DNA of 19,487 nucleotides, taken from an uncultured Candidatus Saccharibacteria bacterium (GTDB lineage Bacteria > Patescibacteriota > Minisyncoccia > Portnoybacterales > GWB1-42-6). Shown one piece after another: positions 1 through 19,487 of the stretch. The notes beneath the pieces were generated by a model. That model saw only the letters and a program-made list of their open reading frames with translations, ran no database searches and was not told where the DNA came from. Both the position numbers and the translations under genes were made by a program. Positions within the stretch are counted from its first letter, which is position 1. Each line of letters starts with the position of its first letter. Location: the NCBI GenBank assembly GCA_964579775.1, contig CAZOGP010000004.1, positions 4,752 through 24,238 on the forward strand. Reading direction: 5' to 3'.

Positions 1-1
1 A

Positions 2-922
2 ACGCTGGAATGGGACGGCGCGGCGCTGAAAGAAAGTATAATTGACGGCGGCACGCCGGGGCGGCAAAATAGTGTTTCAAATTCCGCTGGCGCCCCCAGC
101 GCCGCGCCGAGCGACTCCCCTGCTCCCACGAACGTGGCCACGGCCTCGGCGACCCCCGCGCCGGGGTATCAGTACTCCCAGAAAATTTTTATCAACGAAT
201 TTATGCCTTGGCCGGAGACAGGAGCTAAAGAATGGGTGGAAATTATTAATTTAGACGACACCGCGATTAATCTCTCCGGCTGGCAAATTGATGATGCCAA
301 TGCTTCAACCTCGGCCCAAGCGCTGCCGGCCGACACGGTTATCGCGCCGGGTGAATTTTTAGTTATCTCTTTCAATAAAAATGTTTTAAATAATAACGAC
401 GGCGATAAAGTCCGGCTACTGTGGCCGGACGACCAAGCGGTACACGCGGTCTTATACAAGAAAGCCACCCAGAGCCAAGCCGCGGCCAAATTTGATAACG
501 GCTGGCTCTGGACCAACCGGCCAACGCCAGGCCTTGCCAACAAAAAATCTTCCGTTGGGAACAACGAGGAACTCTCTTTGGCGAACGCGTCAGTTAACAA
601 TGCCCAAGTCGTGACAACCGAAGAGACAGTAACATCCCCGGCCAGCGCGCCAGCGCGAACCGCAACGCAACCAACCAGAACACCAACACCCGTGGCCGTG
701 GCCGCCGCGACTCCGACAAACACCGCGTCAAGCAATGCCGAGGCGCTGTCTAATAATATAAACCTGACCGCCGCGGCTGGCGAACCACTCGCGAAAAATT
801 TTAATTCAAACCCGTTTTTAGCGCTTGGCGGTGTAGTTTTGCTAGCCGCGCTGGCCGCCGGCGGACTGATTTATTTCCGCCGATTATCTAAGCCTGTTGA
901 CGATTCCAGTTTTGACGATTAA
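2..922 (+). CDS. Lamin-tail-domain (LTD) surface protein, 5'-partial, with Thr/Pro/Ala-rich linker and C-terminal membrane anchor
   Basis: The frame is open from nt 2 with no stop. The track ORF starts at GTG 134 and has no signal peptide, so the gene probably continues upstream. FINEFMPWPETGAKEWVEIINL..INLSGWQIDD..PGEFLVI..NNNDGDKVRLLWPDD fits the LTD pattern. A low-complexity TPTPVAVAAATPT linker is followed by a hydrophobic C-terminus, FLALGGVVLLAALAAGGLIYFRRL. Confidence 0.7.
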   Translation, partial: TLEWDGAALKESIIDGGTPGRQNSVSNSAGAPSAAPSDSPAPTNVATASATPAPGYQYSQKIFINEFMPWPETGAKEWVEIINLDDTAINLSGWQIDDANASTSAQALPADTVIAPGEFLVISFNKNVLNNNDGDKVRLLWPDDQAVHAVLYKKATQSQAAAKFDNGWLWTNRPTPGLANKKSSVGNNEELSLANASVNNAQVVTTEETVTSPASAPARTATQPTRTPTPVAVAAATPTNTASSNAEALSNNINLTAAAGEPLAKNFNSNPFLALGGVVLLAALAAGGLIYFRRLSKPVDDSSFDD

Positions 923-939
923 CATAAAGGCGAAAAGTC

Positions 940-1079
940 GCCCCTCTTTTGTAAAGAGGGGCTGGGGGAGATTTAAAATCCTTTTTATGGGCCTAAGCGA
1001 GTCCGCTTAAATCCTCCTCTTCTGAGTCTGAAGACTCATCAGAGTCTGAACGACCTAACCCTCCTTTACGAAAGGAGGG
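940..1079. repeat. Composite multi-hairpin intergenic element (copy 1 of 2; see 18804-18940)
   Basis: Palindromes are GCCCCTCTTT-tgt-AAAGAGGGGC (940-962, followed by CTGGGGGAG), TAAGCG-agtc-CGCTTA (994-1009), TGAGTC-tgaa-GACTCA (1023-1038) and CCCTCCTTT-acg-AAAGGAGGG (1059-1079). GAGTCTGAA is directly repeated at 1024-1032 and 1042-1050. Confidence 0.6.
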
Positions 1080-1126
1080 AATTGATTCGTATATTCGTAC
1101 TTTTTCGTAATTAGTAGTCAATTATT

Positions 1127-1852
1127 ATGTCCGGACATAATAAATGGTCCCAGATCAAACACCGTAAAGCGCTCACGGACGCCAAAAAGGGCAAGGTTTT
1201 CAGTAAAATGGCGCGACTAATTACTATTGCCAGCCACGCCAAAGGCAAAGACCCGCAAGTTAATCCCACCCTGCGCACGCTCATGGATAAAGCGCGCTCT
1301 TTAAATATGCCCATAGATAACATTGAGCGGGCTATCGCCAAAGGCGCGGGAGAACTGGCCGGCGCGCAAATTGAAGAATTTTTGCTGGAAGCCTACGGTC
1401 CCGGCGGCTCGGCCCTGCTCATTGAAGGTGCCACCGACAACCGCAACCGCTCAATTTCCGAGCTCAAGTTTTTGCTGGGAGAGCATGGCGGTAAAATCGC
1501 CAACCCCGGAGCTGTCGCTTATCTTTTTGAAAGACAGGGCCTAATCACCGTAAAAATTTCTCCTGCCCAAAAAGACGAGCTGGAACTGCTGGCGATCGAC
1601 GCAGGCGCGCAGGACATCAAACAGGCGGACGAGGAAACCGTGGAAATCTATACCAAACCCGATGAACTGGATAAAATAAAAAAGTCGCTGGAAGAAAAAA
1701 ATATTAAGACCGAAGATATCTCGCTCGTCTGGCTTGCCAAGAACGAAACACAAATTGCCGAAGCTAAAGACAAAGAACGCCTGGAAAAACTTTTTGAGGC
1801 GCTGGATGAACACGACGACGTTAATGAGGTCTTCACCAATATCAGCGACTAA
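1127..1852 (+). CDS. yebC: YebC/PmpR-family (TACO1-like) transcriptional/translational regulator
   Basis: N-terminus MSGHNKWSQIKHRKALTDAKKGKVFSKMARLITIA is the hallmark YebC start. Length is 241 aa and it sits in the conserved yebC-ruvC gene pair. Confidence 0.9.
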   Translation: MSGHNKWSQIKHRKALTDAKKGKVFSKMARLITIASHAKGKDPQVNPTLRTLMDKARSLNMPIDNIERAIAKGAGELAGAQIEEFLLEAYGPGGSALLIEGATDNRNRSISELKFLLGEHGGKIANPGAVAYLFERQGLITVKISPAQKDELELLAIDAGAQDIKQADEETVEIYTKPDELDKIKKSLEEKNIKTEDISLVWLAKNETQIAEAKDKERLEKLFEALDEHDDVNEVFTNISD

Positions 1853-1857
1853 AGTTT

Positions 1858-2328
1858 ATGTTAATTCTCGGCATTGACCCGGGCACCGCGCGGATCGGCG
1901 CGGGACTCATTGAATACAAAGATAAGAAAGCCAGCGTTGTTTGCTATGACTGCTTAGAAACCAGCGCTAAAAACAGCACCGCCGAGCGCTTGCGCGACCT
2001 GCACAAGCAATTAACTAAATTCATTAAAAAACACCAACCCGCCGTTGTCGCGGTGGAAGACTTATTTTTCTTTAAAAACGTCAAGACCGTCATAAAGGTG
2101 AGCCAGGCCCGAGGCGTCATCCTGCTGGCTGCCGCCCAGGCAAAACTTCCGGTCTATGAATATACGCCTTTGCAAATCAAACAAGCCCTCACCGGCTACG
2201 GCCGCGCCGAAAAAAAACAAATACAACAAATGGTTAAAGTTATCCTGAACCTAAAAGAGATACCCAAGCCCGATGACGCGGCCGACGCCCTGGCGATAGC
2301 CATCTGTTGCGCCCATTCGTTAAGATAA
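1858..2328 (+). CDS. ruvC: Crossover junction endodeoxyribonuclease RuvC
   Basis: ILGIDPGTARIGAG (catalytic Asp), VAVEDLFF (Glu) and KPDDAADALAIAICC (acidic pair). It is 156 aa and lies 5 nt after yebC. Confidence 0.9.
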   Translation: MLILGIDPGTARIGAGLIEYKDKKASVVCYDCLETSAKNSTAERLRDLHKQLTKFIKKHQPAVVAVEDLFFFKNVKTVIKVSQARGVILLAAAQAKLPVYEYTPLQIKQALTGYGRAEKKQIQQMVKVILNLKEIPKPDDAADALAIAICCAHSLR

Positions 2329-2343
2329 TACCAATAAATATTC

Positions 2344-2433
2344 CCTGTCATTCCCGCGAAAGCGGAAATGACAGGTTCTGTGCCACATTGAACCTGTTTA
2401 GGGCCTGGATCCCGGCTCAAGGCCGGGATGACA
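2344..2433. repeat. Short palindromic repeat family 'GTCAT/CTGGAT-YCCCG', intergenic copy A
   Basis: CCTGTCATTCCCGC-gaaa-GCGGAAATGACAGG (2344-2375) and CTGGATCCCGGC-tcaag-GCCGGGATGACA (2405-2433). Related modules lie at 12606-12717, 14033-14116 and 17108-17159. Confidence 0.75.
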
Positions 2434-2464
2434 ATCAGAAAACGTTATCCCCAACCCCGACCTA

Positions 2465-2493
2465 TTGACACAGATTTCAGATTAAAATAAAAT
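2465..2493 (+). promoter_or_regulatory. Sigma-70-type promoter (TTGACA - 17 nt - TAAAAT)
   Basis: Perfect -35 TTGACA at 2465-2470, a 17-nt spacer and -10 TAAAAT at 2488-2493. It is oriented toward the structured element and the small acidic ORF. Confidence 0.5.
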
Positions 2494-2522
2494 AACGGCA
2501 CGGAAAAATTCCTCCCCTGAAA

Positions 2523-2659
2523 CCCCCACACCTAATCAGGAATTATTTTACAAAAAATATTTTCCGACTAAAAAATAACCTCCATTTTATTTCAAGTCCC
2601 CAGCCTAGTCGCTTATTAATTCCGCCGACGGAATTCATTTTCCTGATTAGGTGTGGGGG
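2523..2659 (+). ncRNA. 137-nt structured element closed by a perfect 20-bp inverted repeat (leader RNA, ncRNA or MITE-like)
   Basis: CCCCCACACCTAATCAGGAA (2523-2542) is the exact reverse complement of 2640-2659. Inside are CGACTA...TAGTCG and AATTCCG-ccga-CGGAATT, giving three-way-junction-like geometry. It lies about 25 nt downstream of the predicted promoter. Confidence 0.4.
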
Positions 2660-2705
2660 AAAGGTCGAATTTATTGTTTTAAATAATTTTTAACTATTTT
2701 CAAAA

Positions 2706-2894
2706 ATGACGACTTTCTCTTTTTACCCGGGAGACGAGGACCAGGACCCGAAAAAGACCGACCCGACGGACGACCCATTGGTCGATGATCCAGCGGAAGA
2801 GGAAACCGAAGAAAAGGAATCGACCCCGGACGCGGACGAAGACGACCTGCTTGACGGGGATGACGGCATTGTGGAAGGCGAGGAAATTGAATAG
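2706..2894 (+). CDS. Hypothetical 62-aa hyper-acidic protein (27 Asp/Glu, 3 Lys)
   Basis: ATG-initiated ORF with strong period-3 GAN codon pattern. It has its own upstream promoter (2465-2493) and a hairpin terminator directly downstream (2907-2945). No SD is present, but most genes here lack one. Confidence 0.5.
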   Translation: MTTFSFYPGDEDQDPKKTDPTDDPLVDDPAEEETEEKESTPDADEDDLLDGDDGIVEGEEIE

Positions 2895-2906
2895 CTTTTA
2901 AAAAAG

Positions 2907-2945
2907 AAAAACCGCCCCAAGTTAAACTTAGGGCGGTTTTTCTTT
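2907..2945 (+). terminator. Rho-independent terminator (A-tract / GC stem / T-tract)
   Basis: AAAAACCGCCCCAAGTT-aa-ACTTAGGGCGGTTTTTCTTT: a 12-bp stem with one mismatch, followed by a T-run. Confidence 0.7.
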
Positions 2946-2959
2946 CTACCCTTAACGGC

Positions 2960-2988
2960 TTGAAAAATAAAGATTTTTTTGGCATAAT
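2960..2988 (+). promoter_or_regulatory. Sigma-70-type promoter for the PBP gene (TTGAAA - 17 nt - CATAAT)
   Basis: -35 TTGAAA at 2960-2965, a 17-nt spacer and -10 CATAAT at 2983-2988, 22 nt before the ATG at 3010. Confidence 0.45.
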
Positions 2989-3009
2989 TATATTATTGAT
3001 TTATAAGCA

Positions 3010-5565
3010 ATGAACGTTTTTTACCGTCTGCGTAAAAGAAAAGCCCGGAATTGGTGGCCACGGCTTTTTAAGCTGGCCGCGTGGCTTTTTGTTGGCGCCG
3101 TGCTTTTTGTTTTGGCCGCCTTTCTTTACTACACCAAAGACCTGCCTAGCCCCAACGAAATAAATGAACGGCAAGTCACCCAGTCCACTAAGATCTACGA
3201 CCGCGCGGGCCAGGTCCTGCTTTATGACATTCACGGCGAAGAAAAACGGACGATCGTGACCATTGACCAGATCTCTACGTACCTCAAAGAAGCCACCGTC
3301 GCAACCGAAGACGCTAATTTCTACCACCACTTCGGCTTGGACTTCAAAGGCATCGCGCGGGCGGCGTTGGGCATCCTGACCGGCAACCAGAGCGCCGGCG
3401 GCGGCTCAACCATTACCCAGCAATTCGTAAAAAATTCCCTCTTAAGCAACGAGCGTACCTGGGCGCGCAAGATCAAAGAAGCGGTCTTGTCGCTAGAGAT
3501 GGAGCGGCGCTACAGCAAGGATGAGATCCTGGCCCTCTATCTTAATCAAGTGCCCTATGGTTCCAACGCCTACGGCGTTGAAGCGGCGACCCAGACATTT
3601 TTTAACAAGTCGGCCAAGGATCTAACTCTGGCCGAAAGCGCGGCTTTGGCTGCCCTACCCCAATCGCCCTCTCGGCTTTCGCCCTACGGCTCTCACCCAG
3701 AAGAACTCAAAGCCCGCCAAGAATACATTTTGGACCGCATGGTCAAAACCGGCTACCTCACCCAAGAAGAAGCTGATGCCGCCAAAAAAGAACCGCTGAA
3801 TTTTTCTTCCGCGCCCCATAGCATTAAAGCGCCGCATTTTGTCATGTATGTTAAAGAATACCTGGAAGCTAAATACGGCCAGGACGCGCTGGAAACGCAA
3901 GGACTGAAAGTCTACACCACCCTGGACTGGGAGATGCAGCAAGCAGCCGAGGAAATAATCAGCGCGGGCGCCAAAAACAACGCCAAAAAATACGGCGCTA
4001 AAAATGCCGCCTTGGCCGCCCTTGACCCTAAGACCGGACAGATATTAGCCATGGTCGGCTCGGCTGATTATTTTGACACGGCCAACGACGGCAACGTCAA
4101 CGTGACGATCCGCGACCGCCAGCCCGGCTCTTCTTTTAAGCCCTTCGCCTACGCCACGGCCTTTGCCAAGGGTTACACGCCCGCTACCGTGCTCTTCGAT
4201 GTTAAAACCGAATTCAACCCCAATTGCTCGGCCGACGCCACCCAGGAGAAAGACCAGTACGGCCTGGACTGCTATCACCCGGGAGACTACGACGACAAGC
4301 TCCGCGGCCCCGTAACCGCGCGCGAGGCGCTGGCGCAATCTTTAAATATTCCGTCCGTACAAATGCTGTATCTGGCCGGCATCACCGAGACGATCAAGAC
4401 CGCCAAGAGCCTGGGCATCACCTCGCTTAACGCCGACTATTACGGCTTATCGCTGGTGCTGGGCGGTGGCGAAGTGAAACTGCTGGACGAAGTGGCGGCT
4501 TATGGTGTCTTTGCCAATGAAGGGGTAAAAAACGCCAAAACGCCGATCTTAAAAATAGAAGACCAAAGCGGCAATATCCTGGAAGAATATAAATCCGATC
4601 CTAAAAAAGTTATGGAACCGCAGACCACGCGCCTGGTTTCTGATATTTTATCCGACAACAACGCCCGCGCTCCGGTTTTTGGCGCCAACTCCGCCCTATA
4701 TTTTCCCGAGCGGCCCGTCGCCGCTAAAACCGGCACGACCCAGATGTACCGCGACGCCTGGACACTGGGCTACACGCCCTCGCTGGTCGCCGGAGTCTGG
4801 GTCGGCAACAATAATAACGACCCGATGTCCAAGGCCGGCGCGGGGCTGGCTGCAGCCGGGCCTTTGTGGCACGATTTTATTAAAAAAGCCTACGTACTGA
4901 AAAATAAATGCGAAGGCCCCAACGCTTTCTGCTTGCCCGGTAAGGTGGAATTTTTCACCCAACCAGAACCATCTCAAACCAATAAAGCCACGCTGAATGG
5001 TTCATACCTGTCCGAACAAACCGTTAAAGTAGATAAAATATCCGGCGCCCTAGCCACTGACCAGACGCCGCCGGACCTGATCGTGGAAAAAACCACCCAA
5101 TCAACCCATAATATCTTATACTACGTGAAAAAAGACGACCCGCAGGGAGATTGGCCGCAAAACCCCCAAGACGATGAACAGTATAAAAACTGGGAAGCCG
5201 CCGCGCAAGAGTGGCTCGCAGCGCGCGGCTTGACGATCGCTGACCAAAACACACCCAACCAAACCGACCAGCTCCACACGCCAGCCAACATTCCTAAAAT
5301 CCAAATCCTCTCCCCTGGCGTTAACCAAACCGTTATCGGTTCTTCTCTTCTCATCCAAACCAACATCATTGCGCCGCTGGGCGTCAAACAAGTCGACTTT
5401 TTCTTGAACGATATTTTCCTGGGTTCGACCATGTCATCACCCTACCAATTGACCGCCACGCTACCCGCGAGCGTTCAGAACGGACAAGCCACGCTCACGG
5501 TCCGCGCCTATGACGTCGCGCTTAACCGGCAAGAAGAAAAAGTTATAATTTATATCAACCGCTAA
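3010..5565 (+). CDS. Class A penicillin-binding protein (GT51 transglycosylase + transpeptidase) with long C-terminal extension
   Basis: N-terminal TM anchor. GT51 motifs are EDANFYHHFGLD, GGSTITQQFVKN and RKIKEAVLSLEMERRYSKDEILALYLNQVPYG. Transpeptidase motifs are SSFKPF (SxxK), SLN (SxN) and KTGTT. About 230 further residues end in a beta-rich Ig-like segment. Confidence 0.9.
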   Translation: MNVFYRLRKRKARNWWPRLFKLAAWLFVGAVLFVLAAFLYYTKDLPSPNEINERQVTQSTKIYDRAGQVLLYDIHGEEKRTIVTIDQISTYLKEATVATEDANFYHHFGLDFKGIARAALGILTGNQSAGGGSTITQQFVKNSLLSNERTWARKIKEAVLSLEMERRYSKDEILALYLNQVPYGSNAYGVEAATQTFFNKSAKDLTLAESAALAALPQSPSRLSPYGSHPEELKARQEYILDRMVKTGYLTQEEADAAKKEPLNFSSAPHSIKAPHFVMYVKEYLEAKYGQDALETQGLKVYTTLDWEMQQAAEEIISAGAKNNAKKYGAKNAALAALDPKTGQILAMVGSADYFDTANDGNVNVTIRDRQPGSSFKPFAYATAFAKGYTPATVLFDVKTEFNPNCSADATQEKDQYGLDCYHPGDYDDKLRGPVTAREALAQSLNIPSVQMLYLAGITETIKTAKSLGITSLNADYYGLSLVLGGGEVKLLDEVAAYGVFANEGVKNAKTPILKIEDQSGNILEEYKSDPKKVMEPQTTRLVSDILSDNNARAPVFGANSALYFPERPVAAKTGTTQMYRDAWTLGYTPSLVAGVWVGNNNNDPMSKAGAGLAAAGPLWHDFIKKAYVLKNKCEGPNAFCLPGKVEFFTQPEPSQTNKATLNGSYLSEQTVKVDKISGALATDQTPPDLIVEKTTQSTHNILYYVKKDDPQGDWPQNPQDDEQYKNWEAAAQEWLAARGLTIADQNTPNQTDQLHTPANIPKIQILSPGVNQTVIGSSLLIQTNIIAPLGVKQVDFFLNDIFLGSTMSSPYQLTATLPASVQNGQATLTVRAYDVALNRQEEKVIIYINR

Positions 5566-5665
5566 AATAAAATTTACCGGATAACAACCCGAAAAACTCA
5601 TAGTCCCATACACTGGACTATAGGACTATAAATTATTTTCTTTTATCTGGTCTCCGCCTTTCACC

Positions 5666-5706
5666 AAAAAAACCGCCCGGAGCGTAGTCGAGGGGGCGGT
5701 TTTTTA
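5666..5706. terminator. Bidirectional intrinsic terminator between convergent PBP and dciA genes
   Basis: AAAAAAACCGCCC-ggagcgtagtcgaggg-GGGCGGTTTTTT: a GC stem flanked by an A-run and a T-run. Confidence 0.6.
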
Positions 5707-6000
5707 ACTGACGAAACTTATTTTTTCTACTCTTACCCAGCTATTCCTTCGCCTAACCTCTTCCAGAATCCTTAACTCCCTTAATTTAAGTTCACTCGCC
5801 CAAACAGAATTCAGGCAATCAACCATCAAAACTTCATTTTTCAAATTGATCACTTTCGATTTATTCTTGAATTTATCGCCGGCTATCTTTTGTAAAATAT
5901 CATCCCAGTCATTCTTAAGCTCGGCGAAGCGCCAAATCCGTTCTAGCCCCAGACTTTTTATTTTATTTGGGATAACCCAGGCAATTGAAGTCCAGCTCAT
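5704..6000 (-). CDS. dciA: DUF721/DciA-family protein (putative replicative helicase operator)
   Basis: 98 aa. W..DILQKIAGDKF..SKVINLKNEVLMVDCLNSVWASELKLRELRILEEV fits the DUF721 pattern (W..ivG...s.p..l..g.L.V.v.ssvWa.EL). The start lies 1 nt after the dnaN stop, which is the classical dnaA-dnaN-dciA position. Confidence 0.7.
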   Translation of the reverse strand: MSWTSIAWVIPNKIKSLGLERIWRFAELKNDWDDILQKIAGDKFKNKSKVINLKNEVLMVDCLNSVWASELKLRELRILEEVRRRNSWVRVEKISFVS

Positions 6001-6001
6001 T

Positions 6002-7102
6002 TTAATTAGCCTTGATCGGCATTACGAGATATATGTAAGACTCATCTCCGATCGGCCTGAAAACAGCGGGGTTGGAGTCCGAATTCATCCCTAAAAACAC
6101 CTGCTTAGTTCCAATATTAGCCAATCCTTCCAGCAAATAACGGTAGTTAAAGCTAATCTCGACTTTTTTACCTTTGGTCTCCGCCTTGATCTGTGATTTA
6201 TTCTCTCCCAGATCCGGGTCTTGTGACAAAACTTCAACCAGCCCTTCACCCAAAGAAACTTTTATATTATTAGTTTTACTGCTAAAAACCGAGGCGGCGC
6301 GAATAATGTTTAATAGTTCTGCTTTGTCAATTGTCGCCTGCGTAGAAAAATTTTTAGGAACGATTTGTTGATAGTCCGGATACTGCCCTTCAATTAACCG
6401 GGAAATAACCTGCGCGTCCCCGCCGTCAAATAAAATCTGCCCTGCCCCCAGATAAATTTTCATTTCCCCTTCTCTTTCGCCCAATATCCTAATTATCTCT
6501 TGGGCTGTTTTTTGCGGCACGATCAAAGACCTAATCTCGTCTGATTTTTTATTAGTCTCAAATATTATTTTTTCGGCCAAGCGAAAGCTGTCGGTCGCGG
6601 CTAGTTTCAGTTCTTTTTTCTCAAATTTAAACAGCACGCCGGTTATTTCCGGTCGGGACTCGGAAAGAGAAGCCAACCCCACCACCTTCAATAAGGCGTC
6701 TTTTAAAACGCTGTTTTTAATTTCAATTAGCGCTTCGCCGTCTATTTTGGGAATAATCGGAAAATCGTCCGCCGATAAACCGTTTAGCGTCGCCCGGTAA
6801 TTATCGCATTTTATGACCAAATTATTACCCCTAACCTCCAGTTCTATTTTTTTATTCGGCAAATTATTAATAAAACCGGTTAGCACCTTGGCGGGACAGG
6901 TTATTGCTCCATTTTTTTCAATTTTCCCAGAAGTCCAAGTGTTGATGCCAATTTCCAGGTTGGTCGAAGAAATCTTTAAGCGACCCTCTTTGGTGGCCAG
7001 TAAAACATTATTCAAGATTGGCAACGTCAAGTTCCGGCCAATAATATTTTGGGTTAGATTTAAACTATTTTTTAAGTTTTCCTGAAGGCAGGTGATTTTC
7101 AT
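6002..7102 (-). CDS. dnaN: DNA polymerase III beta sliding clamp
   Basis: 366 aa. N-terminus MKITCLQENLKNSLNLTQNIIGRNLTLPILNNVLL is typical, with C-terminal PAVFRP...YIYLVMPI. It lies immediately downstream of dnaA. Confidence 0.92.
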   Translation of the reverse strand: MKITCLQENLKNSLNLTQNIIGRNLTLPILNNVLLATKEGRLKISSTNLEIGINTWTSGKIEKNGAITCPAKVLTGFINNLPNKKIELEVRGNNLVIKCDNYRATLNGLSADDFPIIPKIDGEALIEIKNSVLKDALLKVVGLASLSESRPEITGVLFKFEKKELKLAATDSFRLAEKIIFETNKKSDEIRSLIVPQKTAQEIIRILGEREGEMKIYLGAGQILFDGGDAQVISRLIEGQYPDYQQIVPKNFSTQATIDKAELLNIIRAASVFSSKTNNIKVSLGEGLVEVLSQDPDLGENKSQIKAETKGKKVEISFNYRYLLEGLANIGTKQVFLGMNSDSNPAVFRPIGDESYIYLVMPIKAN

Positions 7103-7337
7103 AATTAAATATTTAATTAAAATAAATAATTATTATAAGGGTTAATTATTATGTGGAAAAGCTTGTTTTTCGGGGATAGTTATGGAAAAAAATGAATATT
7201 TTACTGTTGATAAAGGCGGGACGGGACGGGGTTAGTTTTAGGGTTAGTTTTTTTTAAAAAGATATTAAGTTTTTACCGGAATCTTTTCCACTAAGATATG
7301 AACATTATTATAAACAGCCTTATCAACAATTTGTTGG
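7103..7337. promoter_or_regulatory. Candidate oriC segment in the dnaA-dnaN spacer (AT-rich tract plus DnaA-box-like 9-mers)
   Basis: 7101-7150 is 47/50 A+T. One-mismatch matches to TTATCCACA/TGTGGATAA are TGTGGAAAA (7152-7160), TGTTGATAA (7205-7213) and TTATCAACA (7320-7328). A G-rich block spans 7215-7231, a tandem 12-mer GGGTTAGTTTT(A/T) spans 7229-7252, followed by T8/A5 runs. Confidence 0.55.
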
Positions 7338-8714
7338 TTATTTACTGTAGATCCTTTCTTTAATTAAATTGATCTCTTGTTGGAGGGTTTCGTTTTTTTC
7401 AACCTCTTTGGTTAATTTGTCGCAAGCGTACATAACGGTGGTGTGGTCCCGACCCCCTAATTTTTCACCAATAAAAGGAAAGGATTTTTTTAATTCTTCG
7501 CGCATCAAATACATCGCCACCTGACGAGGATAGACGACTTCCTTTCGGCGGCAGCGGTTTATCAGTTCGCTGGTGTTTATATCATAAAATTCAGCCACGG
7601 CCTGGATGATGTTTTTGTGGTTAGTTAGTTTTTTCGGGGAATTAATGATGTCATTCAGCGCCTTGGCCACCATGGTCAGGTCGGGATTGGCAGAGAGAGA
7701 GCCATTTGAGGCAATAATACGGTTTAGCGCCCCCTCAAGCTCTCGGATATTTTTTTTAACATTAACCGCGACGTAGTTTAAGATTTCGTCGGAGACGGTA
7801 AGCTTTTTTTCGGTGAGCTTGCTCTTTAAAATCGCCAAACGGGTTTCCATGTCTGGTTGGGAAATATCAGCGATCATTCCTCCCTCGAAGCGCGACCGCA
7901 ATCTTTCTTCCAGGGTGGCGATAGCCTTGGGGGGCCGGTCGGAACTTAACACGATCTGCTTATTTTTTTGGTACAGGAAGTTAAAGGTATGGAAAAATTC
8001 TTCCTGGGTTTTTTCCTTTCCGGACAAAAACTGAACATCATCAATGATCAGAACGTCGACTTGCCGGTAACTTTCTTTAAATTCTTCAATTTTGCCGTCG
8101 TGTAGGGAGCTGACGAGCTCGGAGGTGAATTTTTCCGAGCTGACGTATTTTACTTTCTTCTTCTTTTTATATTTTTCAACAATTTCGTTGCCCATGGCTT
8201 GCAGCAGGTGTGTCTTTCCCAGCCCCACGCCGCCGTAGATAAAAAGGGGGTTATAGGCTTCGCCGGGGCTATTGACCACTGCTTTGGCGGCCGCTTGCGC
8301 CAGCTCATTAAACGAGCCGACGATAAAATTACTAAAGGTATATTTTGGATTAAGGTTGGTTTCTTTATCAACCTCGAATTCTTTAAAGGATTGAGTTTGA
8401 TAGGCCAAGCTTTCTTTTTTGGCGGCACCCTTAATCTGTCCCTCGGTCATAACCAATGAAGCGGAGGGGCTGGCGCTGATGATGAACCGTAGTTCTTTAA
8501 TATCGCCGGAAATATTCCGAAGAGATCTTAAAATAAGCTTGTTATATTTATTCTCCAACCACTCCTTACTGAAGCCATTGGGTACGCCAATAATCGCTAT
8601 TCCGTCTTTGTTTTTTAGAATAAAGGTGTCGCGGAACCAGGTAATGAAATTAGCCCGCGAAATATTCAATTCCACTTCTCCGAGGGCTGTTTGCCAGAGT
8701 TGTTCGTTGGTCAT
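7338..8714 (-). CDS. dnaA: Chromosomal replication initiator DnaA
   Basis: Walker A GGVGLGKTHLL, LIIDDVQFL, sensor region and C-terminal DNA-binding KSFPFIGEKLGGRDHTTVMYACDK. The ATG at 8714 gives the typical N-terminus MTNEQLWQTALGEV. An upstream in-frame ATG at 8795 would add 27 Pro/Ala-rich residues and seems less likely. Confidence 0.92.
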   Translation of the reverse strand: MTNEQLWQTALGEVELNISRANFITWFRDTFILKNKDGIAIIGVPNGFSKEWLENKYNKLILRSLRNISGDIKELRFIISASPSASLVMTEGQIKGAAKKESLAYQTQSFKEFEVDKETNLNPKYTFSNFIVGSFNELAQAAAKAVVNSPGEAYNPLFIYGGVGLGKTHLLQAMGNEIVEKYKKKKKVKYVSSEKFTSELVSSLHDGKIEEFKESYRQVDVLIIDDVQFLSGKEKTQEEFFHTFNFLYQKNKQIVLSSDRPPKAIATLEERLRSRFEGGMIADISQPDMETRLAILKSKLTEKKLTVSDEILNYVAVNVKKNIRELEGALNRIIASNGSLSANPDLTMVAKALNDIINSPKKLTNHKNIIQAVAEFYDINTSELINRCRRKEVVYPRQVAMYLMREELKKSFPFIGEKLGGRDHTTVMYACDKLTKEVEKNETLQQEINLIKERIYSK

Positions 8715-8850
8715 ATTATTGATAGCCCCTTGCGCCGGCCCAGGCTGGGCTGGTGTAGGGGCGAAAACAGGGTTGGTCCTTCCTAGTAGTAGCATAGCAC
8801 ATCGTCAAGTTTAAAAAAATATAAAGAAAATAGCAATAAAAAGAGAAATT

Positions 8851-8870
8851 TGTTGATAAGTTGTGGATGG
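8851..8870. promoter_or_regulatory. DnaA-box-like pair in the rpmH-dnaA divergent spacer
   Basis: TGTTGATAA (8851-8859, 1 mismatch) and TGTGGATGG (8862-8870, 2 mismatches) lie in tandem, upstream of dnaA. Confidence 0.45.
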
Positions 8871-8904
8871 AAGGTGGACTGCCTTAAAAAGGTAAAAACT
8901 TAGA

Positions 8905-8933
8905 TTGACTTTTGGATCTTTAGATAGTATACT
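8905..8933 (+). promoter_or_regulatory. Sigma-70-type promoter for rpmH operon (TTGACT - 17 nt - TATACT)
   Basis: -35 at 8905-8910 and -10 at 8928-8933, 30 nt before the rpmH ATG. Confidence 0.5.
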
Positions 8934-8962
8934 TATTCTAAGTTAATTATTAAAATACTTCA

Positions 8963-9097
8963 ATGAGCGTCACTTATCAGCCGAAAAAAAGAAAAAGGAA
9001 GAAAACCCACGGGTTTTTGGTCCGACAAAGGACCTCCTATGGCCGTCGGGTCCTGGCGAAAAGAAGGAGAAAGCAGAGGAGAAAATTATCGGTTTAA
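8963..9097 (+). CDS. rpmH: 50S ribosomal protein L34
   Basis: Not in the ORF track because it is short. Manual translation gives [44 protein letters not shown], which carries the L34 signature TYQP.KRKR...HGF..R. It sits directly upstream of rnpA. Confidence 0.9.
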
Positions 9098-9102
9098 GTT
9101 TT

Positions 9103-9444
9103 ATGCTTCCAAAGACCAATCGGTTAAACAAACAAAAAGATTTTGACGACGTTTTTAAGCGCGGCAAAATTAAGCAAGACGGCTTTTTGGCGGTGAGAGT
9201 AAAATTAAACCAGCAAAAATTTTCTCGGTTTGGTTTTATTGTGAGCTCCCGCGCGGCTAAAAGCGCGGTTACGCGGAATCGCTTGAGGCGGCAACTAAGT
9301 GAAATTATCAGGCTGAAGCTGCCAGAAATTAAGAGCGGTTTCAATGTTGTCTTAACGGTTAAGTCCAGTTTAGCGGGAGCGGAGCATCGGGAAATGGAAA
9401 AAATTTTACTAGGCTTATTGGCCAAGCTTGAATTATATGGTTAA
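9103..9444 (+). CDS. rnpA: Ribonuclease P protein component
   Basis: 113 aa and basic. LPKTNRLNKQKDFDDVFKRGK...AVTRNRLRRQLSE carries the RNR motif region. It occupies the conserved rpmH-rnpA position. Confidence 0.88.
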   Translation: MLPKTNRLNKQKDFDDVFKRGKIKQDGFLAVRVKLNQQKFSRFGFIVSSRAAKSAVTRNRLRRQLSEIIRLKLPEIKSGFNVVLTVKSSLAGAEHREMEKILLGLLAKLELYG

Positions 9445-9667
9445 GAAAGCGATTATATTTTTAATAAATATTTATCAGTCAATATTATCGCCGGACCAGG
9501 GCGTTTTTAGAAACAGCGGGGCGACCTGCCGTTTTTTTCCCACCTGCTCGGAATACACCAAGCAGGCGGTAGAAAAATACGGGGCAACGATCGGCCTGAT
9601 CAAGGGGTTGGCCAGGGTGGGCCGCTGTCACCCGTTTCATCAAGGCGGCTGCGATCCCCTGCTTTAA
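9437..9667 (+). CDS. yidD: Membrane protein insertion efficiency factor YidD
   Basis: YQSILSP...CRFFPTCSEYTKQAVEKYG...RVGRCHPFHQGGCDP is the YidD signature. The ATG at 9437 overlaps the rnpA stop (ATGGTTAA). The track's TTG at 9428 is an alternative start. Confidence 0.88.
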   Translation: MVKKAIIFLINIYQSILSPDQGVFRNSGATCRFFPTCSEYTKQAVEKYGATIGLIKGLARVGRCHPFHQGGCDPLL

Positions 9668-9669
9668 CC

Positions 9670-9705
9670 GCGGATAGAGCGGATTTCGGGCGGAGGGGCG
9701 CGGAT
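9670..9705. repeat. Cluster of GCGGAT(A) hexamer repeats between yidD and yidC
   Basis: GCGGAT occurs at 9670-9675, 9679-9684 and 9700-9705, with GGCGGAG between them. Confidence 0.5.
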
Positions 9706-9738
9706 AATTAATAATTTATTACACCGAAGAATTAAAAT

Positions 9739-10467
9739 ATGGGAATCATTGGCGCTTTATTTAACGAGATTCTTTATCGGCCGTTGTTCAACGGACTTAT
9801 TTTTTTATATAATGCGGTTCCGCCGCATGATTTTGGCGTGGCAATAATTTTATTGACCGTCATTATCCGGCTGATCTTGTACCCCCTGAACCAGAAGGCG
9901 ATCGTTTCTCAAAAAAGGCTCAGCCAGCTTCAGCCACAGGTTAAAGAGATCCAATCTCAAAACTCGACCAACAAGATCAAGCAGTCCCAGCTTTTGATGG
10001 AGCTTTATAAAAAGAACAATGTTAATCCAGCCTCCGGGTGTTTGCCGCTCTTACTTCAGTTGCCGATCTTGATTGCCTTGTACCAGGTTTTTTGGAACGG
10101 ATTAAATCCGGATAGCTTAAGCGCTTTATATTCTTTTGTGAGCCGGCCGGAGGTGATAAATCCAATGTTCTTAGGGTTGATGAGCCTGGCGAAGGCCAGC
10201 CCGGTCCTGGCGATCTTAGCCGGGGCGTTCACTTTTTGGCAGTCAAAAATGATGGTGCCGCAGCCAGCCGCCGCTGGCCAAGGCAGTGATTTTGGCGCCG
10301 CGATGAACAAGCAGATGCTTTATTTCATGCCGCTGTTTACTGTTTTTATCGCTTGGAGCTTGCCGGCGGGGCTGGCGCTTTATTGGGTGATAACGACGCT
10401 AGCGGGCATTTTGCAGCAATATTACGTGATTAAAAAAAATGGAACAGGAAAAATTATCAAAAATTAA
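9739..10467 (+). CDS. yidC: Membrane protein insertase YidC (short form)
   Basis: 242 aa and multi-TM. Motifs include ILLTVIIRLILYPL..K, ELYKKNNVNPASGCLPLLLQLPILIALY and LALYWVITTL. Confidence 0.9.
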   Translation: MGIIGALFNEILYRPLFNGLIFLYNAVPPHDFGVAIILLTVIIRLILYPLNQKAIVSQKRLSQLQPQVKEIQSQNSTNKIKQSQLLMELYKKNNVNPASGCLPLLLQLPILIALYQVFWNGLNPDSLSALYSFVSRPEVINPMFLGLMSLAKASPVLAILAGAFTFWQSKMMVPQPAAAGQGSDFGAAMNKQMLYFMPLFTVFIAWSLPAGLALYWVITTLAGILQQYYVIKKNGTGKIIKN

Positions 10468-10921
10468 AGAAATAATAGAAGAGATCATAAAAACCACGGG
10501 CGTTGATGGGCGCGTGGCCGAAATTAACGATTCAGAAAGCGGAGTTTTGGCGCGACTGGAGAGCCATGAGGCGGGGTATCTCATTGGGCGCAACGGGGAG
10601 ACGTTAAGGGCTTTGCAGCAAATTATCAGGGCGATAGTCAACAAAAAGATCATTGACGCGCCGCGCTTAACGATTGACGTTAACGGTTATCAACAGGAGC
10701 GGCTGGAAGCGTTAAAAAGCGCTGCGTTGAGCTTGGCGCAAGAAGCGGCGCAGCAGAGGGTTTTCCGTTATTTGCCGCCGATGAACGCGTATGAACGGCG
10801 GGTGGTGCACACCGCGCTGGCCGACGTGCCGGGCGTTAAGACCGAGTCGGAGGGCGAGGGGGAGAACAGAAGGATTGTGATAAGGCCGACCACGGATAAC
10901 GCAGATTTTGGGCGGATCTAG
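10439..10921 (+). CDS. jag: Jag/SpoIIIJ-associated RNA-binding protein (KH + R3H domains)
   Basis: GYLIGRNGETLRALQ (KH GxxG) and PPMNAYERRVVHTAL (R3H). It overlaps the yidC 3' end by 29 nt, in the conserved yidC-jag order. Confidence 0.85.
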   Translation: MEQEKLSKIKEIIEEIIKTTGVDGRVAEINDSESGVLARLESHEAGYLIGRNGETLRALQQIIRAIVNKKIIDAPRLTIDVNGYQQERLEALKSAALSLAQEAAQQRVFRYLPPMNAYERRVVHTALADVPGVKTESEGEGENRRIVIRPTTDNADFGRI

Positions 10922-10954
10922 CGGATAAAATTTAAAGTATCCGCACTAATCCGC
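10912..10954. repeat. GCGGAT/ATCCGC repeat cluster with GCGGATA...TATCCGC hairpin just after jag
   Basis: GCGGAT occurs at 10912-10917 and 10921-10926, and ATCCGC at 10939-10944 and 10949-10954. There is a 7-bp stem (10921-10927 / 10938-10944) but no T-run. Confidence 0.5.
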
Positions 10955-10986
10955 GATGAATCGGCGTAATCGGTGGTCTTAGCAGA

Positions 10987-12405
10987 ATGTTGGCAAAAAA
11001 GATTGCCGTCAATACGATAATCTCAGTCGCGTCGCGTGTCGCGGGTACTTTGTTGGCGCTGGCGACCATCGGCTTAATTACCCGGTATCTGACAAAAAAT
11101 GAGTGGGGCGAGTATTCGATTATGCTTACCTTTGGCGGTATTTTCGCGGTCTTGGCCGACCTCGGGCTTTATCAGCTGATGGTTCGCGAAATTTCAAAAC
11201 CCCAGGCCGATGAGCATAAAATTGCCAGCAATATTTTTTCTCTTAGGCTGTTCAGCAGCCTTTTTATTTTTGCCGCCGCGCCCTTGGTCGGTCTTCTTTT
11301 CCCTTATTCGGAGCAGGCTAAACTTGGGATCTTAGTGGGCATGGCTGGTTTTTGGTTCTTAGCCGACAGCCAGGTATTGATGGGTTTATTCCAGAAATAT
11401 CTCCAGATGGGGCGAGTGGCAATGGCGGAGCTAGCCGGTCGAATTGTCCAGTTGGGGTTGGTTTGGCTATTTATTAAACTGGAGTACGGTTTTTTACCCA
11501 TCGTGGCCACCTTGACCGTCAGCGGCGCGGTCAATTTCATCCTGGTCTTTTGGTGGGCCCGTAAATATTGCCGCTTGTCTTTAGCTTTTGACTGGTCTTT
11601 TTGGAAAAAGATCGTTGAGCAAAGTTATCCTTTGGCGATCGCCAGCGTTTTGATAATGATTTATTTTTCTTCAGATTCTCTATTTTTGTCCGCGCTTAAG
11701 CCCGCCGCGGATGTTGGCGTCTACCGCCTGCCTTATAAAATTTTAGAAAGCTTAATTTTTTTCCCGGCCATGTTCGTGGGTTTGATTATGCCGCTCCTGG
11801 CGCGGGCGGCCCAAGCCGATAAGGAAAAGTTCAAAAATATTTTTCAGCGGGGCAGCGATATTTTAATGGTTATCATTGTTCCTTTAGTTTTCGGGACCTG
11901 GATTCTTTCTCCCGCCATCATTGATCTTTTGGGCGGCGGCCAATACAACGAGTCCGTGGCGGTTTTTAATATTTTGATTATAGCGGTGGGCATAATCTTT
12001 TTAGGTACGCTTTTTTCATATGTTTTAATTGCCCTGGAAAAACAGCGGTCTCTGCTTTGGATCTCGGCCACGGGGGCGATTTTTAATGTCGCCGCCAACC
12101 TTATTTTTATTCCCCGTTATTCTTATTACGCGGCCGCCAGCACCACGGTATTAACTGAGGCGTTGGTGTTGGTGTTAATGGCGGTTATGGTTTATCGTTT
12201 TTTCCGCTGGCTGCCGTCGTTTAAGATAATTTTTAAGACCCTGCTGGCGGCCGCGGGGATGATGGCGGTTTTGGGGTTCTTGTCCGGCTGGAATTTGGCG
12301 TTATTGTTGACCGTCGCGACGATTGTTTATTTTGGACTTTTATATTTGCTGCGCGCATTTTCCCGGGCCGAGATATCAAGCTTAATAGGGGGCGGAGAAG
12401 GTTAG
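10987..12405 (+). CDS. MOP-superfamily polysaccharide/lipid-linked oligosaccharide flippase (Wzx/MurJ-like)
   Basis: 472 aa with about 12-14 predicted TM helices. N-terminal KKIAVNTIISVASRVAGTLLALATIGLITRYL..EWGEY is the pattern typical of Wzx-type 'polysaccharide biosynthesis protein'. Confidence 0.75.
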   Translation: MLAKKIAVNTIISVASRVAGTLLALATIGLITRYLTKNEWGEYSIMLTFGGIFAVLADLGLYQLMVREISKPQADEHKIASNIFSLRLFSSLFIFAAAPLVGLLFPYSEQAKLGILVGMAGFWFLADSQVLMGLFQKYLQMGRVAMAELAGRIVQLGLVWLFIKLEYGFLPIVATLTVSGAVNFILVFWWARKYCRLSLAFDWSFWKKIVEQSYPLAIASVLIMIYFSSDSLFLSALKPAADVGVYRLPYKILESLIFFPAMFVGLIMPLLARAAQADKEKFKNIFQRGSDILMVIIVPLVFGTWILSPAIIDLLGGGQYNESVAVFNILIIAVGIIFLGTLFSYVLIALEKQRSLLWISATGAIFNVAANLIFIPRYSYYAAASTTVLTEALVLVLMAVMVYRFFRWLPSFKIIFKTLLAAAGMMAVLGFLSGWNLALLLTVATIVYFGLLYLLRAFSRAEISSLIGGGEG

Positions 12406-12434
12406 GCTTGCTTTAGGTATAAGATTTAAAATTT

Positions 12435-13820
12435 ATGAAGCGTCAGCCCTGGCTAACTTTACTTTTGTTGCTTTTAGTCGCCTATCTCCCCTTTCAGGTT
12501 GCCCTGAATTTATCGCCTGATATCGACCTGATGTCCGGCCGGGTTTTGGTTTTGGGGCTGTTTTTTCTTTGGCTGATAAAAGAAACAGATCAACATAAAT
12601 TTTGGTGTCATCCCGGGCTTGCCGCGGGATCCAGGTCCCAAAACAAGTCCGGGGCGACAAAATTCTGGATTCCCGCTGGAGTTTACCCCGTACTGCGATA
12701 CGGGGCGGGAAGGACAGAGGGGTGGGCGCTGGTCTTATTTTTTGTTTTATCCGCAGTTTCAATTTTAGGCGCCGTCAATCAAGCCTGGGGTTGGCGTAAA
12801 CTTTTGTTTTTTGCTTCGATCTTTCCCCTTTTTTGGCTGACCGCGGCGTTGGTAAGAAATAAAGAACACACGAGGAAGATAATTTATATAATAATTGGCA
12901 GCGCGGCCGTTTCCGCCATTGTCGCCTTGGCGCAATTTTTAGCGCAATTTATTTTTGGGCTGGCCGCGGTTATGAGTTTTTGGTCGGTGCATATTTTACC
13001 GCTGTTTTCCGGCGCGGGTTTTGGTTCGCTGGTCGCGTCAAATCCCAGCTGGCTCGTAAATATTGGCGGGCAAACTGTGATGCGGGCCGTTGGGCTGTTT
13101 CCCGATCCGCATATGCTGGCTTTTTATTTGGGCCTCACTTCCCCGTTCGCACTGGCGCTGGCATTTTTTGGCCAGCGGCACCGCGGTATTTTTTTTACTG
13201 TTTACTGCTTGCTGTTAACCGTTTTATTCCTAACCTTTTCTCGAGGCGGCTATTTGGGGCTGTTATTTAGCCTGGCGGTTTTTATTTTTTTTGCCTGGCA
13301 GCGTTTTGGCAACAAGGCCAAAAAGTTTCTTGGCGCGACATCTTTATTGCTGGTAGTGATTTTGCTCTTGGTTGGCTGGCCGGTGGCAACGCGCCTAATA
13401 TCAAGTTTTGATTTTAGGGAAGGTTCAAATATGGGGCGCTTGGTTGTTTGGCAAGATTCCTGGGAGATCATCAAAAAAAGTCCGATTATCGGGGTCGGAC
13501 TGGGTAACTATTCTTTGGCCGTCAACTTCAATCAGGACTACCGCAACGCCGTCACTAGCCATAATTTATATTTGGACCTTTTGGCCGAGACGGGTCTTTT
13601 AGGACTGGCGGCGTGGCTGACGGTTCTGGGGCTGGGGGGTCTAGCCGCGTGGCGAAAGATAGGGTCGGAACCGGTTGTAGCGTTTAGTACACTGTCCGCC
13701 CTGGCTTATTTTGGCGCGCATTCATTTTTTGAGACCGCGATTTTTAATCCGACCGGGCTGGCGTTTTTAATGATAATTTTAGCTCTGTCTGTGGCGGAGA
13801 CCAAAGAAGATGTTCTATAG
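12435..13820 (+). CDS. O-antigen ligase family (Wzy_C domain) membrane protein, paralog 1, carrying an intragenic palindromic repeat
   Basis: Polytopic membrane protein. Motifs are FSRGGYLGLLFSLAVFIFF, GVGLGNYSLAV and SHNLYLDLLAETGLLGLAAWL (Wzy_C/WaaL-like H-N-x-y-L..e.G motif). Confidence 0.8.
   Translation: MKRQPWLTLLLLLLVAYLPFQVALNLSPDIDLMSGRVLVLGLFFLWLIKETDQHKFWCHPGLAAGSRSQNKSGATKFWIPAGVYPVLRYGAGRTEGWALVLFFVLSAVSILGAVNQAWGWRKLLFFASIFPLFWLTAALVRNKEHTRKIIYIIIGSAAVSAIVALAQFLAQFIFGLAAVMSFWSVHILPLFSGAGFGSLVASNPSWLVNIGGQTVMRAVGLFPDPHMLAFYLGLTSPFALALAFFGQRHRGIFFTVYCLLLTVLFLTFSRGGYLGLLFSLAVFIFFAWQRFGNKAKKFLGATSLLLVVILLLVGWPVATRLISSFDFREGSNMGRLVVWQDSWEIIKKSPIIGVGLGNYSLAVNFNQDYRNAVTSHNLYLDLLAETGLLGLAAWLTVLGLGGLAAWRKIGSEPVVAFSTLSALAYFGAHSFFETAIFNPTGLAFLMIILALSVAETKEDVL
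12606..12717. repeat. Palindromic repeat family copy B, inside CDS 12435-13820
   Basis: TGTCATCCCGGGCTTGCCGCGGGATCCAG (12606-12634) and CTGGATTCCCGCTGGAGTTTACCCCGTACTGCGATACGGGGCGGGAAGGACAG (12665-12717). The region is translated as CHPGLAAGSR...WIPAGVYPVLRYGAGRTE. Confidence 0.8.
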
Positions 13821-15213
13821 TCTGCAAACAAACTGGCAATTCGTAATTTTGTTTATCGGCCTTTTGGCCGCGGCTATTATCAACTGGAGAAAACCAGGTT
13901 GCGGCGCCTGGCTGATATTTTTTTTGTCGCCGCTTTATCTGTTAAAAATCGGCAATTGGCCCTTAACTGTCCTGGAGGCGCTGATGTGGTTGTTTATAGG
14001 AGTCTGGCTGGTAAGAAAAGTAAAAAATAGTTGTCATCCCGGGCTTGACCCGGGATCCAGGCCCTGGATTCCCGCCCTTCTTGCATCAGGATCTATGACT
14101 TGCGCGGGAATGACAAGAGGGGTTATTACCAAAGTAATCAAGAACGATATTTTTCTACCACCTTTACTGATTTTAGCTGGCGTTTTTATCTCCGCCGTCT
14201 TTTCGCCCGACCCGAAAACTGGCTTGGGTATTTTAAAATCCTGGTTCTTGGCCCCGATGATTTTTGCTTTTATTCTAAGAGATATTTTTGAGGGCGGTGG
14301 TTTAAAAGAAATGTTTTCGGCGCTATTTGTTTCTTCGGCCGCGGTGGCGGCAATAAGTTTTGTTTATTTGGCGTCCGGACATTTGACTTTTGACGGCCGT
14401 TTAACGGCTTTTTATCTGTCTCCCAATCACCTGGCTATGTATCTGGCGCCGGGGTTGCTGGTCGGCTTGGCTTTATGGTCGGACGCGAAAAAAACACACC
14501 AAAGAATCTTATTGTTTATTGGTTATTGTTTATTGGCTACTGTTTTATACGCCACTTATTCTTTTGGCGCCTGGCTTGGTCTGGCCGCGGCCGCGGTTTT
14601 AATTTTATTTTATCTTTGGCGTTTAAAATTAATGAGCCGTCGTCAATTGTTAATGGTTATTTGTTTATCGGTAATTTTATTTATATTTGTGCTTGGCCAG
14701 CAGTTGTTCGACGTAAATAACGATAAGCTATCTAATCTATTCTCCTCTCCCCGCTCCTCCTGGCAATCGCGCCTGATGGTCTGGCAGGCGGCTACCCAGA
14801 TCTTAAAAGACCACGGGTTTCTAGGGATCGGGCCGGGGCTGTTCCAGAACTATTATTTGGAGTACCAGCAATATTTTTCTGTGCCGTATTTGGAGTGGGC
14901 CGTGCCCCAGCCCCATAATTTATTTTTGGCCTGGTGGCTGCAAGCGGGCCTGGCAGGGTTGGTTGGTTTCTTTTGGCTACTGATAGTTTTTTTCCGACGG
15001 GGATTCAAGACACTAAAAAAACCCTCCTTCGTCCCACTAGGCGGGACTTCGGAGGGCAAGCAAAATCACCTCTGGATCATTATTTTAATGGCCGTAATGA
15101 CGTATTTTTTGGTCCACGGTCTAGTCGATACTACTTTCTGGAAAAATGACCTGGCGCTGATCTGGTGGGTTATTGTATTTTTAGGCTCCAGAGCAGGCCG
15201 TCGCGTTTATTGA
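13810..15213 (+). CDS. O-antigen ligase family (Wzy_C domain) membrane protein, paralog 2, carrying an intragenic palindromic repeat
   Basis: Polytopic membrane protein. Motifs are YSFGAWLGLAAAAVLILF, GIGPGLFQNYY and PHNLFLAWWLQAGLAGLVGFFWLL. It overlaps the preceding gene by 11 nt. Confidence 0.8.
   Translation: MFYSLQTNWQFVILFIGLLAAAIINWRKPGCGAWLIFFLSPLYLLKIGNWPLTVLEALMWLFIGVWLVRKVKNSCHPGLDPGSRPWIPALLASGSMTCAGMTRGVITKVIKNDIFLPPLLILAGVFISAVFSPDPKTGLGILKSWFLAPMIFAFILRDIFEGGGLKEMFSALFVSSAAVAAISFVYLASGHLTFDGRLTAFYLSPNHLAMYLAPGLLVGLALWSDAKKTHQRILLFIGYCLLATVLYATYSFGAWLGLAAAAVLILFYLWRLKLMSRRQLLMVICLSVILFIFVLGQQLFDVNNDKLSNLFSSPRSSWQSRLMVWQAATQILKDHGFLGIGPGLFQNYYLEYQQYFSVPYLEWAVPQPHNLFLAWWLQAGLAGLVGFFWLLIVFFRRGFKTLKKPSFVPLGGTSEGKQNHLWIIILMAVMTYFLVHGLVDTTFWKNDLALIWWVIVFLGSRAGRRVY
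14033..14116. repeat. Palindromic repeat family copy C, inside CDS 13810-15213
   Basis: TGTCATCCCGGGCTTGACCCGGGATCCAG (14033-14061) and CTGGATTCCCGC...GCGGGAATGACA (14065-14116). The region is translated as CHPGLDPGSRPWIPALLASGSMTCAGMT. Confidence 0.8.
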
Positions 15214-16366
15214 CGAAAAATAAGTAATCTTCTTTGGGCGAAAGAAATAATTCCTGGGCGTCAAAGCCGACCTGATCGGAAGAACCCAGGATTTTTGTTT
15301 TGGCGTTGGTTTCCAGGTTTATTTTGTAGAAATCATCCGCCAGGATGACCAGGCCCTTATAATAGTCATCCGGCCAGACGGCATTAGCCGATAGCTCTTG
15401 CGGCAGGGCGCAGAAGATCGTCCGGTCGTCGCTTGCCCAGACGCATTTATCCGCCAGGCCGCTAAGCTTTAAGTCTTTGGCATTGGCGCCGATGCCGTCC
15501 GTTAATGACAGGCCTGGGTTTTGGCCGCGGTCGTTAGTCGAGGAGAAAAGTATTTTATCGGCCCGAGGGGACCATTTAACACTTAAACCAAAGAGGTCGC
15601 TGAGCGCCCGGGAAAAGTCGCCGGTGGTTGAATTCAGAGCGTAAAGCAGGCCTTGCGCCAGGCCGCTGGGGGGCTGGCGCAGAGAGATTTTTTCTTTAAT
15701 GGGCCACTCCACGATCAAATTATCCAGGCGGGTCTTAAAAATATTTGCCCAACCGGAACCATCGGGGTTGGCCACACTGATATTGTGCTGGCCGGTGGCA
15801 GAGTCAATAAAATGATAGGCGATCTTTTTGCTGTCGGGCGACCAGGCCACCGAACCCATTTTTTCATTGAGGAGCGAAGACTGATTGTTGGTGTAGTCGT
15901 AAAAATATTTTTTAAGTTGATTGTTATCAGAAAAAAATCCAATGACCTTGGTTTTATCCGGCGACCAGAGCGCTTTGATCAAGCCGTTCAATGTCGTGGA
16001 CGAGATTTTTTTAAGGCTGGCGCCCAGGAAATCAGATTCCCAGACATTGCCGTTGGCGCGGGTGAAATACTTAACGGTTTTGCCGTCTTCTCCAATGGTT
16101 GGCGCCAGGACCGGCTCTTTGCTGATAGCTTTAATTTTTGAGGCCGTTTGGCCTGGGCTGATGCTTTGGTTGGCGCCGCTTCCCGGCAAGAACGATGAAC
16201 CGCCAGTAGTTTGTCCCGCGCCGGGTGAGGCGGAGGGCAGGCTGCCGCCCTGCTCCGTTTCTCCGCCCGGAGCGGTTGATTTAAAAAAGAAATTATAAAC
16301 TAACAGCGAGCCCAGCGATAGGACCAATAAGATTGAGGCGATGATGAGGATTTTTTTAGTGTTCAT
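15170..16366 (-). CDS. Membrane-anchored TolB-like beta-propeller (PD40/WD40-like repeat) protein
   Basis: N-terminal TM KILIIASILLVLSLGSLLVYNFFF, then a Gly/Ser/Pro-rich linker. Repeated WSPD-type blades are ALWSPDKTKVIGF, VAWSPDSKKIAYHF, VKWSPRADKILFSS and CVWASDDRTIFCA. Confidence 0.75.
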   Translation of the reverse strand: MNTKKILIIASILLVLSLGSLLVYNFFFKSTAPGGETEQGGSLPSASPGAGQTTGGSSFLPGSGANQSISPGQTASKIKAISKEPVLAPTIGEDGKTVKYFTRANGNVWESDFLGASLKKISSTTLNGLIKALWSPDKTKVIGFFSDNNQLKKYFYDYTNNQSSLLNEKMGSVAWSPDSKKIAYHFIDSATGQHNISVANPDGSGWANIFKTRLDNLIVEWPIKEKISLRQPPSGLAQGLLYALNSTTGDFSRALSDLFGLSVKWSPRADKILFSSTNDRGQNPGLSLTDGIGANAKDLKLSGLADKCVWASDDRTIFCALPQELSANAVWPDDYYKGLVILADDFYKINLETNAKTKILGSSDQVGFDAQELFLSPKEDYLFFVNKRDGLLWSLKIQ

Positions 16367-16407
16367 AGGTTTTGTTAATCATTTTTATTTATAATAATAG
16401 CATATTT

Positions 16408-17076
16408 TTATTGGCAGGACGTACTGTCTGGGACGGACCTGGCAATACAGTTGGCCACCCCAAAAAAAAGCGGGCAAGCGTCTTTTGTTTTGTAGCAATT
16501 ATTTTTATCACACCAGCAAGTTTTAATTTTTTCCGTAGCAGGCGGCGGCCCCTGGCAATAGCAGCTATTGTTTTCAGCGGTAAATACGATGGGATTTGGC
16601 GCACACTTAGCGGTGCAGGCCTCTATGGTGGTTTGTTTAGTCAAGTAGGTTTGAGGCGTGACTGACGGTGATGCCGGCGCGGCGACATTGCCGAGCGGAG
16701 AAATTGATGGCGATAAATTCGTCAAACTCGGGTCAATGGTGGCCAAGATCAGCCAGGAACAGAGCAGCAAGGCGATGCCCATCAGCGCGCCAACGATCCA
16801 GTCTTTAGCCTTTTGCGTAGTCCCAACGGACGGGGCCAGCATGTAATTTATCCCGCCCCAAACAATCGCGCCCACCGCCAGGAACCCGGCCAGGGATAAA
16901 CCGAAAATGAATAGATACCGGACATAGACGCCGGGGTCGGAGACGATTGGGGAGGTCATGCCGGGTAGACTAATTTCAACTTTGTAGGCGGCGTGTCCAA
17001 TAGTCGCGTAGAAAAGTAAAGATAAAGCCTCGAAGATAGTTAGAAAAATTTTTTTATGATTTGAAAATAAATTCAT
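16408..17076 (-). CDS. Exported VirB2/TrbC-like two-helix pilin module fused to a 99-aa, 10-cysteine C-terminal domain
   Basis: Signal peptide with GHA|A. Hydrophobic hairpin YLFIFGLSLAGFLAVGAIVWGGINYM - APSVGTTQKAKDW - IVGALMGIALLLCSWLILATI. The C-terminus holds 10 Cys (EACTAKC..SCYC..TCWC..NNC..DAC..ANC..STC). Confidence 0.65.
   Translation of the reverse strand: MNLFSNHKKIFLTIFEALSLLFYATIGHAAYKVEISLPGMTSPIVSDPGVYVRYLFIFGLSLAGFLAVGAIVWGGINYMLAPSVGTTQKAKDWIVGALMGIALLLCSWLILATIDPSLTNLSPSISPLGNVAAPASPSVTPQTYLTKQTTIEACTAKCAPNPIVFTAENNSCYCQGPPPATEKIKTCWCDKNNCYKTKDACPLFFGVANCIARSVPDSTSCQ
16709..16968. repeat. 260-bp direct repeat, copy 1 (100% identical to 17673-17932)
   Basis: Base-by-base comparison shows identity from GGCGATAAATTCG... 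to ...CATGCCGGGTAG. The flanks diverge immediately on both sides. Confidence 0.95.
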
Positions 17077-17107
17077 TTTGGTTTTGGCCTCGTAGTTGAG
17101 CGATTAC

Positions 17108-17159
17108 CTGGATTCCCGCCGGAGTTTACCCCGTACTTGATACGGGGCGGGAATGACAG
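17108..17159. repeat. Palindromic repeat family copy D, intercistronic between the two pilin-like genes
   Basis: CTGGATTCCCGCCGGAGTTTACCCCGTACTTGATACGGGGCGGGAATGACAG forms a nested hairpin (ATTCCCGCC/GGCGGGAAT outer, CCCCGTA/TACGGGG inner). It is near-identical to 12665-12717. Confidence 0.8.
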
Positions 17160-17170
17160 AAGGCCTTACT

Positions 17171-18055
17171 TTAGACGCAATTGGCTTTAACACTGTAATG
17201 GATGTGGTCGGTGTGGCTGGCGCAGCTTTTGCTTTTTGAAGCGTTTTGTCCCCCGCCGGCGCGGCAGTATTGGGGAAATCCGGCGTAGAATAGCTGGTCA
17301 ACGCATTTGTCTTGACTTAACGTTTGCATAACTTGCTGTTTTTGAGAGTCGTTTAAATTAGAAACCCGGATATCGGCCGCTCTCCCCGTGCAGTGGGTGG
17401 ATGAGCCGCAAGCGGCGCCCGGCACGCAGGTGTCAGTCGCAGAACAACCGTGGCTGCCTGTTGTTTCAGTTATTGTAACTTCAACCGGAAGCGAACCAAG
17501 ATCTTTTACCAGGGTGTTGTTTACTTGTCCGGTTTGAATGTCTTGGCAAATCTTGGCGGTTTTGCATTTTATTTCTTGCGCGCCGGTTATGGGCGGGGTG
17601 ACAGCTCCCTCTGTTAGGCCGGAATCCGGGGGGCTTGGAGGTTCGGGGACGGTTACGATTTCTAATTGGGTGGGCGATAAATTCGTCAAACTCGGGTCAA
17701 TGGTGGCCAAGATCAGCCAGGAACAGAGCAGCAAGGCGATGCCCATCAGCGCGCCAACGATCCAGTCTTTAGCCTTTTGCGTAGTCCCAACGGACGGGGC
17801 CAGCATGTAATTTATCCCGCCCCAAACAATCGCGCCCACCGCCAGGAACCCGGCCAGGGATAAACCGAAAATGAATAGATACCGGACATAGACGCCGGGG
17901 TCGGAGACGATTGGGGAGGTCATGCCGGGTAGTTTTATCTCTAGCGTATAGGCCAGGGCACTTGGAGCGATAAAAAAAATAACAGATAATAGGCTTAAGA
18001 AAATAAATTTTAATTTTAGAAGAGTCTTTAGCAAGAAGGTTTTACTTAATTTCAA
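17171..18055 (-). CDS. Exported VirB2/TrbC-like pilin module fused to a Hedgehog/DD-peptidase-fold (LAS, peptidase M15-like) zinc hydrolase domain
   Basis: Signal peptide with ALA|Y and the same 87-aa two-helix module as 16408-17076, then a Pro-rich linker PEPPSPPDSG. The C-terminal domain has VEVTITETTGSHG...STHCTGRAADIRV (S-x-H-x-x-G-x-A-x-D, i.e. H-x6-D) and DHIHYSVKA (H-x-H). The start is TTG at 18055, with no in-frame ATG before residue 45. Confidence 0.7.
   Translation of the reverse strand: MKLSKTFLLKTLLKLKFIFLSLLSVIFFIAPSALAYTLEIKLPGMTSPIVSDPGVYVRYLFIFGLSLAGFLAVGAIVWGGINYMLAPSVGTTQKAKDWIVGALMGIALLLCSWLILATIDPSLTNLSPTQLEIVTVPEPPSPPDSGLTEGAVTPPITGAQEIKCKTAKICQDIQTGQVNNTLVKDLGSLPVEVTITETTGSHGCSATDTCVPGAACGSSTHCTGRAADIRVSNLNDSQKQQVMQTLSQDKCVDQLFYAGFPQYCRAGGGQNASKSKSCASHTDHIHYSVKANCV
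17673..17932. repeat. 260-bp direct repeat, copy 2 (100% identical to 16709-16968)
   Basis: See copy 1. The offset between copies is exactly 964 nt. Confidence 0.95.
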
Positions 18056-18788
18056 CGCTTAAATTAGCCGTAGATTGCTGCAGTTGGTCGGCTTTATTTT
18101 GAATAAAGAGCGACAGGTCTTTAAAAATAGACGCCGATAAATTGCCGGCGGGAATTTTTATTGTCAGCTGGTTGGGATTTTTTTCATCAAGCGTGTCTAA
18201 AATTTGTCTGTCTATCGCCCAGCTGAAAGCTAAGTCGGCGATATTTTGAGTGTTGAAAAACAGAGGCTCGGCCAGCAGGGTCAGGTTCTGGCCGGTGGCG
18301 GCGATTAGCGAGTCTTGCGCGGCATAGTTGCTGTTGGTAGTTTTAAATAAGATCTGGGGGCTGGCGATCTTTATGGTTAAAAATCCCCGCCAGATAATCT
18401 TTTCTTGGCTGTCTAATATTTGAGATTCTATTTCATGGTCGTCCCCGCCCCACTTGGTGGTTCGGAACTGAAACGACGACCTGCCTATGCCTTGCGCCGA
18501 ATACATAATTTCGTTATCCAGGAGCCAGCGATAATAGAGCGCGTCGGGATTTTGGGAGAGTTTTTTGGTCGGCAAAACCGCCACTTTTATGGTGCTGCCG
18601 CGCGAAGGCAGAGCCTTGCCTTCATAATCCAGCGGCACATAAGAATTGCTGGACCAGGTAAGCAGGAAATCATTGTCAACGGCGCGGGCGACGGGAGGCG
18701 CTGCCAGCGCGAAATAAAGTCCGGCCACAATGAGAAGGATTATTAATAAAGAGTTAACAGAGGTAGATTTTTTTAATAGATTGAACAT
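18042..18788 (-). CDS. Exported hypothetical protein with two tandem beta-rich domains
   Basis: Signal/anchor SLLIILLIVAGLYFALAAPPVARA|VD. The halves share the pattern [ST]xIxVxxxP...[YF]xWxxDxxI (STIKVAVLP..YYRWLLDNEI versus QNLTLLAEP..AFSWAIDRQI). The stop overlaps the next gene's start by 14 nt. Confidence 0.6.
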   Translation of the reverse strand: MFNLLKKSTSVNSLLIILLIVAGLYFALAAPPVARAVDNDFLLTWSSNSYVPLDYEGKALPSRGSTIKVAVLPTKKLSQNPDALYYRWLLDNEIMYSAQGIGRSSFQFRTTKWGGDDHEIESQILDSQEKIIWRGFLTIKIASPQILFKTTNSNYAAQDSLIAATGQNLTLLAEPLFFNTQNIADLAFSWAIDRQILDTLDEKNPNQLTIKIPAGNLSASIFKDLSLFIQNKADQLQQSTANLSVEIK

Positions 18789-18803
18789 TGTTGTGAGATT
18801 TCT

Positions 18804-18940
18804 CCCTCTCTTAAGTTAAGAGAGGGTTAGGGTGAGTTATGCTCATTGAGTCGCTGAAGTCAAACTTCAAAGGCAACCCGAAGTCTGACTTCAGCGACCG
18901 GCTATAACTCCTCCCCACCTCCTCTTAATTTAAGAGGAGG
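18804..18940. repeat. Composite multi-hairpin intergenic element (copy 2 of 2; see 940-1079)
   Basis: CCCTCTCTTAA-g-TTAAGAGAGGG (18804-18826, followed by TTAGGGTGAG). A 19-bp stem with one mismatch, GTCGCTGAAGTCAAACTTC...GAAGTCTGACTTCAGCGAC (18850-18898). CCTCCTCTTAA-t-TTAAGAGGAGG (18918-18940). Confidence 0.6.
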
Positions 18941-18964
18941 AGAAGCTTGCGTTGGCTCCCCTTT

Positions 18965-19444
18965 TTATATTTGTTGATTTTTTAACATTTTATTGGCCAT
19001 CGCTAGACCGCCGGGGTTTTTCATGGCGTCATAGACTTGGGCCGCCGCCTTCTTTTTAATGTAAGAGTAGACGACTATGCCGATATTGCTGGGCAGGATG
19101 CCTAAAGATACAACGTCTATAATTTTGGCCACGATAAAAGTAAGTATCGGGTCAAGCTTGGGATTATAACCTTTTTGCCACCAGCCAAAAATCAGGCCGG
19201 CCAGGGTTTCAGTGAATAGATTAATTATGGGAATAAGTCCGATTAAGTCAAACAAGGCGGCTAAACACAGCATCTCCCAGGGAAAAGAAGCGGGCTCGGG
19301 CGGAGCGATGGGCCGCTCGGACGACTCGGTTTGCCTGGCGCGGTCTCCTTCTGTCTGCTGGGCTTGTCGGGTTTTATCTCGCTCGGACCGTTGGGCTTGC
19401 CGGCTGCGGTCCTCTTCAAATTGTTGTTGGTAGTTGTCGGGCAT
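18965..19444 (-). CDS. Hypothetical membrane protein with charged 11-aa repeat N-terminus
   Basis: The N-terminus has three repeats, RSRQAQRSERD / KTRQAQQTEGD / RARQTESSERP. Hydrophobic segments follow: MLCLAALFDLIGLIPIINLF, LAGLIFGWW and IIDVVSLGILPSNIGIVVYSYI. The ATG at 19444 is preferred over the track's TTG at 19468. Confidence 0.55.
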   Translation of the reverse strand: MPDNYQQQFEEDRSRQAQRSERDKTRQAQQTEGDRARQTESSERPIAPPEPASFPWEMLCLAALFDLIGLIPIINLFTETLAGLIFGWWQKGYNPKLDPILTFIVAKIIDVVSLGILPSNIGIVVYSYIKKKAAAQVYDAMKNPGGLAMANKMLKNQQI

Positions 19445-19487
19445 GAGTTCATTTAAACATTTAAACAATTTAACAACTTAACAAAAT

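Follow-up and report, generated by a model that had tools for sequence, protein, structure and literature searches.

REPs are extragenic by definition. The palindromic elements of Rickettsia (RPEs) lie in frame within unrelated genes, as summarised in PMC10969869 (Ogata et al., 2000, Science 290:347; Ogata et al., 2002). Another family of hairpins, NTS/SRM, is the substrate of Ssn, a small single-strand nuclease of the GIY-YIG type (Nat Commun 2025, PMC11893778). Its gene, ssn, codes for a single-domain protein (cd10448) and typically lies between such repeats. The published NTS is CGTCATTCCCGCGMAVGCGGGAATCYRG and the published degenerate SRM pattern is HGTCWYN(0-2)YYVSBRHN(0-5)WNVSBRGN(0-2)RNCYNB, and the biochemistry of SsnA revealed that stem and flanks matter, while the loop does not (PMC11893778). 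The repeats described there surround genes and modulate transformation (PMC11893778). In Neisseria, NTS-gene-NTS arrangements limit recombination or transformation. Neither the word "intragenic" nor the Patescibacteria occur in the text of that study.

The window analysed here, i.e. the whole stretch of 19,487 nucleotides from an uncultured Candidatus Saccharibacteria bacterium (Patescibacteriota), contains two intergenic and two in-frame copies of one repeat family, with the reading frame unbroken. The two in-frame segments are very probably lineage-specific insertions of a mobile hairpin repeat at a permissive loop, which would add a passenger peptide to a membrane protein.

Repeat Elements and Host Genes in the Window

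The in-frame copies reside in a tandem pair of Wzy_C genes, and the features of the window are located as follows:

Paralog 1, 12435..13820, + strand: polytopic membrane protein (461 aa) of the Wzy_C / O-antigen-ligase-like type; houses element A
Element A, 12606..12716, + strand: in-frame composite of three hairpin units; encodes CHPGLAAGSRSQNKSGATKFWIPAGVYPVLRYGAGRT
Unit A1, 12606..12635, + strand: TGTCATCCCGGGCTTGCCGCGGGATCCAGG; forward NTS/SRM-type hairpin
Unit A2, 12636..12659, - strand: degenerate unit in reversed orientation; as reverse complement it reads TGTCGCCCCGGACTTGTTTTGGGA, the counterpart in L019 being TGTCGCTCTGAACTTGTCTCAGGG
Unit A3, 12665..12716, - strand: reversed unit CTGGATTCCCGC...GCGGGAAGGACA, with a nested hairpin (12686-12705) in the loop
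Paralog 2, 13810..15213, + strand: Wzy_C protein of 467 aa; houses element B and one more in-frame hairpin
Element B, 14032..14115, + strand: in-frame doublet of inverted units; encodes CHPGLDPGSRPWIPALLASGSMTCAGMT
Unit B1, 14032..14061, + strand: TGTCATCCCGGGCTTGACCCGGGATCCAGG; exact match to the published SRM pattern
Unit B2, 14064..14115, - strand: reversed unit with enlarged loop; in-frame ATG at its right end
Second in-frame hairpin of paralog 2, 15022..15056, + strand: CCCTCC..GTCCC..GGGAC..GGAGGG; unrelated family; encodes FVPLGGTSEGK; fold z-score -3.6
Element C, 2346..2433, - strand: intergenic doublet after ruvC; fold z-score -4.9
Element D, 17108..17158, + strand: intergenic single reversed unit with nested hairpin, between two pilin-like genes

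Both host proteins match the Pfam domain PF04932 (E 3.6e-26 for paralog 1, E 6.1e-21 for paralog 2) and are 25% identical to each other. Paralog 1 combines the Wzy_C domain with a WaaL-like multi-helix fold in its predicted structure (AlphaFold, pTM 0.85), the best PDB match of the model being WaaL (7tpg_B, E 8e-7, TM-score 0.54-0.61). By domain, and in paralog 1 also by fold, the hosts are O-antigen-ligase-like, their reaction and substrate being putative. The 461-aa gene of paralog 1 is called in three independent assemblies, and the protein P0121 is 100% identical to paralog 2. The latter has one additional N-terminal helix relative to paralog 1. The N-terminal segment upstream of the insert contains invariant family residues such as Y17, L18, P19, Q21, N25 and D31.

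An earlier note on this DNA, made from the sequence alone, had described both inserts as in-frame copies of a repeat that is also found between genes. The peptides it quoted agree exactly with the translations of the two ORFs, the intergenic copies lie at 2346-2433 and 17108-17158, and the frames checked in copies A and B are open as described; element B, however, starts at 14032 and not at 14033. Only one of the three sense frames of copy B is open, namely that used by paralog 2. Since the locus with both inserts has been assembled independently in the ENA runs ERZ27293347, ERZ27293399 and ERZ27293400 (~99.9% identity, no indels), the inserts are not an assembly artefact.

Copies A and B have a 42-nt stretch in common (83% identity), the intergenic copy at 2397-2434 is 84-94% complementary to both, and the half-copy between genes at 17108-17163 matches the right half of A with 92-97% identity. 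GC stems of 6-7 bp are formed in A1, B1, B2, C and D, and the flanks TGTCAT...GGGATCCAGG, read directly or as reverse complement, occur in A1, B1, B2, both C units and D, while A3 has GGACA where TGACA is expected. The termini of the elements, TGTCATYCCSG and CSGGRATGACA, are mutual inverted repeats, and the predicted folds of the elements lie between -24 and -56 kcal/mol (z-scores between -1.8 and -4.9). At nine junctions no target-site duplication was recognisable, and a clean empty-site junction could not be defined, the ancestral loop having seemingly been replaced in part.

At the level of sequence, the unit TGTCAT-stem-loop-stem-ATCCAGG is of the NTS/SRM hairpin type. The strict SRM pattern has a single match in the window, at 14032-14060 within B1 (0.085 expected in dinucleotide shuffles), so that one of the ~8 units conforms, while the others deviate by having larger loops or by single positions of the stem. 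When one mismatch is allowed, the NTS is found in L122, within the orthologous insert, and in a uvrC insert of L019, but not in the window. L019 also contains a copy with the three-unit architecture of element A, and element C is 84% identical over 90 nt to an element in L019. Element B is orthologous to a canonical doublet in L122, located at the same codon.

The exact 30-mer pattern of B1 recurs in more than 119 stretches from many phyla. In L077 (Moraniibacteriota) and L029 (Alphaproteobacteria) the identical 30-mer and an inverted unit flank an ORF of ~100 aa, which is assigned to GIY-YIG by Pfam (PF01541, E about 1e-15), and a GIY-YIG gene is found near the 30-mer in L104, L119, L038 and L114; there is none within the window. 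Since the 30-mer flanks a GIY-YIG gene in inverted arrangement elsewhere, the copies in the window resemble derivatives of a unit(+)-ssn-unit(-) cassette that are devoid of the gene, and whose Ssn partner in this organism is putative. Outside the window, 24 of 128 pattern matches (19%) lie in long open frames, compared with 69% of random positions. Five of these 24 were confirmed in Pfam-recognised genes of other genomes, where the 30-mer is in frame (UvrC, RsmA, another Wzy_C, a GT4 glycosyltransferase and QueA); judging from these matches, its in-frame insertion is a general phenomenon that includes other genomes. The insert peptides themselves have no match in NCBIfam.

The Host Loop and Its Remodelling in Relatives

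The earlier note had also placed the inserts in homologous loops of the two paralogs. Indeed, hhalign pairs the paralog-1 segment 'LFFIWLISEFYQNKI' with the paralog-2 segment 'LFVGAWLVKKIINHE' in the insert-free profiles (probability 99.8%). A position after the second N-terminal hydrophobic segment is correct for paralog 1, but in paralog 2 it is the third segment that precedes the insert. The loop is short, Lys/Arg-rich and A-rich, and follows a membrane helix that is homologous between the paralogs. Residues 57-93 of the paralog 1 AlphaFold model have a pLDDT of 48-60 and are located between the well-modelled helices 34-55 and 94-110, suggesting that the loop is structurally permissive and disordered. 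From the predicted helices and the positive-inside rule, the loop is probably cytoplasmic.

Aligning both proteins with orthologues, as had been proposed, revealed that the insert segment is missing from most of them: the loop comprises 21 residues in most paralog-1 orthologues as opposed to 50 in the window, and 17-24 residues in most paralog-2 orthologues as opposed to 46. In L123 the synteny dnaA-rnpA-yidD-yidC-jag-flippase-Wzy_C-Wzy_C is kept, and neither Wzy_C gene has an insert. By these alignments, the inserts are derived and lineage-specific. L122 has the insert in paralog 2 only, and L121 has the NTS/SRM-type family in paralog 1 only. In NJ trees the insert-bearing tips P0007, P0017 and P0006 are placed beside insert-free sisters outside the clade of the window. 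Within the clade around the window the same site is occupied by CHPGL/WIPA/GMT, CHSRESGNP or RFRGND, or by an unrelated CCCTCC...GGGAGG hairpin. In a survey of about 230 homologues of both paralogs together, all insertions of at least 10 aa among the 119 paralog-1 homologues lie in K/R-rich, presumably cytoplasmic loops or in the C-terminal tail, and the same holds for the paralog-2 homologues with one exception. The site of the 15022..15056 hairpin, which probably belongs to the last cytoplasmic loop of paralog 2, is an insertion hot spot (34 of 114 homologues). Because the loop has been remodelled repeatedly in relatives, unrelated hairpin families included, a recurrent or permissive site is favoured of the two origins offered earlier.

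A mechanism can be proposed in which the elements are clusters of two to three opposed TGTCAT-stem-loop-stem-ATCCAGG units and an inverted unit pair is what remains of a unit(+)-ssn-unit(-) cassette that lacks the ssn gene, so that the window copies would behave like miniature gene-less (MITE-/REPIN-like) derivatives. These may have spread via single-stranded DNA hairpins with the help of an Ssn-type enzyme acting in trans, and copies would then have landed in the Lys/Arg-rich, A-rich loop after the homologous helix. There the inserts would persist because the loop is permissive, the units are stop-free in two of three frames and the inserted length preserves the frame. Most likely, translation continues through the insert and yields a disordered extension of a cytoplasmic loop without a function of its own. 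Both paralogs would have been struck at one loop because very few positions of such a protein can take up 30-40 additional residues, perhaps reinforced by a bias towards A/T-rich targets.

Alternative Explanations for the Inserts

It is possible, if somewhat doubtful, that insertion is actively directed to the loop-coding DNA by its sequence or structure, so that the coincidence in the paralogs stems from targeting and not from survival. The element is found at the identical codon, with both junctions, in the window and in L122, and P0124 and P0127 have a different unit variant at that codon; a single ancestry, however, also predicts a shared codon position. In nine copies the sequence to the left of the element is rich in A/T and mostly has T as its last letter (e.g. 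AAAAATAGT or GTATTGTATTTT, each followed directly by TGTCAT), and cytoplasmic loops are Lys-rich and therefore A-rich, yet no consensus target or duplication was found. An existing hairpin might attract further units, given that the nested hairpin is present in different arms in the window and in L121. On the other hand, unrelated families, for which a common targeting mechanism would not be expected, strike the same loop, and intragenic copies are located in varied genes across the cross-phylum sample.

The conservation of the insert DNA raises the question of what is being kept. The paralog-2 insert is identical at 58 of 60 nt (97%), compared with about 71% for the host gene, and the paralog-1 insert is 88.5% identical, compared with about 72%. 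Stems and TGTCAT/ATCC flanks are identical between the window and L122, and differences among orthologous and strain-level copies occur mainly in loops and spacers; in B2, strain-level SNPs cluster in the loop and at the 3' end and leave the stems unaltered. This excess argues against a pure neutral passenger and suggests DNA selection or conversion, or a recent site-specific insertion, and it is the DNA hairpin, more than the peptide, that the pattern singles out as what is kept. The hairpins could be retained for a function of the DNA, as Ssn sites limiting recombination or transformation at a surface-glycan locus or as translation-tuning mRNA structure, with the peptide as a by-product, although we consider this rather unlikely. 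Such a function would account for stems and flanks that are identical in window and L122 while the host genes share only about 71% at the DNA level, and for loop- and spacer-biased differences that mirror the biochemistry of SsnA (PMC11893778). Furthermore, L044 also has the nested variant of A3, in which both arms of the stem have changed in a compensatory manner (from CCCCGTA/TACGGGG to CCCCGCA/TGCGGGG), elements A and B enclose the greater part of paralog 1, and C and D enclose the entire dnaA-to-pilin block. However, recent insertion or gene conversion among many genomic copies gives the same conservation, most orthologues are insert-free, and the unrelated hairpin families in the same loop of relatives fit tolerance better. 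The Ssn gene of this organism is, moreover, putative, and none is present in the window.

A more far-reaching proposal, which we regard as quite unlikely, runs as follows: intragenic NTS/SRM hairpins would be maintained by selection on DNA as Ssn sites, making the loci dual-coded, and the doublets would represent a new class of non-autonomous, GIY-YIG-driven hairpin transposons ending preferentially in A-rich cytoplasmic-loop DNA. If true, Patescibacteria and other phyla would have essential or surface genes that encode a protein loop and a single-strand nuclease site at once, with the latter serving either to control recombination or transformation or to mobilise the element.

It is very improbable that the insertions broke the genes, leaving recent pseudogenes or a truncated protein translated from a start codon beyond the element. 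Element B does provide an in-frame ATG at its right end (14109-14111, GGA ATG ACA), from exactly which the homologue P0139 is called in the database, and strong hairpins of -36 to -56 kcal/mol could impede ribosomes. Nevertheless, both frames are open from end to end in four strain-level assemblies as well as in insert-carrying orthologues at 60-70% identity, no suitably spaced Shine-Dalgarno sequence precedes the internal ATG of B, and element A has AGG at the position of this ATG. The N-terminal segment evolves no faster than the remainder, with amino acid identities to insert-bearing orthologues of 62.2% (N-terminal) and 61.4% (C-terminal) for paralog 2 and of 72.7% and 69.9% for paralog 1, and the invariant family residues are present, indicating that the segment upstream of the insert is still constrained. 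From the open frames and the equal conservation of this segment, we infer that the insert peptide is translated.

The idea that the ancestral gene already had the element in its loop when the tandem duplication took place, and that both copies kept it, the first of the two origins offered earlier, is hardly tenable: the inserts share the homologous loop, the phase (TGT CAT CCC GGG) and the first peptide CHPGL, but the syntenic relative L123 has the tandem pair with both genes insert-free, the paralogs are 25% identical while the units are about 83-100% identical mutually and to copies from other phyla, and L122 and L121 each have the family in a single, different paralog.

Implications and Comparison with Known Systems

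Lineage-specific insertion at a permissive loop extends in-gene selfish DNA, classically a matter of Rickettsia, to a new phylum, the Patescibacteria, here represented by a tiny groundwater bacterium, and ties it to the NTS/SRM family, whose partner nuclease Ssn was characterised only in 2025. It would explain odd low-complexity segments in CPR proteins (CHPGL..GSR, WIPA..GMT, SRESGNP), which disturb annotation, alignment and structure prediction. For the engineering of membrane proteins, the insertions also provide a natural insertion-tolerance map of a WaaL-like enzyme, in which nearly all sites are presumably cytoplasmic loops. Insert conservation and variation that is largely limited to the hairpin loops make DNA-level selection through Ssn recognition inside coding sequence testable, and the unit-ssn-unit cassette offers material for asking whether it is mobile with miniature derivatives.

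The window family has the same oriented hairpin as the NTS/SRM repeats and the dRS3 repeats of Neisseria: conserved (C/T)GTCAT lies 5' of a GC stem whose loop is free, and ATCC lies 3' of it. It differs from published NTS/SRM in the intragenic position and in having no ssn gene in the window, and cleavage of the window copies is putative. REP/BIME/REPIN elements with their RAYT are alike in their inverted doublets and mosaics, in keeping structure over loop and in a single-copy enzyme gene flanked by units, but they rely on a Y1 HUH transposase and a GTAG-type head, whereas the window family is associated with GIY-YIG and has no such head. To our knowledge, recurrent insertion at homologous paralog loops has not been reported for ERIC or cyanobacterial MITEs. 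In-frame fusions like those in the window are, within the account of PMC10969869, also formed by MITE-like repeats with open frames, namely intragenic ERIC and small enterobacterial mobile sequences (Delihas, 2007) and, in ORFs of cyanobacteria, MITEs (Wolk, 2010), which belong to other sequence families and other taxa. The RPEs, as far as they are described there, resemble the window elements as short, palindromic, MITE-like sequences that are intergenic as well as in frame within unrelated coding genes, with a stop-free used frame, sites thought to be compatible with fold and function, and a small host-dependent genome in both cases. They are, however, about 150 bp long, while the window elements are NTS/SRM clusters of opposed orientation and 50-110 bp. 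Unlike for the RPEs, the host of the window elements is a Patescibacterium, the genes hit encode polytopic membrane proteins, the sites are probably cytoplasmic loops, and one loop has been struck in two paralogs and repeatedly in their orthologues.

Repeat copies and their host genes

The gene order of the window is that of a typical Patescibacteria (CPR) origin region, with yebC, ruvC, a class A PBP gene, dciA, dnaN, dnaA, rnpA, yidD, yidC and jag in a first block, followed by a Polysacc_synt flippase gene, two tandem Wzy_C genes, an unannotated gene and two type-IV-pilin-like genes. The peptides that the earlier note had quoted from the two Wzy_C paralogs are exactly those encoded by both ORFs, and the segments it had ascribed to a palindromic repeat are indeed copies of one family, of which a repeat finder links four copies in the window.

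Host genes and repeat copies (window positions)
12435-13820: paralog 1, Wzy_C, 461 aa (PF04932, E 3.6e-26)
13810-15213: paralog 2, Wzy_C, 467 aa (PF04932, E 6.1e-21)
12606-12716: element A, in paralog 1
14032-14115: element B, in paralog 2
2346-2433, minus strand: element C, intergenic, after ruvC
17108-17158: element D, intergenic, between the pilin-like genes
16408-17076, minus strand: T4SS-pilin-like gene
17171-18055, minus strand: T4SS-pilin-like gene

According to the repeat finder, elements A and B have 42 nt in common at 83% identity, element C is complementary to A and to B (84-94% each), and element D matches the right half of A at 92-97% identity. The basic unit, located with a custom hairpin scan, is an oriented hairpin composed of TGTCAT, a GC stem of 6-7 bp, a short loop (often CTTGA), the complementary stem and ATCCAGG. 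Element B is a doublet of a forward unit (B1, 14032-14061) and a reversed unit with an enlarged loop (B2, 14064-14115), and element C is likewise a doublet. Element A comprises three units, one forward (A1, 12606-12635), one degenerate and reversed (A2, 12636-12659) and one reversed (A3, 12665-12716), while element D corresponds to the last of these alone. The three-unit form recurs in a Patescibacteria MAG (L019). The loop of A3 contains a small nested hairpin (12686-12705), which is also seen in a Portnoybacteria MAG (L044), where a compensatory substitution turns CCCCGTA/TACGGGG of the nested stem into CCCCGCA/TGCGGGG. In the window, this nested hairpin (CCCCGTAC..GATACGGGG) occupies the loop of the unit on the right, and in the orthologous insert of L121 that of the unit on the left, so that the hairpin loops themselves may be points of insertion or exchange. 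The inserts have a G+C content of approximately 60%, compared with 48% for the window. A search of the whole window against Rfam (E<=1) gave no match at any repeat copy, and no target-site duplication was recognised by eye at nine junctions.

Several further features of the region were observed. A 137-bp intergenic element (2523-2659) with perfect 20-nt terminal inverted repeats (CCCCCACACCTAATCAGGAA / TTCCTGATTAGGTGTGGGGG) folds at -60 kcal/mol (z-score -7.2), lacks an Rfam match and is, among the loci examined, confined to contigs of this organism. After the PBP gene lies an intergenic strain length polymorphism of ~72 bp (window 5566-5666 versus 5926-5956 on the strain-level contig L127), the window version of which has a small direct/inverted motif (ATAGTCC...GGACTATAGGACTATA). 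The dnaA gene (7338-8795, minus strand) encodes 485 aa in the window and on two contigs and 458 aa on the strain-level contig L125, with no indel between them, which probably reflects the start-codon call or a SNP. Within the adjacent pilin-like genes, a 281-nt direct repeat (16709-16989 and 17673-17953) has 97% identity, suggesting that it arose recently by duplication or by gene conversion between the two.

Position, age and recurrence of the insertions

Among PDB structures, the AlphaFold model of paralog 1 (pTM 0.85) matches the WaaL O-antigen ligase (7tpg_B) best, with FtsW and RodA ranking next. In this model the insert residues 57-93 have a pLDDT of 48-60 and lie between the confident helices 34-55 and 94-110. 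That both inserts occupy homologous loops, as previously proposed, was borne out by profiles of insert-free orthologues, which align with a profile-profile probability of 99.8%. The helix preceding the insert is the second in paralog 1 and aligns to the third in paralog 2, which has one extra N-terminal helix, and the short basic loops following these helices also align between the insert-free profiles. The insert starts nine residues past the helix end in paralog 1 and six in paralog 2. Counting helices from the N-terminus, alternate loops are rich in K/R (KETDQHK, RNKEHTRK, GQRHRG, QRFGNKAKK and RKIGSE), with the conserved catalytic-type loop (GSNMGR...TSHNLY) on the opposite side; by the positive-inside rule and this helix count, the insert loop would face the cytoplasm.

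The inserts are missing from most orthologues. The paralog-1 loop comprises 50 residues in the window and 21 in most of the 30 closest homologues, and the paralog-2 loop 46 residues compared with 17-24 in most of the 29 closest homologues, which rules out a conserved family motif. With respect to timing, the syntenic locus L123 (dnaA-rnpA-yidD-yidC-jag-flippase-Wzy_C(438)-Wzy_C(429)) carries the tandem pair with neither gene containing an insert, indicating that the tandem duplication is older than the insertions and excluding the suggestion of the earlier note that the element was present before the duplication. Furthermore, two relatives closer to the window have the repeat family in one paralog each, L121 in paralog 1 and L122 in paralog 2, and in paralog 2 of L121 the homologous loop is occupied by an unrelated hairpin (CCCTCC...GGGAGG). 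Gene conversion between the two paralogs can be dismissed, since they are only 25% identical.

Repeated use of the loop became apparent when ~115 homologues per paralog were aligned and segments of at least 10 residues outside the core columns were listed.

Insertion sites among paralog-1 homologues (core columns; window residues of paralog 1)
Columns 55-66: residues 52-95, the element A loop (12 sequences)
Column 114: residue 143
Columns 214-222: residues 243-251
Columns 260-266: residues 289-295
Column 383: residue 412
Column 430: C-terminal tail

Under the predicted topology, all of these sites other than the C-terminal tail would be K/R-rich cytoplasmic loops. Among the paralog-2 homologues, 22 sequences have an insertion in the homologous loop and 34 of 114 in the last loop predicted to be cytoplasmic, with a single insertion in a putative periplasmic loop. 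The loop contents are in part of the repeat-family type (CHPGL..GSR, WIPA..GMT, CHSRESGNP, NKFGMT and RFRGND) and in part unrelated, hairpin-type peptides (SLLTFLCEREE, SPSRVREGEKKRGW and PLYERGDEF). Neighbour-joining trees based on the core columns contain, for each paralog, one insert-bearing clade around the window, as well as isolated insert-bearing tips (the database homologues P0007, P0017 and P0006), each beside insert-free sisters; the window clade of paralog 2 mixes insert-free and differently filled members. This pattern indicates that inserts were gained, replaced or lost several times at a single site, which favours the proposal of a recurrent or permissive insertion site, filled repeatedly by related and unrelated hairpins. 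Of the earlier interpretation, insertion into a homologous, recurrently used loop is therefore retained and a pre-duplication origin is not, while for exaptation no evidence was obtained. The window copy of paralog 2 also has a second, unrelated in-frame hairpin (15022-15056, plus strand; CCCTCCttcGTCCCactaggcGGGACttcGGAGGG; fold z-score -3.6) that encodes FVPLGGTSEGK in the putative last cytoplasmic loop, the site of the diverse inserts in the 34 homologues.

Reading frame and probable translation

An assembly artefact is rejected because three further ENA assemblies (ERZ27293347, ERZ27293399 and ERZ27293400) contain the locus with both inserts, without indels and at 99.8-99.9% identity; the upstream part of the locus is also covered by a JGI contig. 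The source samples (these ENA accessions and JGI 3300025150) are groundwater. The ENA contigs carry paralog 1 as a 461-aa gene call, though the exact protein was not among the homologue-search matches. In either orientation, two of the three frames of each unit contain no stop codon, such that read-through after insertion of a multiple of three nucleotides is not improbable. All three sense frames of element A are open, whereas in element B only the frame used by paralog 2 is, and the ‘CHPGL’ frame of the intergenic element C is interrupted by a stop. The right end of element B supplies an in-frame ATG (14109-14111). Amino acid identity between the window and L122 is 62.2% before and 61.4% after the insert of paralog 2, and that between the window and L121 is 72.7% before and 69.9% after the insert of paralog 1. 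The segment upstream of the insert is thus as conserved as the downstream part, and it contains invariant family residues; both observations speak against decay into a pseudogene and against a translation start downstream of the insert. On these grounds the inserts are probably translated within their host proteins, and peptides spanning the junctions, as predicted from the ORFs, would include FWCHPGLAAGSR, SGATKFWIPAGVYPVLR and NSCHPGLDPGSRPWIPALLASGSMTCAGMTR.

Family assignment and proposed relation to the Ssn cassette

The Neisseria Transformation Sequence (NTS), CGTCATTCCCGCGMAVGCGGGAATCYRG, encompasses dRS3, and a degenerate Ssn-related motif (SRM) has been defined in the same study (Nat Commun 2025, PMC11893778). 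SsnA, a GIY-YIG protein of ~94 aa, binds and cuts the single-stranded hairpin in a way that depends on the stem and flanks but not on the loop, and repeats typically lie on both sides of the ssn gene, in the manner of an insertion sequence (PMC11893778). Unit B1 fits the SRM pattern, with 0.085 chance matches expected, and the reversed unit of the orthologous L122 insert as well as one unit in L019 differ from the NTS by a single mismatch. The remaining units of the window deviate from the SRM by larger loops or at single stem positions. With one genome taken per species, the 30-mer pattern occurs in at least 119 stretches, and the matches listed come from numerous lineages of Patescibacteria as well as from Alpha-, Beta- and Gammaproteobacteria, Desulfobacterota, SAR324, Binatia, Dehalococcoidia, Nitrospinota, Bacteroidota and others. 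Of 128 pattern matches at the loci examined, 24 (19%) are located in an open frame that continues for 50 codons or more in both directions, compared with 69% of random positions, indicating that the family is mainly intergenic, with a real intragenic fraction. Five in-frame copies were confirmed in recognisable housekeeping genes, all from other members of the Patescibacteria and Proteobacteria; the UvrC gene of L019 contains further repeat-like low-complexity segments.

In-frame copies at loci of other genomes
L019, 7699-7786: UvrC
L109, 3203-3232: RsmA/KsgA (rsmA)
L024, 3824-3853: another Wzy_C protein
L072, 2660-2689: GT4 glycosyltransferase
L080, 3735-3764: QueA (queA)

The exact 30-mer TGTCATCCCGGGCTTGACCCGGGATCCAGG and an inverted unit flank a GIY-YIG ORF of ~100 aa (PF01541, E ~1e-15) in a Moraniibacteriota MAG (L077, 1468-1870) and in an alphaproteobacterial MAG (L029, 1435-1875), each with the order unit(+)-GIY-YIG-unit(-). 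The identity of the 30-mer in both cassettes points to a hairpin-plus-nuclease module common to very distant phyla, and with this structure the inverted doublets of the window look like a gene-less version of the cassette. A Pfam search of the small window ORFs identified no ssn/GIY-YIG gene, and an HMM derived from six GIY-YIG ORFs gave no match in this organism when run against the window, the longer strain contigs and the other loci. Comparison of the L077 protein with PDB sequences was uninformative (spurious WDR5 matches and one weak UPF0213 match). In NCBIfam, neither the GIY-YIG ORFs nor the insert peptides in several frames gave a match, which is no evidence against a link to the annotated domain models of Rickettsia palindromic elements (RPEs).

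Sequence conservation is higher in the inserts than in the genes that carry them. Between the window and L122, 58 of 60 alignable positions of the paralog-2 insert are identical (96.7%), compared with 70.6-71.2% for the flanking coding DNA, and between the window and L121 the paralog-1 insert has 88.5% identity over alignable positions, compared with 70.5-73% for its flanks. Differences between orthologous inserts are mostly indels, located in loops and spacers. At the strain level, 4 of the 16 differences to L125 in 15.5 kb fall into the loop or 3' end of B2, where the SNPs relative to L125 and L126 (14077, 14100, 14102 and 14114) leave the stems unchanged and the frame open. Selection at the DNA level, homogenisation against other genomic copies or recent site-specific re-insertion would each give such a pattern.

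Taken together, we propose that hairpin doublets of the NTS/SRM type, apparent gene-less derivatives of the Ssn cassette, have most likely been inserted in-frame into a permissive, putatively cytoplasmic loop and tolerated there. The combination of conserved stems and flanks with free loops resembles the determinants of SsnA recognition (PMC11893778). For the phenomenon, the closest precedent is provided by the Rickettsia palindromic elements, while the closest family for the element itself is that of the NTS/SRM repeats.

Follow-up and report, generated by a model that had tools for sequence, protein, structure and literature searches.

What do five consecutive open reading frames on the minus strand, at positions 15170–19468 of the window (the whole 19,487-nt stretch of DNA that was analysed), encode? 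An initial annotation had suggested that they may form an uncharacterised cell-surface module of exported or membrane proteins, possibly an envelope-spanning or cell-contact apparatus. The ORF listing of the window places all five genes where they had been reported, and hydropathy analysis found at least one strongly hydrophobic segment in each product, in agreement with a cluster of exported or membrane proteins. That none of the five has a housekeeping orthologue was also upheld.

The cluster, as had been suspected, runs beyond the window edge. The metagenome contig L001, which is 100% identical to window positions 17792–19487, shows a VirB4 gene just past 19487; it encodes 605 aa with Walker A (SGSGKS) and Walker B (VVDE) motifs, and its stop codon is found 52 nt outside the window. 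The near-identical VirB4 orthologue of L005 matches P-loop_TraG (E = 1.4e-27), DUF87 and CagE_TrbE_VirB, and the closest VirB4 match (88%) comes from a Portnoybacteria MAG. The gene content upstream of VirB4 in this genome was inferred from relatives at 87–88% VirB4 identity.

We compared the neighbourhoods in 80 species-level Patescibacteria genomes or loci retrieved with a VirB4 query, using the 58 loci with at least 5 kb downstream for the downstream counts and 47 loci for the upstream counts. The same-strand order in these loci is TSP3 protein, 1-TM protein, 8-TM protein, PrgI/VirB3, TraC-like protein and VirB4, followed by a small membrane protein, an Ig-like protein, the VirB2-like pilin(s) and a TolB-like propeller, and this T4SS block converges on Jag/YidC beside dnaA/dnaN. 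Upstream of VirB4, PrgI and the 8-TM protein were found in all 47 loci and a 210-aa protein in 46. Downstream, the VirB2-like pilin is kept in 52 of the 58 loci, the propeller follows the pilin in 51 (median gap of 14 nt) and the Ig-like gene lies between VirB4 and the pilin in 37; all three occur in order in 36/58 loci, with median gaps of 0 and 14 nt. The same order, with PF12666, PF26593, P-loop_TraG and PF18895, was seen in the independent precomputed gene calls of a 482-kb contig (L088).

As the gene order recurs in most of the 80 species-representative genomes, the arrangement is far above chance. The genes form one conserved, tightly packed same-strand unit, and the opposite outcome, no conservation of the neighbourhood across relatives, is clearly not what we observed. 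The five genes directly follow virB4 on the same strand and, with the upstream genes, form a collinear locus of ~12 genes, which is retained in many Patescibacteria lineages. A self-contained unknown module is ruled out, since VirB6-like, PrgI, TraC-like and VirB4 genes head the same locus; the five genes make up the 3′ portion of a type IV secretion locus with ~12 genes, and the envelope-spanning or cell-contact apparatus holds as part of it. We therefore consider it likely, with a probability of roughly 0.8, that they constitute the extracytoplasmic half, distal to the promoter, of a chromosomal, oriC-proximal T4SS of a groundwater Paceibacteria/Parcubacteria bacterium.

The system itself is already known. 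Patescibacteria T4SSs with VirB2-like pilins near dnaA and without a relaxase have been described (Quinonero-Coronel et al. 2025, PMC12102498). The present locus shares with them a chromosomal virB4 that belongs to the Patescibacteria clade and is related to MPF-FATA, a PrgI/VirB3 and a TrsD/TraC-like gene just upstream of virB4, VirB2-like PF18895 pilin genes adjoining virB4, the absence of a relaxase or coupling protein, and a position beside dnaA/dnaN/rnpA/rpmH in Paceibacteria. The accessory parts are undescribed. The component list of PMC12102498 lacks three proteins that are fixed in the present locus, namely the small membrane protein, the tandem Ig-like protein and the propeller; its text does not mention TolB, PD40 or a propeller, its single mention of a ‘fusion’ concerns VirB3–VirB4, and the accessible portions of its supplements contain no TolB, PD40 or propeller term. 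In the Patescibacteria T4SS literature, we found no description of pilin-like subunits fused to cell-wall-cutting domains. Neither did we find in the literature a description of C-terminal heads on the VirB2-like module in most single-pilin loci, of paralogues with a 260-nt identical pilin module and unrelated heads, or of the small membrane protein, tandem Ig-like protein and anchored propeller as fixed accessories. The locus is a member of a known system carrying undescribed accessory parts.

The T4SS of Southlakia epibionticum ML1 (SEML1_0004-0019) is essential for epibiotic growth (Wang et al. 2023, PMC10633639). It likewise adjoins dnaA/dnaN and has VirB6-like, PrgI and VirB4 genes as well as VirB2-like pilins. 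Its VirB4 gene is followed by genes for a protein with a Hedgehog/DD-peptidase domain, a lysozyme-like protein and exported proteins of tandem beta-domains, all of these parts being essential as well (PMC10633639 and supplement), and the loci studied here also have, after VirB4, a Hedgehog/DD-peptidase (LAS) protein, wall hydrolases and small exported two-beta-sandwich proteins; the Ig-like proteins of the two systems are parallel by position and fold class only. However, the LAS domain of Southlakia ends a 1113-aa protein, whereas here it stands behind a pilin module; the six Southlakia pilins (104–185 aa) are unfused, divergent and placed in a separate, divergently transcribed array, and the propeller gene present here is missing there. 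With the monoderm MPF-FATA systems (pCF10 Prg, pIP501 Tra, pGO1 Trs), the locus shares a minimal inner-membrane set of VirB3-like, VirB4 and VirB6-like proteins, a peptidoglycan hydrolase that is anchored in the membrane and whose gene comes directly after that of VirB4, and the lack of a VirB7/9/10 outer-membrane core. Those systems have a relaxase and a coupling protein and no VirB2-like pilin, the opposite of the present locus; their hydrolases are SLT/CHAP proteins without pilin fusions, and they have VirB8-like NTF2 proteins, whereas the comparable position here is taken by an Ig-like fold.

The first gene after virB4 (18965..19444, minus strand) encodes a small polytopic membrane protein of 159 aa when counted from its ATG; the ORF listing reaches a TTG at 19468. 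A charged, Q/R/E-rich N-terminus of ~50 aa, which contains an imperfect 66-nt-spaced repeat (direct repeat D2), is followed by hydrophobic blocks at 55–86 and 97–129. Iterated HMM searches placed a homologue on the same strand, its start lying between −13 and +316 nt relative to the VirB4 stop, in 56 of the 80 loci, with the N-masked L071 set aside. No Pfam or PDB relative of this protein was found, and weak DUF4112 matches were seen in 8 of the 57 family members.

The second gene (18042..18788, minus strand) overlaps the pilin gene that follows by 14 nt (18042..18055), as had been noted. Its product, a membrane-anchored or exported tandem Ig/FN3-like protein of 248 aa, has a single N-terminal hydrophobic helix. 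The AF2 model (pLDDT 85.6) consists of a helix at 6–28 and an all-beta remainder, and its Foldseek matches in the PDB are tandem FN3, Ig, cadherin and Hoc domains (best E = 2.6e-7), consistent with the two tandem beta-rich domains recognised at first. An NTF2/VirB8 fold was rejected, as Foldseek shows an Ig-like fold. Only 50 homologues were found, none of them named; the Ig-like proteins at the VirB4–pilin position (37/58 loci) are 230–475 aa long.

The third and fourth genes encode a pilin-LAS fusion of 294 aa (17171..18055, minus strand), with a VirB2-like module, a Pro-rich linker and a putative LAS/M15-like zinc-peptidase domain, and a pilin-Cys fusion of 222 aa (16408..17076, minus strand), with a VirB2-like module and an orphan Cys-rich C-terminal domain of ~100 aa. 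Each has a signal-peptide-like segment, two hydrophobic helices and 11 Cys. Both match PF18895 (E = 9e-5 for pilin-LAS and 5.7e-5 for pilin-Cys), although the module scores of 23.5 and 22.9 bits are just below the gathering cutoff of 26.6; 66 of the 82 pilin-module family members match it, with a best E of 9e-14. The ‘pilin module’ of the initial annotation is thus specified as the VirB2-like T4SS pilin family. In the AF2 model of pilin-LAS, helices 5–33, 53–89 and 93–119 form the signal peptide and a helical hairpin, and a low-confidence linker (~127–136) leads to an alpha/beta domain (block pLDDT ~72–96). The gene starts with TTG, a start supported by the fact that homologues keep the N-terminal signal peptide.

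The LAS-peptidase assignment of this fusion stands on motifs and sub-threshold matches. The motif S-x-H-x-x-G-x-A-x-D is present at 219–228 and H-I-H at 284–286, and H221, D228 and H284/H286 are conserved. Peptidase_M15_3 was matched with E = 0.003 by the whole protein and 0.001 by the domain alone, and a family profile matched the Hedgehog N-domain (E = 0.002); the weak matches all fall in LAS-type families (M15_3, M15_4, Extensin-like_C, HH_signal). Foldseek with the full-length model gave no significant match (best E = 0.66). The head has in common with LAS/M15 peptidases (VanX, LdcB, phage L-Ala-D-Glu endolysins) and the Hedgehog N-domain an H-x6-D ... H-x-H zinc/catalytic motif in an alpha/beta domain of ~140 aa. 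In contrast to them, it is very divergent (under Pfam cutoffs), has 10 Cys and lies behind a T4SS pilin module, and some of its relatives have Asp in place of the last His (HWD). We predict from these features that the domain is a LAS/M15-like zinc peptidase. Among 1.84 billion proteins, just 2 representatives of the pilin-Cys head were found, both of them behind a pilin module and with most Cys aligned; the gene is bridged by three independent assemblies.

The two genes share a direct repeat of 281 nt, with copy 1 at 17673..17953 inside the pilin-LAS gene and copy 2 at 16709..16989 inside the pilin-Cys gene, both on the minus strand. The copies have sharp edges and 9 mismatches, all within the first 21 nt; the last 260 nt of the pilin module are identical, although the heads of the two paralogues are unrelated. 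In the pilin arrays of PMC12102498, by comparison, the mean identity is 25% and the maximum 54%. In run X3, the collapsed repeat contig has a depth of 24.3 compared with ~12 in its flanks, and contigs break at the repeat edges; copy 2 is bridged by L085, L086 and L087. Among six close genomes and the window, pilin modules of same-genome paralogues are 71–93% identical; between neighbouring genomes the identity is 50–58%, with 68% for the single pair that also shares the LAS head. These sequence comparisons suggest that the modules of paralogues undergo concerted evolution.

Do such subunits build a pilus? In 41 of the 49 single-pilin loci, the sole nearby pilin gene carries a C-terminal extension of at least 40 aa on its VirB2-like module, a feature that tight helical packing would hardly accommodate. 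We know of no precedent for a VirB2-type filament in which each subunit bears a head of 100–400 aa. Since a headed filament is unprecedented and the fused gene is the sole nearby pilin gene in most loci, the module may be only a membrane anchor. The fusions would then form no pilus; they would be autolysins or wall-remodelling enzymes, tethered by two helices, that open the cell's own peptidoglycan for T4SS channel assembly in a pure VirB1/PrgK/TraG-type role, with the Ig-like and propeller proteins as wall-binding accessories. The heads found at the same position or on the same module are LAS/M15-like, SLT (E = 3e-30), lysozyme-like, glucosaminidase, YkuD and orphan Cys-rich domains, and the recognisable ones are all cell-wall enzymes; it is also established that PrgK and TraG, the hydrolases of monoderm T4SSs, are membrane-anchored (PMC12102498). 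However, an unfused pilin of 120–170 aa occupies exactly the same position in eight single-pilin loci and in L088, so that the module has a role of its own, and in Southlakia the VirB2-like pilins, which are unfused, are essential (PMC10633639). Many of the heads are orphan Cys-rich domains without an enzyme signature, and the strict homogenisation of the module between paralogues exceeds the needs of a simple anchor. We regard this explanation as possible, though rather unlikely.

The variety of the heads bears on a further alternative. By sequence, the 64 C-terminal domains form 36 clusters, the recombination edge coincides exactly with the point where the conserved module ends, one head family, that of pilin-Cys, has just the 2 representatives noted above, and those heads that could be identified are enzymes active on peptidoglycan, as is typical of interbacterial effectors. 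The pilin-module proteins could then be polymorphic effectors similar to X-T4SS effectors or LXG/Rhs-type toxins, the N-terminal module serving as the T4SS delivery or recognition part and the swappable heads as wall-degrading toxins or host-specific ‘can-openers’ against host or competitors. But the heads are followed by the conserved propeller at its short median gap, a variable small immunity-like ORF being absent there, and the N-terminal module, rather than being a soluble secretion signal, is a hairpin integral to the membrane. With 19/64, the LAS head is more frequent than any other and is conserved across distant lineages, which looks like a core function rather than arms-race cargo. 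An effector role for these proteins appears improbable to us.

The last gene of the locus (15170..16366, minus strand) encodes a 398-aa protein with an N-terminal TM anchor, a low-complexity G/S/T/P-rich linker and a TolB/PD40-type beta-propeller. Residues 73–291 match TIGR02800 at profile positions 181–399 (E = 3e-7), with 29.6 bits compared with an equivalog cutoff of 343, and PDB TolB is matched with E = 4e-4; homologues gave faint Pfam matches to PF26549, PF26550, PF07676 and PF00930. The TolB resemblance claimed initially is real, but weak and confined to the propeller. The Tol-Pal reasoning built on it fails: the N-terminal TolA-binding domain of TolB is missing, a TM anchor replaces the cleaved signal peptide, the score is far below the family cutoff, and no TolQ/R/A or Pal genes were found in the annotated locus L088. 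These bacteria are, moreover, established as monoderms (PMC12857230).

The same observations weigh against a Tol-Pal-like or division-related envelope-maintenance module, made up of all five genes or at a minimum of the propeller and hydrolases, that neighbours the T4SS only because both are near oriC. The weak propeller similarity, an evolutionary rate of the propeller like that of YidC or the flippase, and the surrounding housekeeping envelope genes (YidC, flippase, O-antigen-ligase-like genes, PBP1) would fit such a module. But the propeller stays with the pilin gene even in loci that lack the adjoining ligase and flippase genes or have extra genes inserted after VirB4; strand and spacing join it to the T4SS genes, and it converges on the housekeeping block. 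We consider this origin very unlikely.

If the five genes are the extracytoplasmic half of the T4SS, VirB4 would be held at the membrane via PrgI, and possibly also by the small polytopic protein whose gene comes next, and would power the extraction of VirB2-like subunits from the membrane. These may form a short pilus or conduit across the cell wall and would bear their heads on the Pro-rich linker. The LAS/M15-type head would cut peptidoglycan peptide stems, a VirB1-type opening of the cell's own wall or of the host's, and the other, disulfide-rich head is possibly an adhesin; an identical module may be kept in both paralogues so that both fit one assembly. For the anchored propeller and Ig-like protein we infer a role as scaffold or wall-binding parts outside the cytoplasm, which would stand in for VirB7/9/10 and VirB8, missing here. 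Judging by Southlakia, the machine might be used for contact-dependent exchange with host cells and not for conjugation.

No RNA sequencing runs holding the window sequence were found. Both enlarged gaps between the genes contain strong predicted hairpins, which could split the transcript. A palindromic repeat element (17105..17161, minus strand; RNA fold dG −32.1, z −3.2) fills the 94 nt that separate the two pilin genes and has a contig depth of 83–343x compared with ~7–14x in the flanks; the orthologous pilin–pilin junctions measure 6 nt in L005 and 11 nt in L006. The 176-nt gap from the small membrane gene to the Ig-like gene is filled by a near-perfect palindrome of 146 nt (18800..18945, minus strand; inverted repeats I3, I12 and I18; dG −82.1, z −10.2), of which a variant lacking the central 61 nt was seen in all four runs.

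We located all five minus-strand ORFs at the positions proposed by the initial annotation, namely those for a small membrane protein (159 aa, 18965–19444), an Ig-like protein (248 aa, 18042–18788), the pilin-LAS protein (294 aa, 17171–18055), the pilin-Cys protein (222 aa, 16408–17076) and a TolB-like propeller (398 aa, 15170–16366). Hydropathy analysis gave at least one strongly hydrophobic segment in each product, in line with the proposal that all five are exported or membrane proteins, and the 14-nt overlap between the stop of the Ig-like gene and the start of the pilin-LAS gene was real. The cluster had been suspected to run beyond 19487, and this was borne out by an ENA assembly contig, L001, which is 100% identical to 17792–19487 of the window and extends 2,012 nt further. 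L001 carries the gene for a VirB4-type ATPase of 605 aa in which both Walker motifs, A and B, are intact, and the stop codon of this gene lies 52 nt past the window end. The VirB4 orthologue in the locus of a close relative, L005, matched P-loop_TraG (E = 1.4e-27) and, just above its cutoff of 21 bits, CagE_TrbE_VirB (21.5 bits).

Using the L001 VirB4 protein as the query and one genome per species, we fetched 80 related loci, all from Patescibacteria MAGs, with VirB4 identities from 88% (Portnoybacteria) down to 57%. The window proteins were compared with the six-frame ORFs of these loci. We observed a recurring same-strand order of VirB4, small membrane protein, Ig-like protein, one to three pilin-module genes and propeller; the locus then meets a convergent block of ligases and flippase (where present), Jag and YidC, beyond which lie dnaA, dnaN and PBP1. 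Among the 58 loci having at least 5 kb past VirB4, the pilin was found in 52, the propeller in 51, the Ig-like protein in 37 and all three in order in 36, which confirmed that the gene neighbourhood is kept in related genomes. The median gaps were 0 nt from Ig-like gene to pilin gene and 14 nt from pilin gene to propeller gene.

On the upstream side, the proteins of L005, the closest relative, were compared against 47 loci. A PrgI/VirB3 protein and an ~850-aa protein with eight TM segments were present in all 47, and a soluble 210-aa protein in 46; a TSP3-repeat protein, a 670-aa single-TM protein and a 339-aa protein were less constant. PrgI (PF12666) was matched in L005 with an E-value of 5e-8, while the 8-TM protein would be VirB6-like as judged by its topology only. 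This VirB3/TraC/VirB6-like set was seen in orthologous loci; the sequence at hand for the window's own genome ends, on the upstream side of VirB4, with a gene fragment of 27 aa, so that the content of this region in the window genome is presumed from its relatives. The same gene string appeared in the precomputed gene calls of a 482-kb annotated contig, L088, reached through a 45%-identical propeller homologue. The labels there included TSP3, PrgI, TraC-like (PF26593, upstream), P-loop_TraG/DUF87 and T4SS_pilin, and the T4SS genes were followed by Wzy_C, flippase, R3H, YidC, YidD, RnpA, L34, DnaA, DnaN and PBP. No Pfam match to a relaxase or a T4CP was found in the L088 locus. Because the downstream synteny, the upstream synteny and L088 agree, we conclude from sequence comparison that the five genes are the distal members of a collinear, ~12-gene locus.

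This locus is the Patescibacteria T4SS, a system that has already been described. Quinonero-Coronel et al. (2025; PMC12102498) reported a Patescibacteria VirB4 clade related to the monoderm MPF-FATA class, with TrsD, PrgI, VirB6 and PF18895 VirB2-like pilins near virB4 and no relaxase. In the same survey, the T4SS is close to dnaA/dnaN in Paceibacteria and Microgenomatia, and the pilins form arrays with an identity of at most 54% within an array. The text of that survey mentions neither fusions of the pilin-head kind nor a propeller, and no propeller or TolB terms occur in its supplements, one of them in the part available; our literature search found nothing on pilin–hydrolase fusions. The earlier suggestion of a cell-contact apparatus was thus right in substance, as the locus is a T4SS locus, but the system was already known. 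What is novel here are the undescribed accessory genes and the pilin–enzyme fusion architecture; otherwise the locus is an ordinary member of the described system.

We propose with high confidence that the five genes would form the extracytoplasmic half of this T4SS. VirB4 would drive the assembly of the VirB2-like subunits, the domains behind the pilin module (heads) may provide wall-opening (VirB1-type) and possibly adhesive functions, and the Ig-like and propeller proteins would serve as scaffold. Reviews have speculated that the Patescibacteria T4SS serves as a conduit to the host, similar to a pilus (PMC12857230). In Southlakia epibionticum, Tn-seq showed the T4SS cluster, including the pilins, to be essential for epibiotic growth (Wang et al., 2023; PMC10633639), making the Patescibacteria T4SS the first reported to be essential for its bearer. 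According to the supplement of that study, VirB4 is followed, beside dnaA, by genes for a 1113-aa protein with a Hedgehog/DD-peptidase (LAS) domain at its C-terminal end, for a lysozyme-like/cysteine-proteinase protein and for two small two-beta-sandwich proteins; at both later time points, each of these genes was scored as essential. As LAS, wall hydrolase and two-beta-sandwich genes are all found there, the functional content downstream of VirB4 parallels that of the window; the two are likened by content and not by protein homology. Across the loci L005–L084, VirB4 was 58–88% identical to the window lineage and DnaA 43–76% where comparable; VirB4 was at least as conserved as DnaA and more so than DnaN and YidC, a pattern that would fit an indispensable function. 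None of the five proteins had a PHROGs match that would indicate phage origin.

The initial annotation had explained the propeller by a Tol-Pal logic. The 398-aa protein begins with a TM helix and a low-complexity linker, and its homologues gave faint matches to propeller Pfam families. Against the TolB equivalog it scored 29.6 bits, where the cutoff is 343.15, and only profile positions 181–399 were matched. A true TolB is therefore not supported: the protein falls far under the family cutoff and has the propeller part without the N-terminal alpha/beta domain. Moreover, tolQ, tolR, tolA and pal were absent from the window ORFs and from the Pfam-annotated L088, and the Tol-Pal logic found no support. 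A Tol-like envelope module made up of propeller and hydrolases, only neighbouring the T4SS, is on these grounds very improbable and the weakest of three rivals to the T4SS reading.

In the hydropathy profile of the small membrane protein, a charged N-terminus precedes two hydrophobic blocks. The protein diverges fast, and an iterated profile found a homologue in 56 of the 80 loci, with starts from −13 to +316 nt relative to the VirB4 stop; this count leaves out the match in locus L071, which sits behind a masked N run. An apparent 753-aa fusion of VirB4 with the small membrane protein in L071 was dismissed as an artefact, its ORF crossing ~100 masked N at 3753–3852. Apart from weak DUF4112 matches, the 159-aa protein had no Pfam or PDB relative. 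The 248-aa protein has a single N-terminal helix by hydropathy and only 50 database relatives, none of them named. Its AF2 model (31-sequence alignment, pLDDT 85.6) comprised the N-terminal helix and two beta-sandwich domains, and the top Foldseek matches were all of Ig/FN3/cadherin type, with tandem FN3, Ig, cadherin and Hoc domains. Model and search together removed VirB8 as a candidate, the fold being tandem Ig-like and not NTF2. Among relatives, the length varies between 230 and 475 aa, possibly through a differing number of beta-sandwich domains.

In both pilin-module proteins, hydropathy showed a signal-peptide-like segment and two more hydrophobic helices. Their modules matched PF18895 just below the gathering score (E = 5.7e-5 for the 222-aa and 9e-5 for the 294-aa protein), and 66 of the 82 syntenic members of the family matched it, with a best E-value of 9e-14. 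In the AF2 model of pilin-LAS, helices span residues 5–33, 53–89 and 93–119, giving the hairpin typical of VirB2/TrbC pilins. The proteins exceed the module-only size of such pilins: their lengths are 294 and 222 aa, of which the C-terminal domains take up ~165 and ~100 aa, respectively. The public gene call for pilin-LAS (P0171) has 250 aa, starting from an internal ATG (Met45) without the signal peptide. Since homologues at 46–76% identity retain an N-terminal signal peptide, the comparison favours the TTG at 18055 as the start.

The module shared by the two genes is a 281-nt direct repeat (copy 1, 17673–17953; copy 2, 16709–16989) with nine differences, all within the first 21 nt; the last 260 nt are identical, and the flanks are unrelated on either side. 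An assembly artefact was excluded for copy 2, which is bridged by three independent assemblies; in addition, the collapsed repeat contig stood at double depth. Copy 1 is bridged by the source contig only, its architecture being backed by full-length homologues at 76% identity. Within genomes, the module identity was 71–93% for six close two-paralogue genomes and the window, while between the window and its nearest relatives it was 50–58%, or 68% for the sole pair sharing the LAS head. In the distant multi-pilin loci L040, L068 and L079, the within-genome identity was just 45–54%. We read the likeness in the close genomes as probable gene conversion.

We then compared what stands behind the module. 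Of 49 loci with one pilin gene between VirB4 and propeller, the head reached 100 aa or more in 30 and 40–99 aa in 11, and the pilin was unfused in 8; an extension of at least 40 aa was thus present in 41/49. In the pilin-LAS model, a Pro-rich linker of low confidence joins the helical hairpin to an alpha/beta domain mostly at pLDDT 87–96. This domain carries STHCTGRAAD (219–228) and HIH (284–286), matching the LAS pattern H-x(3-6)-D plus H-x-H. In an alignment of close full-length homologues, S-x-H-x-x-G-x-A-x-D and H-x-H were kept, with H221 and D228 invariant and H284 and H286 nearly so. The wider LAS-like family (pattern H-x6-D ... H-x-[HD]) makes up 19 of the 64 syntenic C-terminal domains, and in its alignment only D228 and H284 were invariant and H221 nearly so. 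Pilin-LAS matched Peptidase_M15_3 with E = 0.003, the scores being 18–19.6 bits against a cutoff of 23.2. Several family members matched M15_3, M15_4 (3/19), Extensin-like_C or HH_signal (2/19), all LAS-type families, and the family profile hit the Hedgehog N-domain in the PDB (E = 0.002). Foldseek with the full-length pilin-LAS model, dominated by the long helices, gave nothing significant (M15 endolysin 8q2g, E = 0.66). As the motifs are kept but profile and fold matches stay below threshold, we call the head LAS-like, with its predicted metal ligands intact, and not a proven M15 member.

Other recognised heads in related loci were SLT (four members, E = 3e-30), lysozyme-like, M15_4 and glucosaminidase, and database homologues added YkuD L,D-transpeptidase and more SLT. 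With hydrolases so frequent among the heads, the pilin module could be a mere anchor for autolysins; next to the unfused pilins we regard this as unlikely, though a serious rival. The 64 syntenic heads fell into 36 clusters, most of those lacking a recognised family being Cys-rich, and the 10-Cys head of the 222-aa protein has just two representatives in a set of 1.84 billion proteins, each preceded by a pilin module. Such diversity could also be that of polymorphic effectors fused to pilins, an explanation that appears improbable.

Within the T4SS reading, we give about one chance in four to a joint proposal in which the filament subunit of the Paceibacteria T4SS would be a delivery vehicle. 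VirB2-like pilins would bear, on a Pro-rich tether, exchangeable heads that are enzymatic or adhesive (LAS peptidase, SLT, lysozyme, glucosaminidase, L,D-transpeptidase and Cys-rich orphans), and the putative pilus, studded or tipped with wall-cutting domains, would drill into the host wall. Gene conversion would hold the polymerising module identical between paralogues, head swaps by recombination at the module boundary would match the chemistry of the host wall, and the anchored beta-propeller together with the Ig-like stalk would be a monoderm-specific extracellular collar. For Paceibacteria, the largest class, the conserved unit extends past the listed VirB components, the added fixed parts being the membrane protein after VirB4, the Ig-like protein and the anchored propeller, and the "pilin" is in most cases fused to a head, which is frequently a peptidoglycan hydrolase. 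The locus offers testable candidates for the breach of the host wall by an epibiont, and the fusion architecture and accessory genes are worth specialist attention.

By its ORF content, the window resembles the origin region of a small Patescibacteria chromosome, with YebC (1127–1852), RuvC (1858–2328), PBP1 (3010–5565), dnaN (6002–7102), dnaA (7338–8795), rnpA (9103–9444), YidC (9739–10467), Jag (10439–10921), a flippase (10987–12405) and two O-antigen-ligase-like genes (12435–13820 and 13810–15213). The cumulative GC skew is lowest at ~6500–7000, and AT-rich gaps at 7103–7337 and 8796–9100 are flanked by dnaN, dnaA and rnpA. These features would fit an oriC within 6000–9100, with ~6–8 kb between it and the T4SS locus end. 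Among the 58 loci, dnaA was inside the fetched flank in 38, where its median distance to the VirB4 end was 6 kb. The ORF at 134–922 encodes a 262-aa protein with an N-terminal part of lamin-tail (LTD) look by eye, a T/P/A-rich linker and a hydrophobic C-terminal anchor. No convincing ORF was seen in the ~680 nt of 2329–3009, which hold strong hairpins at 2344–2375 and 2903–2945 (21-nt arms). Searches of the whole window for tRNA and Rfam families were negative.

The two long gaps in the five-gene cluster, 94 and 176 nt against 6–11 nt in L005 and 4–11 nt in the related locus L006, are both filled by palindromic elements, which could affect read-through. Consensus scans stayed at chance level for promoters (6 found, 4.4 expected) and terminators (8 against 7.4), and the sequencing runs matching the window included no RNA runs. 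The gap between small membrane gene and Ig-like gene holds a 146-nt near-perfect palindrome (18800–18945; RNA fold ΔG = −82.1 kcal/mol, z = −10.2) that may be a processing or attenuation site within the operon. All four runs also hold a variant in which 18841 is joined to 18903 and the central 61-nt hairpin is gone. The gap between the pilin genes is filled by a nested palindromic element (17105–17161, minus strand gtcattcccgccccgta...tacggggtaaactccggcgggaatccag), found also at 2344–2375. In four groundwater runs its contig word depth was 83–343x against ~7–14x for the flanks, with many loose ends; therefore this REP- or MITE-like element is common to many sites or genomes of the groundwater community. 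The same element lies in frame in both O-antigen-ligase-like genes (~12600–12716 and ~14040–14115), encoding stretches such as HPGLAAGSRS...IPAGVYPVLRYGAGRTEG, and resembles the Rickettsia palindromic elements that invade coding sequences. For the ORF at 12435–13820, the element-encoded residues were absent from the orthologues in three related loci (L005, L006 and L013).

Follow-up and report, generated by a model that had tools for sequence, protein, structure and literature searches.

Two adjacent genes and their T4SS neighborhood

Two adjacent genes on the minus strand of the 19,487-nt window (the whole stretch of DNA analyzed here), ORF B and ORF A, encode proteins with the same N-terminal module and different C-terminal tails. 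In the direction of transcription, the genes and features of this region are as follows.

18965..19468, minus strand: conserved small membrane protein of 167 aa (159 aa in the public call), directly after virB4, 61% identical to the syntenic gene of locus L007
18042..18788, minus strand: conserved 248-aa secreted protein, directly upstream of ORF B, 45% identical to the syntenic gene of L007 and present in all related loci
17171..18055, minus strand: ORF B, 294 aa (287 aa if TTG 18034 is the start), built of signal peptide, pilin module, Pro/Ser linker, and a predicted LAS/M15-type peptidase tail
17951..18055, minus strand: predicted signal peptide of ORF B, aa 1-35, cut between ...PSALA and YTLEIK, outside the repeat
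17673..17932, minus strand: copy 1 of the pilin-module repeat, ORF B aa 42-127, LPGMTSP...TIDPSLTNLS; helix 1 spans 17804-17881, the predicted cytoplasmic loop 17762-17803, and helix 2 17699-17761
17609..17671, minus strand: Pro/Ser-rich linker of ORF B, aa 129-149, assigned by composition, of low pLDDT and without secondary structure
17174..17608, minus strand: tail domain of ORF B, aa 150-294, predicted LAS/M15-type zinc peptidase fold with 10 cysteines
17077..17170, minus strand: spacer separating the two pilin-module genes, predicted to fold into a stable RNA hairpin (MFE -32.1 kcal/mol, z = -3.0)
16408..17076, minus strand: ORF A, 222 aa, identical to P0016, built of signal peptide, pilin module, linker, and an orphan 10-Cys tail
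16709..16968, minus strand: copy 2 of the pilin-module repeat, ORF A aa 37-122
16627-16707, minus strand: Pro/Ser/Thr linker of ORF A, preceding the tail domain
16411..16626, minus strand: putative disulfide-rich tail domain of ORF A, aa 151-222, 10 Cys
15170..16366, minus strand: conserved TolB-like beta-propeller protein of 398 aa, directly downstream of ORF A, with weak TolB/PD40 matches

ORF A and ORF B are 75% identical across 138 aa (BLASTP) and contain an exact 260-nt direct repeat (16709-16968 in ORF A, 17673-17932 in ORF B), whose 100% identity is far beyond chance. The flanks of the repeat, encoding the signal-peptide and tail regions, are unrelated. The first-pass annotation had described adjacent paralogs with a common module and different tails, each tail holding 10 cysteines, and both points stood: exactly 10 were counted in the 99-aa tail of ORF A and in the 166-aa tail of ORF B, with one extra within helix 2. 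A Kyte-Doolittle scan placed two hydrophobic helices in ORF A (aa 54-79 and 94-114), separated by a 14-aa loop, LAPSVGTTQKAKDW, of net charge +1. The AlphaFold2 model of ORF B (pLDDT 80) comprised a signal helix (5-33), a hairpin (H53-84/H92-119), and then an alpha/beta domain. The proposed signal segment and two-helix hairpin with a short basic loop were seen in hydropathy, the structural model, and the family alignment. The signal peptide of ORF B aligns with those of homologs and coincides with a hydrophobic segment in the hydropathy scan, and we infer that it is cleaved; the corresponding region of ORF A is weakly hydrophobic with a Glu inside. Translation of ORF B starts at TTG 18055 or at TTG 18034, the latter giving MLKTLLKLK..., as in homologs, while the public gene call (P0001) begins at Met45 within the module and so loses the signal peptide. 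An NCBIfam search returned nothing meaningful for either protein. No Rfam family was found in the window, including the hairpin spacer at 17077-17170, which is not a consensus terminator, and promoter and terminator scans of 15000-19487 gave counts at chance level.

An exact repeat, or a module-tail fusion, could be the product of a collapsed or chimeric metagenome assembly; the repeat is exact over 260 nt, and each of the short-read contigs L002, L003, and L009-L011 ends within it. Assembly error, which the first-pass annotation had named as a possible refutation, is nevertheless extremely improbable. Independent assemblies from several samples (L001-L003 and L009-L011) span both junction types at 99.8 to 100% identity, the same architecture occurs in >30 protein clusters and on long contigs of 63, 106, and 420 kb, and full-length orthologs are carried on the 63-kb and 420-kb contigs. 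Near-identity of module pairs also appears to be a recurrent biological feature, since the pairs in L007 and L004 are 99.6% and 92.5% identical, respectively.

The first-pass annotation saw no virB4 gene in the window and suggested a search outside it; there, a VirB4-like ATPase gene terminates ~52 nt beyond the window (NF045971, score 380 bits, cut-off 325). Contig L009 matches window positions 17792-19487 at 100% identity and then runs into a 605-aa VirB4. Seven related loci (L004, L005, L006, L007, L009, L012, and L013) share the order virB4, ~160-aa gene, ~248-aa gene, pilin-module genes, beta-propeller gene, and on to dnaA, with genes for PrgI/VirB3 and TrsD/TraC-like proteins further upstream in L004, L005, L006, L007, L012, and L013. 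In L004-L007, L012, and L013 the beta-propeller gene follows the pilin-module genes whatever the tail type. The window itself contains dnaA (7338-8795), together with a gene for a class A PBP and envelope polysaccharide genes. The T4SS and VirB2-like pilin genes of Patescibacteria have been reported near dnaA (PMC12102498). An origin of the locus in a phage or conjugative element was rejected, as synteny with dnaA, yidC, and rnpA is kept across genomes.

Family assignment of the shared module

Direct matches to PF18895 (T4SS_pilin) covered aa 61-112 of ORF A (23.5 bits, E = 6e-5) and aa 66-117 of ORF B (22.9 bits, E = 9e-5), both below the gathering score of 26.6 bits. Stronger evidence came from the family to which the module belongs. 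A module profile recovered 31,927 protein clusters, and among 99 extended relatives 80 matched PF18895 (best E 1e-27) and four matched TrbC/VirB2 PF04956 (best E 7e-8). A search of a 5.8-billion-protein database linked ORF B (E = 5e-9) to one homolog above the PF18895 cut-off (P0040, 37.3 bits). Plain short pilins of 121-148 aa, likewise above the cut-off, belong to the same family. A PF04956 search found no match to ORF A or ORF B at E <= 1. HHalign brought the module profile into register with Agrobacterium VirB2 over 59 columns (pairwise E = 0.0012, probability only 19%), weakly aligning both helices with VirB2 residues 53-113 (7.3 bits by HMMER), an alignment that could partly mirror transmembrane composition. 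Module and F-pilin TraA had no similarity by HHalign, and the module profile had no significant match to PDB sequences, the pKpQIL pilin 7jsv (E = 5.8) being noise. With the full-length ORF B model, Foldseek against the PDB retrieved generic helical proteins and histidine kinases and no pilin, because Foldseek discriminates simple hairpins poorly; LysECD7 ranked fourth (E = 0.7).

Family-level evidence thus supports the assignment of ORF A and ORF B as modular VirB2-like pilins of PF18895. The central proposal of the first-pass annotation, a hairpin of VirB2/T4SS_pilin type reused as the N-terminal module for differing Cys-rich tails, was supported by the family profiles.

The published VirB2-like pilins of Patescibacteria (PF18895; Quinonero-Coronel et al. 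2025, PMC12102498; Wang et al. 2023, PMC10633639) are of the same family by profile and, like ORF A and ORF B, combine a signal peptide with a two-helix hairpin, occur as adjacent paralogs, and are encoded beside an MPF-FATA-like virB4 near dnaA. Their arrays are described as small and very divergent paralogs, with an average identity of 25% and a maximum of 54% (PMC12102498, PMC10633639), unlike the 100% identical module and the long tails found here. No description of tails or enzyme fusions on these pilins was found in the accessible literature on Patescibacteria T4SSs. ORF A and ORF B also resemble the classical VirB2/TrbC pilins (PF04956; Agrobacterium VirB2, RP4 TrbC) in their long signal peptide, two hydrophobic helices, and short loop, but the mature classical proteins measure ~70-120 aa and lack a folded tail. 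Classical VirB2/TrbC pilins are often cyclized or C-terminally trimmed.

Tail domains and their exchange between genomes

The first-pass annotation had treated the ORF B tail as a Cys-rich domain. Its 10 cysteines are real, yet motifs and structure searches indicate rather a LAS/M15-type peptidase. H221-x6-D228 (within S-x-H-x-x-G-x-A-x-D) and H284-I-H286 (H-x-H) are invariant across 14-15 ORF B orthologs. The tail scored 19.7 bits against Peptidase_M15_3, below the cut-off of 23.2, and all 14 of 14 orthologs matched this family below the cut-off (best E 4e-5); some also matched VanY, HH_signal, Extensin-like_C, or M15_4, all LAS-type families. A profile match in the PDB aligned the tail with Shh-N on S-x-H-x-x-G-R-A-V-D, the Shh zinc site. 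The domain model was of high quality (pLDDT 88.6, pTM 0.84), and nearly all of its top 50 Foldseek matches in the PDB were LAS proteins, including MepA, Hedgehog N-domains, VldE, 1lbu, Ply500, and LysECD7 (best E 6e-3, TM-scores 0.3-0.5). In BFVD, matches began at E = 2e-3 and included several M15A peptidases along with tape-measure proteins and cell-wall hydrolases; the top eight had a probability of 0.99-1.0. Neither database gave a Foldseek match at E <= 1e-3. The tail shares its H-x6-D and H-x-H motifs, and its predicted fold, with LAS metallopeptidases (MepA, VldE, the Streptomyces Zn DD-peptidase, phage M15 endolysins, tape-measure M15A domains, and the Hedgehog N-domain). It differs from LAS metallopeptidases in scoring under every family cut-off and in being joined to a pilin module, and from the matched families in its 10 conserved cysteines and TETTGSHGC motif. 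Sequence and modeling together predict that the ORF B tail is a LAS/M15-type peptidoglycan peptidase.

The tail of ORF A had just three clusters in the 5.8-billion-protein database. It matched nothing significantly in Pfam (WSC E = 0.22, DUF7434 E = 0.2) or among PDB sequences. Its identity to the L004 ortholog (90% aa, 85% nt) is above that of the neighboring genes. The tail probably contains five disulfides, and our guess is that it serves as a binding module.

Such extensions are the rule rather than the exception in this clade. Among 139 single-module relatives the median tail was 152 aa, and just 16 had tails of <=30 aa. The survey returned both extended and plain pilins, and the statement of the first-pass annotation that such proteins end right after helix 2 applies to classical VirB2/TrbC pilins and not to this clade. 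Because tails are the norm here, ending soon after helix 2 may not define PF18895. In 99 scanned relatives, recognizable tail domains included SLT (13), CHAP (2), and NlpC/P60 (2), and ~80% of tails had no recognizable domain. Relatives also carried YkuD, M15_4, or further cysteine-rich types of tail, and in some polypeptides anywhere from 2 to at least 10 modules were fused. ORF A and ORF B had no SLT, CHAP, or NlpC match in Pfam.

Closely related genomes differ in which tail a module carries. As far as the end of the module, L004 and L012 share 98.9% identity; the next ~340 nt are unrelated, after which identity recovers to 94%. These sibling genomes differ by a precise tail replacement at the module end, as the 'swapped cargo' of the first-pass annotation had implied. 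Plain pilins end at the same TIDPxLxNLSP motif, and in L006 the gene at the pilin-module position has a short tail without a domain. Nucleotide identity between modules was 100%, 99%, and 87-89% within genomes and 62-72% between genomes. In three lineages homogenization covers exactly the mature portion of the module and leaves signal peptides and tails different. A degenerate pattern derived from the module found only three loci in a scan of GTDB genomes, a number too small for a census. Together, the alignments show that gene conversion keeps modules identical within a genome and that tails are swapped as cassettes via recombination at the conserved TIDPxLxNLSP module end.

A conserved N-terminus with highly variable C-termini, and the precise cassette replacement between sibling genomes, are also features of polymorphic toxins. 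In polymorphic toxin systems (CdiA, Rhs, MafB, LXG) the N-terminal trafficking region is conserved and the C-terminal cassettes vary, and both peptidoglycan peptidases and glycosidases belong to the typical antibacterial effectors of the T6SS and the Xanthomonas-type T4SS. Recombination at a conserved junction likewise resembles the tail swaps observed here. The module would then be a trafficking domain and the tails toxins, released or delivered against the wall of a host or competitor, their diversification driven by an arms race. We consider this improbable. No small immunity-like ORF lies in the 94-nt gap between ORF B and ORF A or the 41-nt gap between ORF A and the beta-propeller gene, the downstream gene is constant across tail types, and there is no silent or orphan cassette array. 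Moreover, no conserved cleavage or release motif was identified past the module end, which plain pilins share, and the recognizable tails are wall-remodeling enzymes, including a transpeptidase (YkuD), which is not a toxin type. The analogy drawn in the first-pass annotation thus holds for the architecture, a conserved N-terminal part with exchanged C-terminal cassettes, and not for the adjacent immunity gene or the nature of the tails.

YkuD, SLT, and M15 are ordinary wall-maintenance domains, and with the class A PBP and envelope polysaccharide genes in the same window the hairpin might be a generic anchor for remodeling of the cell's own peptidoglycan, its T4SS neighborhood being incidental. 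This seems very unlikely, given that the site downstream of virB4 is kept in 7/7 loci examined, that tail swaps between sibling strains are unexpected for such enzymes, and that the anchor family is defined as T4SS pilins, found near virB4 in 1,135 assemblies (PMC12102498).

Proposed role at the secretion machine

We moderately favor the interpretation that ORF A and ORF B are modular T4SS pilins that place wall-active or wall-binding tails at the secretion machine. The organism is a Portnoybacteria-like member of Parcubacteria, and the locus is a chromosomal T4SS cluster of the Patescibacteria type near the replication origin, resembling Gram-positive conjugation machinery. Counted downstream from virB4, ORF B is the third gene and ORF A the fourth, both oriented like virB4. 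In the topology we propose, a Sec signal peptide would be cut off, the two-helix hairpin would enter the membrane with its short basic loop on the cytoplasmic side, and the C-terminal tail on its Pro/Ser linker would end outside the cell. Outward-facing tails are expected because SLT, YkuD, CHAP, NlpC/P60, and M15_4 domains act on peptidoglycan, outside the membrane, and the 10 cysteines per tail point in the same direction. The putative zinc peptidase of ORF B would cut peptide stems or cross-links of peptidoglycan. The pilin module would dock at, or enter, the T4SS like the plain pilins of the family, so that wall-active and wall-binding domains may sit where the T4SS crosses peptidoglycan, either its own or that of a host. 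The term hydrolase fails to cover all tails, as YkuD tails make cross-links rather than cuts.

The pilin-tail fusion would stand in for the separate VirB1-type hydrolase of other T4SSs. In Gram-positive systems these hydrolases (PrgK of pCF10, TraG of pIP501, CD419/TrsG; PMC12102498) are, as predicted for ORF B, membrane-tethered extracytoplasmic wall enzymes encoded in the T4SS cluster, and their catalytic domains (SLT, CHAP, and NlpC/P60) also occur on relatives of ORF A and ORF B. Unlike them, ORF A and ORF B have a pilin-family hairpin, not one transmembrane helix, as their anchor; the tail of ORF B is a predicted LAS/M15 rather than an SLT domain, ORF A has no recognizable enzyme, and the tails are swapped between strains. 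The likeness is one of function rather than membership, since SLT, CHAP, and NlpC are found only in the relatives. Surveys of these genomes seldom find a separate VirB1 hydrolase beside virB4 (PMC12102498), which may be because pilin fusions carry that role.

A less probable arrangement, though a serious one, is that the modules, with or without plain pilins, polymerize into a VirB2-type filament from whose outer surface the tails hang on their linkers. Such a filament would present the host wall with heads of several kinds (peptidase, lytic transglycosylase, L,D-transpeptidase, and disulfide-rich binding domains), would cut and perhaps covalently hook into host peptidoglycan, and could be refitted for new hosts when tail cassettes are exchanged at the TIDPxLxNLSP junction. 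Co-assembly of differently armed subunits would require the modules of a genome to be identical, with gene conversion maintaining compatibility. The exact homogenization of the mature module in three lineages, with differing signal peptides and tails, fits this, as do the plain pilins ending at TIDPxLxNLSP and the short-tailed L006 gene. The C-terminus of F-type pilins is surface-exposed and tolerates fusions, and monoderm bacteria have no outer-membrane channel to keep large subunits out, the one circumstance that would permit pilins of such bulk. Reviews already speculate on pili built by Patescibacteria T4SSs (PMC12857230). However, no pilus has been observed on these organisms, and our search of the literature on Patescibacteria T4SSs found no demonstration of any Patescibacteria pilin polymerizing into a T4SS pilus. 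A domain of 10-18 kDa per subunit is without precedent in VirB2-type pili, polypeptides with 2 to 10 or more modules suit a membrane-embedded oligomer at least equally, and gene conversion between tandem repeats can be neutral.

Modular type IV pilins such as PilB and PilC of Streptococcus sanguinis, with a functional globular domain grafted at the C-terminus of the pilin module, have the same design as ORF A and ORF B. Their pilin fold and machinery are unrelated to those of the T4SS, and what they carry are adhesins or lectins rather than wall enzymes. With this locus, the concept of the modular pilin would reach beyond type IV pili to pilins of VirB2 type. The locus also shows one module evolving in concert while its partner domains turn over as cassettes.

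A large fraction of uncultivated bacteria are Patescibacteria. In the single species tested, growth on the host requires the T4SS and its pilin genes, yet reviews call the function of this T4SS 'completely unknown'. That many pilin-family genes encode modular proteins with predicted peptidoglycan-cutting or cross-linking domains, their tails exchanged among closely related strains, offers a testable lead on that role. The pair of ORF A and ORF B suggests how host-dependent, ultrasmall bacteria may breach cell walls.

Two adjacent genes sharing a pilin module

Two ORFs placed side by side by a first-pass annotation were both found on the minus strand, each encoding a signal peptide, a common pilin module, and a C-terminal tail.

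Positions of the paired genes and their repeat
16408-17076, minus strand: ORF A, 222 aa
17171-18055, minus strand: ORF B, 294 aa
16709-16968: repeat copy in ORF A (aa 37-122), equal to 17673-17932 in ORF B (aa 42-127)

The two products were 75% identical over 138 aa, and this likeness lay in one exact 260-nt direct repeat, with sharp divergence on both flanks. The repeat product comprises, in order, LPGMTSPIVSDPGVYVR, helix 1, the loop LAPSVGTTQKAKDW, helix 2, and TIDPSLTNLS. The annotated hydropathy layout, loop charge, and cysteine counts held up when recomputed, with 10 cysteines in each tail and one in helix 2. Within 17924-18055, ORF B probably starts at TTG 18055 or TTG 18034; its public gene call, P0001 (250 aa), starts at Met45 within the conserved LPGM motif of the module and hence omits the signal peptide. 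The region was reproduced at 99.8-100% identity in independent assemblies from other samples, and short-read contigs mostly ended within the 260-nt repeat, as expected if the repeat is true; that the arrangement is an assembly artifact is scarcely credible. ORF B and ORF A are separated by a 94-nt spacer (17077-17170, minus strand), for which a stable hairpin of -32.1 kcal/mol was predicted (z = -3.0; one of 200 shuffled sequences was as stable), with neither a U-tract nor an Rfam match. The equivalent spacer was just 6-7 nt in the related loci L004 and L007.

Direct Pfam scores of the two modules against T4SS_pilin (PF18895), the family proposed in the first-pass annotation, were 23.5 and 22.9 bits, both just under the cut-off of 26.6, but evidence at the family level was stronger and upheld the assignment. 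PF18895 was matched by 80 of 99 tailed relatives (best E = 1e-27), and a search of 5.8 billion sequences linked ORF B (E = 5e-9) to P0040, a relative that exceeds the cut-off. At E <= 1e-3, a profile of the module retrieved 31,927 representative clusters, of which 11,718 remained at E <= 1e-10. Plain pilins of 121-148 aa belong to the same family and end at the same TIDPxLxNL motif, with five of the ten tested passing the Pfam cut-off. Membership of the module in PF18895 is thus well supported. The likeness to TrbC/VirB2 proposed alongside it fared less well, homology to classical VirB2 being plausible from sequence comparison but short of proof: TrbC/VirB2 (PF04956) was matched by 4 of the 99 tailed relatives (best E = 7e-8), and the module profile aligned in register with both helices of Agrobacterium VirB2 (59 columns, 32% identity), although weakly (HHalign probability 19%, HMMER 7.3 bits). 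No similarity to the F-pilin TraA was found, and no solved pilin structure matched significantly.

Tails of ORF A, ORF B, and their relatives

In ORF A, the tail has a 27-aa linker and then a 72-aa stretch containing 10 cysteines. The tail gave no significant match in the searches made and was present in three clusters only. Relative to its orthologue in L004, the tail was 90% identical at the amino acid level, against 76% for the module and only 50% for the neighboring 248-aa protein, and the tail domain is therefore under strong constraint.

For aa 150-294, the last ~145 residues of ORF B, a confident alpha/beta domain model was obtained (pLDDT 88.6, pTM 0.84), and nearly all of the best 50 Foldseek matches in the PDB were LAS-fold proteins, including MepA, Hedgehog N-domains, VldE, the Streptomyces Zn DD-peptidase, Ply500, and LysECD7. 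Peptidase_M15_3 was matched by 14 of 14 orthologues, all under the cut-off, and some also matched VanY, Hedgehog N-terminal, Extensin-like_C, or M15_4. When PDB sequences were searched by profile, S-T-H-C-T-G-R-A-A-D aligned with the Sonic hedgehog zinc site; H221-x6-D228 and H284-x-H286 were invariant, and a viral library returned M15A peptidases, tape-measure proteins, and cell-wall hydrolases. No match is strong by itself, yet the evidence is unanimous, and we call the ORF B tail a predicted LAS/M15-type peptidoglycan peptidase.

Closely related modules carried SLT/lysozyme-like, YkuD L,D-transpeptidase, CHAP, NlpC/P60, and M15_4 tails, as well as several unrelated cysteine-rich domains, coiled coils, and short Pro/Thr tails. 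All recognizable tail domains act on peptidoglycan, which, apart from topology arguments, supports outward-facing tails. Among 139 single-module relatives, a sample skewed toward the closest kin of the two window proteins, median tail length was 152 aa and just 16 tails were of 30 aa or less. Another 40 proteins had 2 to 10 or more tandem modules per polypeptide. Relatives of this kind from outside the window, among them P0042, P0043, P0044, P0065, and P0075, are arrays of covalently joined pilin modules that carry a terminal enzyme; in P0042, four modules precede an SLT lytic transglycosylase. A recurrent cysteine-rich tail of ~180 aa ending in GGHFHCNF (P0039, P0090, and L007 9077-9982) had no Pfam match and may represent a second metal-binding, H-x-H-type enzyme family on the same module.

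A type IV secretion locus beside dnaA

The window is chromosomal and adjoins the replication origin.

Further features of the window
7338-8795: dnaA
15170-16366, minus strand: TolB/PD40-like beta-propeller, 398 aa, N-terminal hydrophobic segment
18042-18788, minus strand: 248-aa secreted protein, between virB4 and the pilin-module genes in related loci
18965-19468, minus strand: ~160-aa protein (167 aa in the window) with hydrophobic helices, between virB4 and the pilin-module genes

Other genes were dnaN and those encoding DciA, YidC, Jag/KhpB, a class A PBP, RuvC, YebC, a Wzx flippase, and two Wzy-like proteins. A 113-aa ORF at 9103-9444 (plus strand) is probably rnpA (RNase P protein), judged from synteny with L005, L007, and L012, and therefore the overlapping 151-aa ORF at 8970-9425 (minus strand) is probably spurious. 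At the left edge, 134-922 (plus strand) encodes a secreted protein in which a Lamin Tail Domain (PF00932, E = 2e-15) is combined with a mucin-like C terminus of low complexity.

The earlier statement that no VirB4 gene is visible in the window holds, as the window ends just before virB4. L009, a contig overlapping this end, was 100% identical to 17792-19487 and then ran on into the gene for a 605-aa VirB4-like ATPase (NF045971, 380 bits against a cut-off of 325), with its stop codon ~52 nt past the window end. Joining this extension to the window gave the order virB4, 167-aa membrane protein, 248-aa secreted protein, ORF B, ORF A, beta-propeller, Wzy/Wzx genes, jag, yidC, the probable rnpA, and dnaA. 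This gene order recurred in L004, L005, L006, L007 (Ca. Portnoybacteria, VirB4 88% identical), L012, and L013, with PrgI/VirB3 and TrsD/TraC-like genes upstream of virB4 in all six. Between prgI and the TraC-like gene, L004 (5655-6041) and L012 (4723-5109) held a 128-aa gene with 23S_rRNA_IVP/bAvd-like matches, missing from the equivalent interval of L005. In every related locus, regardless of tail type, the beta-propeller gene came after the pilin-module genes. The 248-aa and ~160-aa proteins are conserved, and their genes invariably lay between virB4 and those for the pilin modules; they had no matches in Pfam or NCBIfam and are probably uncharacterized T4SS components.

The T4SS of Patescibacteria has an MPF-FATA-like VirB4 with VirB2-like pilin genes nearby, often lies near dnaA, and lacks a relaxase (Quinonero-Coronel et al. 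2025, PMC12102498). The window cluster is this system, and a housekeeping role for the tailed proteins is very unlikely.

Homogenized modules, exchanged tails, and a proposed role

Modules from one genome grouped together, irrespective of position or tail type. Nucleotide identity between modules within a genome was 100% in the window, 99% in L007, and 87-89% in L004 and L012, against 62-72% between genomes, and concerted evolution is confined to the mature module. That restriction, together with the existence of plain pilins, would suit a filament decorated by the tails, but no pilus has been observed, and we regard this main alternative as possible rather than probable.

The sibling assemblies L004 and L012 were 98.9% identical up to the last module codon of the second pilin-module gene, differed thereafter by ~340 unrelated nt encoding a tail of 99 aa in one and 65 aa in the other, and then resumed at 94% identity. 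At the module end, one tail cassette has thus been replaced cleanly by another (L004 11324-11661 versus L012 10381-10734). Such swaps are also consistent with toxins or effectors, but immunity genes are lacking and this reading seems improbable.

VirB2-like pilins in Patescibacteria, arrays of their genes, and T4SS-linked wall hydrolases are already known. A literature search returned no description of a pilin module fused to wall-active and cysteine-rich domains, of strict within-genome module identity, or of strains exchanging tail cassettes. The tailed architecture is so widespread that database curators may have come across it, and therefore we do not rate it as categorically new.

Beyond the observed family assignment, T4SS operon context, LAS motifs, and cassette behavior, we propose the following mechanism. 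After Sec export, the hairpin would insert into the membrane as VirB2 does, its two termini outside, leaving the tail displayed on a flexible linker. The module would then dock at the T4SS or be taken up by it. We lean toward a T4SS-tethered, VirB1-like role, in which the tail would act on peptidoglycan to open a path for the T4SS or its filament, or to engage the wall of the host.

Follow-up and report, generated by a model that had tools for sequence, protein, structure and literature searches.

Two adjacent genes of a patescibacterial genome, g2 and g1, share a 260-bp core that is identical in DNA and set within otherwise divergent coding sequence. Comparison with related lineages indicates, with high probability, that g2 and g1 arose as a tandem pair long ago and owe their core identity to recurrent interlocus gene conversion, and that the cores also act as homology arms. 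Both genes appear to code for type IV secretion system (T4SS) pilin-like proteins, one of them fused to a predicted cell-wall enzyme. They lie in a contig stretch of 19,487 nt, referred to here as the window.

Results

The repeat and the genes that carry it

The core of g1 (positions 16709-16968, minus strand) and the core of g2 (17673-17932, minus strand) match at 260 of 260 bases with an offset of 964, as found by repeat search and direct string comparison, confirming what a sequence-only reading of this DNA had claimed. This is the maximal exact match between the two copies and lies far above the longest chance repeat in 19.5 kb, ~13-14 nt by our estimate from a simple expectation. Both copies are in frame inside the minus-strand open reading frames g1 and g2 and encode the same 86-87 residues (LPGMTSPIV...IDPSLTNLSP). 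At the low-coordinate edge, 3' in gene sense, identity drops immediately to background, while at the high-coordinate edge, 5' in gene sense, 13 of the next 21 nt match before background is reached. The earlier view that the flanks have no obvious similarity holds for the C-terminal domains, between which there is no relationship. It was slightly overstated for the 5' part, as a short motif in the mature N-terminus directly before the tract (A-Y-x-x-E-I) is common to g1 and g2; the signal peptides are ~31% identical, the background level for signal peptides.

The upstream gene, g2 (17171..18055, minus strand), starts with TTG and encodes 294 aa: a signal peptide, a T4SS_pilin-like two-helix core, a Pro-rich linker and a predicted LAS-type zinc peptidase domain. 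The 222-aa product of g1 (16408..17076, minus strand) has a signal peptide, the core of g2, a Pro/Ser linker and a Cys-rich C-terminal domain (~16411-16704), and is also encoded on three independent contigs. Look-up of the exact proteins returned nothing for g2 (TTG-start version) or for P0008, and cluster look-up gave no names. The intergenic spacer (17077..17170, minus strand) holds a 55-nt palindromic repeat element (17108-17163) that recurs at 12665-12721 and has a predicted RNA fold of -32.1 kcal/mol (z = -3.2). An Rfam scan of the window found zero families, and a scan for promoter and terminator consensus sites found them no commoner than in shuffled sequence.

The core has the layout of a pilin, with a signal peptide followed by two hydrophobic helices and a short basic loop between them, which reads APSVGTTQKAKD. 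Consistent with this layout, the AF2 model of g2 contains a helix at residues 5-33 (the signal peptide) and helices at 53-89 and 92-119. On the Pfam profile PF18895 (T4SS_pilin) g1 scores 23.5 bits and g2 22.9 bits, below the gathering score of 26.6, and the relatives score 16.6-23.9 bits; all alignments span profile positions ~16-71 of 71. An exhaustive phmmer search matched 9012 representatives, among them P0163 (E 6.7e-13), P0182 (E 2.0e-12) and P0050 (E 1.3e-65), which score 37.5, 30.7 and 56.4 bits on PF18895, above the family threshold. When the core was searched as a profile against solved structures, no pilin came up with significance (the pilin 7jsv has E = 6), so the assignment to a VirB2 fold draws on transitive homology at the level of Pfam and on the helical hairpin only. 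We therefore describe g2 and g1 as VirB2-like, that is Pfam T4SS_pilin-like, genes whose own products score below the family's gathering threshold. In both products the signal peptide is predicted to be cleavable, the two-helix core would form a hairpin in the membrane, and the C-terminal domain would be extracytoplasmic.

The C-terminal domain of g2 (residues 146-294; 17174..17620, minus strand) is predicted to be a LAS-type zinc peptidoglycan peptidase with a metallopeptidase fold of the MepA / Sonic hedgehog N-domain / VanY-like family. Its profile score for Peptidase_M15_3, 18.0 bits, is below the gathering score of 23.2, and a PDB profile search returned only Shh (E = 0.3). The LAS zinc-ligand motif H-x(3-6)-D...H-x-H is conserved: all 15 sequences of alignment A4 have H76-x6-D83 and H139-I-H141. 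Foldseek with the whole two-domain model gave only noise-level matches, and the C-terminal domain had to be modelled alone (pLDDT 91.8). Its best match in the PDB is then MepA (prob 0.98, E 2e-3), with TM-scores of only 0.28-0.49 and no match at E <= 1e-3. We take the top 49 Foldseek matches, at these same low TM-scores of 0.28-0.49, to be LAS proteins; they include MepA, Shh-N and other hedgehog N-domains, VldE, 1lbu, Ply500 and LysECD7.

The surrounding genes point to an origin-proximal, VirB4-containing T4SS locus in a Patescibacteria (Paceibacteria/Portnoybacteria-like) genome. The window carries dnaA, dnaN, rnpA and yidC. Directly upstream of g2 is a gene for a 248-aa secreted protein (18042..18788, minus strand) with homologues at the same position in L004, L005 and L027, and beyond it lies one for a 167-aa small membrane protein (18965..19468, minus strand) that in relatives is found directly downstream of virB4; neither neighbour has a family in Pfam or NCBIfam. 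In L027, a strain 96.7% identical to the window, a CD1110-family VirB4 is encoded just upstream of the 167-aa homologue (NCBIfam NF045971, 380 bits, cut-off 325), which places virB4 just past the window's end. By Pfam and NCBIfam, virB4 is two genes upstream of the core pair in L027 and likewise in L004 and L005. Downstream of g1 is a gene for a 398-aa secreted TolB/PD40-like beta-propeller protein (15170..16366, minus strand; a weak TolB propeller match), whose position is conserved in L004, L005, L010 and L016. The gene order in L005, L004 and L027 is thus virB4, small transmembrane protein, 248-aa protein, core plus enzyme, core plus Cys-rich or short tail, and TolB-like protein.

The gene pair in related lineages

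The two-gene arrangement, in the same order, is kept in nine related lineages; the scan of genome contigs yielded two loci only. Within a locus the two cores match at 262/263 positions in L005 and are 98.0% identical in L023, 95.0% in L009, 94.3% in L007, 89.5% in L013 and 89.1% in L019; where copies are truncated the values are 92/92 in L020, 96.7% in L011 and 94.3% in L015.

All data are short-read metagenome assemblies. As the exact 260-nt repeat is longer than typical k-mers, the consensus within it may be mixed between copies, and such mixing is seen as four haplotypes at two polymorphic sites. SNPs within the repeat are confined to 16903 and 16771 in copy 1 and the equivalent positions 17867 and 17735 in copy 2, the latter variable in L006; both variants are synonymous. 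The copy 1 haplotypes (16903, 16771) are C,C in the window, T,C in L001, C,T in L002 and T,T in L003 and L006. Because the two sites are 132 nt apart, short-read assemblies are unable to phase them, so that in the real genome between 258 and 260 of the 260 bases may match, i.e. 99.2-100% rather than a strict 100%.

These unphased haplotypes raise the question of whether the genome has a single core-bearing gene, with the second copy or the full identity made by assembly or polishing. Contigs do break in or near the repeat (L001 begins exactly 127 nt into the repeat, and the end of L027 also falls within it), and the same population yields L006, a single-gene contig 99.7-99.9% identical to the window, as well as P0049, a 227-aa product on a single-gene contig of 1148 nt. 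However, the segment between the cores, made up of the g2 cargo and the g1 signal peptide, is joined to core on both sides in L001-L003, short contigs from three other samples that span the g2 C-terminus into g1 with 1-2 SNPs, and L027 and L006 span from upstream sequence into the core. The same two-gene layout is found in L007, L009, L013 and L019, where the cores are 5-11% diverged and hence trivially assemblable, and in L005 it lies on a 420-kb contig from a different project. We consider an artefact very unlikely.

Codon-aligned cores of the seven loci with complete pairs are 85-100% identical in DNA within a genome and 57-71% between genomes. The dS between paralogues is 0 in the window and 0.09-0.54 in relatives, whereas between orthologous cores it is above 1.3 or saturated, with dN of 0.19-0.43. 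Outside the core the pattern is different. The mature N-termini keep paralogue-specific motifs from lineage to lineage, Y-[TE]-L-E in the upstream and Y-[KN]-[VI]-E-[IV]-S in the downstream gene. The upstream gene also carries a LAS domain that is orthologous between lineages, at 51-85% amino-acid identity, and to which the C-terminus of the downstream gene has no relationship. L005_9998 and L019_5001, positional counterparts of g1, have Cys-rich C-termini as well, without clear sequence similarity to that of g1. As the cores are alike within each genome while LAS domains and mature N-termini group by gene position, the pair appears to undergo concerted evolution through repeated gene conversion. 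The limits of the tract depend on the lineage, its length ranging from 198 nt in L023 to 323 nt in L013 with different 5' and 3' ends, which argues for independent conversion events. The sequence-only reading had favoured recent gene conversion or cassette-type recombination that homogenises the pilin module; the nine lineages and the gap in dS support it.

That reading had also held that a simple old duplication would not fit, and the paralogue-versus-orthologue pattern agrees. In principle, had a fresh tandem duplication taken place in this genome without any conversion, domain shuffling that replaced the flanks could have left an identical core between unrelated sequences. But the paralogue-specific N-termini and the orthologous LAS domain recur where the cores differ by 30-40% in DNA and dS is saturated; with orthologous flanks and conserved synteny, this means that the duplication is far older than the core identity. 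Fresh duplication would have had to yield this architecture nine separate times, once in each lineage, and we judge it even less likely than an artefact.

No likelier than fresh duplication is an account without recombination, in which extreme purifying selection acts on the protein or on some element embedded in the nucleotide sequence. The core is strongly constrained, as diverged pairs differ almost only at synonymous sites and dN/dS between paralogues is ~0-0.1 for four of the pairs, with L023 higher at 0.32. Yet synonymous sites are homogenised too, and selection at the protein level alone cannot erase synonymous differences; moreover, the core protein changes freely between lineages, as its dN shows. 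Against an embedded element stand the lack of any Rfam family in the window and the inter-lineage identity of the cores. Core GC3 is 0.73, compared with 0.35-0.54 in the flanks of the same genes, and 6 of 7 lineages show such a rise. This would fit GC-biased conversion, although codon choice in membrane helices could account for it as well.

Programmed variation, as a pilE/pilS-type switch between expressed and silent cassettes or a TR/VR pair of a diversity-generating retroelement, is the least likely account: it would suit pilin-like genes with a sharp-edged repeated segment, but both copies are complete open reading frames with a start codon and signal peptide, recombination homogenises the conserved core and does not diversify a variable region, no reverse transcriptase was recognised by eye among the window's ORF translations, and the mismatches between diverged paralogues in relatives are mainly synonymous transitions, on all four bases and without adenine bias. 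On the above evidence we rejected programmed variation of either type, fresh duplication, purifying selection alone and duplication by the assembler.

Replacement of cargo domains

Among close strains the cargo (LAS, SLT or YkuD) is replaced exactly at the edges of the core. The LAS-bearing locus of L019 corresponds to one with YkuD and a new downstream signal peptide in L021 and L025, whose contigs overlap at 399/399 positions; the flanks are 98.8% and 99.8% identical. Between L013 and L016 the downstream cargo is exchanged within flanks of 95% and 99.7% identity, and L008, with SLT, is 98.6% identical on its upstream side to L009 and L011, with LAS. The SLT (81 bits) and YkuD (68 bits) domains lie within core-bearing ORFs and score above their Pfam thresholds. 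Swapping of C-terminal cargo, proposed from the sequence, is thus borne out among near-identical strains. For some of these swaps the shared core could have led to a chimeric join; L008, with a single junction seen, is the weakest case. A search for further copies of the core on other C-termini had been proposed as well; the metagenome scan found no third copy of the exact module in another context.

Single-gene contigs, which join the upstream signal peptide and core to the downstream C-terminus, occur in three lineages (L006, L010 and L018) and could be assembly artefacts or real deletions. Assembly collapse or deletion products of this kind had been foreseen. The repeat had been put forward as a substrate for deletion or inversion; as the repeats are direct, they would promote deletion or duplication, not inversion.

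Discussion

The 260-bp identity is most likely the trace of recent non-reciprocal homologous recombination between direct-repeat cores 964 bp apart. Conversion probably recurs, as the cores are near-identical inside every lineage examined while the pair drifts between lineages. On the 3' side the tract would stop because the cargo domains are unrelated and homology ends there, and on the 5' side because the signal peptide and N-terminus, which are specific to each paralogue, have diverged too far for exchange. The conserved cores would also act as homology arms for swapping DNA between or beyond them, which would account for close strains with LAS, SLT or YkuD at one place. RecA-type recombination is presumably the agent; the window holds no RecA gene.

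Selection would favour matched cores because the two proteins share one T4SS machinery or assemble together, and the enzyme cargo may provide a wall-opening, VirB1-like function. We tentatively suggest, as a possibility more doubtful than the conversion itself, that the core is a polymerisation or docking unit of the T4SS pilus, that co-assembling subunits are kept matched by gene conversion, and that they carry swappable C-terminal "warheads", the enzyme-bearing pilin being the "missing VirB1" or a weapon or tool. One gene would supply an enzyme as its warhead (LAS peptidase, SLT lytic transglycosylase or YkuD transpeptidase), while that of the other would be a Cys-rich or short tail. The warheads may be displayed outside the membrane or on a filament, and exchanged between strains via the cores. 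As a weapon or tool, the enzyme-bearing pilin may target the host cell wall during epibiotic attachment.

Gene conversion at this locus is an ordinary mechanism in a new place. Segmental interlocus conversion and concerted evolution are known in bacteria from tufA/tufB, from Helicobacter babA/babB and other hop genes, and from Neisseria opa. There, paralogues are closer within a genome than orthologues are between genomes, the tracts have sharp edges in coding sequence, and the parts that are not homogenised hold the functional difference. Unlike in those systems, the host here is an ultra-small patescibacterium, the family is T4SS pilin-like, and the homogenised part is a membrane/assembly core under non-homologous cargo domains. 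The Neisseria pilE/pilS system is similar in that a pilin gene undergoes non-reciprocal recombination between repeated pilin segments. However, that pilin belongs to a type IV pilus, not a T4SS, its donors are silent and promoterless, and its variable region is diversified, whereas the window has two complete genes, and recombination homogenises their conserved region.

The closest setting is the T4SS locus of Patescibacteria, which is VirB4-centred, relaxase-poor and located beside dnaA, dnaN and rnpA (Quinonero-Coronel et al., Microb Genom 2025, PMC12102498), and which was also described by Wang et al. (Cell 2023, as cited in PMC12102498 and PMC12857230). Pilin genes of the PF18895 type occur there in the neighbourhood of virB4 and in many cases form tandem arrays of 2-11 genes, with a mean of 25% and a maximum of 54% amino-acid identity, "structurally conserved but sequence-divergent" (PMC12102498). 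The window pair shares this origin-proximal virB4 setting. In contrast to the published arrays, it has cores with the same DNA sequence, and it is the appended domains that diverge; PMC12102498 makes no mention of gene conversion or of pilin-hydrolase fusions. The locus would thus represent a different regime, in which recombination keeps the pilin-like cores identical while fused cell-wall enzymes are exchanged between strains, and it offers a natural experiment on which part of a pilin needs to match. Near-identical direct repeats of 200-320 bp break or collapse in short-read assemblies, as in the single-gene chimeric contigs of three lineages, so that what MAGs show at this locus, be it the number of genes, "pilin array" statistics or the domain architecture, will be biased.

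Among T4SSs, that of Patescibacteria alone has been reported as essential for growth of its bearer on a host (PMC12857230), and VirB1 is reported to be missing from most VirB2-bearing genomes (PMC12102498); this locus supplies a specific candidate, open to testing, for the component that remodels the wall. In monoderm T4SSs, the cell-wall hydrolases include the VirB1-like PrgK, TraG of pIP501 and TcpG (as cited in PMC12102498). Like these, the window-type proteins place peptidoglycan-cleaving domains (SLT, peptidases) in a T4SS locus behind an N-terminal membrane anchor. They differ in that the anchor is a VirB2-like two-helix pilin core and not a simple transmembrane helix, and in that the enzyme, be it LAS, SLT or YkuD, is interchangeable between strains.

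The repeat and the genes that share it

The region contains one long direct repeat, found by repeat search as 16709-16989 against 17673-17953 (281 nt, 97% identity). Base-by-base comparison bears out the sequence-only reading that 16709-16968 and 17673-17932 are identical, being a maximal exact match of 260/260 at an offset of 964 nt. As chance repeats in 19.5 kb are expected to reach only ~13-14 nt by our own estimate, the repeat is confirmed. Identity drops abruptly at its low-coordinate edge and is lost gradually over ~21 nt at its high-coordinate edge (13/21 matching), and its G+C content is 57% versus 48% for the window. The only SNPs within the repeat lie at 16771 and 16903 (or the equivalents 17735 and 17867), and all four combinations occur among contigs. 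Given that these sites are 132 nt apart and their combinations unphased, the 260/260 could really be 258/260; the 100% identity first described may thus be 99.2-100%.

Both copies are in frame in adjacent minus-strand genes, g2 (17171-18055; 294 aa, with a TTG start that overlaps the upstream gene's stop) and g1 (16408-17076; 222 aa), which have 86-87 residues in common (LPGMTSPIVSDPGVYVRYLFIFGLSLAGFLAVGAIVWGGINYMLAPSVGTTQKAKDWIVGALMGIALLLCSWLILATIDPSLTNLSP). This shared core is preceded by different signal peptides and followed in each gene by a Pro/Ser-rich linker and then a C-terminal domain. The two C-terminal domains, noted earlier to have no obvious similarity, are unrelated, but the 5' flanks, of which the same was said, have a short motif common to both genes. 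The two genes score 23.5 and 22.9 bits against T4SS_pilin (PF18895), below the Pfam gathering score of 26.6. An exhaustive phmmer search gave 9012 representative relatives, most with the module at residues ~30-125 and a tail of 0-300+ residues behind it, and several pass the PF18895 threshold (P0163, 37.5 bits; P0182, 30.7; P0050, 56.4). Three relatives, P0050 (618 aa, also with an SLT domain), P0051 (612 aa) and P0052 (497 aa), carry 3-4 pilin-like cores per predicted polypeptide and are either true multi-core proteins or read-through tandem genes, possibly via an alternative genetic code.

An AlphaFold2 model of the g2 product (pLDDT 80) has, besides the helix of the signal peptide, two long helices (53-89 and 92-119) with a basic loop between them. 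For its C-terminal domain modelled alone (pLDDT 91.8), the top PDB matches are all zinc peptidases of the LAS family or their relatives (MepA with a probability of 0.98, hedgehog N-domains, VldE, 1lbu and Ply500), at modest TM-scores, and the zinc-ligand motifs H-x6-D and H-x-H show no variation among 15 homologues. The Cys-rich C-terminal domain of g1 had no family match in a Pfam search.

The presence of dnaA, dnaN, rnpA, yidC and jag places the window in the origin region. In L027, a 96.7%-identical strain whose contig continues beyond the window end, the gene for a 613-aa VirB4 (NCBIfam CD1110-family VirB4, 380 bits, cut-off 325) immediately precedes that for the 167-aa membrane protein. 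The order virB4, small TM protein, ~247-aa protein, core gene(s) and TolB-like protein is kept in two species-representative genomes, L005 (Ca. Portnoybacteria STC_33) and L004. Patescibacteria are known to have, close to the origin, a relaxase-poor T4SS locus that includes VirB2-like genes (PMC12102498; PMC12857230), and the locus in the window is of this type. The L004 MAG has a single core-bearing gene (9905-10411) with a short Pro/Ala-rich tail and a mature N-terminus of the downstream-gene type, followed by ~300 nt of non-coding sequence where relatives carry the Cys-rich domain; this state may reflect gene loss or decay rather than simple repeat-mediated deletion.

Core identity within and between lineages

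A metagenome scan with the core alignment gave 76 loci. In the closer clade, each locus holding both genes has near-identical cores: 260/260 in the window, 262/263 in L005, 98.0% in L023, 96.7% in L011 (second copy ending at the contig edge), 95.0% in L009, 94.3% in L007 and in L015 (copy cut), 89.5% in L013, 89.1% in L019, and 92/92 in L020 (copy cut). Across lineages, core DNA identity is only 57-71%. Over the 72-codon core (Nei-Gojobori), paralogue dS is 0, 0.12, 0.09, 0.28, 0.54 and 0.14, versus 1.3-3.5 or incalculable for orthologues, with an orthologue dN of 0.19-0.43. The LAS domain of the upstream gene groups by position and not by genome (identity to that of the window 85% in L009, 68% in L007, 56% in L019 and 51% in L023), and the residues directly before the tract are paralogue-specific and kept across lineages (upstream Y-T/E-L-E; downstream Y-K/N-V/I-E-I/V-S). 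Tract limits vary, from 198 nt in L023 to 323 nt in L013.

It follows from these comparisons that the duplication is old and the identity young. Two complete tandem genes have an identical core whose synonymous sites are homogenised repeatedly across lineages, while their flanks are orthologous and not homogenised, which upholds the earlier proposal of recent gene conversion over a simple old duplication. Homogenisation recurs independently in each lineage. Differences in the diverged core pairs are mostly synonymous transitions on all four bases; together with the comparative pattern this rules out a fresh duplication. Selection purely at the protein level is ruled out by the same pattern, as synonymous sites are homogenised, and a diversity-generating retroelement by the transitions on all four bases.

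Core GC3 is 0.73 and exceeds both that of the flanks within these two genes (0.35-0.54) and that of the remaining window genes (0.46-0.64); it is elevated in 6/7 lineages. This could fit GC-biased conversion in a Patescibacteria genome, or codon-usage effects.

Cargo exchange and single-gene forms

The cargo is replaced at the core edges. L019 carries core-LAS, whereas L021 and L025, from two further samples and identical over their mutual overlap (399/399), carry core-YkuD and a different downstream-gene signal peptide; they match L019 at 98.8% and 99.8% in the flanks, and the segment replaced is exactly the one bounded by the end of core 1 and the start of core 2. Between L013 and L016, the sole difference is the C-terminal domain of the downstream gene (flanks 95% and 99.7% identical). 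In L008, SLT stands in place of the LAS of L009/L011, with an upstream flank 98.6% identical. Chimeric assembly could account for a swap seen at a single junction, as in L008, but is unlikely for L021 and L025, which show both junctions in separate assemblies. Inside core-bearing ORFs, Pfam detects SLT at 81 bits and YkuD at 68 bits, both solid matches; zincin-like or beta/gamma-crystallin domains are found in other relatives.

In L006, which otherwise matches the window at 99.7-99.9% identity, 964 bp are absent and the core of g2, with its signal peptide, runs straight into the g1 C-terminus. A 227-aa product of this kind is encoded on a further contig, and the same form, with the upstream segment, one core and the downstream-gene C-terminus, exists for L005 (as L010) and L023 (as L018). 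Each of the contigs L001-L003 and L027 has an end within or close to the repeat; L001 begins exactly 127 nt into it, suggesting an assembly k-mer of ~127. The single-gene forms are either assembly artefacts or real deletion variants. Of the rearrangements first proposed for the repeat, deletion stands, and inversion is not expected as the repeats are direct. Separately, L009 and L011 share 99.98% identity, yet the upstream gene of L009 (4128-4871) encodes 247 aa versus 293 aa in L011 (4896-5777), through an in-frame internal deletion of the linker and the N-terminal part ahead of the catalytic core of the LAS domain, due either to variation between strains or to a difference in assembly.

Other elements in the window

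A ~55-nt palindromic repeat element (…GTCATTCCCGCCCCGTATCAAGTACGGGGTAAACTCCGGCGGGAATCCAG…) lies in the g2/g1 spacer (17108-17163), with a second copy (12665-12721) in frame inside an O-antigen-ligase-like ORF (12435-13820) and related 35-nt palindromes at 14031-14065 and 2400-2434. In L004 and L005, the ligase-like ORFs have similar in-frame 'HPGLDPGSR…WIPAFAGMT' peptides. The element looks to be of the REP/MITE type, with coding sequence among the places where its insertion is tolerated. Three consecutive hairpins (imperfect inverted repeat 18800-18944), matching no Rfam family, lie in the spacer 18789-18964, which separates the genes for the 248-aa and 167-aa proteins. Next to yebC/ruvC, the product of ORF 134-922 is a secreted protein that has a stalk rich in Thr, Pro and Ala and is anchored in the membrane at its C-terminus; by eye, its N-terminal region resembles a lamin-tail (LTD) domain.

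Mechanism and relation to known systems

Segmental interlocus gene conversion and concerted evolution are textbook mechanisms. Here, the conversions would arise by homologous recombination of the RecA type between the direct repeats, which are 964 bp apart. The tract would not extend 3' because homology stops there, and would rarely extend 5', where the signal-peptide regions have diverged too far; over time, both limits would sharpen the boundaries. That both genes persist although the direct repeat is prone to deletion suggests selection for both cargos. Core identity may itself be favored if the two proteins co-assemble or share the machinery for their insertion or assembly. The predicted topology has the N-terminus out after cleavage, the loop in and the C-terminus out, which would put the enzyme cargo outside the membrane, where it could remodel peptidoglycan, its own or that of a host.

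No description of conversion between these genes, or of pilin-hydrolase fusions, was found in the searchable literature. A more novel possibility is that the two proteins are matched subunits that co-assemble and whose enzyme cargo can be swapped. The locus type and VirB2-like arrays are already published for Patescibacteria, in which VirB1 is reported to be mostly absent (PMC12102498). The published arrays are reported to be divergent, with a mean amino-acid identity of 25% and a maximum of 54% (PMC12102498). Whole-protein identity of g1 and g2 would likewise be low, with sharing limited to the core, and such pairs would therefore be missed when identity is taken over whole proteins.

What the first reader, a model, noticed from the sequence alone, without database searches (positions are those of the whole stretch)
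17174..17503. Hedgehog/DD-peptidase (LAS) zinc-hydrolase signature at the C-terminus of the pilin-like protein
The C-terminal domain reads ...VEVTITETTGSHGCSATDTCVPGAACGSSTHCTGRAADIRVSNLND...CASHTDHIHYSVKANCV. STHCTGRAAD fits S-x-H-x-x-G-x-A-x-D (His-x6-Asp zinc ligands) and HIH supplies the H-x-H third ligand. This is the LAS/peptidase M15 arrangement found in VanY, phage L-Ala-D-Glu endolysins and Streptomyces Zn DD-carboxypeptidase.

The local resemblance to the Sonic hedgehog N-terminal domain is striking. SLHYEGRAVDITTS compares with STHCTGRAADIRVS, and AHIHCSVKAEN compares with DHIHYSVKANC.

A peptidoglycan-hydrolase-like domain tethered to a pilin-like anchor could remodel the cell's own wall for a surface machine. 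In an episymbiotic CPR cell it could instead attack a host wall.
Basis: partly seen in the sequence, partly recalled or inferred. Interest (0 to 1): 0.8.

Follow-up and report, generated by a model that had tools for sequence, protein, structure and literature searches.

The report
Cell-wall-cutting enzyme fused to secretion pilin
A tiny uncultured (Parcubacteria-type) bacterium encodes, inside its type IV secretion gene cluster, a pilin whose outer end carries a zinc peptidase domain of the Hedgehog/DD-peptidase (LAS) kind. Related genomes carry other cell-wall enzymes at the same spot, which suggests how this poorly understood machine gets through a cell wall.

Summary
ORF 17171-18055 (-) encodes 294 aa: a signal peptide, a two-helix VirB2-like pilin module, a Pro-rich linker and a 137-aa Cys-rich C-terminal domain.

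The C-terminal domain carries S219-x-H221-x2-G-x-A-x-D228 and H281-x2-H284-x-H286. All of these residues are invariant across the family.

It belongs to the LAS (Hedgehog/DD-peptidase) superfamily. Every weak Pfam hit falls among the M15/VanY/Hedgehog/Extensin-like_C families. A family profile hits only Hedgehog N-domains in the PDB (E 1e-5). hhalign against ShhN gives 95% probability. The AF2 model (pLDDT 91.5) matches only LAS structures.

No curated family threshold is reached, and only about 13 representatives exist among 1.84 billion proteins. It is therefore a new, rare LAS subfamily.

The new finding is the context. The gene sits in a conserved oriC-proximal T4SS operon (PrgI/VirB3, TraC-like, VirB4, two unknown genes, then the pilin). 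In related genomes the same pilin module carries YkuD or SLT/lysozyme-like domains instead.

My best reading is a pilin-tethered peptidoglycan peptidase that supplies the T4SS's wall-cutting (VirB1-like) activity. Whether the target is the cell's own wall or a host's is unresolved. Activity and zinc binding are untested.

The parts
17171..18055 (-). Whole gene: pilin-LAS fusion protein, 294 aa (TTG start; the stop codon is 17171-17173). Its start overlaps the stop of the upstream gene by 14 nt.
   Evidence: ORF list. 16 homologues at 41-100% identity. The public gene call P0001 starts at M45 and is probably too short.
17951..18055 (-). Sec-type signal peptide, residues 1-35 (hydrophobic core, then ...PSALA|YTLE).
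   Evidence: Hydropathy peak centred on residues 16-31. AF2 helix 5-33. The A-x-A | Y/A-x-L-E junction is conserved in homologues. The cleavage site is inferred.
17672..17950 (-). VirB2-like T4SS pilin module, residues 36-128. Two hydrophobic helices are joined by a short KAK loop, and the module ends in the conserved motif I-D-P-x-L-T-N-L-S-P.
   Evidence: Pfam T4SS_pilin: 22.9 bits (cutoff 26.6) here, 28.3 bits in relative P0049; 9 of 15 homologues match at E<=0.01. The module profile finds 473 proteins at E<=1e-8, mostly 100-180 aa with PF18895, some named VirB2 pilin. AF2 hairpin H53-89/H93-119.
17585..17671 (-). Pro/Ser-rich flexible linker, residues 129-157 (TQLEIVTVPEPPSPPDSGLTEGAVTPPIT).
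   Evidence: pLDDT below 50 at residues 127-136 and no secondary structure at residues 124-149 in the full-length AF2 model. Length varies among homologues.
17174..17584 (-). LAS (Hedgehog/DD-peptidase-fold) zinc-peptidase-like domain, residues 158-294, with 10 Cys.
   Evidence: Pfam, sub-threshold, all one superfamily; profile vs PDB and ShhN; AF2 plus Foldseek; Cys lost in pairs 164/170, 204/222, 210/216, 251/293, implying disulfides and an extracytoplasmic location.
17372..17401 (-). Motif 1: S219-T-H221-C-T-G-R-A-A-D228 (S-x-H-x-x-G-x-A-x-D). H221 and D228 are the predicted zinc ligands 1 and 2.
   Evidence: Invariant S, H, A and D across 14 diverse members. Aligned to Shh SLHYEGRAVD, whose H and D bind zinc (PMC6027127).
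17198..17215 (-). Motif 2: H281-T-D-H284-I-H286 (H-x-x-H-x-H). H286 is the predicted third zinc ligand. H284 and H281 are candidate catalytic or second-shell residues.
   Evidence: All three His are invariant. HIHYSVKA aligns to Shh HIHCSVKA. They lie in the last beta-strand of the model.
17450..17467 (-). T-E197-T-T-G-S-H202 segment at the end of the first core strand. It aligns with Shh TEGWDEDGHH.
   Evidence: E197 and H202 are invariant in the close family. hmmsearch and hhalign alignments. Distant members lack the TE but keep a His 6 residues before zinc ligand 1.
16408..17076 (-). Adjacent second pilin gene (222 aa). It has the same pilin module but a different, Cys-rich C-terminal tail of unknown fold.
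   Evidence: The pilin modules of the two genes form a 281-nt direct repeat at 97% identity (16709-16989 and 17673-17953).
18042..18788 (-). Conserved T4SS-cluster gene immediately upstream (248 aa, N-terminal membrane anchor, no known domain).
   Evidence: No Pfam or NCBIfam hit. A 224-249-aa gene occupies the same position in L001-L004, and the L001 product is visibly homologous.
18965..19468 (-). Conserved small membrane protein (167 aa). In relatives it lies directly downstream of VirB4, so the window ends just short of VirB4.
   Evidence: Sequence similarity to the L001 138-aa protein (FPW...WWQK...LPSN). Synteny.
15170..16366 (-). Membrane-anchored TolB-like beta-propeller protein (398 aa), the conserved last gene of the block.
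   Evidence: NCBIfam propeller_TolB E 3.2e-7, far below its cutoff. Weak PD40 hit. Same position in L001-L004.

Best explanation
The gene encodes a VirB2-like type IV secretion pilin whose C-terminus, on the outer face of the membrane, carries a disulfide-stabilised zinc peptidase domain of the LAS (lysostaphin / D-Ala-D-Ala peptidase / Sonic hedgehog) fold.

Proposed mechanism:
1. The Sec signal peptide is removed.
2. The two hydrophobic helices sit in the membrane as a hairpin, with the KAK loop inside the cell.
3. A roughly 30-residue Pro-rich linker holds the enzyme domain in the wall zone.
4. H221, D228 and H286 hold a zinc ion that activates water. H284, H281 and H202 are the candidate general base or transition-state residues.
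5. The enzyme cuts a peptide bond in peptidoglycan stems or cross-links.

The gene belongs to the conserved oriC-proximal T4SS operon of these Parcubacteria-type bacteria. I propose it supplies the local wall-opening activity that VirB1-type hydrolases supply in other T4SSs. It would act at least on the cell's own wall where the machine assembles, and on a partner's wall if the pilin is polymerised.

Shown: the sequence motifs and their conservation, LAS homology, the pilin module, operon synteny, and replacement of the domain by other peptidoglycan enzymes.

Inferred: topology, signal-peptide cleavage, zinc binding, catalysis, substrate, and whether this pilin polymerises.
For: LAS homology:
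- Every sub-threshold Pfam hit falls among the M15/VanY/Hedgehog/Extensin-like_C families. All 12 members hit Peptidase_M15_3, best E 3.9e-5.
- Family profile vs PDB: 23 Hedgehog N-domain sequences at E 1.3e-5 to 0.016, then an L-Ala-D-Glu endopeptidase, an M15C peptidase and VldE.
- hhalign vs ShhN: 95.3% probability, E 2.1e-8, with the zinc ligands aligned.
- AF2 pLDDT 91.5. Strand-loop-strand-helix-strand-strand core with D228 and H284/H286 in strands.
- The top 50 PDB fold matches are all LAS enzymes or Hedgehog. BFVD matches are phage M15A, 'cell wall hydrolase' and tape-measure lysin domains, E down to 7.9e-5.

Catalytic competence: S219, H221, A226, D228, H281, H284 and H286 are invariant down to 25% identity.

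Extracytoplasmic location: a signal peptide plus two TM helices and five Cys pairs that are lost pairwise.

T4SS membership:
- The pilin module is PF18895.
- The order PrgI - TraC-like - VirB4 - small membrane protein - ~247-aa protein - pilin fusion - (second pilin) - beta-propeller - Wzy x2 - flippase - jag - yidC ... dnaA - dnaN is conserved in L001-L004 and matches the window.
- The start codon overlaps the upstream gene.

Peptidoglycan as substrate:
- The same pilin module at the same operon slot carries YkuD in L004.
- A second pilin in L001 carries SLT.
- Other relatives carry SLT/Lysozyme_like or YkuD.

Need for such an activity: the published survey found that most Patescibacteria with VirB2-like pilins lack a VirB1 homologue (PMC12102498). 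The window encodes a class A PBP, so the cell makes peptidoglycan.
Against: - No curated family threshold is met: Peptidase_M15_3 18-19.9 vs 23.2 bits, and no HH_signal hit at E<=1 for the window protein.
- Foldseek E-values against solved structures are weak (7e-3 or worse; TM 0.35-0.5).
- I could not verify that the three ligands converge in 3D, because no coordinates are returned.
- The glutamate that acts as general base in Shh (E177) and VanX-type enzymes has no conserved counterpart. Catalysis would have to rely on histidines, as I recall for MepA and the Streptomyces DD-peptidase.
- Hedgehog itself shows that an intact LAS zinc site can serve binding rather than wall hydrolysis.
- YkuD domains are usually transpeptidases, not hydrolases. 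The shared theme may therefore be peptidoglycan remodelling or attachment rather than cutting.
- The window itself stops before VirB4, so operon membership rests on synteny with relatives.
- No experimental data exist for any family member.
Confidence: 0.5

Rival explanations
1. Host-directed 'lytic pilus'. The pilin module polymerises into an extracellular VirB2-type filament and the enzyme domains decorate its surface or tip. The T4SS pilus then digests the wall of the host or partner cell from outside, much as phage tail lysins do. The swappable C-terminal domains are polymorphic, host-matched effectors.
For: - The closest structural matches among viral proteins are virion-associated lysin domains in tape-measure or tail proteins, which attack walls from outside.
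- The cargo differs between closely related genomes (LAS, YkuD, SLT, Cys-rich tails) while the pilin module stays 60-75% identical. Within the window the two pilin modules are 97% identical at the DNA level. This pattern is typical of host-interaction modules.
- In L003 the only pilin found near the T4SS carries the LAS domain, and no bare pilin was found within 10 kb in any locus.
- Reviews speculate that the Patescibacterial T4SS pilus is a conduit to the host (PMC12857230).
Against: - No evidence that these pilins polymerise.
- A 170-residue extension on every subunit may be incompatible with VirB2-type helical packing. From my recollection, only short peptides have been displayed on F pilin.
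- Most PF18895 proteins are bare, 100-180 aa, so the fused ones could be non-polymerising derivatives.
- No host is known for this lineage, and many Parcubacteria hosts may not have peptidoglycan.
- No adjacent immunity-like gene is consistently present.
Confidence: 0.27
2. Non-catalytic ligand-binding or adhesin module. As in animal Hedgehog, the LAS zinc cleft is used to bind a partner (a peptidoglycan stem peptide or a host surface molecule) rather than to cut it. The pilin would then display a binding domain.
For: - The best sequence matches among solved structures are Hedgehog signalling domains, whose zinc site is often called pseudo-active (PMC6027127).
- There is no conserved glutamate general base.
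- Neighbouring and related pilins carry Cys-rich tails with no enzyme signature, which look like binding modules.
Against: - All three zinc ligands plus two further histidines are invariant even at 25% identity. Such conservation is expected for catalysis.
- The domains that replace it in relatives (SLT/lysozyme-like, YkuD) are catalytic peptidoglycan enzymes.
- Bacterial and phage LAS domains that have been characterised are hydrolases (established knowledge; structures).
Confidence: 0.1
3. Housekeeping membrane-anchored wall peptidase (a VanY/DD- or LD-carboxypeptidase-like trimming enzyme). It merely uses a pilin-derived two-helix hairpin as a membrane anchor and has no functional tie to the T4SS.
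For: - The block lies next to wall and envelope genes (PBP1A, flippase, two Wzy_C proteins).
- The VanY and Peptidase_M15_4 profiles give weak hits.
- The window itself contains no unambiguous T4SS core gene.
Against: - The gene's position directly after the VirB4-proximal genes is conserved in four independent loci, and its start overlaps the upstream cluster gene.
- The family is extremely rare: 13 representatives in 1.84 billion proteins and 3 of 185,579 species genomes. That does not fit a housekeeping role.
- The slot is filled by non-equivalent enzymes in sister genomes.
Confidence: 0.05

Closest known systems
Peptidase M15A / Pfam Peptidase_M15_3 domains, including phage virion-associated and tape-measure lysin domains
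   Same: Best Pfam match for all 12 family members and best fold matches in BFVD (E 7.9e-5, TMq 0.57, prob 1.0). Shares the S-x-H-x-x-G-x-A-x-D motif and a C-terminal His motif. Both are wall-cutting domains appended to a filament- or needle-forming protein.
   Different: Scores stay below the curated cutoff (18-19.9 vs 23.2 bits). The close family has a 16-residue Cys-rich insert between H202 and S219 and five disulfides. It is fused to a T4SS pilin, not a phage tail protein.
Hedgehog N-terminal signalling domain (ShhN) and bacterial 'bacHh' Hh/DD-peptidases (Roelink 2018, PMC6027127)
   Same: The only significant solved-structure sequence hits (E 1.3e-5). hhalign gives 95% probability. The TE...H...SxHxxGRAxDI...HIHxSVKA blocks align, as does the strand/helix order.
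   Different: About 30% identity over 88 columns, against more than 50% for bacHh. The Shh calcium ligands and E177 are not conserved across the family. HH_signal gives no hit for the window protein and only weak hits (best E 0.001) in 4 of 12 members.
MepA, Streptomyces albus Zn DD-peptidase, VldE, Ply500, ChiX and LysB4 (characterised LAS peptidoglycan peptidases)
   Same: Top Foldseek PDB matches. They share the H-x6-D plus H-x-H zinc arrangement and peptidoglycan stem or cross-link substrates.
   Different: Only remote similarity (TM 0.35-0.5, 13-20% identity). Substrate specificity cannot be transferred.
VirB1-type T4SS peptidoglycan hydrolases (VirB1; PrgK of pCF10; TraG of pIP501)
   Same: Encoded inside a T4SS cluster and proposed to open the wall locally for the machine. 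In L001 a LAS pilin sits next to an SLT pilin, mirroring the glycosidase-plus-peptidase pairing of Gram-positive VirB1 proteins (PMC12102498).
   Different: Different catalytic folds (SLT/CHAP vs LAS). Those enzymes are separate proteins rather than pilin fusions. The similarity is in how it would work, not in family membership.
VirB2-like pilin arrays of Patescibacteria (Southlakia epibionticum, TM7x; PF18895)
   Same: The N-terminal module is the same family. It lies in a T4SS cluster near dnaA, as described for Paceibacteria (PMC12102498). It occurs in tandem with a second pilin gene.
   Different: Described pilins are short and bare, and most hits are 100-180 aa. Here each pilin in the locus carries a C-terminal domain, enzymatic or Cys-rich. 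The papers I read do not mention such fusions.

Membership tests
LAS / Hedgehog-DD-peptidase superfamily | H-x(6)-D motif supplying zinc ligands 1 and 2 | tested here: met
   H221-x6-D228 within S-x-H-x-x-G-x-A-x-D. Invariant in 14 diverse members. Aligned to Shh H/D. The strict motif occurred in 0 of 20,000 shuffles.
LAS / Hedgehog-DD-peptidase superfamily | C-terminal H-x-H motif supplying zinc ligand 3 | tested here: met
   H284-I-H286 is invariant. It aligns to Shh HIH and lies in the last beta-strand.
LAS / Hedgehog-DD-peptidase superfamily | Fold: central antiparallel beta-sheet carrying the ligands, with helices packed on one side | tested here: met
   AF2 pLDDT 91.5 with strands 193-197, 226-230, 252-256 and 284-289 and helix 236-247. 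All 50 top PDB Foldseek hits are LAS proteins, but E is 7e-3 or worse and TM is 0.35-0.5. BFVD M15A hits reach E 7.9e-5.
LAS / Hedgehog-DD-peptidase superfamily | The three ligands converge on one metal site in 3D | not testable with these tools
   Structure prediction returns no coordinates (one search shows none in /data). Only the alignment to the Shh ligands supports convergence.
LAS / Hedgehog-DD-peptidase superfamily | Zinc binding and peptide-bond hydrolysis | not testable with these tools
   Requires biochemistry.
Pfam Peptidase_M15_3 (M15A) | Score at or above the curated gathering threshold (23.2 bits) | tested here: not met
   18.0 bits (full protein) and 19.9 bits (domain alone). 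All 12 members match, with a best E of 3.9e-5.
Pfam HH_signal / bacterial Hh (bacHh) | HH_signal threshold; more than 50% identity to ShhN; conserved calcium ligands and E177 | tested here: not met
   HH_signal matched only 4 of 12 members, best E 0.001. About 30% identity over 88 columns. E177 and the calcium-site acidic residues are not conserved.
Pfam VanY / Peptidase_M15_4 (M15B) | Score at or above the gathering threshold | tested here: not met
   VanY matched 7 of 12 members with best E 0.023. Peptidase_M15_4 matched 2 of 12 with best E 0.049.
T4SS_pilin (PF18895; VirB2-like pilins of Patescibacteria) | Profile match at the curated threshold (26.6 bits) | tested here: inconclusive
   The window protein scores 22.9 bits, below the cutoff. 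Relative P0049 scores 28.3. A profile of the module finds 473 proteins at E<=1e-8, many with precomputed PF18895 and some named VirB2 pilin. I accept membership on the transitive evidence.
T4SS_pilin (PF18895; VirB2-like pilins of Patescibacteria) | Signal peptide followed by a two-helix hydrophobic hairpin with a short basic loop | tested here: met
   Hydropathy gives three segments. AF2 gives helices 5-33, 53-89 and 93-119. The KAK loop is conserved.
T4SS_pilin (PF18895; VirB2-like pilins of Patescibacteria) | Encoded in a T4SS cluster with VirB4 | tested here: met
   VirB4, PrgI and TraC-like lie 2-5 genes upstream in four syntenic loci. The window ends one gene short of VirB4, so this is by synteny and not seen directly.
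T4SS_pilin (PF18895; VirB2-like pilins of Patescibacteria) | Polymerises into a pilus | not testable with these tools
   No structural match to solved pilins. The best was the 7jsv pilin at E 0.94, and the full-length Foldseek search found none.
VirB1-type T4SS wall hydrolases | SLT / lysozyme-like or CHAP catalytic domain | tested here: not met
   The domain here is LAS, not SLT or CHAP. Sister pilins do carry SLT. This is a functional analogy only.

The most novel reading that the evidence does not exclude
In this branch of Patescibacteria the VirB2-like pilin acts as a modular carrier. It polymerises into a T4SS filament whose subunits display interchangeable wall-modifying enzymes (LAS peptidase, SLT/lysozyme, YkuD) and Cys-rich binding modules. 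This would be an enzyme-studded 'lytic pilus' that bores through the host's, and the cell's own, wall. Cargo cassettes would be exchanged by recombination across the near-identical pilin modules, as with polymorphic toxin or phage tail-fibre systems.
Probability: 0.25. Interest if true: 0.85.

Novelty: new variant of a known kind. Interest (0 to 1): 0.62.

Why it matters
The Patescibacterial T4SS is essential in the one species tested, and its role is described as 'completely unknown' (PMC11665869; PMC10633639). Surveys also noted that most of these systems lack a VirB1-type wall hydrolase (PMC12102498).

Some of these systems build peptidoglycan enzymes directly onto the pilin, and the enzyme type is swapped at a fixed operon slot. 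This offers a concrete, testable answer to how the machine crosses a wall, and it points to peptidoglycan as what the pilins touch.

It also defines a new, very rare, disulfide-rich LAS subfamily whose nearest solved relatives by sequence are animal Hedgehog domains. That adds a data point to the bacterial ancestry of the Hedgehog fold. It is also a candidate small secreted lysin scaffold.

Tried and rejected
- Single-sequence phmmer of the whole protein against PDB sequences found nothing. Only family profiles worked.
- The look-up of encoding contigs for the window's own public protein (P0001) found no record, so I could not extend the window itself. I relied on syntenic relatives instead.
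- A single-sequence search with the pilin module returned only 8 short hits. The profile search worked but lists mainly short proteins, so it could not serve as a census of C-terminal cargo types.
- Foldseek with the full-length model gave no significant pilin match. The top hits were histidine-kinase helices and similar at E>0.6.
- The pilin-module profile against PDB sequences gave only an insignificant hit to a conjugative pilin (7jsv, E 0.94).
- NCBIfam gave no useful name for the five genes of the block.
- Alignment A3 was too diverse for the search for related loci. A2 found only 3 genomes.
- Ten further pilin-fusion relatives with unassigned tails gave no Pfam cargo domain.
- Rejected, chance motif: excluded by the shuffles and by conservation.
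- Rejected, membership of bacHh, VanY or M15_3 proper: thresholds and defining residues are not met.
- Rejected, a toxin-immunity pair with the neighbouring Cys-rich pilin: L003 has the LAS pilin without any second pilin.
Full report
**Observation.** The strict motif S-x-H-x-x-G-x-A-x-D followed by H-x-H never arose in 20,000 shuffles of the domain. The loose H-x6-D...H-x-H pattern arose in 0.56%. All five histidines of the protein lie in this domain. H202, H221 and D228 are invariant among 15 full-length homologues; H281, H284 and H286 are missing only from a truncated sequence. The public gene call (P0001, 250 aa) starts at M45 and omits the signal peptide. The homologue alignment supports the longer form.

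**Anatomy.** Hydropathy and a full-length AF2 model (pLDDT 76.5) give four parts:
- a signal-peptide helix (residues 5-33, ending ...PSALA|YTLE);
- a hydrophobic helical hairpin (53-89 and 93-119) joined by a short basic loop (QKAKD) and closed by the conserved motif I-D-P-x-L-T-N-L-S-P;
- a disordered Pro/Ser-rich linker (about 124-149);
- a compact C-terminal domain.

Modelled alone with 12 homologues, the C-terminal domain (residues 158-294) reaches pLDDT 91.5 and pTM 0.86. Its core order is strand (VTITE), long loop, strand (AADIR, containing D228), helix, strand (DQLFY), strand (HIHYSV, containing H284/H286). Its ten cysteines are lost in pairs across homologues (164/170, 204/222, 210/216, 251/293, leaving 264/278). 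This pattern argues for five disulfides and hence an extracytoplasmic location. The topology (N-out after cleavage, loop in, C-terminal domain out) is inferred.

**What the C-terminal domain is.**
- The window protein alone gives only sub-threshold Pfam hits: Peptidase_M15_3 at 18-19.9 bits (cutoff 23.2) and Extensin-like_C.
- Scanning all 12 family members, every recurrent hit is an M15-type, VanY, Hedgehog or Extensin-like_C family: Peptidase_M15_3 12/12 (best E 3.9e-5), VanY 7, HH_signal 4, Extensin-like_C 3, Peptidase_M15_4 2, Peptidase_M15_2 1. By my recollection these all belong to the Pfam peptidase clan MD.
- An exhaustive HMMER scan of 1.84 billion representatives found only 13 proteins at E<=1e-3 (one of them, P0046, looks like a spurious repeat match). 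The family is therefore tiny, but it includes distant members (P0045, P0047-P0050) that lack the Cys-rich insert.
- Adding these gives alignment A3, in which S219, H221, A226, D228, H281, H284 and H286 remain invariant at 25-34% identity.
- The A3 profile retrieves 23 distinct Hedgehog N-domain sequences from the PDB at E 1.3e-5 to 0.016. An L-Ala-D-Glu endopeptidase, an M15C peptidase and VldE follow at non-significant E-values (0.5-1.1), interleaved with an unrelated fumarate reductase.
- hhalign of A3 against human ShhN (sequence supplied from my memory) gives 95.3% probability and E 2.1e-8. It aligns TE.., SLHYEGRAVDI/STHCTGRAADI and AHIHCSVKAE/DHIHYSVKAN.
- Foldseek with the AF2 model returns only LAS proteins among the top 50 PDB hits: MepA, Shh/Ihh/Dhh, VldE, Streptomyces Zn DD-peptidase 1lbu, Ply500, LysECD7, ChiX and LysB4. 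The scores are modest (E>=7e-3, TM 0.35-0.5).
- Against predicted viral structures the best hits are multi-domain phage wall hydrolases, 'Peptidase M15A C-terminal' proteins and tape-measure proteins (E 7.9e-5 to 1e-2, TMq up to 0.57, prob 1.0).

Together these establish homology to the LAS/Hedgehog-DD-peptidase superfamily. They also show that the domain belongs to no existing curated family.

**What the N-terminal domain is.** Pfam T4SS_pilin (PF18895) scores 22.9 bits here (cutoff 26.6) and 28.3 in relative P0049. It matches 9 of 15 homologues at E<=0.01. A profile of the module (A4) finds 473 proteins at E<=1e-8. The listed ones are mostly 100-180 aa. Many carry precomputed PF18895, and some are named 'VirB2 component (pilin)' by their sources. 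I found no significant similarity to solved pilins. The assignment therefore rests on the profile links, the topology and the genomic context.

**Context.** The window is a chromosomal origin region: YebC, RuvC, PBP1A, dnaN, dnaA, yidC, jag, a flippase and two Wzy_C proteins. These are followed on the minus strand by a TolB-like propeller, the two pilin genes, a 248-aa protein and a 167-aa membrane protein. Four loci encoding relatives (L001-L004) show the same order and extend it. Three large unknown proteins, PrgI (VirB3-like), TraC-like and VirB4 come first. Then come the small membrane protein, the ~247-aa protein, the pilin fusion, an optional second pilin and the propeller, followed by Wzy x2, flippase, jag and yidC, and then (yidD, rnpA) dnaA and dnaN. 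The window's 167-aa and 248-aa proteins are visibly homologous to those of L001. The window thus ends one gene short of VirB4. This is the oriC-proximal T4SS described for Paceibacteria (PMC12102498). The pilin-LAS start codon overlaps the stop of the upstream gene by 14 nt.

**Modular cargo.** The same pilin module (about 60-75% identical) is fused in other genomes to YkuD (P0024, P0025, P0027, P0030), to SLT/Lysozyme_like (P0019, P0032, P0037), or to Cys-rich tails with no recognisable domain.
- In L004 the pilin-YkuD gene occupies exactly the slot that pilin-LAS occupies elsewhere.
- In L001 the pilin-LAS gene is followed by a pilin-SLT gene.
- In the window it is followed by a pilin with a Cys-rich tail.
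- The two pilin modules of the window are a 281-nt direct repeat at 97% identity, although their tails are unrelated.
- An HMM scan of all fetched loci finds one or two pilin genes per T4SS locus. Each has a C-terminal extension, and there is no bare pilin within 10 kb.
- The pilin-LAS architecture also recurs in distant members (P0045, P0048, P0049), so the fusion is old or recurrent.

**Mechanism.** My best reading (confidence about 0.5) is that the protein is an extracytoplasmic, zinc-dependent peptidoglycan peptidase tethered to a T4SS pilin. It would provide the local wall-opening activity that VirB1-type enzymes provide elsewhere. Three lines of evidence support this:
- The enzyme type can be replaced by other peptidoglycan-active domains.
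- Most Patescibacteria with VirB2-like pilins lack VirB1 (PMC12102498).
- In L001 a peptidase and a glycosidase sit on adjacent pilins. This echoes the two-domain VirB1 proteins of Gram-positive T4SSs described in that paper.

The minimal version needs no pilus. A hairpin anchor plus a roughly 30-residue linker puts the enzyme in the cell's own wall.

The main rival (about 0.25-0.3) is that the pilins polymerise and display the enzymes toward a host wall. The phage tail-lysin structural matches and the cassette-like cargo variation favour it. Steric doubts, and the fact that most family members are bare, count against it. Two lesser rivals are a Hedgehog-like non-catalytic binding role (about 0.1) and a housekeeping carboxypeptidase unrelated to the T4SS (about 0.05). 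The first is weakened by invariant ligands and enzymatic replacements. The second is contradicted by synteny and by extreme rarity: 3 of 185,579 species genomes.

**Comparison with the known.** The domain works like an M15A/LAS wall peptidase and resembles ShhN locally. It fails the membership tests for Peptidase_M15_3, VanY and HH_signal (thresholds). It also fails for the bacterial Hh group, because identity is about 30% rather than more than 50% and E177 and the calcium ligands are not conserved. It is best filed as a new, disulfide-rich subfamily of the LAS superfamily. The pilin module is a member of PF18895. The fusion of a VirB2-like pilin to wall enzymes, and the swapping of those enzymes at one operon slot, are not mentioned in the T4SS/Patescibacteria papers I could read. 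Absence from those texts does not prove absence from the whole literature.

**Limits.**
- Zinc binding, catalysis, the bond cleaved, signal-peptide cleavage, possible processing at the conserved I-D-P-x-L-T-N-L-S-P junction and pilus formation are all untested.
- VirB4 adjacency in this very genome is inferred from synteny.

Noticed in passing
window 16709-16989 and 17673-17953: A 281-nt direct repeat at 97% identity covers the pilin modules of the two adjacent genes, while their C-terminal tails are unrelated. This suggests recent duplication or gene conversion, and gives a ready substrate for recombinational exchange of C-terminal cargo.
   Followed up: partly
window 16408-16700 (-), C-terminal ~95 aa of the 222-aa second pilin: A Cys-rich tail (…CTAKCAPNPIVFTAENNSCYCQG…CWCDKNNCYKTKDACPLFFGVANCIARSVPDSTSCQ) has no significant family hit. 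Similar unassigned Cys-rich tails occur on related pilins (P0021, P0035). Fold and role are unknown.
   Followed up: partly
window 17077-17170 (-), spacer between the two pilin genes: A stable RNA stem-loop (MFE -33.1 kcal/mol, z -2.7, no shuffle as stable) has no following U-run. It could be a processing or stability element, or a partial terminator that sets the ratio of the two pilins.
   Followed up: partly
window 17921-18055 (-): The public protein for this gene (P0001, 250 aa) starts at the internal ATG (M45), which removes the signal peptide. Homologues support the upstream TTG start, which overlaps the preceding gene by 14 nt. This is probably a start-codon mis-annotation in the database.
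   Followed up: yes
window 17690-17719 (-), residues 119-128: The motif I-D-P-x-L-T-N-L-S-P directly after the second pilin helix is conserved whatever the C-terminal cargo (LAS, YkuD, SLT or Cys-rich). It may simply cap the pilin fold. It could also be a processing site that releases the cargo, by analogy with C-terminal processing of TrbC/VirB2 pilins (my recollection).
   Followed up: no
window 18042-18788 (-) and 18965-19468 (-): Two conserved T4SS-cluster proteins (a 248-aa anchored extracellular protein and a 167-aa membrane protein with a charged N-terminal tail) have no Pfam or NCBIfam family. They always lie between VirB4 and the pilin genes in relatives.
   Followed up: partly
window 15170-16366 (-): A membrane-anchored TolB-like/PD40 beta-propeller protein is conserved as the last gene of the T4SS-pilin block in all four syntenic loci. 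That is an odd partner for a monoderm T4SS.
   Followed up: no
L001 10876-11650 (+): The second pilin gene of this relative (pilin-SLT) is interrupted by a run of N (a masked or unassembled stretch). The public gene call therefore lists only a 120-aa SLT fragment, and the fusion is hidden in the annotation.
   Followed up: yes
L004 5655-6041 (+): A 128-aa gene with 23S_rRNA_IVP / bAvd-like Pfam hits is inserted between PrgI and TraC-like in one relative's T4SS cluster. bAvd is the accessory protein of diversity-generating retroelements (my recollection).
   Followed up: no
window 134-922 (+): A 262-aa protein has a Lamin Tail Domain (LTD, E 1.8e-15) followed by a mucin-like low-complexity region. 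It is probably a surface protein and is unrelated to the finding.
   Followed up: no
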